Shown here: in pieces, positions 1 through 64,000 of the stretch | How positions within the stretch are numbered: the first letter of the stretch is position 1 | Layout: each line of letters starts with the position of its first letter | Source: a virus | Direction: 5' to 3' (one strand) | DNA length: 64,000 nucleotides | Virus record (IMG/VR): IMGVR_UViG_3300042882_001046 | Location: 32,001 to 96,000 of that record | The notes under the pieces: generated by a model | What the model saw: only the letters and a program-made list of their open reading frames with translations | What the model was told of the DNA's origin: nothing | Database searches by the model: none | Made by a program: the position numbers and the translations under genes

Positions 1-1
1 T

Positions 2-298
2 TCTCATAATTCACAAATTCCAGGTAAAGGAAAAATTAATTTTGACGATACTTTATATGGAATTTCACCTGAAAAATTTACAAATGAATTTTTACCAAAA
101 ACATCAAGTATGGTTAGAGGTGAAGAATTAATTGAATTGATTTCACTTATTGTTAGGTTCTTAGTTACACACACTCACGCATATCCTGGATTACCACCAG
201 TACCTGTTACACAAGATGGGACATCCGCACAAGGCATACTTACAGAACTTCAAAACGCAGCAAATAAGATTCTAAACGGAAATATCCGACTTAATTGA
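2..298 (+). CDS. 5'-truncated ORF, possible C-terminus of a baseplate central spike (gp5/gpV-like)
   Basis: Frame is open from position 2 (SHNSQIPGKG...). It has an HxH motif (THTHAYPGLPP) near the C-terminus, like the metal-binding tips of contractile-tail spikes. Confidence 0.45.
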   Translation, partial: SHNSQIPGKGKINFDDTLYGISPEKFTNEFLPKTSSMVRGEELIELISLIVRFLVTHTHAYPGLPPVPVTQDGTSAQGILTELQNAANKILNGNIRLN

Positions 299-319
299 TA
301 TTTATTGAATAAAAGATAA

Positions 320-1828
320 ATGTCGATTTTAAGGTCTTACATAAATAAAAATAACACCATCATTTCTAACTCATATGTTAACACGGGAAGAAACCCTGTT
401 ATTGAGTTAAATTTTGGTGCTTCGGATTTAATAGTTCCGAATTACGGTTACACAAGATTTATCTTTGATTTGGATTTATCTTTACTGCGCCAGAATATTT
501 CTTCGGGAGTTATTTCTACAGGTTGCACCTCAGCAATGACTCATACATTAAAAATGACTAACACATCTTCGTTTGACAATGAACTATTAAATTCATTTAT
601 GTCTAACGAAAGAAGAAGAGCAACATCATTTGATTTAATTCTTTTTAGAATTCCACAAATATCAGGAGACACAGGTGGTCCACAATATTGGGACGAAGGA
701 GTTGGATACGATTATAATGATTTTAACATTGCACAAAACAGTGCAAATGGTGGGGCGTCTCCCTTAACATATGTTGATAGTAGAGCATATTCTACAAGAC
801 CTTCAAACTGGTATCAAACAACAACAATATCAGGTTGGTCTCAAAACGGTATCTACAACAATAAGAATGAGGGCACTGTAAACTATTCAGGGTTAACAAT
901 CGTAGCAAGACAACATTTTGAACTTGGTAACGAAGACCTTAATATGGATATGAGTAGTGAAATTAACGGTGTATTGAATGGTTCTATTACAGGTGTAACA
1001 GGATGGGGATTGGCATATCTTCCTCAGATAGAAAACATTACAGGTCTTACCGACAGTTATAGTGTGGCGTTTTTCTCAAGACAAACTCAAACATTCTATC
1101 AACCTTTTTTACTTACAGATTATAATGATTTAATTCAAGATAATAGAAACCAATTTTTAAAGAACCAAGAAAACAAATTGTTTTTATACGTTTATCAGAA
1201 TGGTGATTTAGTTAATTTAGATTCCGACCCATACGTTAGAATTGAAGATAGAAATGGGGATGCTGTTAGTGGTATGTCTTCTTTGAATACTTGTTTAAGG
1301 ACTAAAGGGGTTTACGAAGTTGTTGTTCCTAACGGATTTTCAAATTATCCAACGCCATGTTTATTTTATGATGTTTGGTCAGGTTTAACAATCAATGGAC
1401 AATCTATTCCTAATGTAACAAATCAATTCACATTACAACCATATAGTGCGGGTATTCAAATTGGTTCAATGTCAAAAGAACCTCAAATTTATGGATTTGA
1501 TTTTTACGGTATTTTACAAAACGAAAAAATATTAAACACAGATATTCGTAAAGTTGGTGTAACAATCAAACAGGCATATACAGGTCAACAACTATTATTA
1601 GATGTTTCTGGATTCTATAGAGTGTATGTTATGGAAGGAACAACAGAGGTTCTTGTTCAAGATTGGACTCCAATTAACAGAACACCAAATGAGTATTATT
1701 TTATATTTGACATGAGAGACAAAATTCCAAATCAATATTATGTCGACATTCAAGTGAATACTTCAGGAGAAAAAGATACTTATAAAAGACAATTAACATT
1801 TTCAATTGTAAATACGAAACAATCATGA
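320..1828 (+). CDS. Putative virion structural protein (502 aa, beta-rich)
   Basis: Long ORF after the spike-like gene, TATTTAT motif upstream, no recognisable enzyme motif. Confidence 0.5.
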   Translation: MSILRSYINKNNTIISNSYVNTGRNPVIELNFGASDLIVPNYGYTRFIFDLDLSLLRQNISSGVISTGCTSAMTHTLKMTNTSSFDNELLNSFMSNERRRATSFDLILFRIPQISGDTGGPQYWDEGVGYDYNDFNIAQNSANGGASPLTYVDSRAYSTRPSNWYQTTTISGWSQNGIYNNKNEGTVNYSGLTIVARQHFELGNEDLNMDMSSEINGVLNGSITGVTGWGLAYLPQIENITGLTDSYSVAFFSRQTQTFYQPFLLTDYNDLIQDNRNQFLKNQENKLFLYVYQNGDLVNLDSDPYVRIEDRNGDAVSGMSSLNTCLRTKGVYEVVVPNGFSNYPTPCLFYDVWSGLTINGQSIPNVTNQFTLQPYSAGIQIGSMSKEPQIYGFDFYGILQNEKILNTDIRKVGVTIKQAYTGQQLLLDVSGFYRVYVMEGTTEVLVQDWTPINRTPNEYYFIFDMRDKIPNQYYVDIQVNTSGEKDTYKRQLTFSIVNTKQS

Positions 1829-2295
1829 GCAGAATAGTAAAGTTAACAGAAAAAGATATAACTAAGTTAGTTAATAAAGTTTTGAAGGAACAAGAACAAG
1901 AAACTGAAAACTATATGTTTTTTAGTAATCTAAAACAAATGGCAAGACAATGTCAAATGTTATTAGATATGGACCCACAAATGCTTGATGAAATCATTAA
2001 GGATGGTCACGATTGGGCGGATGACCACGTAACAGAAGCCAAAACGAATATGGACCAAGTTTTTGACTTTTTTATGAATGAAAAAAATAAAAGAGAACAA
2101 TATGTTGATTACGAAGACATTAGTGAAGGAAGAAAAAAAACTGGTACCAAACTTTGTTCAAGAGGAAAAGCAGCCGCGAAATCAAAATTCAAGGTTTATC
2201 CATCCGCTTATGCTAATGGATACGCAGTCCAAGTTTGTAAAGGTAAAATGCCAGGTTTAGACGGTAAGAAACATTGTTCAGGCACCTATTGTTAA
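1825..2295 (+). CDS. Hypothetical protein with helical N-terminal xLTE..VLKEQ motif and basic Cys-containing C-terminal domain
   Basis: ATGA overlap with the upstream gene. C-terminal KLCSRGKAAAKSKFKVYPSAYANGYAVQVC resembles small proteins of T4-like aquatic phages. Confidence 0.6.
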   Translation: MSRIVKLTEKDITKLVNKVLKEQEQETENYMFFSNLKQMARQCQMLLDMDPQMLDEIIKDGHDWADDHVTEAKTNMDQVFDFFMNEKNKREQYVDYEDISEGRKKTGTKLCSRGKAAAKSKFKVYPSAYANGYAVQVCKGKMPGLDGKKHCSGTYC

Positions 2296-2323
2296 TCCAA
2301 AATTTTTGCCTTAAATTTGCCAT

Positions 2324-2743
2324 ATGGAAAAGAAAGACAAGAGGACATTGGGGTATTTTACAAAAATACTATATAAATTCTATTTAAAACTTAAAGATAA
2401 ATTTGACCCTTCACCAAAAATTACGGACGAAGAAAGATATTGTGTTCAAATTTGTATGAAGTTGTTGGATAATTATCTATCCAAATTGACATTTGCTCCT
2501 GTGTCCGAAAGTAGATATATTGTTAATGAAGACAAACAAATGTTTGTTGTAATTAACAACCACACAATCAACATTACAAATCATGTATATTCATACACCA
2601 TTTATATTCAAGACCATTCATCGTATTCAAGACTAACTAAAAAATTTGATTCAATTCTTGAAGAGGAAAGACAAAATATTCAAGATGAAATAAGACGTAA
2701 CATTAAACATTCGTTACAAACTATTTTGGACGGACTTGATTAA
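2324..2743 (+). CDS. Hypothetical protein
   Basis: 139-aa ORF preceded by TAAATTTG (2312-2319), a Bacteroidota -7 promoter element. Confidence 0.6.
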   Translation: MEKKDKRTLGYFTKILYKFYLKLKDKFDPSPKITDEERYCVQICMKLLDNYLSKLTFAPVSESRYIVNEDKQMFVVINNHTINITNHVYSYTIYIQDHSSYSRLTKKFDSILEEERQNIQDEIRRNIKHSLQTILDGLD

Positions 2744-3413
2744 TATGTTCTCTTAATACCTTACGTATCGTATTTGTTATTGATTCATTTTTAGGTTTGT
2801 ACGATACCATTTTTGGTTTGTTGCCAGTACCCACTTTTGAGTGGGTTTTTTCTGCCTTTCTTTTTTGAGCACAAGCCGCTCTTTTCTGACTATCAGACAT
2901 TTTTGATGCAACTCCCGCGGCTCTACATTTAGGATATCCTTTATCTGTTGCATTTGGTCTACCACACGGAGGATGACCACCACCTTCTTTTTTTCTACAA
3001 ATATTTACCCACGGACCTTTTGGTTGTTTTGAACCTTTAGGTTTTTTCTTAGTGCCAAACCAAACCGCCAAGTCTTCTTTTAAAAGAGATTCTTTTAAGG
3101 GCTCCCCACTTATTGTTGGGTTAATCGCAGAACCTTCTTCATCGTTCTGCCCTGTATAGAATTGTTTTAAATAATCGTCAACTTTACTAATCTTTTTGGT
3201 TCTTTTTTCAATTCTTTCTCTTTCTTCAGGAGATTCAAGATAATCTCCGTCGGCTTCTTGATATGCTAACTGAGCGTTTGTGTATTTGTAAACAGGGTTT
3301 ATAAAAGGACCCAATTCTTCCTCAGTCCAATCTTGTGGAGCTAAAATGATTGGAACTTTAAATTTTCCAGAACTACCTGAACTAGTTGCCTCTTTTAGTG
3401 TATTTTTTTTCAT
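2721..3413 (-). CDS. Hypothetical protein with basic WF..W..PCGR..YPKC domain
   Basis: 230-aa ORF. The motif AVWFG..GPWVNIC..PPCGR..GYPKCR is typical of conserved hypotheticals in T4-like aquatic phages. Confidence 0.65.
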   Translation of the reverse strand: MKKNTLKEATSSGSSGKFKVPIILAPQDWTEEELGPFINPVYKYTNAQLAYQEADGDYLESPEERERIEKRTKKISKVDDYLKQFYTGQNDEEGSAINPTISGEPLKESLLKEDLAVWFGTKKKPKGSKQPKGPWVNICRKKEGGGHPPCGRPNATDKGYPKCRAAGVASKMSDSQKRAACAQKRKAEKTHSKVGTGNKPKMVSYKPKNESITNTIRKVLREHINQVRPK

Positions 3414-3451
3414 ATTATTTACTATAATAAATATACAAACAGATTAGAATT

Positions 3452-3685
3452 ATGACAGAGAAACAACCAATAGGATTACTTTTTGATAGTGTTGCTTATT
3501 ACACGCCAAATGATGTGAATAGATTATGTGATGATATGAACTTAGAACAGGCTTATTACATGATGATTAAAGCGTTAGAATTTGCACACAACGCAAGAAT
3601 TTTTACACTACAAGAATCAGAATTAGTTTCTAAATCTTTGAGAGTAATGAACACCCATTTTACAGAACAACCAAATGAAGAATAA
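3452..3685 (+). CDS. Hypothetical protein
   Basis: 77-aa ORF ending at a bidirectional terminator. Confidence 0.55.
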   Translation: MTEKQPIGLLFDSVAYYTPNDVNRLCDDMNLEQAYYMMIKALEFAHNARIFTLQESELVSKSLRVMNTHFTEQPNEE

Positions 3686-3711
3686 AAAAGAGGTCTCACG
3701 GGACCTCTTTT
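3684..3711. terminator. Bidirectional intrinsic terminator
   Basis: AAAAAAGAGGTC-tcacgg-GACCTCTTTT between convergent genes. Confidence 0.8.
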
Positions 3712-3714
3712 ATT

Positions 3715-4485
3715 TTATAATTTGTTTCCACAAGAAGGACAAAACTTAAAATTTCTTTTAATTTTTGTACCACACTCGGTACAATACTGTCTTATTTCTT
3801 CAACATTAATATTCTTAGTACCCAACGGAAGTATTTTAAATTTAACCGTATGAGAGGTGTGGTAGTTAAACTGCTCATAAGAATTAGTAAAGTTTTGGTT
3901 TGACTTTTCTCCCTTTTCAATTCTTCCAGTCTCAATTGATTTTTTTGATTTTAAAGACCTTATGTTTGGTCCTGTAGGTGTTGATGTTGAAGAATAAAAT
4001 GAGGTTGATGTGGAGCCAACAATATTACTATTACTTGTGGTAAATGTCATGTTACCGTAATAAGGTGACCCTGTATTAATAGTTGTCCAACCAGTACCCC
4101 AATTTCCACCTGAAAGGTGAGGGTAAACCCTAACTTCTTGTTCATCATAGAACTCAACCAATACATCCCCATTTAAGTCAATTGCAGACCTATTCTCGGA
4201 CGTATCTTTTACTTTGTAGGTAGAGAACTCAAACTTGTTATTTGTGTCAAGGAAACGTTCTAAAAACACTCTCTGACCAGGTCTTAATACAACACCTGAG
4301 GTTGAGATGTAATTTCCGTTTAACTTAATCTTACAGAGAACAGATTTGTGAGTTGGGTTATGAAGTTCAAATTCAAAATTGTCTTTATCAGTTAGAAAGA
4401 CATTGTGGCCGTTGTAGACCTTAAGACGTGACTTTTTCTTTGTGATGTGCGCAGTCGGTTTGCCCACTTGTGTTGTGTAATACAT
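3715..4485 (-). CDS. Protein with C-terminal double zinc ribbon
   Basis: Ends in CTECG...FCPSCG. The likely start is ATG at 4485 (MYYTTQ). Confidence 0.7.
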   Translation of the reverse strand: MYYTTQVGKPTAHITKKKSRLKVYNGHNVFLTDKDNFEFELHNPTHKSVLCKIKLNGNYISTSGVVLRPGQRVFLERFLDTNNKFEFSTYKVKDTSENRSAIDLNGDVLVEFYDEQEVRVYPHLSGGNWGTGWTTINTGSPYYGNMTFTTSNSNIVGSTSTSFYSSTSTPTGPNIRSLKSKKSIETGRIEKGEKSNQNFTNSYEQFNYHTSHTVKFKILPLGTKNINVEEIRQYCTECGTKIKRNFKFCPSCGNKL

Positions 4486-4643
4486 TTGTTTTAGTTTTAA
4501 CAATAGTTTTATGACTATGTTACCAATACCTTTGTATCCGTGAATACTCTACAGTCGTTAAAACTGGGGACTGATAAACTTAAATCTATTTATAATTATA
4601 ATTTAATTTGGAAAATTGAAAATAATTTCCTTATCTTTGTTCT

Positions 4644-4994
4644 ATGAAAAAAATATTATTTGTTTTTTTGTTATTAATTTCATCAGTTTCTTTTGGACAA
4701 AAGAAAACTGAGGGTAGTCCTTTGGTTAAATACCTTTCAGAAAAAATTAATCAAGACATAACTTTTGTTGTGTGGGAAGAAAAAATGGACTCATTTAGAG
4801 TCCATGAAATAACTTATTATGACTTTAAAAAAGAAAATTACATTACTTTAGGCGAATCAGAAATAAAATTAATGTATCCTGAATTATTAAATTGGTTTAC
4901 AATTAAAAAAAATCTTCCACGACGTAGAACCAACAGGGCAAACATTAATAACCTTAATACTATCAAGACCGTCGACTTTGGGAATCGGCCCTAA
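4644..4994 (+). CDS. Small secreted hypothetical protein
   Basis: Signal peptide MKKILFVFLLLISSVSFG; TATCTTTG promoter element immediately upstream. Confidence 0.55.
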   Translation: MKKILFVFLLLISSVSFGQKKTEGSPLVKYLSEKINQDITFVVWEEKMDSFRVHEITYYDFKKENYITLGESEIKLMYPELLNWFTIKKNLPRRRTNRANINNLNTIKTVDFGNRP

Positions 4995-6113
4995 GTTTTT
5001 AACAATATTACCGCCAATTTCGGATGTCACAATTCCCCAAGGAAAATCTGGTCCCAATTTTTTAAAAAGTTTACCTTTTCGACCGTCATCATCAAACTCA
5101 CTAAACGCTTTCATATAATTTTCATTACCTAAAGGTGGAAATCTAAAAGTATTTTTGAAACTATCCTCTAGTTTCCAATCTTTCATTGCTGGTAATGCTG
5201 CGGACAATCTTGGGTCATCCATACTTATTCTTTCATAAGTTGTGTCCCCGTATTGAGATGGTAATGGTCCTCCTCCATATTTTGCCATTAATGCGGTTCC
5301 TAAAAATATTCTATACTCATCTGAAGAATCTCCTCTAAACATGGCGTCTCCATATGTTTTTCCATTATACTCAAAGTATATTATGTCAGGTTGATAATAA
5401 GTTTCATATGAAATGAAAACATTACCCTCACCAGCACCTAATGTCTTATCATAAATTTTCGTATAATCATTTTTAGGTAGTAGGTATCCCCCTCCAGCAT
5501 TTAACGGAGTCGTATTACAGAGTAATTTTGTTTTTGTACTTGTTGTAGTTTTAGTACCCTGTCCAACTATATCAAAATCTACAAATTGTTCTTTAGAATA
5601 CGCTTCAGCATATTTTTGTTTAAATTCTTCTGATTTGGCTCTATTATATGGCGTTTGACCAATCTTAACTTCTTTTACGTCCTTAGGGGCATTAATAACT
5701 AATGTCCCACTTTTAATCAAATCAGGGAATAACTCCTCAAAATAATTTTTTATACTGTTAGCTCTAGCTAAAGCTAAACTACCTTTTTCTTCAAAACCTT
5801 TTGGGTTTGTTACTAGTGATTCTCCCGCACTAATATTAACTGTAAATTTTGAAGAATCTGAATCTTTAATAAAATTTTCAATTTGAGGCTTTAAGTCGGA
5901 TAATGATTTTTTTACAGCGTCTGATTCATATTTACCAAACCCAAACTTATCACCTAATTTTGTTGTTGGGAAATTTTTATTTTCAGTTTTAGTTTCGGTA
6001 CCAACAACAACAGATGTTTGTTCTGACAAATATAAATTTTTTGTTGCAGACTCGTGTAAATTAAGAATTCTTAATCTTTCACTTTCAACTATATTCCAAT
6101 TTTGTTTAATCAT
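4887..6113 (-). CDS. Putative virion protein with OmpA-like segment
   Basis: Start moved to 6113 (MIKQNW). It has an N-terminal SERLRILNLHE motif, and ISAGES..SLALARANSIKNYF resembles the OmpA/MotB peptidoglycan-binding signature. Confidence 0.55.
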   Translation of the reverse strand: MIKQNWNIVESERLRILNLHESATKNLYLSEQTSVVVGTETKTENKNFPTTKLGDKFGFGKYESDAVKKSLSDLKPQIENFIKDSDSSKFTVNISAGESLVTNPKGFEEKGSLALARANSIKNYFEELFPDLIKSGTLVINAPKDVKEVKIGQTPYNRAKSEEFKQKYAEAYSKEQFVDFDIVGQGTKTTTSTKTKLLCNTTPLNAGGGYLLPKNDYTKIYDKTLGAGEGNVFISYETYYQPDIIYFEYNGKTYGDAMFRGDSSDEYRIFLGTALMAKYGGGPLPSQYGDTTYERISMDDPRLSAALPAMKDWKLEDSFKNTFRFPPLGNENYMKAFSEFDDDGRKGKLFKKLGPDFPWGIVTSEIGGNIVKNLGPIPKVDGLDSIKVINVCPVGSTSWKIFFNCKPI

Positions 6114-6133
6114 ATTAATAAATATCATATAAT

Positions 6134-6163
6134 AAAAAAAAGGGTCCCATTGGGACCCTTTTT
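6134..6163 (-). terminator. Intrinsic terminator after the major capsid gene
   Basis: GGGTCCCA-t-TGGGACCC hairpin flanked by A/T runs. Confidence 0.8.
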
Positions 6164-6183
6164 AATATTGGTTAGACCATAGA

Positions 6184-7974
6184 TTATCTCAATTCTCTCA
6201 AGTCAAATGTTCTAACACCATCAACTGTGATTCTTCCGTAGAATCTGTTGTTCACCATTTTCTTAGCGTATCTAGTCATGATACCTTTGATTGGTGTAAA
6301 GTTGAATGGGTTGTACATTGTTGGAGTTAATTGTAGAGGTACGTATGGTGCGTAGATGTAACCTGTGTCAAGTAAAGATGTACCTTTGTGACCCATTAAC
6401 ACTTGGTTAGGTGGGAAGTAAGGGTCTCTATACACTTGGTAACGACCTGCTAATGTACCAACTCTCTCAATACCCATGTTGTATTGGTCTTGCTCAGGAG
6501 CTGCGTTTGATACGTGGAAATATTCCAAGTCATCAAAAATTGCACTGATTTCAGAAGATACAACAATCCAGTTAGCTCCACCTCTCAAGGTAGATTTGTG
6601 GATTTGAGCTGAAATTTGGTTAATCGCTGTGATAAGCGTTTGGTTCCAGTCTTTCTGAGTATAAGGTACTGCAGAAGAACCTAATCTCTTCCAACCGTTG
6701 TAATCCCATCTTAAGTTCCAAGCCGCACCTTTTCTAAGGTCTCTCAAGATTTCTCTATCGATTTCAGCCGCAACTTGCTCAGATAATAAAGCTGTTAATT
6801 CAGCTTCAGCATCGATGTTGTGGAATGCCGCAACGTCTTGTGCCATTTCTGGAGACCATTGTGCTCTTAATTTTCTTTCAGTTACAGAAACTGTTACTGA
6901 CATAAGGTCGAAAGAAACCTCACCGATTCTATCTTCGAATTCTAAGTTCTTATAGATTCTATAAGTTGCTGTGAATGCGTTTGATGTATCAACTGTTGAT
7001 ACGAATGTAGAACCTGTGTAACCGTCTAATGAACCACCACAAGTGATACATACTGGTACCTGTAAATCAACTTCTAAATAGATTTTTCCTTCAGCATCAC
7101 ATAAGTTGTCATATTGACCACCATCAGTTTTACTGTTAGGGAATACTAACGTAGCGTTGTTGTTACCGTACTGTACAATACCTTTACCATATCTTTGAGT
7201 TACAACTCTGAATAAATAAGGGTTAGTTGTGTTAGCAGAAGTTGTTGTGTTTCCAGAAACACCATAGATTGTCAAATCAGATAAGAAAGCTTCGTTATCC
7301 ATTGGTTGACCATCAGGACCGATTAATTTACCTGCTCCATCAGATGCGAAACCTGACATAACTACTAATACTTTTCTGTAATCAGATTGAGTATAAGCAG
7401 AAGGAACTAAATTATCAGCTAACCAAGCAACTGTAGTTACAGGAGCTGTGATTGCAGAAAACTGTCCTTTTGAATAGTCGAATAAACCTGGTGGGTCTAA
7501 CGCTGGTTCGTTACCTTCATAGAATCTATCGTAAAGGTCTTTTGTGTTGTTATAGTCATAACCTGAGTTTGGAGTTTGGTTAGCAGCTGCGTTTGGTGAA
7601 CCGTAAGGTGCCCAGTGCTGATTTTGTGCATTCTCATAAGACTGAATGTTAGGTACGAAGTAGAATAATTTACCGATTGGTAAGTTCATAGCTTGTACTG
7701 AAACGATATCGTTTGCTAATAATTTAGAGAAAACTCTTCTAACGATAGGGAAAACAACTGTTTCAAATGCACCTGTATCAGATGTAGATGATGCTTCGTT
7801 AATTAAGTGTGAAGCTTGGTTTTCGTAAAGTTGAGCTACGTTCTCTCTCATGTGACCTTTAAGACCCTCTAAGAATCCTAATTTGTCCCATTTGTTGATT
7901 GTATCTTCTTTGATAACTTTAAGGTGCTTAAGACCGATGTTACCAACAAGACCTGATTCTAATAATGCTCCCAT
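6184..7974 (-). CDS. Major capsid protein, T4 gp23-like
   Basis: PIVRRV..L.ANDIVSVQAM..P.G..FY, RKLRAQWSPEMAQD..AFH.IDAE.EL, YAPYVPL and GIMTRY motifs of the gp23 family. Confidence 0.95.
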   Translation of the reverse strand: MGALLESGLVGNIGLKHLKVIKEDTINKWDKLGFLEGLKGHMRENVAQLYENQASHLINEASSTSDTGAFETVVFPIVRRVFSKLLANDIVSVQAMNLPIGKLFYFVPNIQSYENAQNQHWAPYGSPNAAANQTPNSGYDYNNTKDLYDRFYEGNEPALDPPGLFDYSKGQFSAITAPVTTVAWLADNLVPSAYTQSDYRKVLVVMSGFASDGAGKLIGPDGQPMDNEAFLSDLTIYGVSGNTTTSANTTNPYLFRVVTQRYGKGIVQYGNNNATLVFPNSKTDGGQYDNLCDAEGKIYLEVDLQVPVCITCGGSLDGYTGSTFVSTVDTSNAFTATYRIYKNLEFEDRIGEVSFDLMSVTVSVTERKLRAQWSPEMAQDVAAFHNIDAEAELTALLSEQVAAEIDREILRDLRKGAAWNLRWDYNGWKRLGSSAVPYTQKDWNQTLITAINQISAQIHKSTLRGGANWIVVSSEISAIFDDLEYFHVSNAAPEQDQYNMGIERVGTLAGRYQVYRDPYFPPNQVLMGHKGTSLLDTGYIYAPYVPLQLTPTMYNPFNFTPIKGIMTRYAKKMVNNRFYGRITVDGVRTFDLRELR

Positions 7975-8006
7975 TTTAGTATTTGTTTGTTTTAATTTAT
8001 TTTTTA

Positions 8007-9626
8007 TTACCCAATTTTACTCATTAAATCCTTCATTCTCATGAACTGAGGATTTTCGTAAGTTTTTGATTCAATTAAGGTAGTTGATGAACCTGTTGAA
8101 ACGTTTTTGTTTAATTTTGTTTCAACTGATTCGTTAATTGGTGTTGATTCAGTTTTAGATAATTCATCTTTAATTGACTTGTAAAGATTTTTTGATTCTT
8201 TCAAAGTTTCTACATTATCAAATCTTCTAAGAATATTTATTTTTTCTTTTTTAGTAGTCGAATGTTCTGTGAATAATCTAGTTGCATATGCTAAGTTTGA
8301 GTTGAAGATTGCAACTTCGTTAAGCTTTTCTCTGAAAATATTTAACGCTTTTCTGTATTCTTCATTCTTTTCTCTCAACATATTAACTTCTTCTTGAGTA
8401 GATTCTACTTTAACACCACTTTTACCATAAACATAGTTTCTGTTATTTGTGATGCCTTTTCTTAGACCTCTACCTTCTTTTGAACCCATGCCATAAGTTC
8501 TAGCAGCTTCTTTGGTTTCTCTTTTTTCAAAACCTGCGTCATCTCTACGAGCTTTAGTCGTTTTAAGGTTTTTTGGAGCAATTTTACCGTGCTTCATTGA
8601 TAACCTTTCATCTTCCTTGTCTTTGTATCCTTGACCTTCTTTTGTTTCTGCTTTAACAACTTTTGACTTGCCTTCCATATTTGCGCCTTTCTTGTATTCG
8701 AATTTTGCTTTACCAGTACCTACTGATTTAGGACCTTCTTTTTTGTCCTCTTTAAATCCACCTGCAGCTTTATCTTTGTAAGTGAATTTAGGTCCTGAGC
8801 CAATTCCAACACCTTTAGGTTTTACTGTCGATTTACCTTCTCTAACAGCTCTTCTATGGTTGTAAGATTCGTCCAAATCTTCTTCGTCGTCTTCTTCCAT
8901 CATGTCTTCATCTTCTGATTCCATCATGTCTTCATCATCTGATTCCATCATGTCTTCGTCTTCTGATTCCATCATGTCGTCTTCATCTTCTTCTTCCATC
9001 ATGTCCTCATCATCTGATTCCATCATGTCGTCTTCTGAATCAAACTCGATTTCATACATAACTTCTTCGTCTTGGTCAACGTCGATATCTTCAACGTCTC
9101 CGTCTTTTGAGAAAATTGCGTTGATTACATCTTCAGTATCAACATCCATTTCATCGATTTCATCTATCATAGTTTCATCCATTTCTTCCTCAGACTCACC
9201 AAGCTTAACTAAATATTCTGCATCAGCGTCGTTGTCAGTTAAGTGAATATCTTCACCATCTTTTTTAACGATGATTCCGTCTTCTTCACCCATAGCCTTA
9301 AACACCTTAAGAATTTCTTCGTCAGAAGCGTCAGTCAAATCTATTGGACTTTCTTCAGAATCCATATCCATGTCCATGTCAAATTCCATGTCCATTTCCA
9401 TATCATCCTCATTATCAGTATCCATGTCAACGTCTTCGTCGTCCATGTCTACATCTAATTCAACCTCATCTTCCATATCTTGTTCTGATAGAGATTCTTT
9501 TACTAACTGATTGATTTCTTCCTTCATAGTTGAAGCAAGTATTCCTTTTGCATTCTCGGCGATAGCCTCCTCAACATTTTTCATTTGAATGAGCGCCTCT
9601 TGTACTAAGTTTTTATTTTCTTGCAT
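8007..9626 (-). CDS. Prohead core scaffolding protein (gp22-like), highly acidic
   Basis: Lies between the protease and MCP genes. It has an Asp/Glu/Met-rich middle and a coiled-coil C-terminus with N..LAYATRLF.E..IL.RFD. Confidence 0.75.
   Translation of the reverse strand: MQENKNLVQEALIQMKNVEEAIAENAKGILASTMKEEINQLVKESLSEQDMEDEVELDVDMDDEDVDMDTDNEDDMEMDMEFDMDMDMDSEESPIDLTDASDEEILKVFKAMGEEDGIIVKKDGEDIHLTDNDADAEYLVKLGESEEEMDETMIDEIDEMDVDTEDVINAIFSKDGDVEDIDVDQDEEVMYEIEFDSEDDMMESDDEDMMEEEDEDDMMESEDEDMMESDDEDMMESEDEDMMEEDDEEDLDESYNHRRAVREGKSTVKPKGVGIGSGPKFTYKDKAAGGFKEDKKEGPKSVGTGKAKFEYKKGANMEGKSKVVKAETKEGQGYKDKEDERLSMKHGKIAPKNLKTTKARRDDAGFEKRETKEAARTYGMGSKEGRGLRKGITNNRNYVYGKSGVKVESTQEEVNMLREKNEEYRKALNIFREKLNEVAIFNSNLAYATRLFTEHSTTKKEKINILRRFDNVETLKESKNLYKSIKDELSKTESTPINESVETKLNKNVSTGSSTTLIESKTYENPQFMRMKDLMSKIG
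8895..9032 (-). repeat. Coding tandem repeat (~24-nt unit, MMES[DE]DED)
   Basis: About 6 degenerate copies of gattccatcatgtc(t/g)tc within the scaffold gene. Confidence 0.85.
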
Positions 9627-9685
9627 GAAAAAATTATTTAATTTATCATATAAATAGTGTCAAAATGAAAAAAAATTCATTTTGA

Positions 9686-10009
9686 TTATACCACTACGTA
9701 AGATTTATTTGATTGTTGTACTGATTTAACTAATTGATATCCTTGTGAATCCAACCAAGATGTGAGTGAATCAAAATTGGTTTCCCAAACTATGCATATT
9801 ATTGGGGTACCTAATGCATCCAATGCGGTAACCTGATAAGAATTTGTTCCAACAACATTATAGTGAATTGTAGCTTGAGGAATCAATTGTATTGAGTTAA
9901 TACTTAAACCAGTACCTTCACAATACGCCAAACAAGATGACCAAGTATTGGCAGAAATAACATGTTGTTGTTGAGATGGGGTAGTCCCTAATATTGCTAA
10001 GAAATTCAT
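9686..10009 (-). CDS. Hypothetical protein
   Basis: 107-aa ORF with a TATTTAT motif just upstream. Confidence 0.55.
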   Translation of the reverse strand: MNFLAILGTTPSQQQHVISANTWSSCLAYCEGTGLSINSIQLIPQATIHYNVVGTNSYQVTALDALGTPIICIVWETNFDSLTSWLDSQGYQLVKSVQQSNKSYVVV

Positions 10010-10039
10010 ATATTTTTTTTATATAAATATCCCCCAAAC

Positions 10040-10067
10040 AAAAAAAGTGGTCATTAAGACCACTTTT
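10040..10067 (-). terminator. Intrinsic terminator
   Basis: AAAAGTGGTC-attaa-GACCACTTTT. Confidence 0.75.
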
Positions 10068-10090
10068 AAATTAATTAACGTTTAAGTCAA

Positions 10091-10300
10091 TTATTCAATA
10101 ACTTCATCGATTTTACTTTCAGACACCGCAGTGATTCTCCAATCATGTGTGAACCCCTCGTATTTTTTTGTTACTTTCGCTTCAACGTCTGTAACTGAAA
10201 AACCTTTTACAAGTTTTTCTTCTCTGATTTTTTTAATCTTTCCTGAATTTTCATCAGGGAAATCGTACTGAATTTTTGCTACAAAATATTTTTCTTCCAT
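10091..10300 (-). CDS. Small protein resembling Bacteroidota DUF4494
   Basis: YF.AKI.Y....G..KK..E..LV...S.T.VEA pattern recalls DUF4494 (by eye only). Confidence 0.5.
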   Translation of the reverse strand: MEEKYFVAKIQYDFPDENSGKIKKIREEKLVKGFSVTDVEAKVTKKYEGFTHDWRITAVSESKIDEVIE

Positions 10301-10304
10301 AATT

Positions 10305-11021
10305 TTATTTTCCTAAAAAATCGTTCAATTTTTTCATTAAGTCAACTGATTTTTCAACATAATCATTTCCTTGTTTTGTTTTTATTTCTTCGTCTAAATT
10401 TTCCTCATACTTATTTCTGTCATCAGGATTTGAAAACAAATAAGCTCCTGGTGTAGATGGTGACGAAACTAAGTCAAAACATATAAGTTCAAAATCATCT
10501 TGAACTTCATTTCTTTCTCCAACTTTTTTAAGTGAACCAACCCCTCTTGATGATACTCCCATAGTAACACCTTGTCTCATTAAATTTGCTGCAATGTCTC
10601 CTTTTGTTGAAACAATTCCTCTTTCATGAAACCCTGGAGAAGTTAATAATTTTAACTTACCCATTAAGATATTTTTGTCCCACCAAATATCTGTGATAAT
10701 GTGAGACACTCTATCTAAGTCAATAAGTGATGATTCAGGGTGATTTAATTCTGAAGTTGATAATCCTTTAGCAATGGATTGTTTATATCTTTCGGCTTCT
10801 CTTTTTAATATTCTTTCAGGATAAGTTCTACCGTTTCTATTTGGTGTATCGTATTTCTGAAGTACCGCGTAAAATTCGAAAGGATTTCTATAATCAAGAT
10901 TTGTTGCTTCTTTTAATACCTCGATGTTACGAACATCGGTTGGGGAAACAAATCCAGCATCCATTTCAATCAATATACCATGACCAATCTCGCTGGCCTC
11001 TAAAATTCTTAAATTTTTCAT
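10305..11021 (-). CDS. Prohead protease, T4 gp21-like
   Basis: NRNGRTYP, ELNHPE (His), GVSSRGVGS (Ser) and DLVSSPSTPGAY motifs. Confidence 0.93.
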   Translation of the reverse strand: MKNLRILEASEIGHGILIEMDAGFVSPTDVRNIEVLKEATNLDYRNPFEFYAVLQKYDTPNRNGRTYPERILKREAERYKQSIAKGLSTSELNHPESSLIDLDRVSHIITDIWWDKNILMGKLKLLTSPGFHERGIVSTKGDIAANLMRQGVTMGVSSRGVGSLKKVGERNEVQDDFELICFDLVSSPSTPGAYLFSNPDDRNKYEENLDEEIKTKQGNDYVEKSVDLMKKLNDFLGK

Positions 11022-11057
11022 CTAATCTTTTAAGATAAATATACCGTTTTGAATAGT

Positions 11058-11498
11058 TTATTGAGTAACTTCTTTTTTTGAGTTTGAAAATTCAAAGTAT
11101 TTGTTTTGTATTACGTTATTTTTGTATACCGATTTTACTATAGTTTTTACTGAATCTTTAATTTCATTACATTTAAAATCCATTTCACATAAGGTATATA
11201 AGTTAATTTCTAAATTAAAAAAAGATTTTTTTCCTTTTGATATTCCACTTGTCCTTAGGTCTAAATCAACAATACTTTTTTCTTTAAATAGTTTTGGGTT
11301 TATGGATTCGAAAACAGAATGTTTTATTTCTCTTCCTAAGTTTGAAACAACTCTGTTCCAATTATCGTAGTCATCTTTTGGTGTTACCCACGATTGAATG
11401 TTAATGTATACCGATTTTAAATTTTTAGAATCAACAGTTCCATACACAGACTTAATGGGATTGAATAGGTTAAGCTTTACACTTTTTCCTTTTTTCAT
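11058..11498 (-). CDS. Hypothetical protein of the head module
   Basis: 146-aa ORF between the protease gene and bS21. Confidence 0.65.
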   Translation of the reverse strand: MKKGKSVKLNLFNPIKSVYGTVDSKNLKSVYINIQSWVTPKDDYDNWNRVVSNLGREIKHSVFESINPKLFKEKSIVDLDLRTSGISKGKKSFFNLEINLYTLCEMDFKCNEIKDSVKTIVKSVYKNNVIQNKYFEFSNSKKEVTQ

Positions 11499-11596
11499 TA
11501 ATGTTCATATTATATACGTTTATTTTGTTAATCAAAAAATACGACATATATACCTAATTGTCAAAATTTTTTTTAAATCGGAGATATTTCTAGAAT

Positions 11597-11788
11597 ATGT
11601 TAATAGTAAAAATCAACCAAGGGGAAAATCTTGAGAGAGCTCTTAAGACCCTAAAATCAAAAGTAATCAAAACAAAACAAACTCAAAAGTTGTTTGAGAA
11701 AAAAGAGTATACAAAAAAATCTGTACTTAGAAGAGCACAGATTTTAAAGGCAAAATACATACAACGCAAAAATTCAGAATTAAATTGA
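11597..11788 (+). CDS. rpsU: 30S ribosomal protein bS21, Bacteroidota type
   Basis: MLIVKI..GENLERALK..K.K..KT....L..K.EY.K.S..RR..I.KA.Y matches bS21; Tyr at position 54. Confidence 0.9.
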   Translation: MLIVKINQGENLERALKTLKSKVIKTKQTQKLFEKKEYTKKSVLRRAQILKAKYIQRKNSELN

Positions 11789-12493
11789 TTCTTCTAAATT
11801 CTTTAATTTTAAAAAGTTAAGTTGGTCAAACTTCTCGAGTTTAACTTTGTCTATAGTTTCAGAAATTCTTGTTTTCATTTCTTCAGCTTCTTCTTTTTCT
11901 AAAATATTATTTAATTTAGAAATTGCACTTTCACGAATAGTTTCAAATTTAGTTTCTAAAACTTTTGTATCTTCAGACACTAATTGAAAAAATTCTTTTT
12001 TAGAGTTTTCATCTAATGTTTCTATATAATTTCTAATGGTTTGGTTTGCAACCGTAACCATAGAACTTATTGGAATATTCACACTTTCCTTAATTGATTC
12101 TTTATTAGATGTTAGAATTTTAATTAGGTTCTTTTTAGCATTAACCCTTTCAACTAAATTAATTCTTTGGCTATAAACTAAAGTATCAATATCCGAATAA
12201 TTATTTTCAGTTTTTTCAGAAACGTTTGACGGAAGTTTTACTGTTGGTAACACTTTGTTTAAAATATTGATTCCCTCTTCAATAAAATATTTAGCGTCCT
12301 GTTCACTTAAACCTTGTGGAGTACTTAACTGGTCGTATATAGTATACGCCTTAGACATAGATTTATTACTCAAAACATTGTGTTTGAATTCTCTCAATGT
12401 CTTCTTGAATTCCTTTTCATTTTTGTAGGACTCCAAAAGATTTTTTTCAATAAGGGATTTTACGGCTCCAAAGGTCATTTTGTTCTTTTTCAA
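11780..12493 (-). CDS. Hypothetical helical protein downstream of the portal gene
   Basis: 237-aa ORF, TATTTAT upstream. Confidence 0.65.
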   Translation of the reverse strand: MKKNKMTFGAVKSLIEKNLLESYKNEKEFKKTLREFKHNVLSNKSMSKAYTIYDQLSTPQGLSEQDAKYFIEEGINILNKVLPTVKLPSNVSEKTENNYSDIDTLVYSQRINLVERVNAKKNLIKILTSNKESIKESVNIPISSMVTVANQTIRNYIETLDENSKKEFFQLVSEDTKVLETKFETIRESAISKLNNILEKEEAEEMKTRISETIDKVKLEKFDQLNFLKLKNLEESI

Positions 12494-12500
12494 ATAAATA

Positions 12501-14351
12501 TTATGAATTTAATAACTTATCCAATTCTTTTGAAATTTCTCCTAAAGAATCTTGTCCGTGACCTAAATTTATCATTTCCGCCCCCTCAATTAGATTATTT
12601 TCAACCAAAATATTAAGGTCTTTCATTTTTGATTCTGGTGTTACTTCTCCTCCTGCTGGTGGAGCTTCAGCTGGTGGGGCTTCAGGTAATGGAGGTTCTC
12701 CTCCTGATAAATCACCTCCACCAAATGATGGTGGTGGTGCCAATTCTTCACCTCCATCAGGAGTTGTTGCCGCTCCTGCACTTGGTGTTGCACCTGTTGC
12801 ACTTCCATAAAGTTTATCAATATTATCAAATAAACCTGTCTTGGTAATAACAGTAGGTGTTGCCTTAAGTTCTTCCCCAACCGCTCTTTCAATTCTTTGT
12901 TGTTGTAAGTCAAGACGAACTTCTTCATCAGACCAACCAAAGATATGTTTCTTAGCCCATGTAGATGAAGTTGCCTGAATACCGTTTCCTGGGTCAGCAA
13001 CCAAATCTTTGTATAACAATACCTTTTCTTTCCAAACATCAATTTTTAATAAATCCGCTTGAGTTGATGGATTTGTTAATCCTATTGTAAAGTTTGATAA
13101 TTCATCTTCAAATCCTAATAAAAATAAGTGAACGATTGCAATTTTGTTCAACTCTGCTAACATACTCTTTTGGATTCTGTTGATTGTACGAGCGAATCTA
13201 ATGTCTTGTAGTGCCAAGTTTTTACCATCACCAACAACTTCCTCAAATCCTAAGAATGCCTTAGGTACACGAAGAGCAGTTAATAGTTTCTTTTGGATAT
13301 ATTCAATATCTGCAATTTCAGATAGGTTAGTTGCACCAGGTAATGTTGTAATTGGGTCTGGTGCTGCTGGGTCACGTACAGGGATGAAGTAATCTTGGTC
13401 AACCGCCATTTGGTTGAATCTCATATCTACATTACCTGTCTTACTATCTACAATTTGCTCTCTTTTAAATTTGTTGGCAACACGTTGTACATATGCTTCA
13501 ACATCATCGTCATTCATATTTCCAACAAATACCTTGAACATTCTTCTTTCAGGTGCTCTTGATGTACGATAAATCAACATCGCGTCTTCCGATAATAAAA
13601 GTTGTTTCCAAATTCTTCTTGCTTTTTCCAACATAGAAGTACCATAAGGAAGTTTTCTATCATCACCCAATAATCTAAAGTGAGCAATTTCCCATGATTG
13701 GAATTCCATGTTTTTGTTCTTCCAAGTGAAATGTAGAGCCTTTCTATCCTTATCAACTTCTTGTTTTACGTCCGTTGCAATTTTACCACTTGCACCTACC
13801 TCATGTCTTTCAATTTCAATTGTAGGTAATTGTTGTACTCCAACAATTCCTTTTTCAGGGTCTAATTTTAAATAAACAAAGTTATCACCGTACTTACAAG
13901 TGTTTCTAGTCCACATTGGTAAGTTAGTGTTGATGTCTAAGGCGTTGTTAAATAAGTCGGCCAACACACCTTTAATTCTTTTTGATTCTGAATATATCTG
14001 TAAGATGAATCCATCTTCATTAGTGGTTGTTGATTCCTCAGCGTAGATATCTAATGCGGCAGAAATCTCAGGAGTATACTCCATTGATTCATAATCATAC
14101 TGAGCCGATAATCTTGTTGGTTCATAATAAATTGCTTGTGAATAAAGGTTGTTTTCTACCTTTGTCCACTGATTAGTAAGATAATAAGTTTGTTGTGCCT
14201 GAAGTTTTTCTTTCTCGTATTCTTCTCTACTTTTTGTGCGTAGAAGTTCCTTTTTATCAAACTTGAATGTTGGATAATCCTGTTGTAAAAGTGAGTTCGG
14301 TCCAAATGTTTGTGACAGTCGTTGCCAAACCGTCATATTCTGTTCTGCCAT
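12501..14351 (-). CDS. Portal protein, T4 gp20-like
   Basis: SMLE.ARR.WKQL.L.EDAM.IYR.SRAPERR.F, DYF.P.R, I.TLPG and AL.VP motifs; Pro/Gly-rich tail. Confidence 0.95.
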   Translation of the reverse strand: MAEQNMTVWQRLSQTFGPNSLLQQDYPTFKFDKKELLRTKSREEYEKEKLQAQQTYYLTNQWTKVENNLYSQAIYYEPTRLSAQYDYESMEYTPEISAALDIYAEESTTTNEDGFILQIYSESKRIKGVLADLFNNALDINTNLPMWTRNTCKYGDNFVYLKLDPEKGIVGVQQLPTIEIERHEVGASGKIATDVKQEVDKDRKALHFTWKNKNMEFQSWEIAHFRLLGDDRKLPYGTSMLEKARRIWKQLLLSEDAMLIYRTSRAPERRMFKVFVGNMNDDDVEAYVQRVANKFKREQIVDSKTGNVDMRFNQMAVDQDYFIPVRDPAAPDPITTLPGATNLSEIADIEYIQKKLLTALRVPKAFLGFEEVVGDGKNLALQDIRFARTINRIQKSMLAELNKIAIVHLFLLGFEDELSNFTIGLTNPSTQADLLKIDVWKEKVLLYKDLVADPGNGIQATSSTWAKKHIFGWSDEEVRLDLQQQRIERAVGEELKATPTVITKTGLFDNIDKLYGSATGATPSAGAATTPDGGEELAPPPSFGGGDLSGGEPPLPEAPPAEAPPAGGEVTPESKMKDLNILVENNLIEGAEMINLGHGQDSLGEISKELDKLLNS

Positions 14352-14388
14352 ATTATAAGTTTACTTATTACCTTGATAATATAAATAG

Positions 14389-16149
14389 TTATTTGGCACC
14401 AAATAACCACCCATATTTTTGGTAATCGGCTTTGGACGCCCCGTTATTCGTAAGGTGGGGGTCTCTTCCCATTTGGGGAACCATCGGATTAAAAAATTCT
14501 GACGTGTTTTTATTTTCACTCATAACAGTAGACCATGAATTCAACATTGCCTTTGTATGATTAACAACTTTACTTAAAGACGCAAATGATTTTTCTGCAA
14601 TGTATATTGCCATAGATAAACCCATTATACAGTCATCGTGTTGTCCTTTTTGGTGGTCAGGTCTTCCGTTTATGTAAACAAAAGTATTCATTTCGTTGTA
14701 AGTCCTATGAGAATATATTTTAAACCCGTGTCTAACCGCTTCCTCAAATGCCGCAATAATTTGAACCCTTTTTGTGTTAAAATTAATACCAGGTATTTTG
14801 TCATTAATTTTTGGGTCCCATTTCCATTTGTTTGTTGTATCAACACCATCAACATATAATCCCCCTTCGTATTGAAGTTCTTGCATTTTTCTTGCGGTTG
14901 AAACTCCCATACCACCTGTAATATCAATTACACAATAAGCATTATACATTGTACCCCACTTGTAGGCAATTTCAGCTAATATATCTGGAGGTATTTTTCC
15001 AACATATTCAAAAACTTGTTCTCTATCGTCAAAATCAATAATTTCTATTGATGAAAAATCTTCTGAATCTCCTCTTGAAACGTCGACACCCATTACGTAC
15101 TTATGTCCATTAACTGGTTCTTTAAAAATCCACAAGGAATTACCCATCAATTTTGCTTGAGGGTCTCTTAATTGATTTTTAGAAATATTCTGCATTAACT
15201 CAGAATCAAATACGTTATCCCCTGAACCCAAGAAATTACATTCCAACTCCTGAGCCACTTTACGTCTATCGTATTTAAGTTTTTTTACCATACTCTCAAA
15301 CCATGAAGAACACGGTTTGTACCCTTGCTCAACATAATTTTTTACAACACTATGGTCTCTCTCATATGGATTATCCATAGATAAGTCTATCAAAACATCA
15401 ACTGGATAATCTTCCCTGTTCAATAGATAATGAACTAAATCATTTGTCTTAACCATGTAAAGGTCTTTTGTATATCGAGGGTCTCTGAACCAAAACATTT
15501 CAGAGATTTTGAAATCGTTCATACCTCGTAAGGCTTGGTCATAAATTTCGTAATAGATTGGGTCGTAACCGTTTGGTGTGGATACAACAATAACTTTACC
15601 TCCCGTTGATAGTGAGGCCATACACGCTGACCAGAAATCTCCGTCAGCCTCGATAAACGCCGCCTCATCAAAAATAAGAATGGTTGGGGTATATCCCCTC
15701 AAAGCATCTTTTGAAGTTGCAACCGCCTTAACTTCACATCCGTTGTTAAGTTTAAAGTGTCTTTGTGAATTTTTTTCCACAGAGAATCCAATACCAACCC
15801 AAGCAGGCCATTGTTCTGTAAAACTTCTAACCTTATTTGCCATCTCCATGGAGGTATCCAACTTGTTGGCAATGATTAGAATTTTTTCAGGTTTTTCTTT
15901 TCTTGCAAATGCAAGTTTTTTTGACGCCCAAGCGGCTGTAACTGTAGATACACCTGCCTGACGATACTTCAAGGCGATGTTTTCGTTGTAGTTTTCGTAA
16001 TCTTCTAATAGGGAAACTTGGTCTGGAAATAAATCCAATGGAACATACTTAGAGACTGTGTTGTCGTATGTTTGTAAATAAGTACGAAGTGCGTAAGGAG
16101 TACTCCTCATACACTTCGTATATTCTATAATTAATTGTTCTTTAGTCAC
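14389..16149 (-). CDS. Terminase large subunit, gp17-like
   Basis: Walker A YRQAGVST, Walker B ILIFDEAAF, nuclease GVDVSRG..DFS and HDD motifs; GTG start. Confidence 0.95.
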   Translation of the reverse strand: MTKEQLIIEYTKCMRSTPYALRTYLQTYDNTVSKYVPLDLFPDQVSLLEDYENYNENIALKYRQAGVSTVTAAWASKKLAFARKEKPEKILIIANKLDTSMEMANKVRSFTEQWPAWVGIGFSVEKNSQRHFKLNNGCEVKAVATSKDALRGYTPTILIFDEAAFIEADGDFWSACMASLSTGGKVIVVSTPNGYDPIYYEIYDQALRGMNDFKISEMFWFRDPRYTKDLYMVKTNDLVHYLLNREDYPVDVLIDLSMDNPYERDHSVVKNYVEQGYKPCSSWFESMVKKLKYDRRKVAQELECNFLGSGDNVFDSELMQNISKNQLRDPQAKLMGNSLWIFKEPVNGHKYVMGVDVSRGDSEDFSSIEIIDFDDREQVFEYVGKIPPDILAEIAYKWGTMYNAYCVIDITGGMGVSTARKMQELQYEGGLYVDGVDTTNKWKWDPKINDKIPGINFNTKRVQIIAAFEEAVRHGFKIYSHRTYNEMNTFVYINGRPDHQKGQHDDCIMGLSMAIYIAEKSFASLSKVVNHTKAMLNSWSTVMSENKNTSEFFNPMVPQMGRDPHLTNNGASKADYQKYGWLFGAK

Positions 16150-16157
16150 ACATTTAG

Positions 16158-17489
16158 TTATTTAGGTCTCGATATACCTAAACCGCTAAAGAAATCATCA
16201 AGTCCATCGTCCTCGTCATCATCGTCTGAATCACCAGGTCCTAAACTACCTAAGAAATCACTCATTTCTTCATCGTCATTACTTTGTTTGTAGTCGTCGT
16301 ACTCGGTTTTAAGTTGTTGAGCTTCTCTCATAATTTCTTTGAATTTTGAAGTTGCTTTTCTAACTTTTGATTCATCCTCTGAAATTGCAAGTCCGATTAA
16401 TTCTAAAAACTCTTCGGCTGGTATCTGGTATAATACAGTGTGAAACCAGTTTATCAGGCCCTTGTTTGATTCTGAATACATTTCATCAGGTAATGCAAAC
16501 CTGATTTTTTCAACAATCTCAGGACCTATTCTAAGTTGCATAGGTTCGTTTGACAGGAGGTCTGTTTGACCCATAACTCTTTGAGCCATTTCAGGGTCTT
16601 GAGGTAATCCATATCTACCTTTTGCTTCTTCAATACCTTTAATAATTTCATGACATAGGATAGGAAAAATCATACCGTCGGCAATAATTTTAGTGTTTGA
16701 AGATTCTCCTCCCTCATCATCGCCACTTTCTTCTTCATCATCATTGTCTTCAAGTTTAACTTTTCCAGCAACACCTTGACCACTTTGACTCATCATTTCA
16801 ATCATTTGTTCCATACTAAAATACATGAAATCGTTGATTGCCATAATACCCAAATAATCTCTGTACAAAGAAGGGTTGATTGCGTCTAATCTTGCTTTGA
16901 CATCAGGTTTTTGAAAAATATAATGTCCTTTCTTTGCAGCTCCTTGAACAATTGCGTTGATGATATTTCTCTTATGTTTTTCTAATTCTAAAATTTCCTC
17001 GTCGGTCAAATCTTCAACATCGAACGATGGAATTTCTGGCATCTCAGGTTTTTCTTTTTTCTCAGGTTTTTCTTCTTGATATCTAAAGTCAGAAGTATCG
17101 ATACCATCTCTATTCAATCTAGCCTCAATTTCAAACCAATCCTCAGGAACCTCAGTTTCTTCTAATGAAGCCTCCTTTGCTAAATCTTCCAACTCTTCTC
17201 TATGTGCCGCCTCAATTCTCATAATTGCAGGAAGTTTTCTCATCATTTCTTGGTAAACCATACCTTGAACTTGTTGAGAACTAATATCTTCTATACCTGT
17301 AACTTGTTTTAATTTGTCCGCAACTTTTCCAAATCTTGAACTAACTAATCTTTGTACATCCTGTGCACCTTTTTTCATGGCAGGATTCTGAGCGTATAAA
17401 CTTTCAGGGCTAGCTAATTTTCTTTCTAACCTTGGGTCCATTCTTTCAGGTCTGTCCCCGTAATTTATTTGTTCTTTAATCTTTGCCAT
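16158..17489 (-). CDS. Hypothetical protein (443 aa, acidic)
   Basis: Long ORF co-oriented in the head/packaging cluster. Confidence 0.7.
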   Translation of the reverse strand: MAKIKEQINYGDRPERMDPRLERKLASPESLYAQNPAMKKGAQDVQRLVSSRFGKVADKLKQVTGIEDISSQQVQGMVYQEMMRKLPAIMRIEAAHREELEDLAKEASLEETEVPEDWFEIEARLNRDGIDTSDFRYQEEKPEKKEKPEMPEIPSFDVEDLTDEEILELEKHKRNIINAIVQGAAKKGHYIFQKPDVKARLDAINPSLYRDYLGIMAINDFMYFSMEQMIEMMSQSGQGVAGKVKLEDNDDEEESGDDEGGESSNTKIIADGMIFPILCHEIIKGIEEAKGRYGLPQDPEMAQRVMGQTDLLSNEPMQLRIGPEIVEKIRFALPDEMYSESNKGLINWFHTVLYQIPAEEFLELIGLAISEDESKVRKATSKFKEIMREAQQLKTEYDDYKQSNDDEEMSDFLGSLGPGDSDDDDEDDGLDDFFSGLGISRPK

Positions 17490-17490
17490 T

Positions 17491-18309
17491 TTATTTTTTC
17501 AATAGGTTTAAAATTACGTCAATCACTTTATCCTTAGCGTCTTCAGGAGAAATCTTTCCTGCCTTAGGTGCTGGGTTTACTCCAGGGTTTGGATTTTGAC
17601 CAGGATGTTTTGGTCTTGGTCTTGTACCTGGTTTTGTAGTTGGTTTTGTTGCTGGTTTTGTTGGTGCCGTAGCAGGACCTTGTTCAGACAAATGTCTTAT
17701 CAAATCACCCTTGGTGATTCTTGGAGGTAAGTTTTTTTCTACTATTTTCATAATTTGAGATTCAATAAACAAAGATACAGGATTTTTTCCTTCTCCCAAC
17801 TGTTTTTTTACTTCTTTTACACATCTTTCCCATTTTCTAGATTTTTTTGGTCCAACTTGGGAATGACAAATAGCCCATGGGTTTGGTTTGTTTTTCTTTG
17901 CTTCAGACATTCCCATCATATTTCTGTTATCATCCGAATCATCATCCATTCCATCAGGTGCCATATCATTAGCATCATGAGGGGCTTCTTGACCTGTAAG
18001 ATTTTGTAGTGCGTCTGCACCTAAAGCGTTTTTGTCTGTAACATCATCTGTTTCAGTTTCTTTCATTTCACCCTCTTCCGCAGTAACCATAACTTCTTTT
18101 GTGTTAGGGTCTTGTGAAACAACAACATTACCTATTTTACCACCTTTAGGTCCTACTTTATAAGTTTTTTTAGCGGGTATTTCAGTAACTTGTTCTGATA
18201 TGAACAATTTTGTGTGAAGAGTTTCGACTTGTGATTCTGTTAACTTACTAACAGTTTTTGATGACAATCCCTTTTCAATTAACTCAAGGGCTTTTTTATT
18301 AATTTTCAT
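17491..18309 (-). CDS. Hypothetical protein with Pro/Thr/Lys-rich segment, probable head-internal protein
   Basis: 272-aa ORF with several xSEQ/LTE motifs. Confidence 0.65.
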   Translation of the reverse strand: MKINKKALELIEKGLSSKTVSKLTESQVETLHTKLFISEQVTEIPAKKTYKVGPKGGKIGNVVVSQDPNTKEVMVTAEEGEMKETETDDVTDKNALGADALQNLTGQEAPHDANDMAPDGMDDDSDDNRNMMGMSEAKKNKPNPWAICHSQVGPKKSRKWERCVKEVKKQLGEGKNPVSLFIESQIMKIVEKNLPPRITKGDLIRHLSEQGPATAPTKPATKPTTKPGTRPRPKHPGQNPNPGVNPAPKAGKISPEDAKDKVIDVILNLLKK

Positions 18310-18694
18310 ATACTACTTTCTTTTCGAATTCTAATATCAAATCTCTCTCGTAGAGTTTGTCTTTTATTTCTTGTTCTGACATTCCGAATCTAAAAACCAT
18401 TCTTTTTTGATTTTCTAATTCTTCTGTTTCCCAGGCTAATGCAACAACATCATCCATCGCATCTATCATACAAAAAAAATCGGAGTTCTGAATCAATTCC
18501 AATTTTACATCAGTATTCCTCAGAACTCCTACCTTTTTGATATATTGTATTTCAGGAGGACTAGGATAACCGTTTGACGGTTTACTTTCCCAAGAATCTC
18601 CCCACACATCAAGACTATTAGAGAAAATGAACTCGTAAAGATTGTCCCCTTTATAATTGGGTCCTAAACCATTTACGTATATCAATTGACTCAT
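18299..18694 (-). CDS. Hypothetical protein
   Basis: 131-aa ORF overlapping both neighbours. Confidence 0.65.
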   Translation of the reverse strand: MSQLIYVNGLGPNYKGDNLYEFIFSNSLDVWGDSWESKPSNGYPSPPEIQYIKKVGVLRNTDVKLELIQNSDFFCMIDAMDDVVALAWETEELENQKRMVFRFGMSEQEIKDKLYERDLILEFEKKVVYEN

Positions 18695-19914
18695 ACTAAT
18701 AATCCTTCAGGTGATATTTTTACTTCTTTTCCTTTATTTTCAAACACCAAATTTTTCTTGTTAGTTTTTCCAACAATTTTAGCTGAGATGTTTTCTTCTA
18801 AAAATTTTTGAGCCGCTAATTCTTGTTCAACTGTTTCAGTAAGTTTGATAACGGATTTCATTTGTTTTCTAACTTCAGAAACAACCGCAAGTTTTTTATT
18901 AGCATACTTTTCTTTGTTTTCAAGAATTTCTTTTTTAGTTAATTCAAAATATTTTGAAATTACTTTATCTACTGGTGATTCCGAAAAAATACTGTCAATA
19001 ATTGCCCCGTTTCCGTAATCTTCTTCATCCATTTCACTTTCAACTGGAATATCCATATCCGCTTGGATGTCTTCAACTTCAGTATCATCTGTAAAATCCT
19101 CTCCATCCATATCATCACCACCTAAATCTTCAGCATCTTCTTCAAATTTTGCTAAGATGTCTTCTTTGTCTTCTTCAGATAAAATTTTAAGGTCTAATGC
19201 AGATATCACCATGTTGATAACATACTTCACATCTTCAGATGTCATACCTTCTTGGTTATCTAAAGTTCTGATTTTTTGGGTTAACTTTCCTGTAAGTTTT
19301 TGAATCGTTCTAAAAGTTACTGTTTCTTCTCCGTCCATTTCAGGTGCTTCAATATCCATTTCCGCATCAACTTCAACATCTCCTTCAGGTCCCATGTCTT
19401 CCATACCCATATCTAAATTCATTTCATCTTCTCCCGAAGGCATTTCTGCATTAGGTGATGGTGGTAAAGATGGTGCAGGTACCGCTGGTGGTGCCGCAGG
19501 AACTTCAGCCATTGGAGCTGGTTCCGCCTTAGGTTTAGGAGTTTTTAAGACAAACTTTTTTTGTTCTCCAAATAAAGAAATACCTTCTTCATTTTCATTA
19601 AGTCTGTTTAATTCTCCAGCAACTAAATTTAATCTTTTGAATGCTTGAGAATATGAAGAATAGTATTTTCTATTTTTCATTGGCTCAATGTACTCAGTTT
19701 CAGATTCGGAAATAGTTTTTTTAATAATATATCCTTGTCTTTCTTTAACAATTTCATATTTGTTGCCGTCTGCAAGACCGATAGAATATTCAGTTTTGGC
19801 AGTTTCATTTATATTCGATGGAACTACTTCGTTAAAACGTGCAATTTCCATGATTCTTTTTAATTTATCTTGGCCAGTTAATTTTTCACTACCAATTGGT
19901 TTTAAATCTCCCAT
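18691..19914 (-). CDS. Hypothetical acidic/Pro-rich protein, probable prohead core component
   Basis: 407-aa ORF with low-complexity linkers. Confidence 0.65.
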   Translation of the reverse strand: MGDLKPIGSEKLTGQDKLKRIMEIARFNEVVPSNINETAKTEYSIGLADGNKYEIVKERQGYIIKKTISESETEYIEPMKNRKYYSSYSQAFKRLNLVAGELNRLNENEEGISLFGEQKKFVLKTPKPKAEPAPMAEVPAAPPAVPAPSLPPSPNAEMPSGEDEMNLDMGMEDMGPEGDVEVDAEMDIEAPEMDGEETVTFRTIQKLTGKLTQKIRTLDNQEGMTSEDVKYVINMVISALDLKILSEEDKEDILAKFEEDAEDLGGDDMDGEDFTDDTEVEDIQADMDIPVESEMDEEDYGNGAIIDSIFSESPVDKVISKYFELTKKEILENKEKYANKKLAVVSEVRKQMKSVIKLTETVEQELAAQKFLEENISAKIVGKTNKKNLVFENKGKEVKISPEGLLV

Positions 19915-19937
19915 ATTACGATTTATTTATTTTTACT

Positions 19938-20690
19938 TTAGTTGTTTAATCCTTGGAATCCTCCTAAAGATATTGCGTTTAGTTGGACAATAACCTCATC
20001 ACCATCTTCACTTGTCATAACTGAATATGGTACTGTAGAACCAGATGGTGCAGTACCTCCACTAAATGACCCTAACATACCAATAGTGTATTGATATTGT
20101 TGGTTTACTTCAATAACAAATCCAATAGTTACACTTGGAGTTGGTGTAGATGTTGGTGTAGATGCTGGAGTTCCAGTTGGTGTTGGTGTTACTCCCGCAG
20201 TTCCTGTTGGAGACGCGGTAATACTTGGTGTTGGTGTTTTAGTTGCCGTGTTTGTTGGCGTTTGAGTTTGAGTATTTGTTACACTTGGTGTTGGTGTATT
20301 TGTTGTGGTTGCCGTGTTTGTTGGCGTTTGAGTGTTAGTTGCGGTATTTGTTGGCGTTTGAGTATTAGTTGGTGTAGGTGTTGGTGTTTTAGTTGCCGTA
20401 TTAGTTGGTGTTTGTGTTTGAGTTGTAGTAGGTGTTGGTGTTGAAGTGTTAGACGCTGTTGGGGTTGGAGTTACGTCTCCTAAACATTCAATACAAGTAT
20501 TCCATGGTCCATTAAATATTGTTGCCGTAAAGGCCAATGGAGTATCAAATCCAGGTGCAATTGTATAACAACCGTTGGCACCAGGAATTACAAGGTCATA
20601 AATTTTTCCCTCTATTAAGTCTGTTTCTATCTTTATGTAATAGTTCGTAGACGAACTACACGAAGAAGCTATATAATAATTAAGCGCCAT
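19938..20690 (-). CDS. Thr/Pro-rich repeat protein (possible glycosylated virion surface protein)
   Basis: Cys-containing N-domain followed by ~110 aa of TPTxT repeats. Confidence 0.65.
20130..20475 (-). repeat. Coding TPTNT/TPTPT repeats
   Basis: Repeated ttggtgttggtg / gtttgagt units. Confidence 0.8.
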
Positions 20691-20745
20691 CTAATTTTTT
20701 CTTTATAAATATACGATTATTCACATTTATTTAAAGTAATGAAGG

Positions 20746-21489
20746 TTACTCTTCTATTTTTCTCTCAACAGACAATTCTTTATCCAAGGCTTTATTTGAA
20801 CTATCAAACAATCTTTGAATATGTTCTGACCTTCTTAAGAATTTAAAAACCAAATTTTCATACGAAAGTTCTCCTTCTTTTTCTAATCCAGATTTTCTAT
20901 AATCTTTCAATTTTTCTTTAATGGAATCGATTAGTTTTTGATTATCTTCAGATTCTTCCGAATCTAAAACCTTGTCAATTTTTTCGGTCCAGTTTTTAAT
21001 TTTCTTTTCAAGAACTGATTTATCTATTTCGTTTTTAAACTTTTTTGGGTTTGTAACCCACTCATCATTCATTACTGAATAAACTCCTGTGGCAAAATGA
21101 GGTTCCTCATTGTCTTGAGCATATAACTCAACATCATATCCGTAAATCTTGATGTCGTGTTTATCATTAAAAACTTGTTTTTTTAAATTATATAATTCTT
21201 TATACAATGGAGCCTCATCTTCATATTGTTGTAAGTCAACAATGATGTGTAAATCAAAATCCGAAAACTCGGACCAGTTAAAATTGGCCAAAGAACCTGT
21301 TAAAACAATGTCCTCAACAAATACATCCTCACCTAAATAATTAATAAATTCTTCGGAAATTCGCATAAGAGCTTTCCTAACTTTAGGAACCATTGTTGCC
21401 TTTTCGGGGTCATTAGGATTTTCCCAAACTTTAGGGTTTAATGTTTTTTTTACCAAAAAACTATTAAGAATTTGTTGGAATTTACTCAT
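20746..21489 (-). CDS. Pol-beta superfamily nucleotidyltransferase
   Basis: LTGSLANFNWSEFSDFDLHI (GS..DxD) with a downstream DVELY acidic residue. Confidence 0.75.
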   Translation of the reverse strand: MSKFQQILNSFLVKKTLNPKVWENPNDPEKATMVPKVRKALMRISEEFINYLGEDVFVEDIVLTGSLANFNWSEFSDFDLHIIVDLQQYEDEAPLYKELYNLKKQVFNDKHDIKIYGYDVELYAQDNEEPHFATGVYSVMNDEWVTNPKKFKNEIDKSVLEKKIKNWTEKIDKVLDSEESEDNQKLIDSIKEKLKDYRKSGLEKEGELSYENLVFKFLRRSEHIQRLFDSSNKALDKELSVERKIEE

Positions 21490-21500
21490 TTATATAAATA

Positions 21501-21740
21501 CTATAGTTTTTTGTACTTAAACGCTTTTGAAATATCGGTGGTAAAGAATTTACCTTGAGATTCCGCCATTCTGAATTTGGTATAAATTTGGTGAGGTACT
21601 TCATCATATTCATACTTAAATCCGTTATTGAATTCAACAACAAGTTTTTTTGTCTCGGTGTCGTATTCGCTTTTTTTAATGTTTGAAGATTTTATCTCGT
21701 TAATAATCTTCGTTCCCTGAATCGTCTCTTTTACTATCAT
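21501..21740 (-). CDS. KTSC domain protein
   Basis: SSNI....YD...L.V.F..G..Y.Y..VP...Y..F..AES.GKFF signature. Confidence 0.85.
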   Translation of the reverse strand: MIVKETIQGTKIINEIKSSNIKKSEYDTETKKLVVEFNNGFKYEYDEVPHQIYTKFRMAESQGKFFTTDISKAFKYKKL

Positions 21741-22041
21741 ATAATTTCCAATCTTTGAGCGGCGTTAATTCATTTATTTTTTGAAGAAGTGGCATTACAT
21801 AATCCTGTACTTCTTTTTTAGTTGCATCGAATCCGTAATCTTTAACCGATGCAATGACTTTATTTAGTTTGTTTTGGAATCTTTCTTGTAAGTTCATCAT
21901 TTTCATCGTGTAAGTTGGAGGACTTTCTAAATCTGATTCACTAAATCCTAATTCTTGTAAATGTTGTCTAAGCTCCAAATATATGTCTAAAAGCTCTCTT
22001 AGTATAGACGCAGTTGCCAAAAATTTCTCAAACGGTTTCAT
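21700..22041 (-). CDS. Hypothetical protein
   Basis: Start moved to ATG 22041 (MKPFEKF), TATTTAT upstream. Confidence 0.55.
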   Translation of the reverse strand: MKPFEKFLATASILRELLDIYLELRQHLQELGFSESDLESPPTYTMKMMNLQERFQNKLNKVIASVKDYGFDATKKEVQDYVMPLLQKINELTPLKDWKLYDSKRDDSGNEDY

Positions 22042-22052
22042 ATTTAATAAAT

Positions 22053-22628
22053 ATGGACTACACCGATACTTTTCTATTACACGGTAAAATTGATGTTGAC
22101 CCAATCATAAAAATCATTACTGATAATAATTTGGATTGGGATGAATACACCGAAAGACAAAATAAATGGGGTACAGAACATCTATACACCAAAACAATAC
22201 CAATAATTTTTGACAAGTCTTTTAATTTTAATCATTTAAAAATTATTCCAACCGAAAATTATCCATTGTTTATTGACGAAATTTCAAAAATAGAAGAACA
22301 AATTAAATCAAACACAGGTGAAAGCGGAAAAATTATGAGAGCCCTATTGGTTAAATTAACGGCAGGTAAATTAATTAGACCTCACGTTGATACCGTAGGG
22401 TTTAGTTTAGTTGTTTGTAGAAGAATCCATATTCCAATTCAAACTAATGATGAATGTTTCTTTACTGTCGGTGATGATAAAAGAAATTTAAAGATTGGTG
22501 AAATGTGGGAAATCAACAACGACAAAAAAATGCACTCGGTTGAAAATTTTGGAAGTACTGACAGAATACATTTGATTGTAGATTGGGTTGAGGAATCATT
22601 ATTTGAAAAATATGATAGACAAAACTAA
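22053..22628 (+). CDS. Aspartyl/asparaginyl beta-hydroxylase-like 2OG-Fe(II) oxygenase
   Basis: IRPHVD, RIHIPI.TN, GEMWEINN..KMHSVEN and RIHLIVD motifs; start moved to 22053. Confidence 0.85.
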   Translation: MDYTDTFLLHGKIDVDPIIKIITDNNLDWDEYTERQNKWGTEHLYTKTIPIIFDKSFNFNHLKIIPTENYPLFIDEISKIEEQIKSNTGESGKIMRALLVKLTAGKLIRPHVDTVGFSLVVCRRIHIPIQTNDECFFTVGDDKRNLKIGEMWEINNDKKMHSVENFGSTDRIHLIVDWVEESLFEKYDRQN

Positions 22629-23277
22629 AAAACTTATTGTTTTGATGCCGCCCAAAACCGCATCAAATTCTATACGAGTCTTATTGGAGCAACATGGTTA
22701 CTTTTTTTCTAAAGACTCTAAAAAAACAAATTACCCCCAAATACATTTAAGGTTAAGTGAAATTGTGGATTTCTACAATATCAATAATTTAGACGAATAT
22801 AGAATAATACAAATTACCAGAAACCCATATCATCGGTACGTCTCGTCTTTTTACTTTCAAAAAAAAATTATCCCTCAAAACTTCTCTGTTAAATTTAAAG
22901 ATTATACTTTAGAACAATTTTCAAACCATTTATTGGAATCAAAAAAAACAAATAATTTTATTGATAATTTTTATGGTGATTCGTCATTTGTTAATCACAC
23001 AATTAATAATGGTATTAGTTGGGGTGGGACCAGATTTTATGATAAACAATTTGATTGGAATGATTTGGGGATGGACGTAAAATATTTTAAGTTAGAAAAC
23101 ATAATTGATGATATAAGTGAATTAGAAAATTTTTTAAATCTACCTATTAAAACTTTACCATTAATAAATTCACAAGGATTGAATGTTGATTATCTATCTT
23201 TAATAACACCAAAAATTCAAGATATTATTATTGAATTATTTGGAGAAGATTTTGATAAACTTAACTACTCAAAATAA
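22612..23277 (+). CDS. Sulfotransferase (Sulfotransfer_2-like)
   Basis: PKTASNS (5'-PSB) and RNPYHRYVSSF (3'-PB) motifs. Confidence 0.8.
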   Translation: MIDKTKKLIVLMPPKTASNSIRVLLEQHGYFFSKDSKKTNYPQIHLRLSEIVDFYNINNLDEYRIIQITRNPYHRYVSSFYFQKKIIPQNFSVKFKDYTLEQFSNHLLESKKTNNFIDNFYGDSSFVNHTINNGISWGGTRFYDKQFDWNDLGMDVKYFKLENIIDDISELENFLNLPIKTLPLINSQGLNVDYLSLITPKIQDIIIELFGEDFDKLNYSK

Positions 23278-23306
23278 AAAACCCCCGATATGTCGAGGGT
23301 TTAATT

Positions 23307-23687
23307 TTACTTTTTCAAGTTTTTAATTTGGTCTCTAAGCTCAATTGATTTTTCAAACTCTTGGTTTTCAATTGACTTCTTTAATTCCAATTCAAGTTTC
23401 TCAATAGATTTTTGATTTTTTTCAAAGCCTTTGATTTGGTCTCTAAGTTTAACTGCCGATTCAAAATCTTCGTTCTCAATTGCTCTTTCAAGTTGATACT
23501 TTAAAGATTCTAATCCTCCTGTTTCTTTAGATGAGTCTCCTCCTCTATAATAAGTTGTTACTTTTATTGTACCATCATCAGATACTCTACTTTGCGATTT
23601 CCATTCCCCTTGGGTTAAATCAAAATGAGAGAACATTTCATCAAACGCTCTAAAGATGTCATTGTAGTTTTTTCTGTTTCCAAACAT
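23307..23687 (-). CDS. UvrB/UvrC (UVR) motif protein with two UVR repeats
   Basis: LERAIENEDFESAVKLRDQIK and LKKSIENQEFEKSIELRDQIK. Confidence 0.85.
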   Translation of the reverse strand: MFGNRKNYNDIFRAFDEMFSHFDLTQGEWKSQSRVSDDGTIKVTTYYRGGDSSKETGGLESLKYQLERAIENEDFESAVKLRDQIKGFEKNQKSIEKLELELKKSIENQEFEKSIELRDQIKNLKK

Positions 23688-23759
23688 AATTTTATTTTTT
23701 TAATTCAGATTTATTAATTACCTTTGTGGTATTCAAATAATATACCAACTGAATCTTAA

Positions 23760-23803
23760 TGTCAAGATGTCAGGTAAAATAATTATAACCTGACAATTTG
23801 TCA
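23760..23803. promoter_or_regulatory. TGACA/TGTCA operator-like array between the divergent UVR and clpC genes
   Basis: TGTCA-aga-TGTCA at 23760-23772 and the palindrome TGACA-att-TGTCA at 23791-23803. Confidence 0.45.
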
Positions 23804-23857
23804 AAAGATTTGGAGAAGTCCAATATTTGATATTACTTTGTAAAAAATTAGAAACAT

Positions 23858-25873
23858 ATGAACGACTTAATGGACGATGACGACAAAATGATGAGTAAGA
23901 AACAGAAATCGACTGGCGACAGTACGACTCCTGTGTTAGACAACTTCAGTCGAGATTTGAATAAACTTGCTGAGGAAGGTAAATTGGACCCTGTCATTGG
24001 ACGTGACAGAGAGATTTTGAGAATAGCTCAAATTTTATCTCGTAGAAAAAAGAACAACCCAATCATCGTTGGTGAACCTGGTTGTGGTAAGACCGCAATT
24101 GTGGAAGGTTTGGCGATGAAGATTGTTAGTGGTGAATGTCCACGTAATCTTTTGGATAAACGTTTAGTCAATCTTGACTTAACTTCTGTTGTTGCTGGTA
24201 CAAAATACCGTGGACAATTTGAAGAGAGAATGAAGGTAATTATCGAAGAACTTCAAGCAAATCCTAACATCATTGTATTCATTGATGAAATCCATACTCT
24301 TGTAGGTTCTGGTAATTCTGCAGGTTCTATGGATGGTTCAAACATTTTTAAACCCGCACTTGCTCGTGGTGAAGTCCAAGTAATTGGTGCCACCACATTG
24401 GATGAGTTCCGTAAGAATATTGAAAAAGACGGAGCGTTAGAACGTAGGTTTCAAAAAGTTGTGGTTGAACCTTCAACTGTTGTTGAGACAATTCAAATCT
24501 TGAAAAACGTTCGCGACAAATATGAGTCTTATCATAAAGTCACGTATTCTGACGAGGTTATTGAAACTTGTGTTAAGTTGGCAGACCGTTATATCACGGA
24601 CCGTGAGTTCCCTGATAAAGCATTTGACATCTTAGATGAAGTTGGAGCTCGTATGCAAACAGAACTTAAAGTTCCTGAAGTTGTTGAAGAGTTAAAACGT
24701 AAAGCGGCTGAAATCAAACAACAAAAAATTGATGTTGTTAAGAAACAAAACTACGAACAAGCTGCTCAGTTAAGAGACAAAGAGAAAAAGGTATTGGATA
24801 AATTGGAGGATGAAAAACGTAAGTTTGAAGAACAGATGTCAAAAGACAAACAAAAAGTTACATTAGAGGATGTGTACGATGTTGTTTCAAACATGACCAA
24901 AATTCCTGTAAACAAAATGTCTGTTGATGATACCAAAGCTTTGTTGAACTTGGATAAACACATTGTTGGTACCGTAATCGGTCAGGACGCCGCTGTTATT
25001 AAAGTGGCTAAATCTATCAAAAGAAATAGATTGGGTATTAAAGACCCGAACCGTCCGATTGGTTCATTTGTGTTCCTTGGTTCAACAGGTGTTGGTAAAA
25101 CTCACTTGGCAAAACAATTGGCTAAGGAAATGTTTGGTAGCGAAGATTCATTAATTCGTGTGGATATGTCCGAGTACCAAGAGAAACACACCGTATCTAA
25201 ATTGGTTGGAGCCCCTCCAGGTTATGTTGGATACGAAGAAGGTGGATTGTTAACTGAAAAAGTTAAAAACAAACCATATTCAGTGATTTTATTTGATGAG
25301 GTTGAAAAAGCTCACAAAGATGTATTCACAGTATTACTACAAATCTTGGACGATGGTCACGTTACAGATAGTTTAGGTAGAAAGATTAACTTCAAAAATA
25401 CCTTAATTATCTTAACCTCAAACCTTGGGGTTAAAAAATTACAGGACTTTGGAACGGGTATTGGATTCGGTACAAACTCTTACAGTAATGAAGAGGCAAA
25501 AAAAGACATTTTGATGAAAGAGATGAAGAACTTCTTCTCTCCTGAGTTTATCAACCGTATTGACGATACTATTGTTTTTAACTCACTTTCTCAAGAAGAT
25601 ATCAAAAAGATTACGGATATCGAACTTAAAAAATTGATGAAACGTCTTGAAGATATGAAGTACAAGATTAATTATGACGATAGTTTAGTTGAGTACATTG
25701 CAAAAATTGGATATGATGAAAGTTATGGGGCAAGACCTATGAAAAGAGCAATCCAAGACAAAGTGGAGGACTTACTATCCGAAGAAGTTCTAACCGACAA
25801 AATTGTGGAAGGTAAATCTTACGTGATTAAGGTTGAGGACGAAACGGTAAAGGTCGTTAAAAAAGGACGATAA
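23858..25873 (+). CDS. clpC: ClpC-family AAA+ chaperone lacking the N-terminal domain
   Basis: Two NBDs (GEPGCGKT/FIDEIH and GSTGVGKT/LFDEVEKAH), M-domain YEQAAQLRD and IGF loop (GIGFG). The sequence starts directly before NBD1. Confidence 0.9.
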   Translation: MNDLMDDDDKMMSKKQKSTGDSTTPVLDNFSRDLNKLAEEGKLDPVIGRDREILRIAQILSRRKKNNPIIVGEPGCGKTAIVEGLAMKIVSGECPRNLLDKRLVNLDLTSVVAGTKYRGQFEERMKVIIEELQANPNIIVFIDEIHTLVGSGNSAGSMDGSNIFKPALARGEVQVIGATTLDEFRKNIEKDGALERRFQKVVVEPSTVVETIQILKNVRDKYESYHKVTYSDEVIETCVKLADRYITDREFPDKAFDILDEVGARMQTELKVPEVVEELKRKAAEIKQQKIDVVKKQNYEQAAQLRDKEKKVLDKLEDEKRKFEEQMSKDKQKVTLEDVYDVVSNMTKIPVNKMSVDDTKALLNLDKHIVGTVIGQDAAVIKVAKSIKRNRLGIKDPNRPIGSFVFLGSTGVGKTHLAKQLAKEMFGSEDSLIRVDMSEYQEKHTVSKLVGAPPGYVGYEEGGLLTEKVKNKPYSVILFDEVEKAHKDVFTVLLQILDDGHVTDSLGRKINFKNTLIILTSNLGVKKLQDFGTGIGFGTNSYSNEEAKKDILMKEMKNFFSPEFINRIDDTIVFNSLSQEDIKKITDIELKKLMKRLEDMKYKINYDDSLVEYIAKIGYDESYGARPMKRAIQDKVEDLLSEEVLTDKIVEGKSYVIKVEDETVKVVKKGR

Positions 25874-25874
25874 T

Positions 25875-25902
25875 AAAAAGGGGGATTATTCCCCCTTTTT
25901 TT
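25875..25902 (+). terminator. Intrinsic terminator after clpC
   Basis: GGGGGA-ttat-TCCCCC plus a T run. Confidence 0.8.
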
Positions 25903-25914
25903 GTATTTATAATC

Positions 25915-26523
25915 ATGAGTAATTTTTCAAAACTATTAGACCATTTTAGACAAAGTTTCCCAGACGAATTAAAGTCCAAGGTTGACGTTATTGAAAAATT
26001 TGTTGTTAACTATATTAAAAAACACAACATTACAGTTAAGTTTTTAAATTCGTGTGGTACTGGTTTTAGTGGGGTTAGAACAAGAGACCAAGTAATTATT
26101 TGCTCACCAGCAAACATGAGAACTATCGGTGATTTTTTATACACCATATTTCATGAAATTCGGCACGAACAACAAGTTAGGGATATAAAAATGGATAACC
26201 CACTTACTGATTACGATTTAGAAGATTTTGAAAAATTATATCAGCAATATTGGGAAATGGAGTTGGATGCCGACCAGTTTGCAAAAAATATGATTGCTAA
26301 ATTAGTTATTAAATTAAACATACCCATTTGGTTTGCAAAAGGTCAATTCGGACTATCTTATTATATTGAACAATATCCTTCTATGTCAAAATCAGTTGAG
26401 ATGTCTTTGAGGTCAATTGTGTCAACAATTCAACACCTAAAAAAATCGGGGGCCGAGTATGAAGACATACAAGACCACCCGATGGTTAAAAGGTTTATAG
26501 ATAAGTTAGAAAATTTTATCTAA
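25915..26523 (+). CDS. Putative zincin-like metallopeptidase
   Basis: HEIRH (HExxH) plus a downstream E.DA. Confidence 0.6.
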   Translation: MSNFSKLLDHFRQSFPDELKSKVDVIEKFVVNYIKKHNITVKFLNSCGTGFSGVRTRDQVIICSPANMRTIGDFLYTIFHEIRHEQQVRDIKMDNPLTDYDLEDFEKLYQQYWEMELDADQFAKNMIAKLVIKLNIPIWFAKGQFGLSYYIEQYPSMSKSVEMSLRSIVSTIQHLKKSGAEYEDIQDHPMVKRFIDKLENFI

Positions 26524-27369
26524 TTAGAATAACAAATCTCTATTGTTATAACTGTATTGTTTTGCTTCTTTAAAGTGTAGGGTGTGTCCCAAATCCTGAA
26601 TCATTTTTCTACCCATTTCAATCCCATTGAACACGTCATCAATAACGACATATTCATTTGGAGTGTGATAATCATAATACCCAATCGAGAAGTTAATACA
26701 AGAGAAGTCAAATTTACCTCTTAAGGCATAAACGTCAGTATATGGGTGAACCATGTATCTCATATCTTCATTAACCATTCCTTCGGTTAGGACTTTATCA
26801 ATTTTTTGGAAGAAGTCTGAATCTCTATCAAACAAAACTTGACCAAAACATTTTTCAGTAATCATCCAGTTTTCAGGGGCATCAAATTGGATTCCGTATC
26901 CAACATTTTCAAAAAACTTTGGGTCGGCAACTCTTGAGCCATGACATCCTGTTTCTTCAGATACAAAAAATGCTGCTTTTAGATATGGTAATTCTTTTAA
27001 TAATGTTAAACAAGCAAATACACCACATTTGTCATCACCACCAATACCAGTTGGTTTCCCCTCATTGTTATAGGCTTTGAGGGATGGTTTTAACACGTCT
27101 TGTGCGTTTGGTAACATCATTTCTTTGATGTTAATTGTATCAATATTGTGAACGGTGTCTGTGTGAGAAATTACACACGGGAAATAAAAATCTTCAGGTA
27201 GTTCTGAATTTTCTTGTTTTGTTGCATAGACATTCATTTTGTCATCAACATAATGGTCTATATTGTTTTCAGTCAACCAATTAACCAAGAATTCCACCAT
27301 TTGGTGTTCTTGATAGGTTTTTGTGGGTACACTTAAAACTTCTTTTAGAAGTGCTATTTTTTCTGTCAT
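26524..27369 (-). CDS. M20/M28 family metallopeptidase
   Basis: SHTDTVH, GGDDKCG, SEETG, D and H ligand motifs; TATCTTTG promoter element upstream. Confidence 0.85.
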   Translation of the reverse strand: MTEKIALLKEVLSVPTKTYQEHQMVEFLVNWLTENNIDHYVDDKMNVYATKQENSELPEDFYFPCVISHTDTVHNIDTINIKEMMLPNAQDVLKPSLKAYNNEGKPTGIGGDDKCGVFACLTLLKELPYLKAAFFVSEETGCHGSRVADPKFFENVGYGIQFDAPENWMITEKCFGQVLFDRDSDFFQKIDKVLTEGMVNEDMRYMVHPYTDVYALRGKFDFSCINFSIGYYDYHTPNEYVVIDDVFNGIEMGRKMIQDLGHTLHFKEAKQYSYNNRDLLF

Positions 27370-27389
27370 AGCACAAAGATAAGAATAAT

Positions 27390-28436
27390 TTATATTTCAT
27401 CCAAATTAAATAATGTTGGTTGATATAATAAATTATAAAAATTATCCTCAGACAATTTAACTTTTTTCTGTTGGAATCCTTTTTGTAGTATTACCACTAC
27501 TTTCATACCAGGGTATTCAAATCCTTCGATTTTGAATCTGGTTTCTTTTTTTGGGTCTTTAGGTAGATTATAAAATTTGTCTTGTTCAAATTTTTTAGTA
27601 ATTCTATCAGTCATTTCAGTGAAGTCGTGAACAGTAACTCCGTCTTCTCCTGGACCGTCTTCCAATTTTTCTAAAATATCATCTAATTTTCTCGAAGTAT
27701 AATTATTGAAACTTTCTGTGTCAAAATTATCGTCGTTCATATATTGATACGTGTCATCGGCCCAACCTCCTGGAGATGTTACGTTTCGTATTATATCATC
27801 AATCAAATCTTCAAGAGATAAGTGTATTTTATTTTCTTTTAAATACAACATTATCAGGTTAGCAACCGTGGTTCTGAATCCGTCACCATAAGATTCAAAC
27901 CCAAGTTGGTCCAAGAATTCATCAAATTCTTTATTAACCGAGTCTCTAGCACTTGTCCGAGCCTCACTGTTTCTTTCTGATTGATAATCTGAAATTATAT
28001 CTTCCGTTTCACGTCTAAAGTTAGTTAATAGTTTTTCTGAAAGTTGGTTTCTAAATTGTTCACTGTCAAAATCTACTTTAATTGGTAGAATTATCTTTGA
28101 AATTTGTGCGAGTTTTTCTTTATTATCATCATTCAAATTATAATATAGTCCCCAACCATTCTCAAAATCTTCTTTAGCCGAATGCCAATCCATAAATTCG
28201 TAATCACTATATGGAGAATTGATTACACGATAGAACCAACTGTCATCATCACTAAGACCCATCGCCTCTAAAAACTTTTCCTCGTTTTTAAACTCAACGT
28301 TAATCTTACTTTGACCTCTGTTCTGTCTATCTTCCCTTACTTCAGTGAATAACTCGTCCGCGTTTTCAAGTTCGTAAGCATTTATCTTACCTCTAACGTA
28401 GTTCCTTAAAGCAATGAATGTGTCTAATACCGCCAT
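27390..28436 (-). CDS. Hypothetical acidic protein
   Basis: 348-aa ORF, TATTTAT upstream. Confidence 0.65.
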   Translation of the reverse strand: MAVLDTFIALRNYVRGKINAYELENADELFTEVREDRQNRGQSKINVEFKNEEKFLEAMGLSDDDSWFYRVINSPYSDYEFMDWHSAKEDFENGWGLYYNLNDDNKEKLAQISKIILPIKVDFDSEQFRNQLSEKLLTNFRRETEDIISDYQSERNSEARTSARDSVNKEFDEFLDQLGFESYGDGFRTTVANLIMLYLKENKIHLSLEDLIDDIIRNVTSPGGWADDTYQYMNDDNFDTESFNNYTSRKLDDILEKLEDGPGEDGVTVHDFTEMTDRITKKFEQDKFYNLPKDPKKETRFKIEGFEYPGMKVVVILQKGFQQKKVKLSEDNFYNLLYQPTLFNLDEI

Positions 28437-28509
28437 ATGAATATAAATACAACTTCCACTTGGATTTAAACATATTTATACTTACCTTTGTAATGTTCTT
28501 TGAAAATAT

Positions 28510-28932
28510 GGGGATGAAATGGTATCGATTGGCATTGTTGGGGATAAGTGGCACGTAGTCAGAATTCATCTATGACTTTAATCTATGGTGAAGACAATTA
28601 GCTGGCAATACTTTTGCTAAGATGGCGACTTTAGGTTTAACTAGAGAAGCTTCTGTTGTAGCTGCCTAAGAGGTAGTCACAACCGTTACTCCAACCAAGT
28701 TGGTGTAACCTCGGGTCGATTAGGACGTTAACCTAGGAACAGAAGTCCAATATACGGGTCACAGGTCAGAGCTCGTTTAAAATAATTCTGAGACCAGGTT
28801 GTTTGTAAGTTTGGTTCCCACATACATCAAACTTAATATTTCGGAACGTTGAGAAACAACGTTGTACTAAACGTGTAGTCATTTATTGTCAAAGTGAGCA
28901 AGACGCGGGTTCGACTCCCGCCATCTCCACCA
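28510..28932 (+). ncRNA. ssrA: tmRNA
   Basis: Acceptor GGGGATG/CATCTCC-A-CCA with G3.U70, T-arm GCGGGTTCGACTCCCGC, tag ORF ending ...VAA-TAA (28604-28669), TACCTTTG promoter element at 28483. Confidence 0.92.
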
Positions 28933-28943
28933 ATTTAAATTTT

Positions 28944-29336
28944 ATGGGAGTAGATTGTAATATATGTAGCAACAAGTGTTTCGGGGTACCAGGGTACCAC
29001 GGAAGTTGTTGCACCATAGAGGACCGTGATTATATCATAGGTTCTCATCACGACACCCAAGAATTTATTGACTCTCTATCTAATAAATTTGGTAGAGAAG
29101 TTTCCTATAATGAAGTGTTTGTTGATTACGAAGAGGGAAAAACTTTATTCCCAAACAAATCAACTTGGCAAAATCCAAATAGCTATCCCGCACTTCGAGT
29201 TGATTTTTACAACCCAAGATTCCCATGTATTTTTTATAACACAAAAATTAAGGCGTGTTCTGTATACGACATACGTCCTAAAACCTGTAGAGAATACGAG
29301 TGTGATTATTTAAAGGAGCACACAACCAACATTTAA
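28944..29336 (+). CDS. YkgJ-family (CxxCxxCC) putative Fe-S/Zn cluster protein
   Basis: CNICSNKC..GSCC, CIFY..CSVY..RP.TCR.YEC. Confidence 0.8.
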   Translation: MGVDCNICSNKCFGVPGYHGSCCTIEDRDYIIGSHHDTQEFIDSLSNKFGREVSYNEVFVDYEEGKTLFPNKSTWQNPNSYPALRVDFYNPRFPCIFYNTKIKACSVYDIRPKTCREYECDYLKEHTTNI

Positions 29337-29411
29337 TAATTTCATAATACATTATTAATACACTTACAGACATACTTTCATAGTTATTGGGGAACTAATT
29401 TAAATAATTTT

Positions 29412-31889
29412 ATGAAGTATTTTCTTTTATTTTTATTGCTACTTCCAACATTAGCAATTGGACAAATAACCGTAAACGGTTTAACAAAATCAAAATCCGA
29501 AAACATATATTTTTCACATATAAGTTTTAAACACTCAGACGGTGCCACATATTCAACAATTTCAAATGAAAACGCGGAATATAAATTAAACCTTAAATCT
29601 GGTTTATATACAATAAAAGCGTCATACATTGGATATAAAGAATTCACAAAAGAATTAAATGTAACGTCCGACTTAACCTTTGATATAATATTTGAAGAAA
29701 CTGAAACTCAGTTGTCAGAAGTTGTTGTAAGGGCGGCTCCACAAAAAGTAACCGAAGCATCAATTGTTAGGTCAATACGAAATAATAATGTCGTATCCGA
29801 TGGACTATCAATTGAATTTATTAAGAAAACTCCTGACAGAAACGTTGGTGACGCACTTAAAAGAGTTGGTGGGGTAACCATCCAAAACGATAAATTTGTA
29901 TTGGTAAGAGGTTTGGCAGACCGTTATAATTCTGCATTATTAAATAAAACCCCACTACCGTCAACTGAACCAGATAAAAGAGCGTTTTCTTTTGACATAA
30001 TCCCAACTTCTTTAATTGACAACATTATTGTTGCTAAATCATCGTCAGCAAATTTGCCTGGTGATTGGAGTGGGGGATTAGTTCAAATAACAACAAAAGA
30101 AGTTTCTGATAAATTTTTTAATCTGTCATTGGGAAGTGGTTGGGGTTCGGTTTCAACCTTTAGAGATTTTAAGTTAGTTCAAGCTACCGATTTCCCTTCC
30201 ACATTCCCTTCAACTTATAGATACCGTATATCATCAAACGGAGATAAAAGGGCGTATACTAAATTAATTGGTAATCCATCAGTTGAACAGACTAAATCAA
30301 CCCCTAATTTAAATGGAGGATTATCATTTGGTCACGCAAATGGAAAATGGAATTCATTATTTAGTTCTACAATTAGAAATTCATATACACTAAACAATAT
30401 TGAAAGAAAAGATTATCAATCATCAACAGAGTTAGCTTATGACTATAAAGATGTTTTATTTACAAAAAGATTTTCAACAAACAGTTTGTTTAATTTAACT
30501 TACTTGGGTGAAAATAGATACAGTTGGAAAACTTTAGTAAACTACCAAATTGAAGATTCATATCTAAACCGTAATGGCGATAATTTTGATAACGTTCAGA
30601 ATGTTTTAACAACGTCTTCGAATCATGTTAACAACGTTGTAATTAGTTCTCAATTTGACGGTAAAATTAAAACATTAAATTTTAATTTAGGATACAATTA
30701 TACGTTTAGAGAACAACCAGATTATAGGATTAATCCAATCACAAAATCATTAGGTGTTAACGAACCTTACGCAACTGCGTGGAGAGACACATATCGTTTT
30801 TGGAGTGTAATGGATGAAAACTCATTTAACGGTAACATAAATAAAGAACTCAATAATATTAAAATTGGTGGTGGGTACATTAAAAGGTTTAGAGGTTTTA
30901 ACGCTAGAATATTTCGTTATCTATCAACAGACATGATGGATGAAATAACAAACAACACCGACAGATATACTGCCGATTTTGATTTGGGGTCTCTTTACTC
31001 GATGTATGAAAACGAATTTGGTAAATGGAAAATAAATGGTGGAATAAGAGGTGAATATAATTTATTTAATGTTCAAACCGCAGATTTTAGTGGTACGGAA
31101 GTGAATGTTAACAGAAAATATTTAGACCTTTTACCTTCGTTAAATCTCTCATACAACGAAGAAAAAACAAAGTATAGATTCTCAGTAAGTAAAACATTGG
31201 CAAGACCTGAATTCAGAGAAGTTGCTAATTTTGCTTATTATGATTTTGTAAGAAATGCTCAAATATTGGGAAATTCAAAGTTAGAAAAATCTGACATATA
31301 TAATTTAGACCTTAAATACGAATGGTACCCAAAGACAGGTGAAAACATTTCGGTTTCTTTATTTGGTAAAAATTTCATTAAACCAATTGAACAAATTGTT
31401 GCAGACGGCTCAGTTCCTTCAAATCTTCTTTTAACTTACACAAACCCTAATTCAGCAATCTTATACGGTATTGAATTTGAAGTTCGTAAAAAGATAAGTG
31501 ATTGGTTTGATGTTTATACAAATGCTTCGGTAATGAATTCAGAAGTAGAAGTTAATGGTATCAAAAGACAATTACAGGGTCAATCAAACTATGTTTTAAA
31601 CGGAGGAGTAAACATACATAAAAAGAAAAACACCCTTAATTTAACTTATAATAGAGTTGGTGATAGAATATCATCTGTAGGGTTTCAGGGGTATCCTGAT
31701 ATATTCGAAAATAGTAGAGATGTATTAGACATTACATTCTTACATAAACTTTCAAAAGGAGAAATAAAATTGGCAATAGGTGATGTATTTGCTCAACCAT
31801 CAATTTATTACCAAAAGGTACAAAACCGAAATCTAATAAAAATAAACAATGAGCAAACAATTTCATTAACATTAAATCTAACATTATGA
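29412..31889 (+). CDS. TonB-dependent outer-membrane receptor
   Basis: Signal peptide, carboxypeptidase-regulatory-like N-domain, plug (DALKRVGGVTI..VRGLADRYN..D.IP) and barrel (LPS.NL.Y, LARP.FRE, GN..L....I.NLDL.YE). Confidence 0.9.
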   Translation: MKYFLLFLLLLPTLAIGQITVNGLTKSKSENIYFSHISFKHSDGATYSTISNENAEYKLNLKSGLYTIKASYIGYKEFTKELNVTSDLTFDIIFEETETQLSEVVVRAAPQKVTEASIVRSIRNNNVVSDGLSIEFIKKTPDRNVGDALKRVGGVTIQNDKFVLVRGLADRYNSALLNKTPLPSTEPDKRAFSFDIIPTSLIDNIIVAKSSSANLPGDWSGGLVQITTKEVSDKFFNLSLGSGWGSVSTFRDFKLVQATDFPSTFPSTYRYRISSNGDKRAYTKLIGNPSVEQTKSTPNLNGGLSFGHANGKWNSLFSSTIRNSYTLNNIERKDYQSSTELAYDYKDVLFTKRFSTNSLFNLTYLGENRYSWKTLVNYQIEDSYLNRNGDNFDNVQNVLTTSSNHVNNVVISSQFDGKIKTLNFNLGYNYTFREQPDYRINPITKSLGVNEPYATAWRDTYRFWSVMDENSFNGNINKELNNIKIGGGYIKRFRGFNARIFRYLSTDMMDEITNNTDRYTADFDLGSLYSMYENEFGKWKINGGIRGEYNLFNVQTADFSGTEVNVNRKYLDLLPSLNLSYNEEKTKYRFSVSKTLARPEFREVANFAYYDFVRNAQILGNSKLEKSDIYNLDLKYEWYPKTGENISVSLFGKNFIKPIEQIVADGSVPSNLLLTYTNPNSAILYGIEFEVRKKISDWFDVYTNASVMNSEVEVNGIKRQLQGQSNYVLNGGVNIHKKKNTLNLTYNRVGDRISSVGFQGYPDIFENSRDVLDITFLHKLSKGEIKLAIGDVFAQPSIYYQKVQNRNLIKINNEQTISLTLNLTL

Positions 31890-33091
31890 AAAAATTATTA
31901 ATTGCTATTTTAGCATTAGGATTATTGAGTTGCGAAAAAGATTTAGGTGGTGGAGAAGATGGACCAATTAACATTCCAACTTCAACAACACTTTCAGGTA
32001 ACATCAATACAACAACAACTTTAACTGCAGATAAAGTTTGGACACTAAAAGGTTATGTATACGTAACCGACGGAGCAAAACTTATTATTCAACCAGGTAC
32101 GACAATCGTTTCTGACATTGCAGAAAAAGGAGCATTATGTATTGAAAGAGGTGCTCAAATTATTGCAGAAGGAACCGTAACAAAACCAATTATTTTTACA
32201 TCTGGTAGAGCGGTTGGAGAAAAATCACCTGGTGATTGGGGTGGTATTGTAATATTGGGTAGAGCAAAAACCAATAGAACATCAGAACCAACAATCGAAG
32301 GTGGTATTGGCAGACCGTTTGGTGGAACAAACGATTTAGATAATAGCGGTATTCTTCGTTATGTAAGAATTGAATACGCTGGTATCGCGGCAATGCCGAA
32401 TTCTGAAATAAATGCATTGACATTAGGTGGTGTTGGTAGTGGAACAATAATTGAATATGTTCAAACAATTTACGCTAACGATGATGCATTTGAATTCTTT
32501 GGAGGAACTGTATCACCAAGAAACTTATACGCGTTTGCGACCGCAGATGATGATTACGATTTTGACTTTGGATATAACGGAACCGTAACAAACAGTGTTT
32601 CAAAAAGAGACCCTCAATTTGTAGACAACGGAGATGCAGGAAATGGTGTAGAATGTGATAACGATGGAACAGGTTCATCATCACAACCTTTTACACATCC
32701 TAAATTAAGTGGTATGATTTTAATTGGACCGTTTGATGTGTCATCACTATCAAACCATAATTTAGGGTTAAGATGGAGACGTGCAACACAGTTTACAATA
32801 ACAAACTCAAAGATATTAGGTTATCAAAAAGGTTCGTTTTCTATTGAAAGTAATGAAACCGCACAATCATATAGAGATGGGGTATCTAAATTTCAAAATA
32901 ATGAGGTTCAATCGTTTGACCCATTATTAAATTTTAAATCAACCTCAACAGTGTTTACCGCATTACAAATGAAAGAAAAATCGTTAAGTGAAGGTAACCT
33001 TGAGAAAAATTATACGAGAGCAGAATTAGAAATACTTTCTAAACCAACATGGACTAATGGTTGGACAAGATTTCCATCAAGAGGAAATTAA
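31886..33091 (+). CDS. TBDR-associated surface lipoprotein (beta-helix-like)
   Basis: Lipobox LLSC; GDWGGIVILG, DNSGILRYVRIEYAG and DDAFEFFGG motifs; ATGA overlap with the TBDR gene. Confidence 0.8.
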   Translation: MKKLLIAILALGLLSCEKDLGGGEDGPINIPTSTTLSGNINTTTTLTADKVWTLKGYVYVTDGAKLIIQPGTTIVSDIAEKGALCIERGAQIIAEGTVTKPIIFTSGRAVGEKSPGDWGGIVILGRAKTNRTSEPTIEGGIGRPFGGTNDLDNSGILRYVRIEYAGIAAMPNSEINALTLGGVGSGTIIEYVQTIYANDDAFEFFGGTVSPRNLYAFATADDDYDFDFGYNGTVTNSVSKRDPQFVDNGDAGNGVECDNDGTGSSSQPFTHPKLSGMILIGPFDVSSLSNHNLGLRWRRATQFTITNSKILGYQKGSFSIESNETAQSYRDGVSKFQNNEVQSFDPLLNFKSTSTVFTALQMKEKSLSEGNLEKNYTRAELEILSKPTWTNGWTRFPSRGN

Positions 33092-33168
33092 TATTCTTTT
33101 AATTAAAATTTTAAGCCCTCACCTATGGTGGGGGTTTTTTATTTTAAATAATTTACTATTATTACGTT

Positions 33169-33516
33169 ATGAGTTTAACAAAAGTATTAATTGCAACTAT
33201 CATTATGATTTTTGGTCAGATAGGTTCATTTCTGCAATTACAAGGGGCCATCAAATATGGATGGTACGAAAAATATATGTGGGTGGTTTTACTTTCAAGT
33301 ATCCCAATAAGTTATTTGTACATTGTAGCCGTTAGAATGTATGTGGAAGGTTTTGGTGGTCAAATTTGGCCGAGTAGATTGATTGGATTCGCGCTTGGTA
33401 TCATGGTTTTTACATCTATGTCTTCAATGTTGTTTGGGGAACATATGTCATTAAAAACTGTTGTGTGTATATTACTGGCGTTAACAATTGTTGGAATCCA
33501 ATTGTTTTGGAAGTAA
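33169..33516 (+). CDS. 4-TM small membrane protein (DMT/SMR-like)
   Basis: Four hydrophobic segments in 115 aa, with a ..FGE..S.K motif before the last helix. Confidence 0.6.
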   Translation: MSLTKVLIATIIMIFGQIGSFLQLQGAIKYGWYEKYMWVVLLSSIPISYLYIVAVRMYVEGFGGQIWPSRLIGFALGIMVFTSMSSMLFGEHMSLKTVVCILLALTIVGIQLFWK

Positions 33517-33531
33517 TTGGTATTTATTGGT

Positions 33532-35016
33532 ATGAAATTCATGTCAATTCTTATATTAGAAGGTAGAAAAGAAGACCTAAAGAAAAAATACTCAAACAAG
33601 TTTGATGAAGAAACATTAAACTGGATTTTGAATATTTCCGACCTTGTAGATTTCAATCACAAATACACTGACTTTATTTTAAAGGCTTTAGACCCAAATT
33701 CAGATATTGATATGAATGTTGATATTGCCGTTGGGTTAATACAAGATTTTGACAAATATCAATCTCAATTAAATAAGAAAGATATTAATCAATATAATAC
33801 TTTTTCTGAATTAGAAGGAGCTTTATTACCATTCCATGAAAAAGAGAAAGAAAAAGAATTAGAAGGTCAATCTAAAAAAATCTATGAAAAAGGAGATTTT
33901 GTGGTGATTCAACCAAAAACTGAAGAAGCTTCTTGTAAGTATGGCTCAAACACTAAGTGGTGTGTTACATCAAAAGGTTCAGGTCATTTTGGTAGATATA
34001 CCTCAGGTCGTCAATCGTTATATTTTATTATCAACAAAGCCAAATCCACAAACAAAAATTATTCAAAAGTTGCAATCCATTTTGATGATGAAGGGTTTAT
34101 GAGATATTGGGATGCTCAAGATTCACCAATGAGTCAAAGAGAAATTGATGTATTTGAATATGCATTTCCTGAAATGATTGAGTCAATTAAAAATGACTAT
34201 AAGGTTTACAAGGGGTCAATGACAGACAGATTTTTGATAGAAACTTTTGATAAAGTGGGTGAGAATTCTGTTGAAGCTAAAAATTACTTAAATTCTAATT
34301 ATAATTTAACAACTTATATAAGAGGGTTCCAAAACATCCTCGATTTAGGTTTTGGACATTCCGAAGCCCGCTTATCAGTTTCTTTAAAATCGGACACAGA
34401 AAATAAATTAATTGACGAATATCAAGTTTTTATTACGTACAAAAGTAAAGATGATAGAACGTTCTCTGCCAGCATAGGGTTTATGGGGAATGATGAGGTT
34501 GCGGGTGATGATTTTGAGGACCTTGGTCTTGAAGGGTGGGGAATTGATTCAACATACTATCTTGGTAAAACCCCCGCAGAAACCGCTGAAGGTGTTAGAA
34601 GACACATTGTAACAAGAGTATTAGACCACATTAAAAACAATCCAAAATTACTTCAAAAAGTTGCAGGTTCTTCAAGAGTTTTTAGGTCTACCTATGGTTA
34701 CAAATTTGGTAAAAATAAAGGTTGGGTTAAAAAACTTGTTGATTATTTGGATAAAGGAAAGATAGGAACAAAACTAGATTTCCTCACAGATATTGGTTAT
34801 TTAGAAAAAATAACTCAAGACGGTAAAACACAATTTAGAAAAAGTAAACTTGGTTTTCTATATAATCCTCGAGACTTAAGAGGTCAACATTCTTCATTCT
34901 TTGCCGCAGCAAAAAATGCTGGAATTTTAAATTATAGAAAAATAGGAAAAGATTATTTCCTCATCAAAGGTCCAAATTTTGAGGCCTTCAAAGAAGGTAA
35001 GCTCAAGGCTCTTTAG
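33532..35016 (+). CDS. Hypothetical protein with ASCKYG..TKWC motif domain
   Basis: Start moved to 33532 with TATTTAT upstream; this motif type recurs in jumbo-phage proteins. Confidence 0.65.
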   Translation: MKFMSILILEGRKEDLKKKYSNKFDEETLNWILNISDLVDFNHKYTDFILKALDPNSDIDMNVDIAVGLIQDFDKYQSQLNKKDINQYNTFSELEGALLPFHEKEKEKELEGQSKKIYEKGDFVVIQPKTEEASCKYGSNTKWCVTSKGSGHFGRYTSGRQSLYFIINKAKSTNKNYSKVAIHFDDEGFMRYWDAQDSPMSQREIDVFEYAFPEMIESIKNDYKVYKGSMTDRFLIETFDKVGENSVEAKNYLNSNYNLTTYIRGFQNILDLGFGHSEARLSVSLKSDTENKLIDEYQVFITYKSKDDRTFSASIGFMGNDEVAGDDFEDLGLEGWGIDSTYYLGKTPAETAEGVRRHIVTRVLDHIKNNPKLLQKVAGSSRVFRSTYGYKFGKNKGWVKKLVDYLDKGKIGTKLDFLTDIGYLEKITQDGKTQFRKSKLGFLYNPRDLRGQHSSFFAAAKNAGILNYRKIGKDYFLIKGPNFEAFKEGKLKAL

Positions 35017-35227
35017 ATAACCTTCGAAAGTAGATATATAATCCAAAAAACAACCCCGCAACACAATACAAAACGAAGTTTGCGCTCCATAAACTTCCTG
35101 TCAGTAATATTAGGGAGTATTGAACGGCATCGAATCCAAAAGGATTGAAAAATAACGCGAGCATTAAAAATACCTGTGATAGGTTGTCTTGGAGGCTCCT
35201 TCTCCACGTTTTCATTCTTTTCACCAT
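35003..35227 (-). CDS. Small membrane protein
   Basis: 74 aa with hydrophobic helices. Confidence 0.45.
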   Translation of the reverse strand: MVKRMKTWRRSLQDNLSQVFLMLALFFNPFGFDAVQYSLILLTGSLWSANFVLYCVAGLFFGLYIYFRRLSKEP

Positions 35228-35300
35228 CTTCCATATGTAGGTATTTAAAATTTATGCGAATTCCGCGTTGTTTTTTATATAAATACATTATCTTTGTGAT

Positions 35301-35753
35301 ATGGAAAAATTTAATGACAAAGAGGCATTCAAAACTTGGGTCAAACAGAAAACTGAGACCAAAGAAGAGAGATATGCTCGTGTCAAAGAATATTGGAAAA
35401 CTCGAGGTCCGTTTAAGGATAAAAACGATATTCCACAATTACCAATAGTAGATAAAGAAGAATGGGAACAGTTTTATATCCCAAAATTAATTGAGTTGGG
35501 TGCAATTCCAAAAAAAGACTTGGTTGTTGGCGAGTATTACATTGGTGACCACAGGTGTACAGGAATTGCGAGATGGAATGGTGATGTGTTTGAATATTGG
35601 AAATGGGAGTTTTTTCCTATGGAAGACGAATGTAACCATTTTGAAGATGATAATGGATTTGCCCTTTTTGTCCCAATAGGAATTGGGACTAAAGAAGAAT
35701 TTGATAAATATGGTTATGACGCATGGCTAAAAGAAAAAGAAAAAAAGAATTGA
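35301..35753 (+). CDS. Hypothetical protein
   Basis: TATCTTTG promoter element just upstream. Confidence 0.65.
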   Translation: MEKFNDKEAFKTWVKQKTETKEERYARVKEYWKTRGPFKDKNDIPQLPIVDKEEWEQFYIPKLIELGAIPKKDLVVGEYYIGDHRCTGIARWNGDVFEYWKWEFFPMEDECNHFEDDNGFALFVPIGIGTKEEFDKYGYDAWLKEKEKKN

Positions 35754-35754
35754 T

Positions 35755-36378
35755 ATGAAAGTTATATTTTTAGACCATGACGGAGTAATATGCTTATCTA
35801 CTGAGTGGGGTGGTCGCCATAAAAAACAAAAGGAATGGGGCGGACGAAAATTGTCTATGACAAATAGTGAAGTCCCTTTAGATTGTAGATTTGATAACTT
35901 CAATAAAAAGGCAATCAAAATCTTAAATGAAATCTTAGAAGAAACAGGAGCGGAAATCGTTGTGTCGTCTGATTGGAAAAGATGGGCAAACGTTGAGGAG
36001 ATGGGTGAATATTATGAGTCTCAGGGAATCAAAAAGAAACCTATTGCATTTACCCCTAATTTGGGTCAATGTACTTGGTACATTGATGCATATCCTGCTG
36101 GTTTTATGTGGTCTCGAGCATGGGATTTGGAACAAACTAGAGTTATTGAAATTAAACAATACCTACATGACCATCCCGAGATTACTCATTGGGTTTCTAT
36201 TGATGATTTGAGAATGGGTAAAGAAGGTCTTGACTATAGTATACCTTACGAGCATGAGTGGGGATTAGATAATTTTGTTGAGACTCCGAAAAGTACTGAG
36301 GGTATCAAACAAACAGGTATTAAAGAAAAAATTATAAAATTTTTAAATAGTGAAATACAGGACAAGAAGATTAATTAA
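35755..36378 (+). CDS. HAD-superfamily phosphatase (Swiss-Army-knife RNA-repair-like HAD)
   Basis: IFLDHDGVI, IVVSSDW and WVSIDD motifs. Confidence 0.8.
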   Translation: MKVIFLDHDGVICLSTEWGGRHKKQKEWGGRKLSMTNSEVPLDCRFDNFNKKAIKILNEILEETGAEIVVSSDWKRWANVEEMGEYYESQGIKKKPIAFTPNLGQCTWYIDAYPAGFMWSRAWDLEQTRVIEIKQYLHDHPEITHWVSIDDLRMGKEGLDYSIPYEHEWGLDNFVETPKSTEGIKQTGIKEKIIKFLNSEIQDKKIN

Positions 36379-36724
36379 ACCAGAAGATTTAAATCCAAGA
36401 GGAACCCTATTTGGTGGCAGGGTTCTTCAATGGATTGATGAAGAGTCTGCAATTTATGCAATATGCCAATTGAACAGTTCGAACATTGTAACCAAAGCAA
36501 TGTCTGAAATAAATTTTGTGTCTACAGCAAAAGTTGGTGATGTTATTGAATTTGGATTAGATTTAGTTAAAATTGGTACTACATCCATTACAATAGCTTG
36601 TGATGTTAGAAATAAAAAAACAAAAGATTCTATTATTAAAATTGATGAGATTGTATTTGTGTTATTAGACGGAAACGGAAAACCTTACCCTCATGGAAAA
36701 ACAAGAAAAACTGACGACAATTGA
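36350..36724 (+). CDS. Acyl-CoA thioesterase (HotDog, YciA-like)
   Basis: DLNPRGTLFGGRVLQWIDE, IG.TSI and F.VLLD..GKP motifs. Confidence 0.88.
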   Translation: MKYRTRRLIKPEDLNPRGTLFGGRVLQWIDEESAIYAICQLNSSNIVTKAMSEINFVSTAKVGDVIEFGLDLVKIGTTSITIACDVRNKKTKDSIIKIDEIVFVLLDGNGKPYPHGKTRKTDDN

Positions 36725-36908
36725 CATTAAGAAATTAATCAAAGAAGAAGGTCATATCAGAAAATTTCATGGAATCGCCCCTGAAGGGTTTGTTTTAGTT
36801 CACGAAAATACATTAGAACAACTAAAGGACATGGATGTATGGTTAGAGTGGAAAATGGAAAAATTATCTATAGAAGAAATGAATAAAATCAATTTTGATA
36901 ATAATTAA
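36693..36908 (+). CDS. Hypothetical protein
   Basis: 71-aa ORF in the operon. Confidence 0.5.
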   Translation: MEKQEKLTTIDIKKLIKEEGHIRKFHGIAPEGFVLVHENTLEQLKDMDVWLEWKMEKLSIEEMNKINFDNN

Positions 36909-36929
36909 AAATATACTATATTTGTATTA

Positions 36930-37141
36930 AAGAAGTTAAATCGTTGAATGTATGTCTTATTTGGATTTTGAGGTAGAACTCGACCCAAATTGCTCTCAAG
37001 ATTCTCAGGATGATTGGGACCAACACGGTGACAATTGCACATTTTAACGTATGATGGTCAAGTTGGTGTAACTGTCTGCAGCAGTGAACGGGTGCTAGCT
37101 CCAAGGGTTAATATTCCCACCAACCTCTGACCATCTTTTTT
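36930..37141 (+). ncRNA. Candidate structured ncRNA (unclassified)
   Basis: Full TTTG-N19-TATATTTG promoter (36894-36924), several hairpins, a long closing stem (37053-37135) and a U run. Confidence 0.5.
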
Positions 37142-37159
37142 ATTAAAAACAATTTTTTT

Positions 37160-37348
37160 ATGAAAAGACTATTAAGACGCGAACACGGAGAGATTGGAGG
37201 AGTTTGCGGAGGAATTGGAGATTATTTTAACATTGACGAAACTGTAGTACGAGTTTTGTTTTTAATTGGAATTTTCACTCCGTTTCCTACGATTTTCACT
37301 TATTTTTTACTTTGGATATTCATTCCAAAAGATAGATTAATACCATGA
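37160..37348 (+). CDS. PspC domain protein
   Basis: IGGVCGGIGDYFNID..VVR.LF with a TM helix. Confidence 0.88.
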   Translation: MKRLLRREHGEIGGVCGGIGDYFNIDETVVRVLFLIGIFTPFPTIFTYFLLWIFIPKDRLIP

Positions 37349-37737
37349 GTAAAGTAATTAAAAACCCAACATTATTTGTTGACATAGACGGTACACTAGT
37401 TGAGTATCGTAAGTTTAGTGAGTTATCTGAATCAATACTTACCCCAATTCAGGATGTGATTGATTTTGTTAATAACCACTATGATAATGGTTCAGTTGTT
37501 ATGATAACAACAGCCAGACCTTCAACCTACGAATTATTTACCAAACAAGAATTAGAAAAGATTGGTGTAAAATACCATCAATTAATTATGGATTGTGGTA
37601 GAGGTACAAGAGTCATTTTGAATGACAAAGACCCTGAAAATCCGATAGACAGAGCGGTTGGGATAAACTTAGATAGAAACGGTGGGTTAAAAAATATAAC
37701 CATACCTGAGAGTGTAAAATCTTATGAGTCAAATTAA
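37345..37737 (+). CDS. Small HAD-like hydrolase
   Basis: LFVDIDGTL, TTARP and RVILND motifs. Confidence 0.75.
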   Translation: MSKVIKNPTLFVDIDGTLVEYRKFSELSESILTPIQDVIDFVNNHYDNGSVVMITTARPSTYELFTKQELEKIGVKYHQLIMDCGRGTRVILNDKDPENPIDRAVGINLDRNGGLKNITIPESVKSYESN

Positions 37738-38023
37738 AGTATCTGCTAAGAGACACTTAGCAAAAACAATTAGTTATCGTATAATCAGCACATTAATAGG
37801 ATTTTTAATAATGTGGGCAGTTAGTGGAAGTATAACAGTTGGAGCAGCATTTGGAGTTGCGGAATTAGTATATAAACCAATTCAGTATTATATTCATGAA
37901 AGAATTTGGTATAGATATATAAAATATGGTTTGATTAAGATTAAAGACGAAAAACCAAAAAAAGAAGAACAAAAAGAAGAACAAAAAACTAAGAGATTAG
38001 TTTATACTAAAAAGGCCAATTAA
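37724..38023 (+). CDS. DUF2061 membrane protein
   Basis: RHLAKTISYR..ST and YY.HER.W signature. Confidence 0.8.
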   Translation: MSQIKVSAKRHLAKTISYRIISTLIGFLIMWAVSGSITVGAAFGVAELVYKPIQYYIHERIWYRYIKYGLIKIKDEKPKKEEQKEEQKTKRLVYTKKAN

Positions 38024-38064
38024 TATTGGTCTTTTTTATTTATGTCTATGATATTTATTTCAAT

Positions 38065-39942
38065 ATGAGCATAGATAAAAAAATCTTAGAAATCTACAAT
38101 CAGATTACCGAATCACAAAAGTCAATTATAAAAACGATTGGTTTAAATGAAGCCGCTTTGGAAGCTCCATTAGATACTGTAAGAGTAAATTCTGGTTTTG
38201 GACCAAGATGGGGTAGATTACATAATGGTGTTGATTTAGCTGCGGACGCAGCAAATGTTAAATCTCCTGCGGATGGTGTTGTTGACATTGCCGCAATCAA
38301 AAATGATGATTGTGGAGGTACTATCATGATTAATCATGCTGACGGTTATAAATCAGGGTATTGCCACATGCAAAAAATTAATGTAAGAGCAGGTCAAAAA
38401 GTTCAAAAAGGTGAAGTAATCGGAATTAGTGGTGGTGGTCCTAATGACCCTGGTAAAGGTAGAAGTGATGGTAGACATTTACATTTTACTTTAAGAAAAG
38501 ATGGTCAAGTTGTTGACCCTATGAATTTTATTGGCAAAGAAGGTATTGTCATGACAGGAAGTACCCCTGAATCCTCGTCTAAAGCATCAGAAGATGCGTA
38601 TGATTATGCAACGTCTAAAAATAAATCCACAACAAGTTCATCACCAAAATATGCTGAGGTTGTTGGTACAGTAACAAGTGCAGAAGGAATGAACGAAGAA
38701 ATACAAGAAATTTTAAAACTTTACGATATAATTCTTAAAGAAGCCTCTTCCGCAAGTAGTGAATTATTTGGTGGTAATAACGTAAAAATACCTGTAGACG
38801 GGGCTCACGCAGGTCAATCAGGATGGCAAAGTAATAATGCTTGGGATATTGCGGCACCCGTAGGTACACCTGTTTATGCATTAGCCGATGGAGTTGCCCA
38901 AACATTTTCAGACTATGGAAGAGAGGTTAGAGCAACCCAAGGAAAAAAACTTTACGGTCAAAGTTTTACAGTGAAAAGTGACGGAGGTCTTCCAAGTATT
39001 TATTACACACATTTGGAAGGCTCACCTGTAACAAAAGGAGCAACAATCAAGTGCGGTCAATTTTTAGGTTATATTATGGATTTTCCTAATAGTAGTTACG
39101 ACCACGTTCACATTGGAGTTGAGACTGGAAACATACGACAGTTTTTGAATGATGATGGTACAATGAAATGTGCAAAAGGTCAACAAATTACTGGAGGAGA
39201 AATTAGTAATTCTCCTTCTACTGATGACGCATCATCAAAAGCGTATGATTATGCCGTTAGTAAACAATCTTCACAAACATCATCAAGTATTCCAAAATAT
39301 GCAGAAGTTGTTGGGACTGTGACAAGTGCCGAAGGGTTGAATGAGCAGAGAAATTTTGGTAAAAATATATCAAACAGATATGGTAGGGTTATAATTCCAA
39401 AAGATGATAATCCAAAAATTAAATCTCCAATATCTGGTGTTATTAACAATAAAAAGTATTTTTCGGGTTGCGCAAATCAATTAACTATTGAAAATAATGA
39501 CAACGGAACTGTTTATTTACAATATTGTGGTATATCAAATGTAAAAGTTAGTAATGGTAGGAGAGTAAATGTTGGTGATGTATTAGGTACTACTGATTCG
39601 GATGTAGAAGCTATTATGTATGATAGTAGGTGGAATAGAATTAATATTCCTTCTAAGGATTTAAAAATAGATAAAAAAGAAAAGGATAAAGAAGAAGAGG
39701 TAGATAAAACAAGAAAAAGTTCTGACCCTGAGTATTTTGACCCTCTTATGGCATCTATTATGGGTATTCCAGGTAAATTGTTTCAAGATAAATATGATAA
39801 GTCAGGTAACAGAACAGAAAAAAGATATGGTGGTGTTGCCGACAAACAACAAGTAGACCCATGGGTTTTAAATTTCTTAAAAGACCCATTCAATAGAAAA
39901 AAGGTTAATGAAAATATAGAAAAAATTAAAAAGATGTTATAA
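38065..39942 (+). CDS. Multi-domain M23 peptidase (two intact domains plus one degenerate)
   Basis: HNGVD/Y.H/HLHF, then H..NAWDI/YYTHL/HVHIG, then a third domain without the Zn ligands; start moved to 38065. Confidence 0.85.
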   Translation: MSIDKKILEIYNQITESQKSIIKTIGLNEAALEAPLDTVRVNSGFGPRWGRLHNGVDLAADAANVKSPADGVVDIAAIKNDDCGGTIMINHADGYKSGYCHMQKINVRAGQKVQKGEVIGISGGGPNDPGKGRSDGRHLHFTLRKDGQVVDPMNFIGKEGIVMTGSTPESSSKASEDAYDYATSKNKSTTSSSPKYAEVVGTVTSAEGMNEEIQEILKLYDIILKEASSASSELFGGNNVKIPVDGAHAGQSGWQSNNAWDIAAPVGTPVYALADGVAQTFSDYGREVRATQGKKLYGQSFTVKSDGGLPSIYYTHLEGSPVTKGATIKCGQFLGYIMDFPNSSYDHVHIGVETGNIRQFLNDDGTMKCAKGQQITGGEISNSPSTDDASSKAYDYAVSKQSSQTSSSIPKYAEVVGTVTSAEGLNEQRNFGKNISNRYGRVIIPKDDNPKIKSPISGVINNKKYFSGCANQLTIENNDNGTVYLQYCGISNVKVSNGRRVNVGDVLGTTDSDVEAIMYDSRWNRINIPSKDLKIDKKEKDKEEEVDKTRKSSDPEYFDPLMASIMGIPGKLFQDKYDKSGNRTEKRYGGVADKQQVDPWVLNFLKDPFNRKKVNENIEKIKKML

Positions 39943-39943
39943 T

Positions 39944-39969
39944 AAAAAACCCACCATTAGGTGGGTTTT
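39944..39969. terminator. Bidirectional intrinsic terminator
   Basis: AAAACCCACC-atta-GGTGGGTTTT. Confidence 0.8.
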
Positions 39970-39991
39970 GTTTTTAAGGGAAAGTTATAAA

Positions 39992-40183
39992 TTATTTTAC
40001 TTCTTCTACTTTCTCAACATCAGCTTTAACTGAATCAACTGCCACTGCAGATGAATCAACTTTAACTGAATCAACAGCTACTGCAGTTGAATCAACCGCT
40101 TCTGTAGATTTACCAGTCCCGTTTCCGCAAGATGCTAACATTGTTGTTGCTGCAATTGCAAATAGTGCTACGATTTTTTTCAT
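39992..40183 (-). CDS. Small lipoprotein with AVAVDS repeats
   Basis: Lipobox LASC; start moved to 40183 (MKKIVAL). Confidence 0.75.
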   Translation of the reverse strand: MKKIVALFAIAATTMLASCGNGTGKSTEAVDSTAVAVDSVKVDSSAVAVDSVKADVEKVEEVK

Positions 40184-40299
40184 GTTTTTTTGTTTTTTGT
40201 TTGTTATGTATTTTATTAACTTATGAACCATAAATATATGAAGAATTATCTTATGTGTCAATTATTTTAAAAGTTTTTTTTTGTTAAAATTTTGTTATG

Positions 40300-40385
40300 C
40301 GGAGAGTGTTGGGCTCGAACCAACGCGGCTGTTACACCCTACCTGTTTAGCAAACAGGCCCCTTCACCAACTTGGGTAACCCTCC
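40300..40385 (-). tRNA. tRNA-Ser(GCT)
   Basis: Cloverleaf with long variable arm; anticodon arm CCTGT-TTGCTAA-ACAGG. Confidence 0.93.
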
Positions 40386-40724
40386 TTATTGTAATAATTG
40401 TATTAAATAATAAGATAATTTATATCCTGTAAACGCACCAAGAGCTGATGGTAATGGGAAAACAATCATTTTACCTAAATCTGTAACGTATTTTGGTCTG
40501 TTAACAATCTTACCCATATAAAAGTAATATGTTAAGTACCCTAATAACACCGCTAAATCCGTTCTTGTTGCAATGAATACAACAATAGTCGCACCAATAA
40601 AACCAAAAGTAAAATTATCTCTAACTCCTTCCCAAATTTCAAATGTGGTAGCCTCTTTGTACTCTTTAACAATTTTTTTAAACTTTGTTCTGTTTGTCTG
40701 TTTTTTTTTAATTTGTGATTCCAT
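40386..40724 (-). CDS. Small membrane protein inside the tRNA array
   Basis: 112 aa, 3 hydrophobic segments. Confidence 0.6.
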   Translation of the reverse strand: MESQIKKKQTNRTKFKKIVKEYKEATTFEIWEGVRDNFTFGFIGATIVVFIATRTDLAVLLGYLTYYFYMGKIVNRPKYVTDLGKMIVFPLPSALGAFTGYKLSYYLIQLLQ

Positions 40725-40725
40725 G

Positions 40726-40799
40726 TTGGAATAGATGGATTCGAACCATCGACATCTACCGTATCAGGATAGCGCTCTAACCAACTGAGCTATATTCCA
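40726..40799 (-). tRNA. tRNA-Ile(GAT)
   Basis: Canonical cloverleaf; loop CTGATAC. Confidence 0.93.
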
Positions 40800-40804
40800 A
40801 TGTG

Positions 40805-40974
40805 CTGTAAGGGAAGGAGTCGAACCTTCAAGAGGAGATTCAATTGATAACACAACGCTTGCAAGCTGGTGGTCTACCCCATATTATCAATCTATTTCTT
40901 TGTCCCCGCCCCCGAGACAGGAGGGTGCGTATGCCAAGGTCATAACTGAGACAACCTAATTTCGCCACCTTACA
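40805..40974 (-). ncRNA. Giant (170 nt) tRNA-like RNA with GTC (Asp) anticodon-like loop
   Basis: Acceptor TGTAAGG/CCTTACA-G, T arm GAAGG-TTCGACT-CCTTC, stem CCCTC-CTGTCTC-GGGGG, plus structured inserts in the D-loop and variable region. Confidence 0.75.
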
Positions 40975-40979
40975 ATTTG

Positions 40980-41066
40980 CGGAGGAACAGGGATTCGAAC
41001 CCCAGATACCCTTTCGAGTATGCCAGTTTTCAAGACTGGTGCAATCAACCGCTCTGCCATTCCTCC
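40980..41066 (-). tRNA. tRNA-Ser(TGA)
   Basis: Cloverleaf with long variable arm; loop CTTGAAA. Confidence 0.93.
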
Positions 41067-41070
41067 AAAT

Positions 41071-41170
41071 AAAAGTGTTTTGGTCAACCACTCGCTACCC
41101 ACCGCAGTATGACGATTCCCCCTGTGGTCATCGTACTTACGCCTAAGCCTTGTCCGTTGTAAACACTTTT
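41071..41170 (-). ncRNA. Candidate 100-nt structured RNA between tRNA-His and tRNA-Ser
   Basis: Perfect 10-bp closing stem AAAAGTGTTT/AAACACTTTT with a GC-richer folded interior. Confidence 0.5.
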
Positions 41171-41171
41171 G

Positions 41172-41245
41172 GGTGACTAACGGGAATCGAACCCGTGACA
41201 ACTTGAACCACAATCAAGCGCTCTACCTACTGAGCTATAGACACC
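41172..41245 (-). tRNA. tRNA-His(GTG)
   Basis: G-1:C73 extended acceptor; loop TTGTGGT. Confidence 0.9.
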
Positions 41246-41250
41246 ATATG

Positions 41251-41320
41251 TTGCGTGTATGAGGTTCGAACTCACTTGACCTTCCTTATGAGAGAAAGTT
41301 CTTTCCCACTAAGCCACGCA
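41251..41320 (-). pseudogene. Degenerate tRNA with CAT anticodon
   Basis: Intact T arm and CTCATAA loop, but ~3 nt are missing at positions 7-9 and the D arm is short. Confidence 0.6.
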
Positions 41321-41326
41321 GTTTAG

Positions 41327-41398
41327 TGGTTTTATTAGGACTCGAACCCAAACTCCGAAATCCGTAGTTTCGTGTGCTATCCATTACACCATAAAACC
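41327..41398 (-). tRNA. tRNA-Arg(ACG)
   Basis: Cloverleaf; loop CTACGGA. Confidence 0.92.
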
Positions 41399-41402
41399 GT
41401 TG

Positions 41403-41473
41403 TTGTCCCTCAGGGATTCGAACCCCAACTGGATGGACCAAAACCACCTGTACTACCGTTATACTAAAGGACA
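41403..41473 (-). tRNA. tRNA-Gln(TTG)
   Basis: Cloverleaf; loop TTTTGGT. Confidence 0.92.
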
Positions 41474-41481
41474 CTTTAGTG

Positions 41482-41561
41482 TGGGAGTGGAGGGATTCGA
41501 ACCCCCAATGTCGACGACCACAGATTTACAGTCTGCTAAGCAACCGTTGCTCAACACTCCC
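41482..41561 (-). tRNA. tRNA-Tyr(GTA)
   Basis: Long variable arm; loop CTGTAAA. Confidence 0.92.
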
Positions 41562-41562
41562 A

Positions 41563-41792
41563 AGTTAGGAAAGGAGAAGATGGTCGAGTGGACATCTCCT
41601 TTTACGATTGGCATTACTCAGGTGTATTTCTCCCAACTCCGATGATACCGACCAAAATACACTCTCATGTCATAGGTACCACCATTCCCCAATCAACCTA
41701 TAAAACGATAATAGAATGTCCCAGCCGTCTCCTTCTCTTATCTAACATACACTAACAGCTAAATACGGCTTGACTGATTATACTGTATGTTT
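41563..41792 (-). ncRNA. Candidate ~230-nt rod-like structured RNA between tRNA-Trp and tRNA-Tyr
   Basis: Nested stems GGACAT/ATGTCC, TTTTAT/GTAAAA, GATTGG/CCAATC and GTGTATTT/AAATACAC, plus a 5' hairpin AACATACA/TGTATGTT. Confidence 0.55.
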
Positions 41793-41794
41793 TG

Positions 41795-41868
41795 CACGGG
41801 TGGAGAGGTTCGAACTCCCGACAACTGGTTTTGGAGACCAGTACTCTACCAAACTGAGCTACACCCGC
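41795..41868 (-). tRNA. tRNA-Trp(CCA)
   Basis: Cloverleaf; loop CTCCAAA. Confidence 0.93.
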
Positions 41869-41873
41869 TTATA

Positions 41874-42116
41874 TTACCTATACTTCCTGATAATCTTCAT
41901 TATCTCTCCGATATCTGTAAGTTCCATCTTTTGTCCGACACGGATTGGATAGAATGCCACGGTAAATCCGTGGTTTCCACAAAAACGTTCGGTTACTCTT
42001 TTTCCATTAACTTTTTCAAGATAAATCCATGGAATGTTACCTGCGAATTCACATTTGATTCCCAGTTTGTCCATTCTTCTTCTGAAATCGTTTAATACTC
42101 TTGTGTCTGTTTCCAT
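41874..42116 (-). CDS. Hypothetical protein inside the tRNA array
   Basis: 80-aa ORF filling the gap between tRNA-Cys and tRNA-Trp. Confidence 0.65.
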   Translation of the reverse strand: METDTRVLNDFRRRMDKLGIKCEFAGNIPWIYLEKVNGKRVTERFCGNHGFTVAFYPIRVGQKMELTDIGEIMKIIRKYR

Positions 42117-42130
42117 AAGTTTATTTTTTG

Positions 42131-42202
42131 AGGTCGAACCCAGAATCGAACTGGGGTAATTAGTTTTGCAGACTAACGCCTAAGCCGCTCGGCCACCCGA
42201 CC
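42131..42202 (-). tRNA. tRNA-Cys(GCA)
   Basis: Cloverleaf, U73; loop CTGCAAA. Confidence 0.93.
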
Positions 42203-42208
42203 ATTGTT

Positions 42209-42442
42209 TTATTTAACCATATCAAAGTTAATCATATTCTCTGACATTAATTCACGAAGTTCATTTCTTATTTCCTGATATGCGTCATACTTGTCCTGTG
42301 GTAAATCATCGGAAGCATATTTAGTTTTCGCTCTCAATGATTGGTCCAAATCCCAAAGTATTGACCACATCTTCATTCCTTTAGTTGCCAAGTCGAAATC
42401 TTGTTGGTCCTCAGGTAAATTAAATTCTAAAACAGCTTTCAT
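42209..42442 (-). CDS. Hypothetical protein (MKAVLEFNLPED...)
   Basis: Start moved to 42442; small-protein type common in phages. Confidence 0.65.
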   Translation of the reverse strand: MKAVLEFNLPEDQQDFDLATKGMKMWSILWDLDQSLRAKTKYASDDLPQDKYDAYQEIRNELRELMSENMINFDMVK

Positions 42443-42620
42443 TTTTTTTCTCTTTATATTTTTTACATCTCTTTTTTGGTACTTCAACGTAATATGAACC
42501 CATAAACGATGAGAATACACCAACGTAGTTGGACCCAACCTCTTTTACATCATGGAGCACTGAACCCTCAAAAAGGTTGAAGAAGATGTCAGTACAGTCT
42601 TTTTTTGTTACAACTTTCAT
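42420..42620 (-). CDS. Hypothetical protein
   Basis: Start moved to 42620; TATATTTG element just upstream. Confidence 0.5.
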   Translation of the reverse strand: MKVVTKKDCTDIFFNLFEGSVLHDVKEVGSNYVGVFSSFMGSYYVEVPKKRCKKYKEKKNESCFRI

Positions 42621-42658
42621 ATTACAAATATACACAATTTTATTTAATTTTTCTAATG

Positions 42659-42732
42659 TGACCCCGCCGAGATTCGAACTCGGGACTCCTTCATTAAAAG
42701 TGAAGTGCTCTAGCCAACTGAGCTACGAAGTC
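42659..42732 (-). tRNA. tRNA-Lys(TTT)
   Basis: Cloverleaf; loop CTTTTAA. Confidence 0.93.
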
Positions 42733-42738
42733 TTATTG

Positions 42739-42811
42739 TGGTAACGGTCAGAATCGAACTGACGACACCTTGGTCTTCAGCCAAGTGCTCTACCAACTGA
42801 GCTACATCACC
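42739..42811 (-). tRNA. tRNA-Phe(GAA)
   Basis: Cloverleaf; loop CTGAAGA. Confidence 0.93.
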
Positions 42812-42816
42812 ATTTG

Positions 42817-42889
42817 TAGTCCCTGTAGGAATCGAACCTACGACATCTTGCATGTAAAACAAGCGCTCTCCCAACTGAGCTAAAGGACT
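42817..42889 (-). tRNA. tRNA-Val(TAC)
   Basis: Cloverleaf; loop TTTACAT. Confidence 0.93.
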
Positions 42890-42894
42890 GTTTG

Positions 42895-42968
42895 TACTCC
42901 GTACGGGGCTCGAACCCGTAATCTTCACCGTGAAAGGGTGACGACTTAACCAATTTGTCCAACGGAGC
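42895..42968 (-). tRNA. tRNA-Glu(TTC)
   Basis: Cloverleaf; loop CTTTCAC. Confidence 0.93.
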
Positions 42969-43022
42969 AATTATTCAACAAAAATACGACCAATAAATCA
43001 AAGAACCAAAAAACATCAAAAT

Positions 43023-43055
43023 AAAAAACCCCGAACCTTTTTACGAGTTCGGGGT
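43023..43055 (-). terminator. Intrinsic terminator (putative attenuator) upstream of tRNA array 1
   Basis: Minus strand ACCCCGAAC-tcgtaaaaag-GTTCGGGGT-TTTTT. Confidence 0.85.
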
Positions 43056-43088
43056 ATATAAAAAATTTAGTTTATTAATCTAAAAAAA

Positions 43089-43187
43089 TTATCCTATTTT
43101 GACATCCGAACTACATAATAGCATACGCTCATACCAACAAATCGATTGTTGTGTACTAAAGACCATATGTTTAAATGTAGTTTTCAT
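43089..43187 (-). CDS. Putative leader peptide 1, 32 aa: MKTTFKHMVFSTQQSICWYERMLLCSSDVKIG
   Basis: ATG-to-TAA ORF between a consensus promoter and a terminator; its composition mirrors the downstream tRNAs. Confidence 0.75.
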   Translation of the reverse strand: MKTTFKHMVFSTQQSICWYERMLLCSSDVKIG

Positions 43188-43205
43188 TGTTTCTTATATA
43201 TAGTA

Positions 43206-43236
43206 CAAAGATACAAAAAAATCTTTGGGTGTCAAA
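43206..43236 (-). promoter_or_regulatory. Bacteroidota sigma70-type promoter for leader 1 / tRNA array 1
   Basis: Minus strand TTTG-N19-TATCTTTG. Confidence 0.8.
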
Positions 43237-43261
43237 TATTTTTTTTAACTATTTATAAAAG

Positions 43262-43681
43262 ATGAAAACATTGAGACAAATCATTAAGGAAGAATTATTA
43301 CTTGAAAAAAGAATCACTCAAGTTAATTCGTCTTTAGAAGTAGTATTCCTATTTGACGTAAACAGGACCACTCACGCCTTTGATAGAGACACAAGAGATG
43401 ATATTGAAGGGTATAATGTAAGACCGATTGTTAACGCTGAAATTAGAGAGATTATCAGTACAGTAAAAAAAGATATTGCCGAAAAAATAGTTTCAAGGGA
43501 AATTAACCCTGAAGTAGATTTTGTTGTAAAGTCCTTAAAATGGGAATTAGCCATGGCAATAACTCCTGTTCATATTGGAGGAACTTATTGGCAATTAATT
43601 ATCAAAACAGTATTCAGAGAATCCAAATACAACCCTTTTAGAGTGGGTGAAAACCAATTGGTGATTTACTCAGACATTTAA
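43262..43681 (+). CDS. Hypothetical protein (MKTLRQIIKEELLLE N-terminus)
   Basis: 139 aa; TATTTAT upstream. Confidence 0.65.
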   Translation: MKTLRQIIKEELLLEKRITQVNSSLEVVFLFDVNRTTHAFDRDTRDDIEGYNVRPIVNAEIREIISTVKKDIAEKIVSREINPEVDFVVKSLKWELAMAITPVHIGGTYWQLIIKTVFRESKYNPFRVGENQLVIYSDI

Positions 43682-43772
43682 AAAAAAAAAGGGTAACACT
43701 AGTATCTGAATCGTTCCCGTGTTACCCAGTTTGTAATTGAGCTTGTGTATCTAAATCGTGCTCCTCAATCAC
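43681..43772 (-). ncRNA. Candidate small RNA with two loop copies of ACGAUUYAGAUAC
   Basis: TATCTTTG promoter element (43777-43784), two hairpins and a poly-U end. Confidence 0.55.
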
Positions 43773-43811
43773 AATACAAAGATACAAAAATATTTCGTAC
43801 CACAAAAAATA

Positions 43812-44522
43812 TTATCCCTGAATATTAAAATTAATCACACATCTGTGAGTTTTTCCGTAAAAAGGTTTAACCGAATGAACAATATCGTAAGGCCAAATTA
43901 TTAACATCCCTTTCTTTGGTCTAATAAAGTAAGACATTCCCCTAACGTGAAATGTAAATACCCCACTATATGGATGGTCATCAACTGGGTCTCCGTCAGA
44001 TAGATAATAACCACCAGAAAAGTTTAAAGTTGTTTCTTCATTTGGTTGCCATCTACAATGATTATGAGCGTTATGTCCACGACCTTCAGTTGGATTATAA
44101 TATTGCATCCAACTCTCAGTAATCATTGGTTTTCTGTTGTGTTCAAATCCAAGTTTGTCCAGCATCTCCATATAACCCAATTCTACCCTTTTTTTAATTT
44201 TCTTAACACATTCCTCATCTATATTAAGAAAATCGTTTGGCGGGGTCCAAAATCGACTACCAATGGGGTTATGTTCCGTTGGTTCCACCCACATGTCTTG
44301 CCTATTGTAGTTTACTTGATATGTAGATTGTCTTTGTTCGTCGTATTGTTCTGGTAACTCTTGACCCATCAATTTTTGTTGGTCGGTTAGAGCATTAAAA
44401 CCAAAATTATAAACTTCGTCTTGAAGTTCGTCATCTGTGAATACTTTCATAAACACAGGAATAGGTGCAAGATGAAAAAGATTCTCCTGACTTGTTTTAA
44501 CTAATGGATTTTTTACGTACAT
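43812..44522 (-). CDS. 2OG-Fe(II) oxygenase-like protein (TIGR02466-type)
   Basis: ESWMQYY, HNAHNH, SGGYYL and PKKG.L..WP...HSV motifs. Confidence 0.75.
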   Translation of the reverse strand: MYVKNPLVKTSQENLFHLAPIPVFMKVFTDDELQDEVYNFGFNALTDQQKLMGQELPEQYDEQRQSTYQVNYNRQDMWVEPTEHNPIGSRFWTPPNDFLNIDEECVKKIKKRVELGYMEMLDKLGFEHNRKPMITESWMQYYNPTEGRGHNAHNHCRWQPNEETTLNFSGGYYLSDGDPVDDHPYSGVFTFHVRGMSYFIRPKKGMLIIWPYDIVHSVKPFYGKTHRCVINFNIQG

Positions 44523-44535
44523 AATTTAAATCTTG

Positions 44536-44616
44536 TACCCCAAGAGAGACTCGAACTCTCACGACCGAAGTCATTGGTTCCTAAGACCAACGCGGCTACC
44601 GTTACGCCATCGGGGT
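44536..44616 (-). tRNA. tRNA-Leu(TAG)
   Basis: Long variable arm; loop CTTAGGA. Confidence 0.92.
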
Positions 44617-44619
44617 GTG

Positions 44620-44711
44620 TCATTATCGCTTCAGCCACATCGGGAAAGGCGCCTCTCCCGCGTTGTTTAAGTGTGTAACTTGCGCCGTATCTCACTGAGG
44701 TACGATAATGA
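44620..44711 (-). ncRNA. Candidate 92-nt structured RNA between tRNA-Arg and tRNA-Leu
   Basis: 9-bp closing stem TCATTATCG/CGATAATGA; internal hairpin CGGGAGAG-GCGC-CTTTCCCG. Confidence 0.5.
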
Positions 44712-44714
44712 TTG

Positions 44715-44788
<74 letters not shown>

Positions 44789-44792
44789 ATTG

Positions 44793-44878
44793 TACCGAGG
44801 GAGGGACTCGAACCCTCACGGCCGTTTACTGACCAAGGGATTTTAAGTCCCTCGTGGCTACCATTACACCACCTCGGC
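44793..44878 (-). tRNA. tRNA-Leu(TAA)
   Basis: Long variable arm; loop CTTAAAA. Confidence 0.93.
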
Positions 44879-44886
44879 ATTGTCTT

Positions 44887-44894
44887 ACAAATAT
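44887..44894 (-). promoter_or_regulatory. -7 promoter element for the Leu/Arg/Leu tRNA trio
   Basis: Minus strand TATATTTG 8 nt upstream of tRNA-Leu(TAA), downstream of a terminator. Confidence 0.65.
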
Positions 44895-44916
44895 AACCTT
44901 TATGGAATCATAAATC

Positions 44917-44951
44917 AAAAAAAACCCCAAACTTTTTTTTTAGTTTGGGGT
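44917..44951 (-). terminator. Intrinsic terminator ending the leader-2 operon
   Basis: Minus strand ACCCCAAAC-loop-GTTTGGGGT-TTTTTTT. Confidence 0.8.
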
Positions 44952-44977
44952 CCTATTATATAAAGTTATTACCTTTT

Positions 44978-45709
44978 TTATTGAGCATCAAACTCTTCTT
45001 CCCATAACGTATCAGAAGAATTTTCTTCTGTATTATAAGTGTGATTTAATTCAATTGTCATGTCATTGAAATTAAATACGAACTCTCCGTCTGACCCTTC
45101 ATTAATTTCCCAACCACCATAATGACTTTCAAGTTGATTATAACACCAATCTTCAATTGTTGACGGAACTGAATCACCATTTTCTTCAAATGAACTTTCA
45201 ATATAACCAGAATCCCCCGAACCATTATATCTTAGAGTTAATATTCCATCTTGTGGAATTTCTAAATCAGATAGAACCCCATCTTTTTCCCATTCTTCAA
45301 AAATTTCTTGACCTTCTTCTTCTGACCATTCAGTCCCACTAGCGTCTCCTCTATCATACCAAGACCAATAATGGTTAAATGAAATGTCTTTGTTTGCAGA
45401 ATTAATACTAATCTCAAACTTTTGCCATGACATCGCATCAATATCTGGTGTCTCACTACTATATAATTCTTGGTCAGACGCATACTTCGTAATTTTTTGA
45501 AGTATCGGTATCAACCCTGACGGAACGTCCGCTCTCCAGTTATTGGAGAAATGTGTCATTTGATTCCAATCTATATTATTATAGTTAAGTGTATCACCAT
45601 AATCATCCATCTCGAATTCAAACTCACCGACTTCCATTCCGAGAGAGCTCAAATAATTACAAACTCTTCTCAGGTATTGTTTTTCTTCTGTTGTTAAAAG
45701 TTTTTCCAT
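44978..45709 (-). CDS. Acidic protein with C-terminal DUF6878-like domain
   Basis: Y.GSGDSG.IE and YGGWEINEG..G.F.F motifs. Confidence 0.6.
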   Translation of the reverse strand: MEKLLTTEEKQYLRRVCNYLSSLGMEVGEFEFEMDDYGDTLNYNNIDWNQMTHFSNNWRADVPSGLIPILQKITKYASDQELYSSETPDIDAMSWQKFEISINSANKDISFNHYWSWYDRGDASGTEWSEEEGQEIFEEWEKDGVLSDLEIPQDGILTLRYNGSGDSGYIESSFEENGDSVPSTIEDWCYNQLESHYGGWEINEGSDGEFVFNFNDMTIELNHTYNTEENSSDTLWEEEFDAQ

Positions 45710-45720
45710 ATAAATAAATA

Positions 45721-46074
45721 TCAGTCTTCAAACTCTAATTTCATTGTTTTTAACATCCATTGGGGTCTTTGATTTGACGAGATGTTACTAATCCACTCTT
45801 TGGCTGAAGGTATGTAATTATTACAATCTTCTTTTACGTGTTGTTCTCCAACATATCGGGTATAAACTGTTTTTCCGTCTGAGTTTAAGAACTCAGTTCC
45901 AAATCTTTTTTCCATTTCAAAAATTCCTTCACTATGATGTCTAAACATTCTATGAAGAGAATCTCCAAACCAAGATTTGGTTTCATCTAACCATTCATGT
46001 AAATGAATGTAATCCTCAGGTTTTCCTCCAAACTTTTTGGCGGATGATTTTGCATGTAAATTTGGATGTGCCAT
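45721..46074 (-). CDS. DUF6915-like His-rich protein
   Basis: HP..HA.SSA.KFGG..EDY...H.W.D, HR..RHH.EG and EQHV.ED motifs. Confidence 0.7.
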   Translation of the reverse strand: MAHPNLHAKSSAKKFGGKPEDYIHLHEWLDETKSWFGDSLHRMFRHHSEGIFEMEKRFGTEFLNSDGKTVYTRYVGEQHVKEDCNNYIPSAKEWISNISSNQRPQWMLKTMKLEFED

Positions 46075-46076
46075 GA

Positions 46077-46310
46077 TTATTTAATTTGTGAGTTGTTTCT
46101 TCTTGCTTCCTCAGCTTCTTTGTAAACCCTAACCCATGTTAAAAATACATCAATAGGTGCTAAAATCCAACACATAATAATTAACGCCATACTCTCAAGA
46201 CCTGGAGATATTCCAAGACCACCTGACATAACATCTCTGTTCCATTTTCTAATTGACATGATTACGCAGTAAATGAAACAAACAACGTAATACGACCAAA
46301 ATAATTGCAT
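46077..46310 (-). CDS. Small membrane protein
   Basis: Start moved to 46310 (MQLFWSY); two TM helices. Confidence 0.6.
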   Translation of the reverse strand: MQLFWSYYVVCFIYCVIMSIRKWNRDVMSGGLGISPGLESMALIIMCWILAPIDVFLTWVRVYKEAEEARRNNSQIK

Positions 46311-46325
46311 AAATAAAAGTTTTAG

Positions 46326-46398
46326 TGGAGAATGAGGGAATCGAACCCACGACAACTTGAATGCAAATCAAGCGCTCTACCAACTGAGCTAATTCCCC
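46326..46398 (-). tRNA. tRNA-Ala(TGC)
   Basis: G3.U70; loop TTTGCAT. Confidence 0.93.
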
Positions 46399-46404
46399 TG
46401 TTTG

Positions 46405-46477
46405 AGCCTCCTGTCGGAATCGAACCAACGACCTACTGATTACAAATCAGTTGCTCTACCTGCTGAGCTAAGGAGGC
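46405..46477 (-). tRNA. tRNA-Thr(TGT)
   Basis: Cloverleaf; loop TTTGTAA. Confidence 0.93.
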
Positions 46478-46527
46478 ATTTGTGGGTGTATGCTCATCAC
46501 ATACTCATGGGTTCCCACAACCCGTTG

Positions 46528-46600
46528 AGCGGAAGACCAGGCTCGAACTGGCCACCCCCGACTTGGAAGGACGGTGCTCTACCAAATGAGCTACTTCCGC
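46528..46600 (-). tRNA. tRNA-Gly(TCC)
   Basis: Cloverleaf; loop CTTCCAA. Confidence 0.93.
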
Positions 46601-46605
46601 AATTT

Positions 46606-46681
46606 TGGCGGTCCCGACGGGATTCGAACCCGTATCTCGCACCGTGACAGGGTGGAATTGTAACCATTCAACCACGGGACC
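46606..46681 (-). tRNA. tRNA-Asp(GTC), CCA encoded
   Basis: Cloverleaf; loop CTGTCAC; ends in GCCA. Confidence 0.92.
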
Positions 46682-46709
46682 GTGTGTGGGGAGTTTCACC
46701 CCAAACTTT

Positions 46710-47201
46710 TTAATTTGTTAAGATGTGTTGATGTTCTCCGATTACTCGTTTTAAACTACTAACATATCTCTTATCAGACGCATATACCCTTCCGAGTAGT
46801 GCAAGATACTGATTTTTTGTCAAATCGTCTTTACCTTTTAACATATAATCTTGCCATAAAAAGTAATCATATACGCTAAGGTTCCAATCTGTATATTTTG
46901 AGTATCCGCTCTGAGTTTTACCAACTGAAGACGTTTCTCTTTTTGTTGGAACTCTCATTCCAAACAGATTGTTTGCCGTTTTGAACAATTTTGATGTAAA
47001 TGCTCCTGACTCTAACACAGCTTGTGCAAACACAATATCAGGAAATTTTATACCAAACTTAATTATCTGCTCGTACAATTCTTCTTTTGTCAACCTATCA
47101 TCTTGTGTCTGATAAGTTGTTTGTACTTGCTTCTCTTGTGCTTTTGTTGTCATTGTTCCTAACAATAACAACACAGTCAATAAGAATGTTTTTAACTTCA
47201 T
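46710..47201 (-). CDS. Secreted glucosaminidase-domain peptidoglycan hydrolase
   Basis: Signal peptide; AQAVLESG..S.L....NNLFGM and Y..D..Y motifs. Confidence 0.8.
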   Translation of the reverse strand: MKLKTFLLTVLLLLGTMTTKAQEKQVQTTYQTQDDRLTKEELYEQIIKFGIKFPDIVFAQAVLESGAFTSKLFKTANNLFGMRVPTKRETSSVGKTQSGYSKYTDWNLSVYDYFLWQDYMLKGKDDLTKNQYLALLGRVYASDKRYVSSLKRVIGEHQHILTN

Positions 47202-47281
47202 TTCTTTCTTTTTGTCTGTTTATGCTTCAGGATTACTCCATCCACGATACCACAACATTGGAAATTTTCCACCCACCTCAG

Positions 47282-47353
47282 CTGCTCCACCTGGGCTCGA
47301 ACCAGGATAAAAGGATTAACAGTCCTCCGTAATAACCATTATACGATAGAGCA
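47282..47353 (-). tRNA. tRNA-Asn(GTT)
   Basis: Cloverleaf; loop CTGTTAA. Confidence 0.9.
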
Positions 47354-47390
47354 AAATTATAATCAAATTTTCCAACAAAGGAAACTTTTG

Positions 47391-47464
47391 TCGGGATGGC
47401 TGGATTCGAACCAACGGCCTCCACGTCCCAAACGTGGCGCGATACCTGACTACGCTACATCCCG
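47391..47464 (-). tRNA. tRNA-Pro(TGG)
   Basis: C1-G72; loop TTTGGGA. Confidence 0.93.
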
Positions 47465-47469
47465 TACAT

Positions 47470-47500
47470 AAAAAAACCCTGAAGTATTAGTTCAGGGTTT
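47470..47500 (-). terminator. Intrinsic terminator (putative attenuator) upstream of tRNA array 2
   Basis: Minus strand AAACCCTGAA-ctaatac-TTCAGGGTTT-TTTT, 5 nt before tRNA-Pro. Confidence 0.85.
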
Positions 47501-47522
47501 AGATAATTGGCTATAATATTGT

Positions 47523-47621
47523 TTACCAACCACTCGCTTCTGAACTTACGCAAATAGTGCCCGCATCCCCATTAGGAGTTGTCGGTGTGTCTAAATTCGT
47601 ATTTGTGTTCATAGTTTTCAT
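47523..47621 (-). CDS. Putative leader peptide 2, 32 aa: MKTMNTNTNLDTPTTPNGDAGTICVSSEASGW
   Basis: ATG-to-TAA ORF upstream of the terminator; its composition mirrors the downstream tRNAs. Confidence 0.75.
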   Translation of the reverse strand: MKTMNTNTNLDTPTTPNGDAGTICVSSEASGW

Positions 47622-47625
47622 AGTG

Positions 47626-47657
47626 CAATATTACAATAAATATATTTAAAAACCAAA
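47626..47657 (-). promoter_or_regulatory. Putative promoter for leader 2
   Basis: Minus strand TTTG-N20-TAATATTG (one mismatch to TAnnTTTG); a TATTTAT motif overlaps the spacer. Confidence 0.5.
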
Positions 47658-47666
47658 AAATAAATA

Positions 47667-48449
47667 TTAGTTACTAAAACCTCTCAAATAAACATCATTT
47701 GTCATATTGAAATTAATCCTCATTGATGAGTTTGGATAAGTACTATAAACTCTATATTGACCCTGTGGAATTACATTCCCTGTATAATTAATCAAGTATG
47801 ATGACAACTGAGTATTTGTGTTCAACACTGTTTGACTATTGTTAGCACTTGACACTATTCTTGTACCGTTTTTCGCATAATAACCAATTCTAGTTTGTCT
47901 TTTTGTATCATTATTCATTGCCGAGACAGGAATCAAAACTAAAACCCAAGCGTTATCATTAACAGTATTTTTAGATATTTTTACTGTTGTAAAATTATAT
48001 GCCATTTTAGGGTTACCGTGTTCATCAACTCCACCACTTACTTGTGGTATGTCAGCCTGAATAACTTGTGGTAACACACCATTAGTCCAAAATGGCATGT
48101 TTAAATAATTGTTTAAATCTCGGTAATTGGTATTTTGAATACTCACCATTGTCCAACAAGAGTAAAATGGAACGCTTGTAGATTGTGGGTTTCTTGGAAC
48201 TGAGTTTTTAAGGTAATTAACAATTAATGTTGTTTTAGCTTGCTTTTCAATAAAAACATACGCCTTCAAATTAGGTGTTGAACTTGTCGTAACCCTTAAA
48301 TTAGGGTTCGTACTTGAAGTTGAGTTAAGTTCTTGGGATTGCTCAATTTTAGTTTTTTCGAAGTCTACTCCAGTGATGTCTTCTTTAGAACAAGACACAA
48401 CAAATACCGATAAGGTAAGGAATGATAATAATAATTGTTTGATTTTCAT
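47667..48449 (-). CDS. Lipoprotein, hypothetical
   Basis: Lipobox VVSC followed by SKED (Bacteroidota-style). Confidence 0.7.
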   Translation of the reverse strand: MKIKQLLLSFLTLSVFVVSCSKEDITGVDFEKTKIEQSQELNSTSSTNPNLRVTTSSTPNLKAYVFIEKQAKTTLIVNYLKNSVPRNPQSTSVPFYSCWTMVSIQNTNYRDLNNYLNMPFWTNGVLPQVIQADIPQVSGGVDEHGNPKMAYNFTTVKISKNTVNDNAWVLVLIPVSAMNNDTKRQTRIGYYAKNGTRIVSSANNSQTVLNTNTQLSSYLINYTGNVIPQGQYRVYSTYPNSSMRINFNMTNDVYLRGFSN

Positions 48450-48459
48450 GATTGTTTGT

Positions 48460-48741
48460 TTAAATGTATTTTTTAAAAATTGTTTCTAAGGTGTCTTCAT
48501 CTTCCCTACTTATAACATGAAATTTTTGAGATAACTTATCCATTTTCTCTAAAAATTCATCTTCTAAAATAGATGTTTTTGGTTTACCATTTTTATCAGT
48601 TTGTATTTGAGACAACACTGATTTAGGTAAATGGTTTTCTTCAACTAACCCTTCAATTAATTCTTTAATTTCTCTTGGGTCACAGGCCGTAACAAATTCA
48701 TACGGGTCAATGTCGATTTCTTCTACACAAAATTCAGGCAT
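48460..48741 (-). CDS. Hypothetical acidic protein
   Basis: 93-aa ORF. Confidence 0.6.
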   Translation of the reverse strand: MPEFCVEEIDIDPYEFVTACDPREIKELIEGLVEENHLPKSVLSQIQTDKNGKPKTSILEDEFLEKMDKLSQKFHVISREDEDTLETIFKKYI

Positions 48742-48766
48742 AATTATTTTTTTTTTAATAGTTTAG

Positions 48767-48840
48767 TGGACCAGCCTGGGCTCGAACCAGGGACCTTCAC
48801 ATTATGAGTGTGTTGCTCTAACCAACTGAGCTACAAGTCC
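48767..48840 (-). tRNA. tRNA with CAT anticodon (Ile2 or elongator Met)
   Basis: Cloverleaf, loop CTCATAA, paired G1-C72 (not initiator); its own TATCTTTG element lies just upstream. Confidence 0.88.
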
Positions 48841-48905
48841 AATTTGATACAAAGATAAACAATAAATTTGATTTTGGAAATTTTTTTGTGATATTTATAG
48901 ATATT

Positions 48906-49007
48906 ATGACAGACAAAAATATAACGTGTCTTTTGGGAACTAACCAAAAATATGAGAACTCGGGCGATTTGAGACGTGGAAAACCTCGAACCATAAACTA
49001 TTGCTAA
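48906..49007 (+). CDS. Small 33-aa ORF followed by a terminator
   Basis: MTDKNITCLLGTNQKYENSGDLRRGKPRTINYC; TATTTAT upstream. Confidence 0.4.
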   Translation: MTDKNITCLLGTNQKYENSGDLRRGKPRTINYC

Positions 49008-49023
49008 ATCTGTAGTATAATAT

Positions 49024-49057
49024 AAAGGGGTCGACTAAATTGACCCCTTTTGTTTTT
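49024..49057 (+). terminator. Intrinsic terminator
   Basis: AAAGGGGTC-gactaaatt-GACCCCTTT-TGTTTTT. Confidence 0.75.
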
Positions 49058-49090
49058 AATAAAAATAATATATCTTTGTAAAAAATTTTA

Positions 49091-49582
49091 GTGATGAGCA
49101 CTGTATTGGTATTAAATTTTGACTACACTCCGTTAAACACAACTAGTGTTTGGAGGGGGTTTGTGTTAGTTGATAAAGGAAAGGCAGAAATTGTAAAATC
49201 AGACGAAAATCCGATTGTTGCAGGATATAATACTTATGTACGTCCACTTATTATTAGATTACTGAAATATATCAAACATCGTTCAAGGACATTAAGGGCA
49301 AACAGAAGTCGAATATATAAAAGAGACGGATATGAGTGTGTTTATTGTGGGTCAAAAAAAGAGTTGACCTTAGACCACGTATTACCCAAATCAAGAGGTG
49401 GGACAAATGAATGGACTAACCTTGTTACGTCTTGTATGAAATGTAATCGTAAAAAAGCAGATAGAACACCAGATGAGGCCAAAATGAACATGAAATCTAA
49501 ACCATACATTCCACAAATTATGTACGAAGACAAAACTTTATTGAATGTTTGGAATGCGTATCAAGAATCATTCATTTCTTAA
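49091..49582 (+). CDS. HNH endonuclease
   Basis: VLVLN.DY.PL N-terminus, RD...C.YCG, T.DHV.P.S.GG...W.NLV.SC..CN..K. Confidence 0.9.
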   Translation: MMSTVLVLNFDYTPLNTTSVWRGFVLVDKGKAEIVKSDENPIVAGYNTYVRPLIIRLLKYIKHRSRTLRANRSRIYKRDGYECVYCGSKKELTLDHVLPKSRGGTNEWTNLVTSCMKCNRKKADRTPDEAKMNMKSKPYIPQIMYEDKTLLNVWNAYQESFIS

Positions 49583-49599
49583 AAATAAAACCTATAATT

Positions 49600-49920
49600 A
49601 TGAGTAATATGTCAGACAAATCATTGAGAATTACAATTGTTATCCTTGGATTAATTCTTTGCTGGGGAACTGTTATGTACAGTAAACAAGAACAAAAATT
49701 AAAAGAAAAAGAATTAAAAATTGAGGTGTTTAGTGGCGGAGATATTTCTAAAGTTCAAACTATGGATTCATTACAAAATGTAATTGATTCTTTAGAGGTT
49801 GAAATTTTCCCATGTCAAGTTGAGCTTGGAAGATATCAAATCGCATATGAAATTTTTAAGGAGAGAAATCCAAAAGCCGCGTCACAATACGGTGACATAA
49901 TATCACAAGAAACAGAATAA
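49600..49920 (+). CDS. Membrane-anchored hypothetical protein
   Basis: N-terminal TM helix; start moved to 49600. Confidence 0.55.
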   Translation: MSNMSDKSLRITIVILGLILCWGTVMYSKQEQKLKEKELKIEVFSGGDISKVQTMDSLQNVIDSLEVEIFPCQVELGRYQIAYEIFKERNPKAASQYGDIISQETE

Positions 49921-49932
49921 AAATAAAATAAA

Positions 49933-50238
49933 ATGCAAGATTCAAATTACACAAACCCAGAACAATCAGGTCAGGGACAAAACCCTCAAGACCTTATTAA
50001 CGCATCATTAATTTTTGCCAGAGCTTTAGGTTTAATTCTTAAAGAAGGTGAAGGTATTGTTGTCGACATCAAAGGAGACATTAATTTAGGAGAAGACGTA
50101 AAAAAAGTTATCGTTTTTGAATATCAAAACCAAGTTCACATATATAAGTGTGAAGAAGACCTTGAAGAAGGGACCGCGGTAAATATGGACCAAAAAAATG
50201 AGGGTCCTGAAGTTGTGGAACCAACCGAAGAGGTATAA
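49933..50238 (+). CDS. Hypothetical protein
   Basis: 101-aa ORF. Confidence 0.6.
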   Translation: MQDSNYTNPEQSGQGQNPQDLINASLIFARALGLILKEGEGIVVDIKGDINLGEDVKKVIVFEYQNQVHIYKCEEDLEEGTAVNMDQKNEGPEVVEPTEEV

Positions 50239-50260
50239 TTTTTTTAAAAACAAATTTTAA

Positions 50261-51928
50261 ATGAGGGTATTAGGGTTTTCAGTAGGCCACGATAAAGGAG
50301 CGGTTATTATTGAAGATGGGAAAGTTATTGTGGGTATAACACAAGAAAGAATTTCTCGTGTTAAACATGATGGAGCACATCAAGGAGGACTTATACCTTT
50401 TGAGTCAATAAATTATTGTCTAAACTCAATTGGTATTACTTATAAAGAAATTGACCTTTTTGTTTATAGTACAACGGAGCTTGAGGATAAAACAGCTGCG
50501 GATTTTTTCAGAAAATATAATGACATTAGTTACGATAGATTATTTTTTATACCTCACCATTTAGCACACGCTTATTCAACATTCTTTAGTTCAGGATTTG
50601 ATGACGCTGCGGTTATTGTTGCCGACGCGTCAGGTAGTATATTAAACTTCAAAAATAAATTACATTTATGGTATGAAGTTGACCGTACGGGATTGAACCC
50701 TGATGAAGATTGGACAGAAGGAATTTCAATATATCATTTTAAGAAAAATGAATATAATGAAGTTTATAAAAAATGGATAAAATATCCTGTACCTATTGAT
50801 ACTAATGAAGGTGTGTCGGTTGGTACCGTATATTCACAAGGTTCTTTACAGTTAATCTATGAACCAAATGAACATACTTGGCCTGCAGGTAAATTAATGG
50901 GACTGGCATCTTATGCGGATGATGAAATTGTAAAAGAAGCCCCTGAATATGTTCAAGATTTAGGTGATGATATCTATATTCCCAATAACGCAATATACCC
51001 AAAAGTTACTTGGGGGTCTGATTTCTTTTCAAGAGCATGTGTTGCGGGAATATATCAAAGAGAACAAGAAAGAGCATCCTTAATTTTAGCAAAAATCGCA
51101 AAAGATAAAACAGGTTCAGAAAATGTATGTGTTGCGGGTGGTTCTTTTTTGAATTGTAATTCTAATGAAAGAATTTTAAATTCAGGTTTATATGAAAATT
51201 GTTATTTCATTCCGCCAAGCGATGATAGTGGAATTCCATTAGGTTGTGCTTGGTTTGCATATCAAAAATTAACCGATATTTCGGAAGTAGAACAATTAAG
51301 CCCTTATCTTGGTAAATCATACAGTAAAAACGATGTTGTTGAAGCACTTAACGAGTATCCAGGTTTAAAGTATACTGAATACGATAATTTTGATTTACTA
51401 ATCAATGAAATTAGTTATTGGTTAACACAAAATAGAGTTATTGGGTGGTTTCAAGGAGGTTCGGAGATTGGTCCAAGAGCGTTAGGTAATCGTTCTATAT
51501 TGGCATCTCCAATTAAGTCATGGATGACTGGTCATATAAACTCAGACATAAAGAAAAGAGAGTGGTATAGACCTTTTGCACCTGCAGTATTATTTGAGCA
51601 TCAATCAGAAGTTTTTGAATCTGATGTATATTCACCTTACATGTTGTTGACAACAACAGTTAAAGAAGATTGGATAAATAAAATACCAGCCGTAGTTCAT
51701 ATTGATAATTCTGCAAGACATCAATCGGTTACCGAAAAAAATAACCCTAAATTCTATTCTTTGATTAAAAAATTCTACGAAAAAACTAATGTTCCTGTTT
51801 TATTGAACACAAGTTTTAACGGACCAAAAGAACCTATTGTAGAAACACCTAAAGAAGCAATTAATACATTCTTAGAAAACAATTTAGACTACTTGGTCAT
51901 CAATAATTTTATTATCTCCAAAAATTAA
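50261..51928 (+). CDS. Carbamoyltransferase (NodU/CmcH family) 1
   Basis: GHD..A, ERISRVKH, HHLAHA, GKLMGLA, GG.FLNC..N, E.GPRALG.RS, K.RE.YRPFAP and NTSFN motifs. Confidence 0.9.
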   Translation: MRVLGFSVGHDKGAVIIEDGKVIVGITQERISRVKHDGAHQGGLIPFESINYCLNSIGITYKEIDLFVYSTTELEDKTAADFFRKYNDISYDRLFFIPHHLAHAYSTFFSSGFDDAAVIVADASGSILNFKNKLHLWYEVDRTGLNPDEDWTEGISIYHFKKNEYNEVYKKWIKYPVPIDTNEGVSVGTVYSQGSLQLIYEPNEHTWPAGKLMGLASYADDEIVKEAPEYVQDLGDDIYIPNNAIYPKVTWGSDFFSRACVAGIYQREQERASLILAKIAKDKTGSENVCVAGGSFLNCNSNERILNSGLYENCYFIPPSDDSGIPLGCAWFAYQKLTDISEVEQLSPYLGKSYSKNDVVEALNEYPGLKYTEYDNFDLLINEISYWLTQNRVIGWFQGGSEIGPRALGNRSILASPIKSWMTGHINSDIKKREWYRPFAPAVLFEHQSEVFESDVYSPYMLLTTTVKEDWINKIPAVVHIDNSARHQSVTEKNNPKFYSLIKKFYEKTNVPVLLNTSFNGPKEPIVETPKEAINTFLENNLDYLVINNFIISKN

Positions 51929-51929
51929 T

Positions 51930-53522
51930 ATGAGTTCAATTTATTCTTTTTTTGCGGGTTCACATAGTGCAACATCATCATTAATCATTGATGGTGAAAT
52001 AAAATATGTTATTGAGGAAGAGAGATTAAGTAGAATCAAAGCAGGAGATAAATACGAATCATTTCCAAATTTATCGTCATCCAAAATTGTTGAATTATCT
52101 GGTTTACAAATAAAAGATGCGGACTATAGAATAATGGTAGAGCCAGTACCTGATTTGTATGCAGATGAACTTACAAATGGTAAATATGAAAGAGTTAGTC
52201 ACCACGACTCACATTGTTACGGTTCATATTTTACAAGTGGAATGGACGGAAAAGTTATGACAATATCCTATGATGGTGGAGGTGATAAGTCAGTTATGAA
52301 AATTTACCTATGTGAAAATGGTAAAATGACATTACTTAAAAGTTTGGATTATTCAACCTTTGGAAGTTTATCACATCTTTGGGGATTTTCTACTACAGGT
52401 ATTTTAGGGGTTGGTGAGAACGGTGCATCAATTTGGAAAATTTGTAAAGATGAAGGTAAATTAATGGGTATGGCGGCGGACGGATATTACGATGAAAACA
52501 TTATTAATATGTTAAAGTCCGTTATAAAATATAAAGATTTAAAATTTAGTCCATCAACAACAGGAGAAAGAACTAAATTTTTAATGGACTCATTACGATT
52601 ACAAGGTGCCTTTGATACCAAAGAACAACGAGAAGTTTTTTCATATAATTTACAACATTATACAAACAAAATGTTTGTTGAGTTTTTAACTGACCTAAAC
52701 AAACTTTACCCTGAGTATAGAAAATTTGCGTTCTCGGGTGGACTTTTTGCAAACGTAAAGTTGAACCAAAAGATAAATGAATTAGATTTTGTTGATGAGA
52801 TTTTTGTTTATCCCCCAATGGGTGATGAAGGACTTCCATTAGGTGCCTGTATTAAAAAAGCTGTGGAGTTGGGTGAAATAACAAAACCAATTAAGTTAAA
52901 AAATGTGTTTTTTGGTATTGAATACACAAATGAAGAAGTGGACAACATATCAAAAGATTATGACTTCAATAAGTCACTATATGTACCTGAAGAAATTGCA
53001 TCAGACATCGATAATGGTGGTATTATAGGATGGTTTCAGGATAGATTTGAACATGGTCCAAGAGCATTAGGCGCACGAAGTATATTGGTTAAACCAACCG
53101 AAATTGGTACGCACCGAGTTCTAAATGAAAGACTTAAGAGGTATGAAATAATGCCATTTGCACCAATTGTAATGGAAGAATATTTTGACGAAATTTTTTA
53201 TCCTTCCAAATCAAAATACTCTTCTGAATTTATGACAATTTGTTATTCCACAAGAGAATCTTGGATAAACAAAATTCCCGCAGTTATTCAAAAATCCGAT
53301 AAAACGGCAAGACCTCAGATTGTTGTAAAAAATAAAAACAAAAAGTTTTGGGAAATATTAAACGCGTATTATAAAATTTCAGGAATCCCTGTTTTATTGA
53401 ATACGTCATTTAATTCTCACAACGAACCAATTATAGATTCTCCACAACAAGCGTTTGATACGTTAAAAAAAGGAATCATAGATAAATTAATTATAGGAGA
53501 TTATGTTTATTATCGTAAATAA
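51930..53522 (+). CDS. Carbamoyltransferase (NodU/CmcH family) 2
   Basis: EERLSR.K, HHDSH, EGKLMGMA, GG.FANV..N, GPRALGARS, PFAP, TAR.Q and NTSFN motifs. Confidence 0.9.
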   Translation: MSSIYSFFAGSHSATSSLIIDGEIKYVIEEERLSRIKAGDKYESFPNLSSSKIVELSGLQIKDADYRIMVEPVPDLYADELTNGKYERVSHHDSHCYGSYFTSGMDGKVMTISYDGGGDKSVMKIYLCENGKMTLLKSLDYSTFGSLSHLWGFSTTGILGVGENGASIWKICKDEGKLMGMAADGYYDENIINMLKSVIKYKDLKFSPSTTGERTKFLMDSLRLQGAFDTKEQREVFSYNLQHYTNKMFVEFLTDLNKLYPEYRKFAFSGGLFANVKLNQKINELDFVDEIFVYPPMGDEGLPLGACIKKAVELGEITKPIKLKNVFFGIEYTNEEVDNISKDYDFNKSLYVPEEIASDIDNGGIIGWFQDRFEHGPRALGARSILVKPTEIGTHRVLNERLKRYEIMPFAPIVMEEYFDEIFYPSKSKYSSEFMTICYSTRESWINKIPAVIQKSDKTARPQIVVKNKNKKFWEILNAYYKISGIPVLLNTSFNSHNEPIIDSPQQAFDTLKKGIIDKLIIGDYVYYRK

Positions 53523-54141
53523 TGAACGGATAGAGATTAAGTTTGACCCTTACATTTATGTTAATGTTTGGGGTCCTGAACATTTTTATTATGTTGAGGT
53601 TCGTGAATATGTTAAAGACAATCCTGAATCAAAATTTGTAGAAGGATTTCATTTTAACAGAAACGCCAATGTTGTCAAAGATTATAATTTTTATTTCTTT
53701 GGTGAATTCTACGGAGACTATGAAATATCAATTTTCAAATTTGTAAAAAATGTTGGCTTACAAAAAATACATTCTCATAGGTATAATGATTGTGGCCAAT
53801 TAGTTCAATTTAATTTAGTTACGGATAATATTGAAGATGCCAAGATTTGGACTAAAAGTATTGATGAATATCAAAAAAAACACGGGTGTATTGTAAAAGT
53901 TAATTCTAAATTTGAGGAAATTAACAATCAATACTCAACTGAAATCCAGTCTCCATATAAAACATACAACATAGGTAGGTTTCATAAAACAGTAAATGAT
54001 TTCAAAAGTGTTGGTGAAACAAGAAAATATGGTAATCTTTGGTTTGGAAACTGGAAAGTTTTTTGGTCTTATCAACACCCAAGAAATTGGAAGGAGTTAT
54101 CCGCAAAAGAAATTTCAGATGATATTTTGGGTTTAAGTTAA
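53503..54141 (+). CDS. Hypothetical protein
   Basis: 212-aa ORF overlapping the upstream stop. Confidence 0.6.
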   Translation: MFIIVNNERIEIKFDPYIYVNVWGPEHFYYVEVREYVKDNPESKFVEGFHFNRNANVVKDYNFYFFGEFYGDYEISIFKFVKNVGLQKIHSHRYNDCGQLVQFNLVTDNIEDAKIWTKSIDEYQKKHGCIVKVNSKFEEINNQYSTEIQSPYKTYNIGRFHKTVNDFKSVGETRKYGNLWFGNWKVFWSYQHPRNWKELSAKEISDDILGLS

Positions 54142-54173
54142 TTTTTCTTATCTTTGTTCAAAATAAAACATAT

Positions 54174-54854
54174 ATGAATATAGGACAAGATTTTCAAAAC
54201 TACTACGTTAAACATTTAGGTAAGTCTTCATTGGATTTACATAATTTTTCAAACCATATCGAATCTTCCATGACTCCTTATATTTTGGAAGAAAGGGAAT
54301 TGAGGGCAACTCAAATTGATATCTTTTCAAGATTAATGAGAGATAGGATTCTATGGGTTGCGGGTCCTGTTAATGACCATATGTCAACAATAGTTCAAGC
54401 TCAATTAATGTTCTTGGATTCAAGCGATAAAACAGATATTACAATGCATATTGACTCTCCAGGTGGAAGTGTTAAATCTGGTTTATCTATGGTTGATGTT
54501 ATGAATTACATCGCTTGTGATATTAGAACTATTAACACAGGTATGGCAGCATCTATGGGGTCAGTATTGTTAGGTGCAGGAACTAAAGGTAAAAGAAGTT
54601 CATTAAAGTTCTCAAGAACTATGTTACACCAATCTTCAGGAGGTGCTGGTGGAAATATCCAAGACGCTAGAGTATCATTTAAAGAATGGGAAAAAATCAA
54701 CGATACTTTATTTGACCTTTTAGGTGAATATTGTGGTAAAACCGCAGAACAAGTTAAACTTGATGCAACTCGTGATTTATGGTTAGATAGTGAAGAGGCG
54801 TTAGCTTACGGAATTATTGATGAAATTGTTAAAACAAAAAAGAAGGGTAAATAA
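54174..54854 (+). CDS. clpP: ATP-dependent Clp protease proteolytic subunit
   Basis: DIFSRL..DR, AQLMFL, SPGGSV, AASMG (Ser), MLHQ (His) and RD.W (Asp). Confidence 0.95.
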   Translation: MNIGQDFQNYYVKHLGKSSLDLHNFSNHIESSMTPYILEERELRATQIDIFSRLMRDRILWVAGPVNDHMSTIVQAQLMFLDSSDKTDITMHIDSPGGSVKSGLSMVDVMNYIACDIRTINTGMAASMGSVLLGAGTKGKRSSLKFSRTMLHQSSGGAGGNIQDARVSFKEWEKINDTLFDLLGEYCGKTAEQVKLDATRDLWLDSEEALAYGIIDEIVKTKKKGK

Positions 54855-54867
54855 CCCTTCTTTTTTT
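54836..54867. terminator. Intrinsic terminator after clpP
   Basis: AAGAAGGGT-aaat-AACCCTTCTTTTTTT. Confidence 0.7.
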
Positions 54868-54924
54868 AGACTTTAGAACACCCCCTTTATTTTTGTTCGT
54901 CAGTTTATCACAAAATAGTTTTAC

Positions 54925-55629
54925 TTATTTTGGCGTAGCTGAAGTTCCCAAAGATGGAATTAGACCTCCAAGACCACCACTAGTAACATCAGTTTTAAGT
55001 TTGTCGTAAACTCCTGAAGCTTTATCATTCATTTTTCCAAACAATTCACAAACTATTCCACTTATCTGTTTTTCAATACTTTGTATAAACCCATAATCTT
55101 TAACCGCGCCTCCTAAAGCATTTCTAAGGAACGTATATCCTTGACCTTCTAATCCTTGTTGTCTTTGAATCATCATGAAGACCGCCTCAGACAACGCCTC
55201 AGCAATTAATTTTGTAAGTTCTTCACAACTTTTCATTGCTTTAGCTAATCTTGCAGGGTTTGTTGTTATAAATGAAACTAAAAAATCTTTAAAATATCCT
55301 TTTAGTCCAATTGCACTTAATACTGAATTAACTAAAGGTTCAGCAACCGTTTGAAAAATACCTCCTAAACTATTCCCAAAGATTTTACCTAAAAAGTCCA
55401 TAAGTTGTTCATTCAACAAACTTGTTTCTTGTAGGTAATTAATTTCTTCTAAAAGTTTATAAGCAATTTTTTCTTGTTTTTTCTTAGGAAGAGAACTAAA
55501 ATTTTTGATGTTTTTTTCTGACTCAAAAATCATCATAATTCTACTTTTGACTAAATTTTCTTCAATCAAAAGTTTTTCTTTCCTTTCTTTAGTTTCTAAA
55601 ATTGCTTTTTTGATGTTTTTATCTAACAT
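54925..55629 (-). CDS. Hypothetical helical protein, probable virion-internal
   Basis: 234 aa; LIEE/LNEQ motifs, Gly-rich hydrophobic middle. Confidence 0.65.
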   Translation of the reverse strand: MLDKNIKKAILETKERKEKLLIEENLVKSRIMMIFESEKNIKNFSSLPKKKQEKIAYKLLEEINYLQETSLLNEQLMDFLGKIFGNSLGGIFQTVAEPLVNSVLSAIGLKGYFKDFLVSFITTNPARLAKAMKSCEELTKLIAEALSEAVFMMIQRQQGLEGQGYTFLRNALGGAVKDYGFIQSIEKQISGIVCELFGKMNDKASGVYDKLKTDVTSGGLGGLIPSLGTSATPK

Positions 55630-55638
55630 ATTCTCAAA

Positions 55639-56655
55639 TTACTTTATTCTCCAAATTGAATCGTCTCCGTATGATGTTGGACCACCTTCTTTATTTCCTG
55701 ATAATATATCTAAATAATTGTCTAATCTATTTCCACCACCTGCAATACCCCATTTACCATAGTGTTCATCCTTACAAGCTTGTACAATTCTTTTCGCTTT
55801 GTTAATTGTTGCTGGGTCAATGACAATACTATTTTTTCTTCTGAATGTTTCGAAGTAATCCGTAACATTTTTTCTACAAGCTTGTCTATTAATTGATTGA
55901 TTTGAAAGAACATCCGAAAGAACGCTTCCATCATTTCTTTTAATATCGTCTTGAGTATTAGGATTATACCACATAACCAATCCATTAGGGAAAAGGTCTG
56001 CAGGTGCACCTAAATCTTTATCGGTAACCTTTACCAAAGTTGATTGTTCGATTCTACTTGGATTTAACTTATATCCTTTTTGTTCAAACGTAGAAATGAA
56101 TGATAATTGGTCTTTGTTAAAATCTGTTGTTGAAGTGTTTGGTGTAAAATTTGTTGAGGAACCTTTTGGTCTGTATAATGTTACGTTACCAACAACTTGA
56201 GTGTCGTAAACTTTATCTAATGTTGTTAAATCAACTCCTTCAGCTCTTAAAGTTTCTAATTTTTTCCAACCTTTTTTAATTTCGGTCGCAATTTTAGATT
56301 CGTTATCTGCCGTTGTTTGTTGTGTTGTAATTTCAGTCGCAGTTGCATTTGCTAATTGAGGACAAACCCATTTTCCTTTTCTACTTCCGTCTTCAAATGC
56401 AAAAGTCATGTCAGGAAAAAATCTAACAAATTTTCCAACTTGTTTAGTACTTTCTTTCTTGTAGTATAGTTTACCTGTAGATTTTTGACGTTTTAATGAA
56501 CCGTTTTTCAAACATCCAGCACTAATAGCTTTACGTAAAAGACCTTCTTCAGGAGATAATTCTCCCGTCGCTTTAGTTTGTTCTTTCATCAAAGATTTGT
56601 GCATTGACAAAATATTTTTCTTTTCTGATTCTTCTTCTATTAAAAACTGTTTCAT
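55639..56655 (-). CDS. Hypothetical protein, probable virion-internal
   Basis: N-terminal SEKKNILSMH..LMKEQ motif. Confidence 0.65.
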   Translation of the reverse strand: MKQFLIEEESEKKNILSMHKSLMKEQTKATGELSPEEGLLRKAISAGCLKNGSLKRQKSTGKLYYKKESTKQVGKFVRFFPDMTFAFEDGSRKGKWVCPQLANATATEITTQQTTADNESKIATEIKKGWKKLETLRAEGVDLTTLDKVYDTQVVGNVTLYRPKGSSTNFTPNTSTTDFNKDQLSFISTFEQKGYKLNPSRIEQSTLVKVTDKDLGAPADLFPNGLVMWYNPNTQDDIKRNDGSVLSDVLSNQSINRQACRKNVTDYFETFRRKNSIVIDPATINKAKRIVQACKDEHYGKWGIAGGGNRLDNYLDILSGNKEGGPTSYGDDSIWRIK

Positions 56656-56658
56656 ATT

Positions 56659-57546
56659 TTAAATTTGATTTGGGTCTACTCCATCAACATCTTCTTCATC
56701 AGAATCTACTGTAGGTGTTGTTGTTGGTTTATTACAGATTTTATCAACCTCTGCATCTGTAAATGATGAAAATCCTTTTGCCTTTAACGCCGCTTCAGTT
56801 TTTGGACCAAATTTACCGTCGGTAACTAATCCTAAACATCCTTGAACTTTTGCAATTGCATCAGACTTACATCCTTTAGTGTAGCTTCCTGAACATGGTT
56901 TATATCCGCCACCAGTTCCTCCGCCTCCGCCTTTTTTCTTTTTACCATCACCTTCTTCTTTACCACCTTCTTCTTTTGATTTTGCCAAATCTTCTTCAGC
57001 GTCGTCAACTATAGGTGCAATTGCTGACCAAACATATTTTCTAAAATCTTCTCCATCAATATCACTATCTAAGTCATCATATAAATCACCATAAACTTTA
57101 TTGTAGTATTTCGCCATTGCACAAAGGTCGGCAACAGTTTCCATCGATGATATAGCTCCTTTAATTGCATCCTCATCAGTACCTATTCCTTGAATAGCGT
57201 TGTATATTGAATCCGCAGCCTCTCTGTGGTCTCCTTTACTTTGAGTTGGTTTTAAGTTTTTATCAAGTGAAGAACATCCTTGTAAAAATGTTTGGGTTTT
57301 ACTAAAAGCGTCTCCTCCTCCTTGGACCTTATAAATCCAAGCACCTACAGCTGCTGCTGCGGTTGCCCCTGCGGCCCAAAGCCAAGGTGCTGCGATTGTA
57401 ATTGCAGGAATAACTAATGGGGCAACCTCATTTACTGGTTGTTTAATTGTTTCAACGTTTTCATTTAACGTTTTTGAAGTATCATACTTCATCATCAATT
57501 TTATTCTGTCTAGCGCCTCTTGTGGGCTGTATTGTGGTTGTACCAT
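56659..57546 (-). CDS. Protein with TM helix, annexin-like repeat and peptidoglycan-binding domain
   Basis: IYNAIQGIGTDEDAIKGAI (GxGTDE) and VQ.CLGL..DGKFGPKT.AAL (PGBD). Confidence 0.7.
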   Translation of the reverse strand: MVQPQYSPQEALDRIKLMMKYDTSKTLNENVETIKQPVNEVAPLVIPAITIAAPWLWAAGATAAAAVGAWIYKVQGGGDAFSKTQTFLQGCSSLDKNLKPTQSKGDHREAADSIYNAIQGIGTDEDAIKGAISSMETVADLCAMAKYYNKVYGDLYDDLDSDIDGEDFRKYVWSAIAPIVDDAEEDLAKSKEEGGKEEGDGKKKKGGGGGTGGGYKPCSGSYTKGCKSDAIAKVQGCLGLVTDGKFGPKTEAALKAKGFSSFTDAEVDKICNKPTTTPTVDSDEEDVDGVDPNQI

Positions 57547-57579
57547 GATAAGTAATTTTTATTTATAAATATACGATTA

Positions 57580-57828
57580 TTACCAAATTTGATTAGCAGC
57601 ACCTCTTGTGAGGCCAGTTTCCCATTTTTCTCCCGAAGCACCTAATTTATTTGCCTTTCCTCTTGTTATATTATATGAATCAGACCATTTAGGAACTTTC
57701 CCACCTCCTCCTGATGAAGGTGCTGGTGAAGCAGCTGCGGCTGCGTCTTGTTCACCCATTTCACCTTTTGATTCTGTGTTTGAAAATTTTTTAAAAAAAT
57801 CTATAAGGAAATCTACGTCTAATGTCAT
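57580..57828 (-). CDS. Small hypothetical protein
   Basis: 82 aa with a duplicated W.....RG.AN motif. Confidence 0.6.
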   Translation of the reverse strand: MTLDVDFLIDFFKKFSNTESKGEMGEQDAAAAASPAPSSGGGGKVPKWSDSYNITRGKANKLGASGEKWETGLTRGAANQIW

Positions 57829-57876
57829 GTTAATAAATATTTTGTAATTTGAAAAGAATTTGATTATCTTAGCCCC

Positions 57877-58407
57877 ATGAGAAAACTTATTTTATTATTA
57901 GGTATATTTTTAACCTCTTGTGAACAATATGTGGTTGAAATTAAAGATGTTACATTAAGTGGTAAGTACGTGGTATCAAAGTTAGAGATTACAAATGTGG
58001 ACCAAAACTATACAAGGGATTCTTTATACCTTGTTGGTACAACATATGTAAATCCTAACTTACCTCATCCATTTAATAATATTCCCATTAACAACTCTTA
58101 TTTTCATTTTGACTATTCTACAGTTAGAATGAAATTATTAGGGGTTTCAAATGCTGGCCAAGATATTTGGCAGTATGGAAATTCTCCTAATGAAATTTTT
58201 TATAAAACTTTTGGTGGAACTCCGTATCATGCGGGTTATCTACAATATGACTACACCTCACAAAGCGGCGGGCATCGTCTGATTACATTTTTAATTGAGG
58301 ACGATGGTTTACAATCCCTCCAATTAAAAACAGAAGGAGCGTGGTTTAACGGTAAATTTGGTCAGAAACAAGTTATGACACTTTCATTAACAAGAGTGGG
58401 TCCTTAA
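57877..58407 (+). CDS. Lipoprotein, hypothetical
   Basis: Lipobox LTSC. Confidence 0.7.
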   Translation: MRKLILLLGIFLTSCEQYVVEIKDVTLSGKYVVSKLEITNVDQNYTRDSLYLVGTTYVNPNLPHPFNNIPINNSYFHFDYSTVRMKLLGVSNAGQDIWQYGNSPNEIFYKTFGGTPYHAGYLQYDYTSQSGGHRLITFLIEDDGLQSLQLKTEGAWFNGKFGQKQVMTLSLTRVGP

Positions 58408-58706
58408 TAGAACTCACTCTTTGGTAATACCTCAGGGTTAATCGTATAATATTCGTTTAAAAACGTAATTAATTCATCCTCATCTAATTCAACTTTGTCC
58501 ATTGGTAAGACTTCGTCATCTTCAAAGTCATCATCAAAAAAGTCAAAAGATTCGGTCACTAAATCAAATCCGTAATCTTCAACAATACTATAATCTATAC
58601 TGTCGGTTCTCATAACCTCTTCGTCGTCTTCAATAGTTCTGAAAGACACGTCTAAAATGTTGGAGTCACTATTAAGGAAATAGGACACAATTTCTTTTAT
58701 TTCCAT
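58404..58706 (-). CDS. Hypothetical acidic protein
   Basis: Start moved to 58706 (MEIKE). Confidence 0.6.
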   Translation of the reverse strand: MEIKEIVSYFLNSDSNILDVSFRTIEDDEEVMRTDSIDYSIVEDYGFDLVTESFDFFDDDFEDDEVLPMDKVELDEDELITFLNEYYTINPEVLPKSEFY

Positions 58707-58803
58707 AAACACAATTTATAAAGAAATATCTAAAAACAAATTAAAAGTCATATTTTTTTATTTGTATTTATGATTATAATTAAGATAGAAAAATACGCAA
58801 CAT

Positions 58804-59385
58804 ATGAGATTTAATTCATTAACAATCGATAACTTCTATGAAAACCCAATGGAGGTTAGAGAATTTGCCCTTAATCAAGAATTTAAAGTAAGAGGGAACT
58901 ACCCTGGAATGAGAACTGAATCGTTCTTATCTGACGGAATTAGAAAAAAATTTAGAGATATTCTTTATCCATTTGCGGGTGAGATTACTTGGTGGGGTGG
59001 TGAATATACTGGGTCATTCCAATACACAACAGCATCAGATAGGTCATGGATTCATGCGGACTCAACAACTGATTGGGCGGCATTGATTTACCTTACTCCT
59101 AACGCACCTTTGTCATCAGGTACAGGTATTTTTAGACACAAAGAAACTGGTTGGCAACATTTTGATTATAAGAGAGAAAACGAACCAGGATATAAAGAAT
59201 CGGCTCCTCCAGGTCACGATATGCAAGATTATACAAAATGGGAAATGGTTGACAGATATGGAAACTCATTTAATAGATGTGTAATGTACAGAGCAGACAA
59301 TTACCACGTATCATTAGATTATTTTGGTAAGGATATGTACGACGGAAGACTGTTTCAAGTATTCTTTTTCAACACTGAAAAATAA
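58804..59385 (+). CDS. DUF6445-like / 2OG-Fe(II) oxygenase fold
   Basis: IDNFY.NP..VR..AL, YPG.R, WIHAD, AALIYL.P, GT and FNR...Y.....H motifs. Confidence 0.7.
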   Translation: MRFNSLTIDNFYENPMEVREFALNQEFKVRGNYPGMRTESFLSDGIRKKFRDILYPFAGEITWWGGEYTGSFQYTTASDRSWIHADSTTDWAALIYLTPNAPLSSGTGIFRHKETGWQHFDYKRENEPGYKESAPPGHDMQDYTKWEMVDRYGNSFNRCVMYRADNYHVSLDYFGKDMYDGRLFQVFFFNTEK

Positions 59386-59389
59386 AAAT

Positions 59390-59416
59390 AAACCCCGATT
59401 TTGGTCGGGGTTTTTT
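59390..59416. terminator. Bidirectional terminator
   Basis: AAACCCCGA-ttttgg-TCGGGGTTTTTT. Confidence 0.8.
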
Positions 59417-59417
59417 A

Positions 59418-59840
59418 TTACAAACTATTATTTAATTCTTCTATAAACTTTGGGTCTAAGTCATTTAGTATACTTATAACTCCATCGTGACAATAACAAT
59501 AATCAAATGTGGAAGATATTTTGGTAAATTTTTTGAACCCGATTATAACAGGACTAAATTTTCTTTTTTGTTCTATTTTAGCATTTCTATATAAGTTTTC
59601 ATATCTAATCCCCAATTCCATTAAAAAATCAATACTGTCCTCCGTATAAGATTCAAAATAAGGTATATTAATGTTATCAATTATAAACGGTAACGTGTTT
59701 GTTTCCTTTATATCCCCAATTAATGTGGATATCGCAAGACTACCTTCATTTTGGTCCTTTTGCAAAAAATGCCAAAGAAAATATTCATTCTCTTTGGCAA
59801 TTTTGAAATAATCTTTATGTGATACTTTTTCCCTAATCAT
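59418..59840 (-). CDS. Hypothetical protein
   Basis: 140-aa ORF coupled to the upstream oxygenase gene. Confidence 0.55.
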   Translation of the reverse strand: MIREKVSHKDYFKIAKENEYFLWHFLQKDQNEGSLAISTLIGDIKETNTLPFIIDNINIPYFESYTEDSIDFLMELGIRYENLYRNAKIEQKRKFSPVIIGFKKFTKISSTFDYCYCHDGVISILNDLDPKFIEELNNSL

Positions 59841-60439
59841 TATCTAAGATTTGCCCCGCAAAACCAAGTAACCAATGATTTTCTAACACCTGATGTTAGT
59901 GGAGTTACTCTATGTAATAAAAACGAAGGGAAAAAAACCATTGTTCCCAATCCTTTTGGTACTTCAATTATATTCCCACCTGGATTAATTTGTAATTGAC
60001 CTCCTTCATATTCTTCTGGTGTTGATAATTGTAACACACAAGAAAGTTTTCTATTTGAAATGCCAGGACCTAAATCAACATGCCAATCGTAATGACCACC
60101 ATCTCCATAGTATTTTGTATATTGTAATCCGTCTCCAAATCCCCATATATCAAAGTTCCACATTTCTTTATTGGCAATAATAGCATATTCCGCCAATTTG
60201 TCATAAATGAATGCGGTTTCTGGTGTTTCATTCAACCAAGCAATCTCACTTATTCTATAATCGGAAACATCCTGACTTTGGTCGTGACCCACTGTTGTTG
60301 CGGCTTGTTTAGGGTACGATTCCCCTATTTCAATTATTTTTTCAATTTCTTTAGGTGTAAATGCGTTTGTGAAATAATAATAATTTAAGTGGTTTACGTT
60401 ATTTCTCTGTTCGTCTAAAAATTTGTTTGCTGCTGACAT
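59840..60439 (-). CDS. 2OG-Fe(II) oxygenase (PKHD/P4H-type)
   Basis: HYDWHVD, RKLS..LQLS...EYEGG, FPSFLLHRVTP and R.SLV.W motifs; start moved to 60439. Confidence 0.88.
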   Translation of the reverse strand: MSAANKFLDEQRNNVNHLNYYYFTNAFTPKEIEKIIEIGESYPKQAATTVGHDQSQDVSDYRISEIAWLNETPETAFIYDKLAEYAIIANKEMWNFDIWGFGDGLQYTKYYGDGGHYDWHVDLGPGISNRKLSCVLQLSTPEEYEGGQLQINPGGNIIEVPKGLGTMVFFPSFLLHRVTPLTSGVRKSLVTWFCGANLR

Positions 60440-60493
60440 TTTATTTAAATTTTGTATTTTAATTATAAACAATAACAAATCTAATTTCAATAG

Positions 60494-61708
60494 ATGGAAA
60501 TGAATATAGAAAAAAAATTTAAGGTTGTTGATTCCGTATTTTTTAACGGGGAGATAGATTATTTGCAATTCAGATTTACGGAACTAAACAACATGGTAGA
60601 TTTTTTTATTATCTTAGAAATAACAGGTGAAAATGAAAAAACATCATTATTTGAAAGTAATATAGAAAAATTTGAATTGTGGAAAGATAAGATAATACAT
60701 ATCAAATCGACTCACCCTTCGGAAGAAACTATTAGTGATATGCTTGAAAAGCATGAATTAAATGAAAAAAATAACCTTAAAGTTGTACCAATTAAACTTA
60801 GTCAAATCCACGATTTATCCGTTTGTCTAATCTCTTTAAATTTAAATTTTGATGATATAATTTTAATTTCAAACATTGATGAGATTCCGATTCTACCTAA
60901 GTCAGAGGTTTTACAATCTTTCCTTTCTTTTGAACCTGTTGTTTTTTTACAAAAAAATTTTTTGTGGAATAAAGGTTTTGTTAAGCAAGAGAATCATTTA
61001 GGGTCGTTGTGTTTTCAATATTCACATTTTATAACAAACAACCACATTTCCCACATTTTTACTGAAAATAGTTCAAGAGAAATAACTTTAAATTTTACTC
61101 CAATAAACTCAGGATTTAAATTTGAATTATTCCAAAACTTAGAAAATTCCGTACATAGTATTGCATCAAAATACGGTCACGATGACCTTGAAAAAATTAA
61201 TTCAATTGTTTCTAATAGTAGAAATGAGTTAATTTATTATGATTTTAAAACGTTATTAAACCCAATGTCGTTAGTAAAATATGATGGGGATTTACCAGTA
61301 TATGTTGATATGTTAGATAGCCAAGAAATTGGTAGGGTATTACCTAAAAAACATTTAGTTGTTGTTGGGATTGATGCTTCTCAAAATATCGATACTGATA
61401 ATTTTGAAACAGTGTCTATAATATCCCATACTACTTCAATTGATACGGAACCATATAAACAAGTTTCAGATAACGTTAAAATACACTACATTCAAATTCC
61501 AAACATAAATTATTATGACGTATTAATAGAAGATAATAATTTGAAAAATTTTCAGAAAATGTATGTTTTAAATGAAATTAAGTCGGTTTTAATTTCATTA
61601 CACCCATTAGATATTGATATTTTTGAGTTTTATTTTGCTGGTAAAACCATATCATATCCTTGGTCAATAATTAAAGATAATTTTATATACGATTTACTAC
61701 ATAAATAA
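60494..61708 (+). CDS. Glycosyltransferase family 17-like protein (divergent)
   Basis: FFNGE.D.L..R..EL...VD.FII.E and DDIILISNIDEIP. Confidence 0.6.
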   Translation: MEMNIEKKFKVVDSVFFNGEIDYLQFRFTELNNMVDFFIILEITGENEKTSLFESNIEKFELWKDKIIHIKSTHPSEETISDMLEKHELNEKNNLKVVPIKLSQIHDLSVCLISLNLNFDDIILISNIDEIPILPKSEVLQSFLSFEPVVFLQKNFLWNKGFVKQENHLGSLCFQYSHFITNNHISHIFTENSSREITLNFTPINSGFKFELFQNLENSVHSIASKYGHDDLEKINSIVSNSRNELIYYDFKTLLNPMSLVKYDGDLPVYVDMLDSQEIGRVLPKKHLVVVGIDASQNIDTDNFETVSIISHTTSIDTEPYKQVSDNVKIHYIQIPNINYYDVLIEDNNLKNFQKMYVLNEIKSVLISLHPLDIDIFEFYFAGKTISYPWSIIKDNFIYDLLHK

Positions 61709-61735
61709 AAAACCCCTCTTTTGGAGGGGATTTTT

Positions 61736-62773
61736 TTATTTTATAATTTTCATTCTGTTCATCATTTCCATTACTTTGTTCTTTTGTGAGATAAAAGACT
61801 CTTGTAAATCTTCGTCAACCTCATCCCAATCACCTGTGTAAGATTTGATTTCTTCCCACGATTTGTCTCTCGGGTCAAATTTGCCAAAATCAATTTCTAA
61901 CTCATCTTCTTCAAAGTCGTCATCATCTCTTTTTCTTCTTTGTTCTTCAACTTCGTTTTCATTGTATGATGAACGTTGGTAAGGTCCTGCCTTTCCTGGT
62001 CCTTCACTATCAAAGTCATAAGCACTTTCCATGTCACCATAAATTCCTTGAGAACCTGATACATCTACTTCGTCCATTTCTGATTCCGCCCACGCAGATT
62101 CCATAGTTTCATACTCTTCATCACAATCTAAACATTGTTCGTCCATTTCTTCAGTTGGATAGACATCTCCTCCCGCCATTGGTCCGTCAGAAATGAAATC
62201 ATATGCTGGGTCAATGTTACTTAAGTCCATATCAGGGGCGTTTCCACCACCAGTATATCCTTGTTCGTCCATTTCTTCACCTGATTCAATATCTTCAAAT
62301 CCATCATCTTCATTGTCCGTATTTTCATATTCATCTTCTTTGTAAAGATTTTTATGCATACCTTCAAACGTATCAACATCATTAGATGGTCCTTCAATGT
62401 AATCAAACCCACCTGTTGGGTCTAAATCTTGTTCATCATAGATATCATCTAAATGTCCAGTTTCTTCTTCCATGTAACCCGAACCACATTCATTACAAAC
62501 ACCTTCTTCCATGTAACCCGAACCACATTCTGAACACATTTGTTTTTCTTCAACTTGTTCATTGATTCCCATGTTTGTGTATTTCTTAACTTCACCTTTA
62601 TTGTTTACAACCATACCGTCTTTATCACCAGCAAAATCATACACGTACAAAGGTTGTGTATTTGAAACTTGTGGCTGCATTGTTTGGTATCCGTTATATA
62701 AACTTTTATGTTGGTTCAAGATGTCTGACTTCTCAGTTGCAGACAATTGACCTAATCCAAAGTATCCTCTCAT
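61736..62773 (-). CDS. Acidic low-complexity protein with CxEC repeats, probable head-internal
   Basis: N-terminal TEKSDILNQH motif, CSECGSGYMEE repeated, C-terminal LQE..MMNRM. Confidence 0.7.
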   Translation of the reverse strand: MRGYFGLGQLSATEKSDILNQHKSLYNGYQTMQPQVSNTQPLYVYDFAGDKDGMVVNNKGEVKKYTNMGINEQVEEKQMCSECGSGYMEEGVCNECGSGYMEEETGHLDDIYDEQDLDPTGGFDYIEGPSNDVDTFEGMHKNLYKEDEYENTDNEDDGFEDIESGEEMDEQGYTGGGNAPDMDLSNIDPAYDFISDGPMAGGDVYPTEEMDEQCLDCDEEYETMESAWAESEMDEVDVSGSQGIYGDMESAYDFDSEGPGKAGPYQRSSYNENEVEEQRRKRDDDDFEEDELEIDFGKFDPRDKSWEEIKSYTGDWDEVDEDLQESFISQKNKVMEMMNRMKIIK

Positions 62774-62855
62774 AGTTTTTAGTTTTCTTAATAAATAGTT
62801 TTGTTTTTTAATTTATTTCGTTTGACATTATTCAGAACTAATTCTATTATTTGTT

Positions 62856-62942
62856 GAGACAAGTGAGACCCGTATTTCATTCGATAGTATCTTGGTAATT
62901 TATTTATCGCCTTAATCTACACGGTCCACTTGTTTCTTTTTT
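62856..62942 (+). ncRNA. Candidate structured leader / sRNA
   Basis: Stems GAGACAAGTG/CACTTGTTTC, GACC/GGTC and CGATA/TATCG, then a U run. Confidence 0.4.
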
Positions 62943-62944
62943 AT

Positions 62945-63199
62945 ATGACTATTAACAACTATGATATTGACCAATATGCGGAAGGAGCCATCATTCTTGA
63001 TGGACTTGATGATGCCATTATCGGTATTGTTGAGGAGTTTGGTAATGGTCCTCGTATCCTATATTCAAAAAACAAAATTCTTAACATTTTGTGTGAAAGA
63101 GACCTGATGACAATGGGAGAGGCTGAAGAATTTTTTGACTACAATATTATCGGTCTTTACGCTGGAGAACAAAATCCTGTTTTTTTAGTTTCAGAATAA
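62945..63199 (+). CDS. Hypothetical phage protein
   Basis: Start moved to ATG 62945; DG.D.AIIG..Y....EA.EFF.YNI pattern common in phage small proteins. Confidence 0.65.
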   Translation: MTINNYDIDQYAEGAIILDGLDDAIIGIVEEFGNGPRILYSKNKILNILCERDLMTMGEAEEFFDYNIIGLYAGEQNPVFLVSE

Positions 63200-63220
63200 T
63201 TTTTTTATTATCTTTGCTCT

Positions 63221-63895
63221 ATGATAAAAGTAGACGTAAATAGCAAAGGTCGGCCAGAGAACAATGTTTGGATATTCTCTGACCCTCACTATAACCACAA
63301 GAATATATGTCGTGGTGTAACCAATTGGAAAACTTCTGATGGTGAAATCCCTATTGCTCAAACCCGTGATTTTCCAACCATAGAAAAAATGAACGCAGCA
63401 ATTGTTAATAACATTAACAACTGTGCAATGCCTGACGATACACTAATATGTCTTGGTGATTGGTCTTTTGGTGGGTTTGAAAGTATCCGCGAGTTCTGGG
63501 ATAGAATTATGTGTAAAAATATTCACTTAATTCTTGGTAATCACGACCACCACATCGATAGAAATAGAGACGGGTCCCAAGGACTTTTTAAAAGTGTTTC
63601 TCACTACAATACTCTTGAGATGGGTCAGTTTAAGTTCCGTTTGATGCACTATCCTATTAGTTCATGGGATGGTCTTAATAAAGGTGTTATGCACTTACAC
63701 GGACACTGTCACTTACCAACAAATTTAAGATTTGGTAAAGGACAAAGAATGGATGTCGGTATGGACGGACACCCTGAATTCAGACCTTACAATGTTATGG
63801 ATGAAGTGGTACCATTACTTAGACATAGAGAAAAATTATCAGAAATGCCAAATGACCACCATTTAGATGACCTTGTAAATAAAGACAATGGATAA
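63221..63895 (+). CDS. Calcineurin-like metallophosphoesterase
   Basis: SDPH, LGD, GNHD, HYP and HGH motifs. Confidence 0.9.
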   Translation: MIKVDVNSKGRPENNVWIFSDPHYNHKNICRGVTNWKTSDGEIPIAQTRDFPTIEKMNAAIVNNINNCAMPDDTLICLGDWSFGGFESIREFWDRIMCKNIHLILGNHDHHIDRNRDGSQGLFKSVSHYNTLEMGQFKFRLMHYPISSWDGLNKGVMHLHGHCHLPTNLRFGKGQRMDVGMDGHPEFRPYNVMDEVVPLLRHREKLSEMPNDHHLDDLVNKDNG

Positions 63896-64000
63896 GTCAG
63901 TCAAATTGTTTTATAAACCACCCAAAGACGAGTGTTTTGAGGAGTTAAAATCTCTTTGCATTCGTTTTTGGAATGTGTTTCCAGGATTTGCGGTTTGGGA
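63888..64000 (+). CDS. 3'-truncated hypothetical ORF
   Basis: ATG at 63888 overlaps the upstream stop; frame is open to the window end. Confidence 0.4.
   Translation, partial: MDKSVKLFYKPPKDECFEELKSLCIRFWNVFPGFAVW

Follow-up and report, generated by a model that had tools for sequence, protein, structure and literature searches.

Leader-peptide attenuators are known from amino-acid operons and from pheST: trpL, hisL, pheL and leuL, the multivalent thrL and ilvL, and pheM. The E. coli trp operon also has an internal low-level promoter (trp p2). Clusters of tRNA genes occur in phages T4 and T5, in large vibriophages, and in crAss-like and huge phages. Phage tRNAs have been discussed as a counter to tRNA-cutting defences (PMC12409363). 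The Anabaena trn operon, a long tRNA array under the control of the repressor TrcR (PMC10272220), is induced by translational stress (PMC8421152); the words leader, attenuation and terminator are absent from the 2021 paper on this operon (PMC8421152). Our literature search turned up neither a paper in which leader peptides attenuate tRNA genes nor any described regulation of phage tRNA clusters of this kind.

We analysed a 64,000-nt stretch (the window) of a 118,268-bp contig from an uncultured tailed phage of lake water, whose promoters are of the Bacteroidota form. Its tRNA island resembles other phage tRNA clusters in being a one-strand tRNA block of a tailed phage, beside translation-related genes (tmRNA); the tmRNA gene of this phage lies at 28510-28932. 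Unlike those clusters, the island is a non-redundant complete set with one gene per codon box, arranged in what appear to be switch-controlled blocks. With leader-peptide attenuators it shares a short ORF with putative regulatory codons, followed by an intrinsic terminator, and an alternative helix that uses the terminator 5′ arm; in leader-peptide attenuators ribosome position picks the helix, as it would here. The multivalent thrL and ilvL likewise mix codons for several amino acids. However, the island's cargo is tRNA genes rather than biosynthetic or synthetase genes, and its leaders read as a checklist, with about one codon per tRNA species (up to 13), whereas classical leaders carry a one-codon run. 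Unlike leader-peptide attenuators, the island would sense tRNA supply itself, its product feeding directly back on the sensor, and it sits in a phage with a Bacteroidota-type promoter setting. No Rfam leader family matched the island leaders. The Anabaena trn operon is similar as an accessory tRNA array turned on when translation is impaired, but it is bacterial and under protein-repressor control. In T-box riboswitches, too, tRNA state sets read-through via a terminator/antiterminator choice, but the uncharged tRNA is a direct ligand of the T-box, which works without an ORF; we found no T-box match in 39900-49200 at E <= 1.

A complete minimal decoding set

ARAGORN placed 23 tRNA genes in the interval 40299-48840, every one on the minus strand, and none in the rest of the contig. 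All 23 score 51-73 bits with the Rfam tRNA model. They cover 19 amino acids plus one CAT tRNA, in the same order and with the same anticodons as in the original prediction, whose four positional groups (array 1, array 2, a Leu/Arg/Leu trio and a lone CAT tRNA) are supported. Judged by their anticodons, the genes match 8 four-codon and 15 split boxes, exactly one gene to each box; the ATA box alone lacks a canonical tRNA gene. A non-canonical tRNA-like gene with the anticodon CAT (41251-41320, minus strand), the 24th of the island, may read this box; it scores 24.7 bits, under the 29-bit Rfam threshold, and is kept in relatives, where its T stem covaries. The canonical CAT tRNA (48766..48840, minus strand) is an elongator Met or Ile2 and not initiator-like. 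As claimed before, genomic CCA is confined to tRNA-Asp; the remaining tRNAs end in N73-C-(A/T). The island is a complete minimal decoding set of 23 canonical genes and one odd CAT gene.

Two leader ORFs ahead of the tRNA arrays

All features below lie on the minus strand unless stated otherwise. Array 1 (40299..42968) begins with Glu, Val, Phe, Lys, two ORFs, Cys, an ORF, Trp and a 232-nt spacer RNA; continues with Tyr, Gln, Arg(ACG), the CAT tRNA-like gene, His and Ser(TGA); and closes with a 179-nt tRNA-like spacer, Ile(GAT), an ORF and Ser(GCT). A predicted two-way terminator (39946..39969) ends the block after a small lipoprotein ORF. Ahead of the array lies leader 1, a 32-codon ORF (43089..43187), behind a predicted promoter TTTG-N19-TATCTTTG (43206..43236). 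This promoter is conserved in six of the seven lineages compared; in L015, the TTTG is kept and the exact TAnnTTTG is absent. Codons 2-22 of leader 1 include codons for 13/13 array-1 tRNA species, and from the nine species outside array 1 this sensing part holds only Thr. A Fisher test on codon boxes (leader 1 versus array 1) gave p = 2.8e-5, and the chance of finding 12/12 array-1 amino acids among 19 random residues is 2.6e-5. The Arg codon of leader 1 is CGT, not AGA, although the phage uses AGA at 2.59% and CGT at 0.34% of its codons; CGT fits the Arg(ACG) of array 1. Region 2 of the leader (AGUUCGG, codons 26-28; 43106..43112) is the complement of CCGAACU in the terminator 5′ arm and, by folding, pairs with codons 2-5 in the nascent RNA. 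The predicted attenuator terminator 1 (43018..43055) is a 10-bp hairpin with six G-C pairs, followed by a T run. Block III would consist of a strong promoter, leader 1, terminator 1 and the thirteen remaining tRNAs.

Leader 2 (47523..47621) is also a 32-codon ORF. Its codons 2-22 comprise 18 codons for Thr, Asn, Pro, Asp, Gly and Ala, and one each for Lys, Met and TTA. It covers 6/6 array-2 species and, of the 16 remaining species, just Lys and a single TTA (Fisher test on codon boxes, leader 2 versus array 2, p = 3.8e-4); AGA and CTN are absent. The codon match between leaders and arrays is not due to chance. Region 2 (AGUUCAG, codons 26-28; 47540..47546), the predicted antiterminator, is the complement of CUGAACU in the 5′ arm of the predicted attenuator terminator 2 (47467..47500), a 10-bp hairpin with a T run, 10 nt before tRNA-Pro. 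We found no clear 1:2 hairpin in leader 2. Array 2 (46325..47464) carries Pro, Asn, a secreted glucosaminidase ORF (46710-47201), Asp (with CCA), Gly, Thr and Ala; three ORFs on the same unit (44978..46310) encode a small membrane protein, DUF6915 and DUF6878. Leader 2 has no exact TAnnTTTG proper to it, only a conserved TATATTTA. Farther upstream, TATCTTTG (48850..48857), a -7-type element without a TTTG at the -33 spacing, lies 9 nt ahead of the CAT tRNA, which accords with the earlier claim that this tRNA has its own promoter element. We found no terminator behind the CAT tRNA, that is, before leader 2, so the CAT tRNA, two ORFs without a Pfam family (93 aa and a 260-aa lipoprotein-like ORF; 47667..48741) and leader 2 probably form a single transcript. 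Block I would run from the CAT-tRNA promoter through these ORFs and leader 2 to terminator 2 and, past it, through Pro, Asn, Asp, Gly, Thr, Ala and four protein genes to 44921.

Among 592 ATG ORFs of at least 25 aa in the contig, only leaders 1 and 2 qualified as leaders. The helix between codons 26-28 and the terminator 5′ arm shows compensatory changes among relatives. Across 15 attenuators, 95.2% of cells pair, falling to at most 52% when the partner is slid along, and the covariation score is 0.223 versus 0.116 in shuffles, none of 500 reaching 0.223. One pair occurs as AU (8), GC (6) and GU (1), another as AU, UA, GC and GU. The helix is only 6-7 bp long; its nucleotides are kept despite different encoded residues and, in the third leader of relatives, are not part of the ORF. 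By folding, the antiterminators of leaders 1 and 2 reach -10.2 and -13.4 kcal/mol, versus -16.8 and -12.3 for the terminators.

Taken together, these results make it most likely, judging from sequence, that leaders 1 and 2, which are paralogous, act as ribosome-mediated transcription attenuators. A ribosome slowed at any leader codon that a tRNA of the following block decodes would leave codons 26-28 free to pair with the terminator 5′ arm, and transcription would read through. When the leader is read fast, the ribosome at the stop codon would cover codons 26-28 and the terminator would form. Each block would be topped up upon slow decoding of its own codons, with feedback as tRNAs accumulate. 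Since two tRNA blocks stand behind short ORFs written in their own codons, more tRNA is probably made only when these codons are read slowly. We infer promoter and terminator activity, leader translation and the response to tRNA supply, and we assume that transcription and translation are coupled in the phage's host. The short helix, the lack of a clear 1:2 hairpin and of an exact TAnnTTTG at leader 2, the foreign and retained codons described below and the second promoter-like element behind terminator 1 count against this view. The full reading comprises three terminator-bounded blocks, attenuation by leaders 1 and 2, a constitutive trio and a basal array-1 promoter; we give it a probability of roughly 0.6.

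The trio and the leaders of relatives

Block II is preceded by a plain intrinsic terminator (44911..44954) without a leader ORF. Its 13-bp hairpin (44954-44921) and T run correspond to the terminator placed at 44917-44951 by the original prediction. The trio's own element, placed at 44887-44894, is likewise present: TATATTTG at 44895-44888 has a TTTG 20 nt upstream, forming a promoter-like TTTG-N20-TATATTTG (44888..44919) that ends 9 nt before tRNA-Leu(TAA). The unit (43812..44878) contains Leu(TAA), Arg(TCT), a 97-nt structured spacer, Leu(TAG) and a 236-aa 2OG-Fe(II)-oxygenase-like ORF. An orphan promoter (43806-43777) precedes its end terminator (43680..43727), read by eye as a 9-bp hairpin with a 17-nt loop and then 11 T. 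TTA and AGA, which dominate among the phage's Leu and Arg codons, are both read by the trio. The promoter alone would drive the three tRNAs and the oxygenase-like gene.

We collected 49 IMG/VR loci for comparison. The leaders cover the tRNAs of their own units in L002 (6/6, 3/3 and 14/14), L015 (8/8 and 15/15) and L041 (8/8 and 8/9). In a sister clade, the trio follows a dedicated third leader with TTA five times, CTT/CTA three times and AGA four times. The trio terminator of the window is collinear with the terminator of this third leader; terminator and promoter are kept, and the ~90 nt holding the ORF are missing. The trio was formerly under the same switch, or the switch was gained in the sister clade; with only terminator and promoter left in this lineage, the trio is probably made constitutively. 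Where a leader and terminator of its own precede the trio, AGA and CTN are absent from leader 2; where no terminator precedes it (L015, L041), leader 2 contains AGA, CTN and TTR codons; and with a terminator only, as in this window, leader 2 is unchanged. The earlier claim that leader 2 lacks AGA and has a single Leu because the trio is separate is strengthened by the third-leader and terminator-less clades. These trio states fall in three clades of a one-gene tree and thus reflect few independent changes.

L040 follows cargo in part. It has no tRNA-Ala gene, and Gly stands in place of the Ala codon in the leader 2 sensing part; it likewise has no Lys, Val or Arg(ACG) gene, and the leader 1 sensing part contains no K, V or R. 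It breaks the rule in lacking AGA and CTN in leader 2 although no terminator precedes Arg(TCT) and Leu(TAG). TTR codons stay in leader 2 without a Leu(TAA) gene in L040 and L053, and Ala codons are retained without an Ala tRNA gene in L015 and L041. Some codons are foreign to their unit, namely Thr (leaders 1 and 3) and TTA (leader 2). In an 85% clade, Ile-GAT and Ser-GCT lie behind an additional terminator and promoter, yet they are represented in leader 1.

Internal promoters and alternative explanations

In the window we counted 20 instances of the two-part pattern TTTG-N17-23-TAnnTTTG, versus 7.0 expected, and none of 100 shuffles reached 20. Three of the tRNA groups, those starting with the CAT tRNA, Leu(TAA) and Glu, have a TAnnTTTG whose end lies 9-10 nt upstream of their first tRNA. 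The original prediction had noted an element near 42625, and TATATTTG is indeed found at 42632-42625, a -7-type element ahead of the ORFs upstream of tRNA-Cys; in relatives, TAAATTTG stands 10-11 nt upstream of this tRNA. It had missed a second promoter-like element, TTTG-N20-TATTTTTG (42979..43010), which lies 3′ of terminator 1, 10 nt before tRNA-Glu, and is conserved in four lineages. This putative promoter could bypass leader 1 for the whole of array 1; if it is strong, leader 1 is dispensable for the array. It probably supplies a basal array-1 level. Like trp p2, it lies downstream of an attenuator and could keep a basal supply going while the attenuator is shut; unlike trp p2, it sits directly between terminator 1 and the first gene and would thus serve the whole array.

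The earlier observations were confirmed as a whole, the named terminator and TAnnTTTG elements being present with offsets of 1-4 nt. As for their interpretation, the groups, the trio terminator and promoter, the CAT and 42625 elements and the single CCA stand; the non-overlap of the units is not supported in the form given. There is no terminator after the CAT tRNA, a promoter-like element follows terminator 1, the units carry protein genes too, and the 85% clade and L040 are exceptions.

The promoter-like elements raise the question whether the tRNAs are simply constitutive, made from these elements and internal promoters, with hairpins that are ordinary terminators shielding these promoters against transcription from upstream, and short ORFs that are relics or minor tuning. 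TAnnTTTG indeed follows terminators in the window (trio, Glu) and in L002, L040, L041 and L053, and a terminator and promoter without a leader occur at the window's trio and in the distant relative L054, so that the module works without a leader. We nevertheless regard this explanation as unlikely: it does not account for leaders holding exactly the codon boxes of the tRNAs behind them, for the rare CGT in leader 1, or for a covarying terminator-arm complement inside coding sequence, and in the window array 2 has no promoter element between terminator 2 and tRNA-Pro. A single long, mostly unregulated island precursor, with leaky or processing/stability hairpins and tRNAs and mRNAs released by RNases P, Z and E, strikes us as quite improbable. 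It would suit the location of 23/23 genes and nearly all ORFs on one strand, the protein genes interspersed among tRNAs and an RNA-library contig that runs from leader 1 through terminator 1 to 42987, a weak point given possible DNA carry-over. However, four hairpins with long T runs have the canonical intrinsic-terminator form, promoter-like elements restart every block, and a plus-strand gene (43262-43681) separates blocks II and III.

The leader ORFs might instead yield trans-acting small peptides, as the trp attenuator leader peptide of Sinorhizobium does (PMC7298713), or control the translation or stability of downstream RNA, not termination. In favour of this, the leader peptides keep their N-terminal halves conserved from clade to clade. 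We consider this highly improbable: translational control of the cargo makes no sense because tRNAs are untranslated, the C-terminal parts vary freely while the region 2 nucleotides stay fixed, and leader composition tracks tRNA cargo.

Leader codons and the predicted switch

ARAGORN finds 23 tRNA genes in the island, all on the minus strand at 40299–48840, as the original prediction had claimed. Two 32-codon ORFs that both start Met-Lys-Thr precede its two arrays: leader 1 (43187–43089, minus strand) lies ahead of array 1 and leader 2 (47621–47523, minus strand) ahead of array 2. We scored the leaders by codon box within their sensing part (codons 2–22), in which a ribosome that stalls would keep clear of region 2, the antiterminator strand at codons 26–28. 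Leader 1 covers 13/13 array-1 tRNA species and, from the 9 outside species, only Thr. Leader 2 covers 6/6 array-2 species and, from the 16 others, only Lys (codon 2) and one TTA. The codon-box match between leader and array gave a Fisher p of 2.8e-5 for leader 1 and of 3.8e-4 for leader 2. At phage composition, the probability that 19 residues cover all 12 array-1 amino acids is 2.6e-5, and the probability that 20 residues contain no array-1 amino acid is 5.5e-8. Among the 592 ATG ORFs of at least 25 aa in the contig, only leaders 1 and 2 have the respective compositions. The match reaches the codon level, beyond amino acids: most Arg codons of the phage are AGA (2.59% of all codons versus 0.34% for CGT), and yet leader 1 has CGT as its sensing Arg codon, in keeping with Arg(ACG) of array 1 rather than with Arg(TCT) of the trio, the group of Leu(TAA), Arg(TCT), and Leu(TAG) tRNA genes.

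Region 2 of each leader can form 7 bp with the 5′ arm of the terminator behind it: AGUUCGG of leader 1 is the complement of CCGAACU, and AGUUCAG of leader 2 that of CUGAACU. We aligned 15 distinct attenuators from the window and its relatives (alignment A1). In the antiterminator helix 95.2% of the cells pair, and two of the seven pairs change on both sides (AU 8, GC 6, and GU 1 for one; AU 5, GU 2, UA 2, GC 1, and 5 unpaired for the other). The covariation score of this helix was 0.223 versus 0.116 in shuffles, none of the 500 shuffles reached it, and a control in which the partner strand was slid paired in at most 52%. The terminators of these 15 homologous attenuators pair in 98.5% of cells. 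The nucleotides of region 2 are conserved while the residues that they encode differ by lineage, and in a third leader, found in relatives upstream of the trio, the region lies after the stop codon. The constraint on region 2 thus acts on the RNA.

When the nascent RNA of leader 1 is folded, region 2 pairs with codons 2–5. Once that part is removed, the 2:3 helix becomes the minimum-energy fold (−10.2 kcal/mol versus −16.8 kcal/mol for the terminator). The corresponding values for leader 2 are −13.4 kcal/mol for the 2:3 helix versus −12.3 kcal/mol for the terminator; in its minimum-energy fold region 2 is unpaired and there is no clear 1:2 helix. With the stop codons 14–15 nt past region 2, a ribosome that terminates there would sit over it, and a ribosome stalled in the sensing part would leave it free for antiterminator pairing. 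This arrangement follows the classical logic of ribosome-mediated attenuation, and we infer from the sequence that the switch would work in this way.

To our knowledge, the leader-peptide attenuators described so far all regulate amino-acid biosynthesis or aminoacyl-tRNA synthetase genes. The cargo here, in contrast, consists of tRNA genes and a few phage ORFs, and we therefore class the island as working like leader-peptide attenuators, as a variant: the predicted attenuation of tRNA genes by checklist leaders is a variant of a known mechanism. Full-text literature searches gave no description of tRNA genes attenuated through a leader peptide. Rfam gave no match for the leaders, and no T-box riboswitch was matched at E ≤ 1 in 39900–49200. 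A Phe_leader match at 39941–39998 was rejected, scoring 28.8 bits against a threshold of 55 and covering only a terminator hairpin. Among known systems, the Anabaena trn operon comes closest in function, being switched on under translational stress (PMC8421152); we discarded it as a precedent for the leaders because that paper has no leader mechanism. A further paper describes the operon as controlled by a repressor, TrcR (PMC10272220).

We also compared four freshwater metatranscriptomes, as assembled contigs, over 40200–49100, where depth is dominated by tRNA look-alikes of other organisms. RNA-library contigs with at most two differences cover 42987–43176, from leader 1 through its terminator, and 47544–48028, from a 260-aa ORF into leader 2; DNA carry-over is possible for both. 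Assembled contigs show no ends, strand, or level, and we rejected these as evidence of expression; they give at most a hint of it.

Predicted promoters, terminators, and transcription blocks

The two-part promoter pattern of Bacteroidota (TTTG-N17-23-TAnnTTTG) occurs 20 times in the window versus 7.0 expected, and 0/100 shuffles reach 20. Four of these matches are intergenic on the minus strand of the island, with spacers of 18–20 nt between TTTG and TAnnTTTG. They lie upstream of the trio (44919–44888), upstream of leader 1 (43236–43206), between the leader 1 terminator and tRNA-Glu (43010–42979), and, as an orphan, at 43806–43777. In such Bacteroidota-type predicted promoters the TA and TTTG letters are kept between clades and the two middle letters vary. 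Elements with the −7 part only are found on the minus strand at the CAT tRNA gene that heads the island (48857–48850) and inside array 1 (42632–42625), and leader 2 has as its own promoter-like element only a near-consensus TATATTTA, which is conserved across clades. At three sites (CAT, Leu(TAA), and Glu) a −7 element ends 9–10 nt upstream of the first tRNA; by simple arithmetic (15 motifs in 9.2 kb), about 0.075 such placements are expected by chance over 23 genes.

Hairpins followed by a T run stand on the minus strand after leader 2 (47500–47474) and after leader 1 (43055–43028). The terminator scan placed others on the same strand upstream of the trio (44954–44921) and at the end of the island (39969–39946). 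One more (43727–43691, minus strand) was read by eye: a 9-bp hairpin, with a 17-nt loop beyond the limit of the scanner, is followed by 11 T. The region holds 11 terminator-like sites versus 6.9 ± 3.0 expected, an excess that is not significant; the argument from terminators therefore concerns individual hairpins and not the number of sites.

These features support three terminator-bounded blocks of predicted activity, all on the minus strand. Block I runs from the CAT tRNA through two ORFs, leader 2, and its attenuator to Pro, Asn, a glucosaminidase ORF, Asp, Gly, Thr, Ala, and three ORFs. Block II comprises a promoter, Leu(TAA), Arg(TCT), Leu(TAG), and a 2OG-oxygenase-like ORF. Block III comprises a promoter, leader 1, its attenuator, a second promoter-like element, and 13 tRNAs set among four small ORFs and structured spacers. 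The terminator and the promoter-like element that the original prediction had placed upstream of the trio are thus present. Its claim that the units do not overlap fails, as there is no terminator between the CAT tRNA and leader 2 and a complete promoter pattern (43010–42979) stands past terminator 1. The CAT tRNA has the −7 element of its own that had been proposed and is not an isolated unit, no terminator being found from it up to leader 2. Overall, the observation holds, and so does the link between the partition of the tRNAs and the leader codons; what falls is the clean separation of the units.

The promoter-like element between the leader 1 terminator and tRNA-Glu is also found in the related loci L002, L040, and L041, again with the TA and TTTG letters kept and the middle letters varying, and is absent from L015. 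In L040 and L053 an element of the same kind follows the leader 2 terminator, and in the distant L054 a terminator and a promoter occur with no leader whatever. From the promoters placed after leader terminators and from the leaderless L054, the basic module seems to be a terminator, a promoter, and tRNAs, to which an upstream leader would be added as an optional sensor. In the window, only array 2 seems to depend fully on read-through. The E. coli trp operon has an internal promoter, and by analogy the predicted promoters downstream of the attenuators may provide a basal supply of tRNAs. The same two observations, promoter-like elements downstream of leader terminators and a relative that does without a leader, also fit another explanation, namely that the tRNAs may be expressed constitutively.

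The orphan promoter lies only ∼50 nt upstream of a strong terminator (the two together span 43680–43806, minus strand) and would give an RNA of ∼70–90 nt or a degenerate leader that lacks an ATG. Its −7 region is a 12-nt copy of that of the leader 1 promoter, and the promoter points toward the 3′ end of an ORF on the plus strand (43262–43681). A secreted glucosaminidase, likely a lysis enzyme, is encoded between tRNA-Asn and tRNA-Asp (46710–47201, minus strand) in the unit that leader 2 would gate; a promoter pattern belonging to this gene alone was not found.

The trio in relatives and a possible use of the leaders

We gathered 49 IMG/VR loci with a 236-aa ORF as anchor and ran ARAGORN and the leader/terminator scan on them; a second anchor gene (DUF6878) gave only 3 further loci. 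The trio occurs in three states. In the clade at 84–85% anchor-protein identity (L002–L013, L019, L048) it has its own 22-codon leader, with five TTA, three CTT or CTA, and four AGA codons. Downstream of this leader come a GUUCAG resembling region 2, a terminator, a TAnnTTTG element, and then the tRNAs. In this third leader 12/19 sensing codons are those of the trio, versus ∼10.7% in phage usage (binomial 2.6e-8). Leader 2 is identical to that of the window in L002, L005, and L006, and its sensing codons are those of the window throughout the clade; L003 and L008–L010 differ after codon 22. In the second state (L014–L017, L047, L018, L041) there is neither a third leader nor a terminator upstream of the trio, and leader 2 carries AGA, CTN, and TTR, thus covering 8/8 species of the merged unit. 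The third state is that of the window and L001 (99%). Here, the stretch from terminator through promoter to tRNA-Leu is collinear with the first state (alignment A2), ∼90 nt with the leader ORF and region 2 are missing by comparison, and leader 2 is as in the first state. All three states agree with the claim that the status of the trio as a unit of its own explains why AGA is absent and Leu almost absent from leader 2. They correspond to three clades in an unresolved polytomy of the anchor-protein tree (one gene), and therefore reflect few independent changes. The third leader may have been lost in the lineage of the window or gained in the sister clade.

Other changes of content are followed by the leaders in part. 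In L040, where tRNA-Ala is missing, a Gly codon takes the place of the Ala codon among the sensing codons of leader 2. The Lys, Val, and Arg(ACG) genes are missing from L040 as well, and K, V, and R are no longer present in the sensing part of leader 1 there. Ala codons persist in L015 and L041, which have no Ala tRNA gene, and TTR codons persist in leader 2 of L040 and L053, where the Leu(TAA) gene is missing. Leader 2 of L040 has no AGA or CTN although no terminator stands upstream of Arg(TCT) and Leu(TAG). Leader 1 of the 85% clade still represents Ile(GAT) and Ser(GCT), although both genes lie behind a further terminator and promoter there. In the more distant L044 and L046 (56% identity) tRNAs are few and leaders absent, and L020–L039 have no tRNAs near the anchor gene.

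Phage tRNA genes are usually regarded as passive cargo that is simply expressed. The layout of the island and the wording of two small ORFs point instead to block-by-block feedback control of tRNA supply. We propose, tentatively and with a probability of roughly 0.4, that the leaders are rewritable codon checklists that follow block membership and keep each tRNA group in homeostasis, that they likely sense the loss of host tRNAs, and that the trio has been freed and is constitutive. When a tRNA gene enters, leaves, or is lost from a block, the codons of the leader of that block would change too, and a separate homeostat would run for each tRNA group. The likely use would be to sense host tRNA loss during infection, for instance through tRNA-cutting defense nucleases or host shut-off, so that the phage would replace only the missing tRNAs. 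In the window lineage the trio would have been released from its sensor. The relatives serve as a natural experiment, with the trio under its own leader, merged under a recoded leader, or leader-free, so that what began as a resemblance yields a prediction for single codons (AGA versus CGT). If the switch does operate, it would be a compact, programmable sensor of decoding capacity and would show how phages handle tRNA depletion by host defenses. Phage tRNAs are discussed as a counter to tRNA-cutting defenses in PMC12409363.

The tRNA genes, their setting, and the structured spacers

There are no tRNA genes outside the island in the whole 118,268-bp contig, in which the window is bases 32001–96000 (ARAGORN). 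All 23 score 51–73 bits against the Rfam tRNA model. Their anticodons read as one gene per codon box: U34 tRNAs serve seven four-codon boxes, CGN is served by ACG, and each of the 15 split boxes has one gene. The tRNA-His gene encodes G-1. As had been claimed, only tRNA-Asp has a genomic CCA; the other 22 genes end in N73-C-(A/T), mostly C-A-A, and this shared trailer may be a processing signal.

The CAT tRNA (48766–48840) is a candidate for Met or Ile2. We rejected it as an initiator, with G1-C72 paired and an anticodon stem that has no G-C run, and ATA and ATG codons followed through the leaders across clades gave no clear signal between Met and Ile2. The gene stands alone at the head of the island in the window and in the 78% clade (L015, 5895), and between Tyr and Gln within array 1 in the 85% clade (L002, 14124) and L040; from these differing positions, it has moved between units. 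A 24th, non-canonical CAT tRNA-like gene (41251–41320, minus strand) scores 24.7 bits against the Rfam tRNA threshold of 29 and has a 7-bp anticodon stem and an odd D arm with no regular D stem. It is kept in relatives, its T stem shows compensatory changes, and it is a candidate decoder of ATA (Ile2) or a second Met decoder.

The window also encodes the major head protein, the portal, and the large terminase. With 23 clustered tRNAs, structural genes alongside, and relatives in IMG/VR, the island is a phage tRNA gene cluster. No cultured relative was matched when the 236-aa ORF was compared by tblastn with 50,697 phage records. The DNA datasets that contain the stretch are lake-water metagenomes; from this source and the promoter form, the host is likely a lake Bacteroidota. 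A phage tmRNA gene (28510–28932, plus strand), whose 21-residue tag ends in VVAA, lies 12 kb from the island. Two adjoining Nol-like carbamoyltransferase genes (555 and 530 aa; 50261–53522, plus strand) lie just past the tRNA island, and an ATP-dependent protease gene is found at 23858–25873.

The 232-nt spacer between tRNA-Trp and tRNA-Tyr (41562–41793, minus strand) contains a structured module of ∼135 nt that is kept in all clades and has two copies in L002. RNA-library contigs cover this module; Rfam gives no match for it at E ≤ 1, and it may be a new small RNA embedded in the tRNA array. Conserved long-range stems close the Arg(TCT)/Leu(TAG) spacer (44617–44713, minus strand; 10 bp) and the His/Ser(TGA) spacer (41067–41170, minus strand; 9–10 bp), and both stems are kept across clades at 78–85% anchor-protein identity. 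The 179-nt Ser(TGA)/Ile(GAT) spacer (40800–40978, minus strand), with a T-arm-like hairpin and a 7-bp acceptor-like stem at its end, looks like a tRNA with a large insert. In relatives its place is taken by 570 nt that contain an ORF, a terminator, and a promoter.

Follow-up and report, generated by a model that had tools for sequence, protein, structure and literature searches.

Few tRNA-shaped RNAs are known to use the tRNA machinery for anything beyond codon reading. The tRNA-Gly species that Staphylococcus uses for peptidoglycan bridges are encoded by extra genes, charged by the normal synthetase and kept out of translation, and tmRNA and the viral tRNA-like structures are aminoacylated and do not decode. 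The long arms of class II tRNAs, tRNA-Sec and allo-tRNAs are simple hairpins of about 13-22 nt, and the first pair of bacterial tRNA-Ser is G1-C72. tRNA-Asp is rejected by GatCAB on account of an extra D-loop nucleotide. U1-A72 is the determinant for the recognition of tRNA-Asn and tRNA-Gln by bacterial GatCAB (PMC4206432), and a review lists G73, G34, U35, C36 and C38 as strong determinants of Asp identity, five in all, that are conserved in evolution (PMC9976931). Here we describe a 170-nt RNA whose acceptor end resembles that of tRNA-Asn and whose anticodon loop resembles that of tRNA-Asp except at position 37. It belongs to an uncatalogued family common to Cytophagales bacteria and their phages, and we found no description of this family in the literature.

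A tRNA-like RNA gene within a phage tRNA array

The window, by which we mean the whole stretch of 64,000 nt that was analysed, comes from an IMG/VR virus record of 118 kb whose completeness CheckV puts at only 39%, and its source is therefore probably a jumbo phage. On the minus strand there is an array of 23 tRNAs in which all 20 amino acids are represented (ARAGORN, Rfam). Within it lies the tRNA-like RNA gene (40805..40974, minus strand; element position p corresponds to window coordinate 40974-(p-1)), whose 5' end is 4 nt from tRNA-Ser(UGA) (40979..41066, minus strand) and whose 3' end is 5 nt from tRNA-Ile(GAU) (40725..40799, minus strand), both neighbours being called by ARAGORN and Rfam. 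The gene is matched over its full length (189 bits, E = 4.5e-52) by R1, a covariance model of the family built from alignment A1 (see below), and an R1 search of the 64,000-nt window returned no second copy. The ordinary tRNA-Asp(GUC) of the phage, which the first-pass annotation of this DNA had reported to be present elsewhere, was found at 46606-46681 (ARAGORN/Rfam scan). A full-length phage tmRNA lies at 28510-28932 on the plus strand (RF00023, 98.6 bits; ARAGORN tag peptide GNTFAKMATLGLTREASVVAA), and no genes for AspRS, GatB or Asn synthetase were found in the phage fragment, the record being about 39% complete.

The element received no tRNA call from ARAGORN and had no RF00005 match at the gathering score or at E <= 10. 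None of the described families in Rfam 15 matched it even at E <= 10; the YrlA model gave just a 20-bit partial match across the T arm (E = 1.6) and the tmRNA model gave none.

Between tRNA-His and tRNA-Arg, the minus strand at 41251-41320 holds a tRNA-like sequence that is sub-threshold for RF00005 (24.7 bits, cut-off 29) and was passed over by ARAGORN. An acceptor stem, a T arm and the loop CUCAUAA, giving the anticodon CAU, can be made out by eye, and the sequence may be a second Met or an Ile2-type tRNA whose D arm is weak. The 104 nt that separate tRNA-Ser(UGA) from tRNA-His (41067-41170, minus strand) form a long terminal helix (z = -2.1) and include GGUUGACCA, a sequence similar to the family's P3 motif GGGUUGACCAC; this spacer could be a further small structured RNA. 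A 638-aa ORF immediately upstream of the array (38026-39942, plus strand) has repeated segments, with ...SKAYDYA.SK...PKYAEVVGTVTSAEG... present twice.

Phage homologues and covariation

When IMG/VR was searched for exact occurrences of the 24-mer of T arm and acceptor, 10 loci were returned, each of which has the whole element, and a second scan, for the part of the arm that is conserved best (ATATGGGKTWGACCAC), returned at least 86 element-bearing matches (86 of 120 among the matches listed). Sixty-five distinct copies from uncultivated phage contigs were aligned as A1. In this alignment 94.9% of the cells are standard pairs and 37 of the 51 pairs are changed on both sides, which amounts to strong covariation of the kind that the first-pass annotation had proposed to look for; none of 500 shuffled controls reached the observed value, and only 39-54% of cells were paired when the partner strands were slid. 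The covariation, together with the two controls, means that the element is more than chance, and we regard its being a real conserved RNA as virtually certain. A fold energy close to that of shuffled sequence is common among tRNAs, and the fold energy of the window copy is indeed no better than shuffled (z = -0.16), which leaves the case for the element to the comparison of homologues.

A blastn search of INPHARED (GenBank phages) gave nothing but short matches between the T arm and ordinary tRNA-Asn genes, and the arm had no homologue there. Twenty-five of the 65 phage copies stand directly after a tRNA (21 after tRNA-Ser, 4 after tRNA-Cys) and the other 40 are solitary. The phage copies have no constant protein neighbour, the commonest cluster being present in 17 of 65 loci and without a Pfam match; subsets of the loci have an RNase H-like protein, a PD-(D/E)XK nuclease or a 2'-5' RNA ligase-like protein nearby.

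The cloverleaf core

The core of the RNA is a four-arm cloverleaf, with a 7-bp acceptor stem, a D arm with G18 G19, a 5-bp/7-nt anticodon arm and a GUUCRANYC T arm, and all four arms are present, on the minus strand, within the coordinates given by the first-pass annotation. In the acceptor stem, UGUAAGG (p1-7, 40968..40974) pairs with CCUUACA at 40806-40812, which is followed by the invariant discriminator G73 at 40805 (3' strand with discriminator, 40805..40812); in the 65 phage copies 100% of its cells are paired and covariation is seen at 6 of 7 pairs, the first three pairs and G73 being the strictest-kept part of the stem. U8 and G9 follow the 5' strand in the window copy. The D arm (40927..40965) has a GCG/CGC stem (p10-12 with p46-48) that is 97.7% paired, with covariation at the two outer pairs (GC/AU/UA and CG/UA) and an unvarying G-C at the third pair, G12-C46, in 63 of 65 copies; the D-loop of the window copy keeps G18 G19 (GGCA). 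The anticodon-like arm (40909..40925) consists of the stem CCCUC/GGGGG, which is 100% paired with covariation at 5 of 5 pairs, and the loop CUGUCUC (p55-61, 40914-40920), which in the window has GUC at 34-36, U37 and C38. The T arm (GAAGG-UUCGACU-CCUUC, p146-162, 40813..40829) has a canonical GUUCGA.UC T-loop, and 4 of 5 pairs of its stem covary. The base after G73 is C in the window copy, as in 65 of 65 phage copies. CCA is not encoded in the window copy and is encoded in only 5 of 65, and it would therefore need post-transcriptional addition.

The branched arm and the D-loop insert

The variable region (79 nt, p67-145, 40830..40908, minus strand) is made up of C67, a basal helix P1, an internal loop, a helix P2, a three-way junction with P3 and P4, and UU. 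P1 (p68-72 with p139-143) is 95% paired with covariation at 3 of 5 pairs, and the 10 bp of P2 (p84-93 with p123-132) are 98% paired with covariation at 7 of 10. Of the folds first proposed for this region, the helix AUUGAUAA/UUAUCAAU and the palindrome GCUUGCAAGC are present in the window arm. The third, GGGGA/UCUCC, has to be corrected: GGGGA pairs with UCCUC, a register fixed by the homologues, which covary at this helix (GGUGA/UCACC in most copies, CGCUG/CAGCG in the phage copy L007). The asymmetric internal loop, GAAAUAG opposite GAAUC, is nearly invariant across phage copies; in the window its 5' strand is CAAAGAAAUAG (40892..40902, minus strand) and the partner strand is UGAAUC (40837-40842). 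The P3 hairpin UGGGG-UAGA-CC(A)CCA (p94-108, 40867..40881, minus strand) is the most conserved stretch of the arm, with GGGGU.GACCAC invariant in phage copies save for a compensating loss in L007, where one G and one C are missing together.

P4 (p109-118, 40857..40866, minus strand) is the perfect 10-nt palindrome named above. A perfect 10-nt palindrome stands at this place in 61 of 65 phage copies, in 9 different sequences with a centre that is always UGCA or GGCC, and all four pairs covary. A hairpin loop of 2 nt is infeasible, yet the fourth pair covaries (U-A to G-C), which suggests that P4 may pair between two molecules, i.e., serve in dimerisation. When hammerhead, k-turn, tetraloop-receptor and UAA/GAN motifs and riboswitch consensuses were compared with the arm by eye, none fitted.

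The structured D-loop hairpin that repeats UGUCUC, also noticed at first pass, is a 21-nt insert (AGGUUGU-CUCAGUU-AUGACCU, p18-38, 40937..40957, minus strand). An insert is found here in 48 of 65 phage copies, 26 of them with the UCUC-loop type of the window; it is missing in the remaining 17 of 65 and was seen in none of the 40 bacterial copies inspected. The D-loop hairpin is thus an optional expansion, seen only in phage copies. In several phage lineages (e.g., L005:4455-4613, L007:5212-5368 and L030:1474-1643) the D-loop insert, too, reads as a perfect palindrome (GUUCUAGAAC, GACCUAGGUC, GCUUAAGC, GCAAUUGC and the 20-nt GAUUGACACGCGUGUCAAUC), and therefore the RNAs of those lineages carry two self-complementary sites; either selection for intermolecular pairing or a template-switch mutation bias could have produced them.

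Identity marks and decoding features

The positions that are invariant in the 65 phage copies include G2, U8, G9, G18, G19, G34, U35, C36, C38, C71 and G73, and G10 is not conserved. All five Asp determinants are among the invariant ones, which bears out the earlier remark that Asp identity elements are kept. The G2-C71 pair is present in 65 of 65 phage copies, and U1-A72 in 64 of 65 phage copies and 40 of 40 bacterial copies. In the bacterial copies, G73 is found in 40 of 40 and the full set of five Asp marks in 35 of 40, G34 being replaced in the other five (CUC, UUC, AUC). G1-C72 and the loop CUGUCAC are found in the ordinary tRNA-Asp of the phage, and U1-A72 and G73 in its tRNA-Asn.

The anticodon-like loop is CUGUCUC in 50 phage copies, UCGUCUC in 9, CCGUCUC in 3, and UUGUCUC, CUGUCCC and CAGUCCC in 1 each; in bacterial copies it is CUGUCUC in 27, CGGUCUC in 8, CUCUCUC in 3, and CUUUCUC and CUAUCUC in 1 each. 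In phage copies position 33 is thus U, C or A, and positions 32/33 vary among CU, UC, CC, UU and CA; in bacterial copies position 33 is U or G. Position 37 is U or C everywhere, so that the U33 and purine 37 of elongator tRNAs are not kept across the family. An unconserved U33 together with a pyrimidine at 37 makes ordinary decoding unlikely, and the RNA is likely to be non-decoding. We would rather expect than doubt that the RNA is aminoacylated at all; the chances of charging by AspRS are slightly below even, and action of GatCAB on it would be unlikely. With respect to the extra D-loop nucleotide, the numbering of the element is ambiguous, and a whole hairpin is often there in phage copies.

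Chromosomal copies in Cytophagales

R1 matches were obtained in 70 of 101 sampled Cytophagales genomes; the match in one of them (G046) is an ordinary class II tRNA, R1 also matching class II tRNAs weakly, which leaves 69 of 101. Scores in these 69 genomes range from 56 to 117 bits, all but one being at least 67, and the copies lie inside long chromosomal contigs, often 2-6 in tandem. An even sample of the phylum yielded the RNA in 7 of 80 further genomes of other Bacteroidota (R1). An exact-pattern scan of bacterial genomes returned only five short contigs, from metagenome-assembled genomes of Cytophagales and Bacteroidia. The first-pass proposal of a tRNA mimic is supported as regards a tRNA-shaped RNA that is unlikely to decode (positions 32/33 vary and 37 is a pyrimidine), and it is not supported as regards a decoy invented by the phage, since the family is chromosomal in 69 of 101 Cytophagales genomes and looks like a host gene of housekeeping type.

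The bacterial copies keep the UGU...ACA-G acceptor end, an insert-free D arm, the CCCUC-loop-GRGGG arm, P1, P2 and an internal loop, which here reads GGGAUAA opposite CUAAC. The apex of their arm is variable, being a plain hairpin in the shortest copies (108-114 nt), and some copies carry GGGUUGACCAC at the place of P3. Elaboration of the RNA by P3, P4 and the D-loop hairpin is therefore seen mostly or only in phage copies.

At 24 of 31 bacterial loci the RNA is divergent from an AsnC-family regulator. This AsnC-like protein scores 179 bits, against a cut-off of 227 for the NCBIfam AsnC model, and is followed by sufB in 13 loci (within the stretch fetched). We considered this neighbour as a clue to asparagine and rejected it, because the regulator stays with sufB where the RNA is missing: in the RNA-negative genomes G042 and G058, a 61%-identical regulator lies directly upstream of sufB, an RDD-family gene lies at the RNA site, and R1 found nothing in the suf loci even with filters off. 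The regulator therefore belongs with the suf operon, and the RNA merely occupies the adjacent site. As the family is chromosomal, often tandem and at a conserved host locus, the phage gene is the copy of a host RNA that functions in the cell.

Co-occurrence with GatCAB and asparagine enzymes

Among the 101 Cytophagales genomes, gatB was found in 92, an AsnB-type synthetase in 93 and GlnRS in 38, and AsnRS was present in 15 of 15 genomes of a subsample. GatCAB was present in 69 of 69 RNA-positive genomes (gatB in 68, gatA in G089), which is a weak test in a set where GatCAB is near-universal (gatB in 92 of 101). G089 carries the RNA, with an ORF adjoining it in the asnC-like gene position; because it has gatA, its gatB is probably missing from the assembly, and it was counted as GatCAB-positive. 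All 9 genomes without detected gatB have GlnRS. With G089 set aside, the RNA was found in 0 of 8 GatCAB-negative genomes (gatB not found); in G042 and G058, the two of these in which gatA was looked for, gatA, gatB and the RNA are all absent. Among GlnRS-positive genomes, the RNA is present in 27 of 30 with GatCAB versus 0 of 8 without it; the Fisher p of 3e-5 is uncorrected for relatedness and was calculated from the counts before G089 was reassigned (26 of 29 versus 1 of 9). Six of the 8 GatCAB-negative genomes are of 1.5-1.7 Mb and G042 and G058 are alike; the 8 probably stand for about two independent losses, and the co-occurrence is therefore weak once relatedness is considered. There are also 24 GatCAB-positive genomes without detectable RNA.

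AsnRS and AsnB being widespread, these bacteria do not obviously require another way of making Asn, and the idea that the RNA is the sole route to asparagine was rejected on the same counts (AsnB-type synthetase in 93 of 101, AsnRS in 15 of 15). A dedicated second AspRS was not found in 5 RNA-positive genomes, and each of 10 genomes tested, with or without the RNA, has a single bacterial-type AspRS. Separately, the gatA match of G068 (G068:C15:658002-659411) has an in-frame TAA stop, in a genome with gatB, GlnRS and no detectable RNA; this gatA may be decaying, or the stop may be a sequencing error. In three other genomes (G104:C5, G079:C6 and G086:C111) a gatB-like domain (337-362 bits) lies inside an open frame of about 1120 aa, apparently an unusually long, fused GatB paralogue.

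Proposed explanation and alternatives

The best explanation we can offer, put forward tentatively and with somewhat less than an even chance of being right, is that the element is the phage copy of a host RNA that would be processed like a tRNA, probably aspartylated, and not used for decoding. The element would be co-transcribed with the tRNA array, excised by RNase P and the 3' tRNA-processing enzymes, and supplied with CCA by the CCA-adding enzyme. The host's single AspRS would load aspartate onto it, as the retention of all five strong Asp determinants suggests, and the RNA would stay out of decoding owing to the lack of a fixed U33, the pyrimidine at position 37 and the great size of the arm. 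U1-A72, which is near-invariant and a mark of GatCAB substrates, suggests that the attached Asp may be amidated to Asn on the RNA by GatCAB, a link that is possible and weakly supported. The phage's own copy would keep the host process running during infection.

The internal loop, P3 and the palindromic P4 are not accounted for by such an AspRS/GatCAB model. There is also a wider reading, which we think unlikely in its entirety: the RNA would be a dedicated non-decoding scaffold on which Asp loaded by the housekeeping AspRS is converted to Asn by GatCAB off the ribosome, a particle, either dimeric or protein-bound, would be maintained through the large arm and its self-complementary P4, and phage versions would keep or redirect the pathway during infection.

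One alternative is an uncharged RNA that binds protein or has a regulatory function, for which the tRNA shape would provide processing and stability and the arm would be the binding site for another RNA or a protein; the phage version could serve to titrate a factor of the host, e.g., AspRS, a tRNA-modifying enzyme or an anticodon nuclease, which is the decoy idea. The most conserved stretches outside the core (GAAAUAG and AUAUGGGGUAGACCAC) lie in the arm and are unexplained by aminoacylation, P4 is a perfect palindrome in 61 of 65 copies with many sequences, as expected of a self-pairing (dimerisation) site, a second UGUCUC hairpin has been added to the D-loop of many phage copies, and 40 of 65 phage copies are solitary, outside tRNA arrays. 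The strictest conservation, however, is at acceptor pairs 1-3 and G73, which is typical of 3' ends read by enzymes. Many bacterial copies have a variable apex (P3, P4) or lack it, and it therefore cannot be the core function of the family, and tandem chromosomal arrays at a conserved host locus argue against a purely anti-defence role. We consider this alternative unlikely, yet it is the one that survives best.

A class II-type tRNA charged by SerRS, which would carry serine for tRNA-dependent conversion or transfer as tRNA-Sec does, is a good deal more doubtful. SerRS ignores the anticodon, which leaves the invariant G34, U35, C36 and C38 unexplained; U1-A72 contrasts with the G1-C72 of bacterial tRNA-Ser, and the arm is branched and 4-5 times longer than any tRNA-Ser arm. 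On the other side, 21 of 65 phage copies stand directly after tRNA-Ser, R1 matches class II tRNAs weakly, and the element has both features by which SerRS recognises its substrates, a long variable arm, although here branched and of 79 nt, and an invariant G73 (PMC7609411).

That the element is a genuine decoding tRNA-Asp, used as it is or after removal of both inserts, seems very improbable, even though it has GUC in a 7-nt loop, a full cloverleaf and a site inside a tRNA array, and even though size alone is no bar to decoding, as class II arms point away from the ribosome. U33 is missing in 14 of 65 phage copies and replaced by G33 in 8 of 40 bacterial ones, position 37 is always a pyrimidine, other bases occur at position 34 in 5 of 40 bacterial copies, and the phage already has an ordinary tRNA-Asp. 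We know of no bacterial mechanism that splices a variable loop, and the arm is conserved in sequence and structure, unlike a discarded intron. Finally, a decaying tRNA pseudogene or a chance fold, in keeping with a fold energy of z = -0.16 and the absence of calls by tRNA finders and Rfam, is refuted by the compensatory changes in every helix of 65 phage and at least 40 bacterial homologues, and its probability is negligible.

Significance and comparison with known systems

If expressed, the family would be a large and widespread addition to the few tRNA-shaped RNAs that use the tRNA machinery for other ends, since at least 65 distinct copies occur in phages, and about two-thirds of the sampled Cytophagales have it on the chromosome, often in several copies. 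The Asp and GatCAB identity marks could bear on why some bacteria keep GatCAB beside AsnRS and GlnRS, and the wider scaffold reading, if true, would explain the retention of GatCAB in bacteria that already have both. Phage tRNA arrays can evidently hide genes that are missed by tRNA finders and Rfam, and the existence of both bacterial and phage versions makes the family easy to test.

With the bacterial tRNA-Asn of the indirect pathway (non-discriminating AspRS and GatCAB; PMC4206432), the element shares U1-A72 together with G73, and among the genomes sampled it occurs only in those that bear GatCAB. As with that tRNA, AspRS would charge it with Asp by reading the anticodon loop, and its charged product would have to be kept from EF-Tu and the ribosome. 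It differs in having the anticodon GUC instead of GUU, a pyrimidine at 37, an unconserved U33 and a 79-nt branched arm, and its host genomes also have AsnRS and AsnB. With canonical tRNA-Asp(GUC) (RF00005) it has in common the cloverleaf, G73, G34-U35-C36 and C38, the loop of the phage tRNA-Asp (CUGUCAC) differing from that of the element (CUGUCUC) only at position 37; in contrast, the element has U1-A72 in place of G1-C72, a giant arm, a D-loop insert and variable positions 32/33. The non-proteinogenic tRNA-Gly species of Staphylococcus are, unlike the element, of normal size and shape, and no partner transferase was found for the element.

Class II tRNAs, tRNA-Sec and allo-tRNAs (PMC5389517, PMC7609411) share with it a long extra arm and G73, and some allo-tRNAs have irregular anticodon loops as the element has. 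It is set apart from these, whose arms are far shorter, by the internal loop and three-way junction of its 79-nt arm and by its normal 7/5 acceptor/T arrangement. In general design the element is comparable to tmRNA, YrlA (Y RNA-like) and the plant-virus tRNA-like structures, which likewise combine a tRNA-like module with extra structured domains, but in contrast to them its cloverleaf is whole and its anticodon arm is intact.

Follow-up and report, generated by a model that had tools for sequence, protein, structure and literature searches.

For decades it has been debated why phages carry tRNA genes and what use they make of them. A minus-strand unit of a large, Bacteroidota-type phage raises the question in a new form: what does a 32-codon reading frame, closed by an intrinsic terminator, do immediately ahead of 13 tRNA genes? 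The stretch of DNA analysed, hereafter the window, is 64,000 nt long. We conclude that the element, lying ahead of phage tRNA genes, is probably a transcription attenuator of the ribosome-mediated, leader-peptide kind, and that the window holds two such elements.

Anatomy of two leader units

The features of the first unit are listed below in the order of transcription.

43206-43236, minus strand: promoter P1 of leader 1, Bacteroidota type (TTTG-N19-TATCTTTG)
43089-43187, minus strand: leader ORF 1, 32 codons plus stop
43175-43182, minus strand: segment 1 (AACUACAU, codons 2-5), which can pair with segment 2, closing a long hairpin over the sensor codons
43106-43116, minus strand: segment 2 (codons 24-28), whose 5' part can pair with segment 1 and whose 3' part is the antiterminator strand
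43018-43055, minus strand: intrinsic terminator of leader 1 (5' arm 43055-43046, loop 43045-43038, 3' arm 43037-43028, then a U tract)
42979-43010, minus strand: promoter P2 (TTTG, 20-nt spacer, TATTTTTG), ending 10 nt before tRNA-Glu
40299-42968, minus strand: tRNA array 1 (Glu, Val, Phe, Lys, Cys, Trp, Tyr, Gln, Arg(ACG), His, Ser(UGA), Ile, Ser(GCU))

A first-pass annotation had described the promoter, the 32-codon ORF, the intrinsic terminator and the 13 tRNAs in this order, and all are indeed present on the minus strand. The 7-nt match that it had read between codons 26-28 and the terminator 5' arm is perfect: AGUUCGG, in the 3' part of segment 2 (43112-43106), is complementary to CCGAACU (43052-43046), hereafter segment 3. 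P1 is spaced 18 nt from the start codon of leader ORF 1 and is kept in relatives; motifs of its class are about 6-fold enriched in the window (18, versus 2.9 in shuffled sequences). The terminator stem has 10 bp, 6 of them G-C, for an energy of -16.3 kcal/mol, and one compensatory pair change was seen in it among relatives. Three ORFs of ~80-112 codons are interspersed among the 13 tRNAs of array 1, and the next terminator on the same strand after the array is found at 39969-39946. Another promoter-hairpin-terminator unit, whose coding role is not obvious, lies 600 nt upstream.

P2, which the first-pass annotation had not noted, is a consensus promoter located between the leader 1 terminator and tRNA-Glu, in a highly conserved block, and 23 of 57 unit variants have a full motif of the P2 kind. 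The test that the genes depend on read-through, with no promoter past the terminator, is thus not met for leader 1. Since P2 sits past the terminator, read-through from P1 can do no more than supplement the transcription of array 1 that P2 drives. As far as can be read from the DNA, array 1 is not dependent on read-through alone, and P2 is a predicted input independent of the attenuator.

A second unit of the same design, absent from the first-pass annotation, was detected at 47621-47474 on the minus strand, ahead of tRNA-Pro/Asn/Asp/Gly/Thr/Ala.

47626-47657, minus strand: promoter-like site of leader 2 (TTTG, 20-nt spacer, TAATATTG), conserved in relatives
47523-47621, minus strand: leader ORF 2, 32 codons, with AGUUCAG in codons 26-28
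47467-47500, minus strand: terminator of leader 2 (stem 47500-47474 plus U tract; -11.8 kcal/mol)
46325-47464, minus strand: tRNA block behind leader 2 (Pro, Asn, a glucosaminidase-like ORF, Asp, Gly, Thr, Ala)

Both units share ORF length, the first three codons and the position of segment 2, and the 5' arm and loop of the leader 2 terminator contain CUGAACU, complementary to AGUUCAG. The promoter-like site ends just 4 nt before the ATG, so that the leader 2 mRNA may be nearly leaderless. Between the terminator and tRNA-Pro there are 8-10 nt, with no room for a promoter, and the tRNAs behind leader 2 would thus be reachable only via read-through. A scan of the entire 118-kb record gave no third unit. 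Within the window, no leader was found ahead of the Leu-Arg-Leu block, which is preceded only by the terminator of a 243-codon gene and then a promoter, nor ahead of tRNA-Met, which has a promoter only.

The codons of the two leaders mirror the tRNA genes behind them. Codons 2-21 of leader ORF 1, hereafter the sensor, contain 12 of the 12 amino acids of array 1, as had been claimed, plus Thr and Met. Asn, Pro and Ala, noted earlier as missing, are absent from the whole peptide. The isoacceptor match proposed at the same time was also borne out: Arg is encoded by CGT although the Arg codons of the genome are 73% AGA and 10% CGT, and Ser by both AGT and TCG, the latter representing 6% of genome Ser codons. 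At phage composition, the probability of finding all 12 amino acids in 20 residues is 5.6e-5 (3.2e-3 for the whole 31-residue peptide), and 3 of 30,380 real 20-residue windows of this phage's proteins contain them all. In leader 2, 18 of the 20 residues encoded by codons 3-22 are Thr, Asn, Pro, Asp, Gly or Ala. When the residues of each leader are assigned to arrays 1 and 2 (16 and 3 for leader 1, 1 and 17 for leader 2), the association gives a Fisher p=1.3e-6. None of the 20 amino acids is missing when the two sensors are taken jointly (p about 0.004).

Leader codons co-vary with the tRNA genes of relatives

A pattern search of IMG/VR returned 100 units at 90 loci, encoding 46 distinct peptides. 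All 100 have a tRNA gene downstream, within 170 nt for 96 of them and within 1.1 kb for the other 4. The identical DNA pattern gave 9 matches in 596 Gb of bacterial genomes, none beside a tRNA, and a pattern without the antiterminator motif brought no leader variants beyond the set already found. Sequence searches elsewhere gave little. Among Rfam families, including the His, Trp, Thr, Leu and Phe leaders and the T-box, none was found at 43015-43240 or 47466-47660 (cmscan, E up to 1, positions 39000-50000), and neither leader peptide matched Pfam-A or PHROGs profiles (E up to 1). Against 50,697 phage records, a tblastn search with the leader peptide gave one match only, at chance level; blastn with the region identified no cultured relative carrying the leader, and only tRNAs and a short stretch of an oxygenase-like gene, from Flavobacterium phage immuto, were hit. 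To judge from these searches, the unit is a member of a phage-specific family.

Conservation of ORF length and of antiterminator pairing in relatives, which the first-pass annotation had put forward as a check, was found. The ATG and the stop codon are present in all 46 distinct variants, with lengths of 27-36 codons. Leader ORF 1 is retained in 13 close DNA variants. Indels within the ORF are multiples of three, with the sole exception of a 1-nt deletion that shifts the frame in the variable C-terminal tail of the peptide in one lineage. Within classes, conservation of the peptides is position-specific, an observation that a functional peptide could explain as well. In 18 of the 57 unit variants, including leader 2, terminator and first tRNA are just 8-45 nt apart, without a promoter motif. 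A promoter-free gap between terminator and gene is, in leader-peptide attenuators, a usual rather than strictly defining property.

We then quantified how often the amino-acid types of the downstream tRNAs are found in the sensor. This recall is 95.5% across the family, versus 58% when arrays are permuted among all units and 86% (sd 1.5) when they are permuted within classes; the observed value was not attained in any of 20,000 permutations, those within classes included. Units are phylogenetically related, and these p-values thus overstate their independence; the co-variation holds with 18 representatives that share less than 70% sensor identity. In every unit, the sensor contains the amino acids of the array's first five tRNAs.

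Individual relatives illustrate the trend. The leader of L165/L194 is devoid of Glu, Phe, Ser and Thr and contains Pro, Ala and Leu, and its array is identical in this respect. In L179, where the array has no tRNA-Trp, the leader has Cys at the position of Trp in other leaders, and L177/L193, with tRNA-Asn in their arrays, have Asn codons in their leaders. A third leader, rich in Leu and Arg, precedes the Arg-Leu-Leu block of L175. In the L026 lineage there is no terminator before the Leu-Arg-Leu block, and leader 2 has five Leu codons and one AGA. The match extends to isoacceptors: for the Arg, Leu and Ser families, 68 codons match the family of a downstream anticodon, 5 belong to the other family, and for 9 there is no tRNA.

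The co-variation observed is not strict. L093, without tRNA-Lys and tRNA-Ser(UGA), still keeps those codons, as does L031 with the His codon in the absence of tRNA-His, and leader 2 of L066 and L098 retains an Ala codon yet no tRNA-Ala is present. About 1/4 of the sensor residues, mostly Thr, Met and Asn, are absent from the array. The expectation that leader composition would follow the tRNA set in relatives is therefore supported as a tendency, with the codons of some lost tRNAs kept.

Alternative pairings and position of the matched codons

We examined the pairing of segment 2 with the terminator 5' arm (2:3 pairing) across the family. The pattern used for the wide search already included the core of this pairing, so that only the R:Y position and the extension of the helix are free observations. 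At the R:Y position we observed A:U 28 times, G:C 12 times, G:U once and A:C once, the single A:C being a mis-placed match. In 17 units, the terminator 3' arm has a G opposite that U, and segment 2 has an A. Beyond the fixed pattern, pairing extends over a mean of 1.29 bp, versus 0.64 with shuffled partners (p=2e-4), and among close relatives all 91 cells have the 2:3 helix paired. The alternative pairing is retained in every variant, and it covaries.

In 41 of 45 leaders, the minimum-energy fold puts segment 2 in a helix with codons 1-7 (mean z -2.5). The RNAalifold structure contains both hairpin and terminator, with 4 compensatory pairs, and the fold of the leader 1 transcript has z=-5.6. 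For leader 1, the computed energies are -8.0 kcal/mol for the closing 1:2 helix and -13.7 kcal/mol for the 2:3 duplex; the latter is -9.7 kcal/mol in leader 2.

The position of the matched codons was also informative. Counted back from segment 2, residues matching the array reach fractions of 0.7-0.97 at distances of 21 to 4 codons; elsewhere the fraction is at background, 0.42. Matched codons thus end ~4 codons before segment 2, as ribosome geometry predicts. Folding under a ribosome mask, which had been proposed as a check, agreed with this geometry. With the A site at codons 2-21, the probability of 2:3 pairing is mostly 0.97-1.0, falling to 0.60-0.71 at codons 14-16 of leader 1, and it is 0 with the A site at codons 22-32. 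These folds were computed on transcripts ending before the terminator 3' arm. At equilibrium, the complete transcript always forms the terminator (0.93-0.96), and mask folding of it cannot discriminate; in the truncated transcript without ribosome, segment 2 already pairs with segment 3 (0.6 and 0.99). The decision at the terminator would therefore have to be kinetic.

Proposed mechanism, competing explanations and known systems

All computational tests run agree with the attenuator reading first put forward in the annotation; the P2 bypass and the looseness of the co-variation weaken it, and translation and regulated read-through are inferred. The mechanism would be as follows. Transcription would begin at P1, and the 32-codon ORF would be translated. 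If the sensor (~codons 2-21) is decoded fast, the ribosome would reach segment 2 or the stop codon; segment 2 being then masked, or paired again with segment 1, the terminator would form and transcription would stop before tRNA-Glu. If a charged tRNA is scarce, the ribosome would stall on any of the sensor codons, holding segment 1 and leaving segment 2 free. Its AGUUCGG could then pair with CCGAACU, and RNA polymerase would enter the 13 tRNA genes. For array 1, the attenuator would act on top of the separate promoter P2. ORF translation, stalling, the kinetic competition of structures, regulated read-through and the trigger (e.g. cleavage or depletion of host tRNAs) are all inferences. On this reading, the phage probably raises its tRNA output when sensor codons are decoded slowly. 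Sensor codons are those read by the downstream tRNAs, so that the device would be a negative-feedback sensor of the tRNA pool, responding to any one of many species. Each amino acid is usually represented by one codon per sensor, rather than by the runs of classical attenuators, and sensitivity to a mild shortage may therefore be low.

A broader version of this reading, towards which we lean with some reserve, is that a family of large phages with Bacteroidota-type hosts has these units as modular sensors: each tRNA block would stand behind a leader listing its codons, a shortage of any of up to ~14 species (through cleavage by an anticodon nuclease of the host, for instance) would stall the ribosome and switch on just the matching tRNA genes, and the leader would be rewritten as tRNA genes are gained, lost or moved.

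Three other explanations have to be weighed. P1, ORF and terminator could form a stand-alone unit, insulated from an array that is transcribed from P2; codons would still be matched, and the output would not be read-through. It could instead be a terminated leader RNA or peptide acting in trans, or the ribosome-dependent stabilisation or cleavage of a transcript. P2 is conserved and well placed for this, 10 nt before tRNA-Glu, the terminator is strong with its -16.3 kcal/mol and U tract, and the Leu-Arg-Leu block has a plain terminator-then-promoter layout without leader. As precedents, rnTrpL and peTrpL are reported to act in trans as an attenuator RNA and peptide (PMC6614838, PMC7298713). 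We nevertheless regard the stand-alone unit as unlikely, given that 18 of the 57 variants, leader 2 among them, are promoterless with 8-45 nt to the first tRNA, that segment 2 covaries with the terminator 5' arm, and that matched codons end where a stalled ribosome would start masking segment 2, which is hard to explain unless the output is the terminator decision.

The two remaining explanations, both very improbable in our view, set aside either the codons or the frame. Ordinary microprotein genes, each under a promoter and terminator of its own, could adjoin the tRNA genes, the composition match being due to coincidence or shared ancestry: small ORFs are plentiful in phage genomes, motifs are conserved position by position within classes, and each amino acid occurs once or twice. 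Against this stand the chance probabilities given above for the sensor, for the whole peptide and for the second unit, a within-class co-variation that no permutation reproduced, and the match of codon families with anticodon families; the C-terminal tails, moreover, are variable and frameshifted in one lineage, and no Pfam or PHROG profile matches. A chance microprotein was rejected on these statistics. Alternatively, the hairpin and terminator could be those of a non-coding structured small RNA, with an incidental open frame, as the strong conserved fold of the leader 1 transcript (z=-5.6), the compensatory pairs of the alignment fold and the similar unit lying 600 nt upstream could suggest. 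An ATG and a stop are kept, however, in 46 of 46 variants, with frames of 27-36 codons, the body of the ORF has in-frame indels only, Rfam has no match at the locus, and co-variation of amino acids and codon families with tRNA genes is sensible only if the frame is read. A pure small RNA was rejected, since it is codons that co-vary with the tRNA genes.

The attenuator reading can be compared with systems already known. Among enterobacterial leaders (trpL, hisL, leuL and pheL), some are multivalent: that of ilvGMEDA contains Ile, Val and Leu codons, and that of thr contains Thr and Ile codons. The phage units resemble them by a short ORF, whose translation is here inferred, followed by an intrinsic terminator, by mutually exclusive helices 1:2, 2:3 and 3:4 with energies of comparable size, and by regulatory codons placed where a stalled ribosome would free the antiterminator strand. 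They differ in that enterobacterial attenuators govern biosynthetic enzymes, whereas the phage units precede phage tRNA genes. The phage leader lists up to ~14 amino acids, mostly with one codon each, instead of runs of one to three; this list varies with the gene content of the operon, and there is no sequence similarity to enterobacterial leaders. Leader 1 also differs by the additional promoter past its terminator.

In E. coli, the pheM leader and its attenuator control the pheST operon, which encodes phenylalanyl-tRNA synthetase. Like the mechanism proposed for the phage units, this is leader-peptide attenuation of a translation-apparatus gene that senses charged tRNA supply; pheM, however, is cellular, senses a single amino acid and has a synthetase as target, whereas the phage units are viral, list many amino acids and would target tRNA genes. 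T-box riboswitches of Gram-positive bacteria bind uncharged tRNA directly, without ribosome or ORF. They share with the mechanism proposed for the phage units a transcription attenuation tied to the state of specific tRNAs and targets related to translation, whereas the phage readout would be the speed of decoding on an ORF. Phage tRNA clusters are reported to counter host tRNA-targeting defences, phage tRNAs being able to replace host tRNAs cleaved or depleted in the course of infection (van den Berg et al. 2023, PMC10264068); that work reportedly concerns the tRNAs themselves and changes in their anticodon loops, and what is shared with the present units is the biological context.

Full-text literature searches found no published description of leader-peptide control of tRNA genes. 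If the attenuator reading is true, no earlier case of leader-peptide attenuation would be known for tRNA genes, and no earlier transcriptional control logic for phage tRNA arrays. Attenuation would gain RNA genes of the translation machinery as a new class of targets, as well as a new logic, in which any member of a list, rather than a run of one codon, is sensed. A sensor of decoding speed at each codon, with feedback on tRNA transcription, would imply that phage tRNAs are supplied on demand and not constitutively, and would point to the depletion of particular tRNAs as a stress that these phages regularly meet. The unit would also be a compact natural part reporting the availability of many tRNAs simultaneously. 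For annotation, the leader sequence could help to predict the downstream tRNA genes that belong to one transcription unit.

Two leader units and the tRNA arrays behind them

On the minus strand, a promoter, a 32-codon ORF, an intrinsic terminator and 13 tRNA genes had been proposed to follow one another. ORF, terminator, ARAGORN and Rfam checks recovered this layout, with array 1 in the proposed order and extending to 40299. The same strand carries a second unit of this kind.

43236-43206, minus: promoter P1, Bacteroidota type, TTTG-N19-TATCTTTG
43187-43089, minus: leader ORF 1, 32 codons, ATG 18 nt downstream of P1
43055-43028, minus: leader 1 terminator, 10-bp stem with 6 G-C pairs, then a U tract
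42968, minus: tRNA-Glu, start of array 1
47467-47657, minus: whole leader 2 unit (promoter, ORF, terminator)
47621-47523, minus: leader ORF 2, 32 codons, upstream of tRNA-Pro
47500-47474, minus: leader 2 terminator, ending 8-10 nt before tRNA-Pro

An A/U-rich spacer separates ORF 1 from its terminator, and three ORFs of about 80-112 codons each are interspersed in array 1. The first-pass annotation had read leader 1 as a roster of its array, and this was borne out: codons 2-21 include all 12 amino acids of array 1, plus Thr and Met, and Asn, Pro and Ala are found nowhere in the peptide. At phage composition, the chance of 12/12 in 20 residues is p=5.6e-5 (p=3.2e-3 in 31 residues), and 3 of 30,380 20-residue windows of the proteome hold all 12. 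Codon usage was computed over 122 long ORFs of the virus record (118 kb) to which the window belongs. AGA represents 73% and CGT 10% of Arg codons, and TCG 6% of Ser codons, so the remarks that the leader uses CGT in place of the usual AGA, and both AGT and TCG, in line with its tRNAs, hold as well. The proposed antiterminator strand of leader 1 (segment 2), AGUUCGG (43112-43106), is, as reported, the exact complement of CCGAACU (43052-43046, segment 3) in the terminator 5' arm.

Leader 2 shares its first three codons and its fold plan with leader 1. Its codons 26-28, AGUUCAG, are complementary to CUGAACU of its own terminator, a compensatory change between the paralogues. In codons 3-22, 18/20 residues are Thr, Asn, Pro, Asp, Gly or Ala (binomial p=1.9e-7), exactly the six tRNAs behind it; no real 20-residue proteome window had both this enrichment and all six amino acids. 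When residues of both leaders were assigned to arrays 1 and 2, codons 2-21 gave [[16,3],[1,17]] (p=1.3e-6; whole peptides, p=1.8e-4). Between them, the two sensors, the codon stretches on which a ribosome is proposed to stall, include each of the 20 amino acids (p about 0.004). The leader 2 promoter is near-consensus, and only 4 nt separate its box from the ATG; judging from this spacing, the mRNA may be nearly leaderless. The 8-10 nt between terminator and tRNA-Pro leave no room for a promoter.

Leaders and tRNA sets in relatives

Ten IMG/VR loci were reached via a divergent neighbour gene (43262-43681), and DNA patterns then gave 30 loci with about 13 distinct leader 1 DNA variants. The order tRNA-Leu(UAG), P1, ORF, terminator, P2-like box (P2 being a promoter discussed below), Glu/Val array is constant in these 30 close loci. 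Conservation of the ORF, proposed as a check, was found: it is kept in all close variants, insertions and deletions in its body come in multiples of three, and one lineage has a new tail after losing 1 nt close to the 3' end. The leader 2 unit is also kept in relatives.

A wide pattern, joining the segment 2 motif through a spacer to the terminator family, detected 100 units, encoding 46 different peptides, at 90 loci of IMG/VR. Each of the 100 has a same-strand tRNA gene behind it, at no more than 170 nt in 96 units and at up to 1.1 kb in the other 4. Across 596 Gb of bacterial and archaeal genomes the pattern gave 9 matches, mostly ends of ordinary genes, none beside a tRNA. Leaders fall into three groups, leader 1-like (class 1), leader 2-like (class 2), and a Leu/Arg-rich one in the contig L175 that is absent from the window.

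7541-7614 and 11574-11650 of L175, minus: two leaders, one class 2, one Leu/Arg-rich

In L175, the class 2 leader precedes Pro-Asn-Gly-Gly-Thr-Ala; the other, whose sensor has six Leu codons and three AGA, precedes Arg(UCU)-Leu-Leu.

By-catch of the wide pattern in Chloroflexota genomes (L215: 2579-2650, L220: 1893-1963, L221: 6768-6852) consists of a sigma-70-like promoter, an Arg-codon-rich short ORF, a terminator, then a gene start. From their sequence, these sites look like ordinary Arg-type leader-peptide attenuators of Chloroflexota.

Co-variation of leader composition with tRNA content was quantified by letting the array run to the last tRNA before the next terminator, and the sensor from codon 2 to five codons before segment 2. 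In 32 non-redundant units, 95.5% of array amino-acid types were found in the sensor, compared to 58% after permutation among all units and 86% (sd 1.5) within classes. For 18 representatives below 70% sensor identity, values were 0.94 versus 0.63 and 0.84, and every sensor contained the amino acids of the five leading tRNAs. In both sets 0/20,000 permutations reached the observed value (p at most 5e-5 for the representatives), but the units share ancestry, which makes these p-values optimistic.

Individual lineages illustrate the trend. Glu, Phe, Ser and Thr are missing from the L165/L194 leader, which carries Pro, Ala and Leu; it precedes an array of Pro, Pro, Lys, Cys, Trp, Leu, Val, Tyr, Ala, Gln, Met, His, Arg, Ile. 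Neither array nor leader of L179 has Trp, Phe or Lys, and Cys replaces the Trp of other leaders; L177/L193 have tRNA-Asn in their arrays and Asn codons in their leaders. Within class 2, Arg codons occur in 9 leaders with tRNA-Arg(UCU) in the terminator-delimited array and in none of 4 without, with one exception. Codon and anticodon families of Arg, Leu and Ser match in 68 cases, 5 falling in the other family and 9 lacking a tRNA. The proposed co-variation is nevertheless incomplete: relatives that lost tRNA-Lys, tRNA-His, tRNA-Ser(UGA) or tRNA-Ala often retain that codon, and about a quarter of sensor residues lie outside the array set.

Pairing and ribosome position

RNAalifold on the close relatives gave a long hairpin over codons 2-27, closed by AACUACA:UGUAGUU, plus the terminator, with four pairs showing compensatory change; the single-sequence fold of leader 1 has z=-5.6. 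In the minimum-energy folds, 41/45 leaders have segment 2 paired to codons 1-7.

Helix energies

Helix 1:2 (early ORF codons with segment 2): leader 1, -8.0 kcal/mol; leader 2, -5.6 kcal/mol
Helix 2:3 (antiterminator): leader 1, -13.7 kcal/mol; leader 2, -9.7 kcal/mol
Terminator helix: leader 1, -16.3 kcal/mol; leader 2, -11.8 kcal/mol

Covariation of segments 2 and 3 in relatives, another proposed check, was supported within the limits of the search, whose pattern fixes the 2:3 core. The proposed antiterminator helix is paired in 91/91 cells of close relatives, with only one-sided changes to G-U. At the sole free pattern position, segment 2 and the terminator 5' arm form A:U in 28 units, G:C in 12, G:U in 1 and A:C in 1 (a mis-placed match). 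In 17 units a G of the 3' arm faces that U, where segment 2 carries A, so segment 2 follows the 5' arm rather than copying the 3' arm. Outside the fixed core, pairing averages 1.29 bp versus 0.64 with shuffled partners (p=2e-4), and in the lineages L001/L031 and L026 it extends into the loop of the terminator.

Both window leaders were folded under a 30-nt ribosome mask, on transcripts ending before the terminator 3' arm. The behaviour sought in such folds was obtained: with the A site at codons 2-21, the 2:3 pairing probability is mostly 0.97-1.0 (0.60-0.71 at codons 14-16 of leader 1), and at codons 22-32 it is 0. Over 38 units, the fraction of array-set residues is 0.7-0.97 at 21 to 4 codons before segment 2. 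Both the first three codons and everything from 3 codons ahead of segment 2 onwards show the background fraction, 0.42. The composition boundary therefore coincides with the point where a stalled ribosome would begin to cover the antiterminator strand. On the complete transcript the terminator is preferred at equilibrium under any mask, so the choice between the two structures would have to be kinetic.

Probable attenuation, promoter P2 and neighbouring genes

In the absence of expression data, we consider ribosome-mediated attenuation of tRNA transcription the probable function of these units; the initial interpretation, a leader-peptide attenuator mirroring its tRNAs, is supported with amendments. 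The design would work like that of multivalent leader-peptide attenuators of amino-acid operons and of the pheST leader, with which the phage leaders share no sequence; nor did these match any family in Rfam, Pfam or PHROG. They differ in that the targets are phage tRNA genes, the leader is of a roster type, and the roster follows operon content. A full-text literature search found no description of leader-peptide control of tRNA genes.

One amendment concerns the claim that the attenuator switches array 1 on, which overlooked a second promoter. The motif TTTG-N17-21-TAnnTTTG is informative, with 18 copies in the window versus 2.9 in shuffles, and one copy, within one of the most strongly conserved blocks when relatives are aligned, lies downstream of the terminator:

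43010-42979, minus: P2, behind the leader 1 terminator and 10 nt ahead of tRNA-Glu

P2 therefore allows transcription of array 1 with no terminator read-through, and the attenuator can only modulate transcription of this array, not gate it. The same terminator-then-promoter order precedes another tRNA block, but behind an ordinary 243-codon gene and without leader ORF:

44978-45709, minus: DUF6878 gene
44888-44954, minus: DUF6878 gene terminator, then consensus promoter
44878-44535, minus: Leu-Arg-Leu tRNA block

This terminator is absent from the L026 lineage, whose leader 2 has Leu and Arg codons. The DUF6878 gene and three others are interleaved with the tRNA blocks, and would be co-transcribed with the tRNAs:

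43812-44522, minus: 2OG-Fe(II) oxygenase-like protein gene, below the Pfam cut-off
45721-46074, minus: DUF6915 gene
46710-47201, minus: glucosaminidase-domain protein gene

A candidate small RNA unit without Rfam match, inferred from its sequence, was noticed at 43690-43806 (minus). A consensus promoter is followed by about 95 nt forming two hairpins, the second terminator-like, ending in eleven T, with the motif CGAUUYAGAUAC repeated in both loops. Directed into the antisense of a 139-codon gene, towards leader 1, it is nearly invariant in the loci L032, L093, L026 and L017 despite divergent flanks. Finally, the window encodes a phage tmRNA (28510-28932, plus; Rfam RF00023, 98.6 bits; 21-residue tag by ARAGORN). 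The tmRNA and a tRNA set that serves all 20 amino acids indicate a heavy phage investment in translation.
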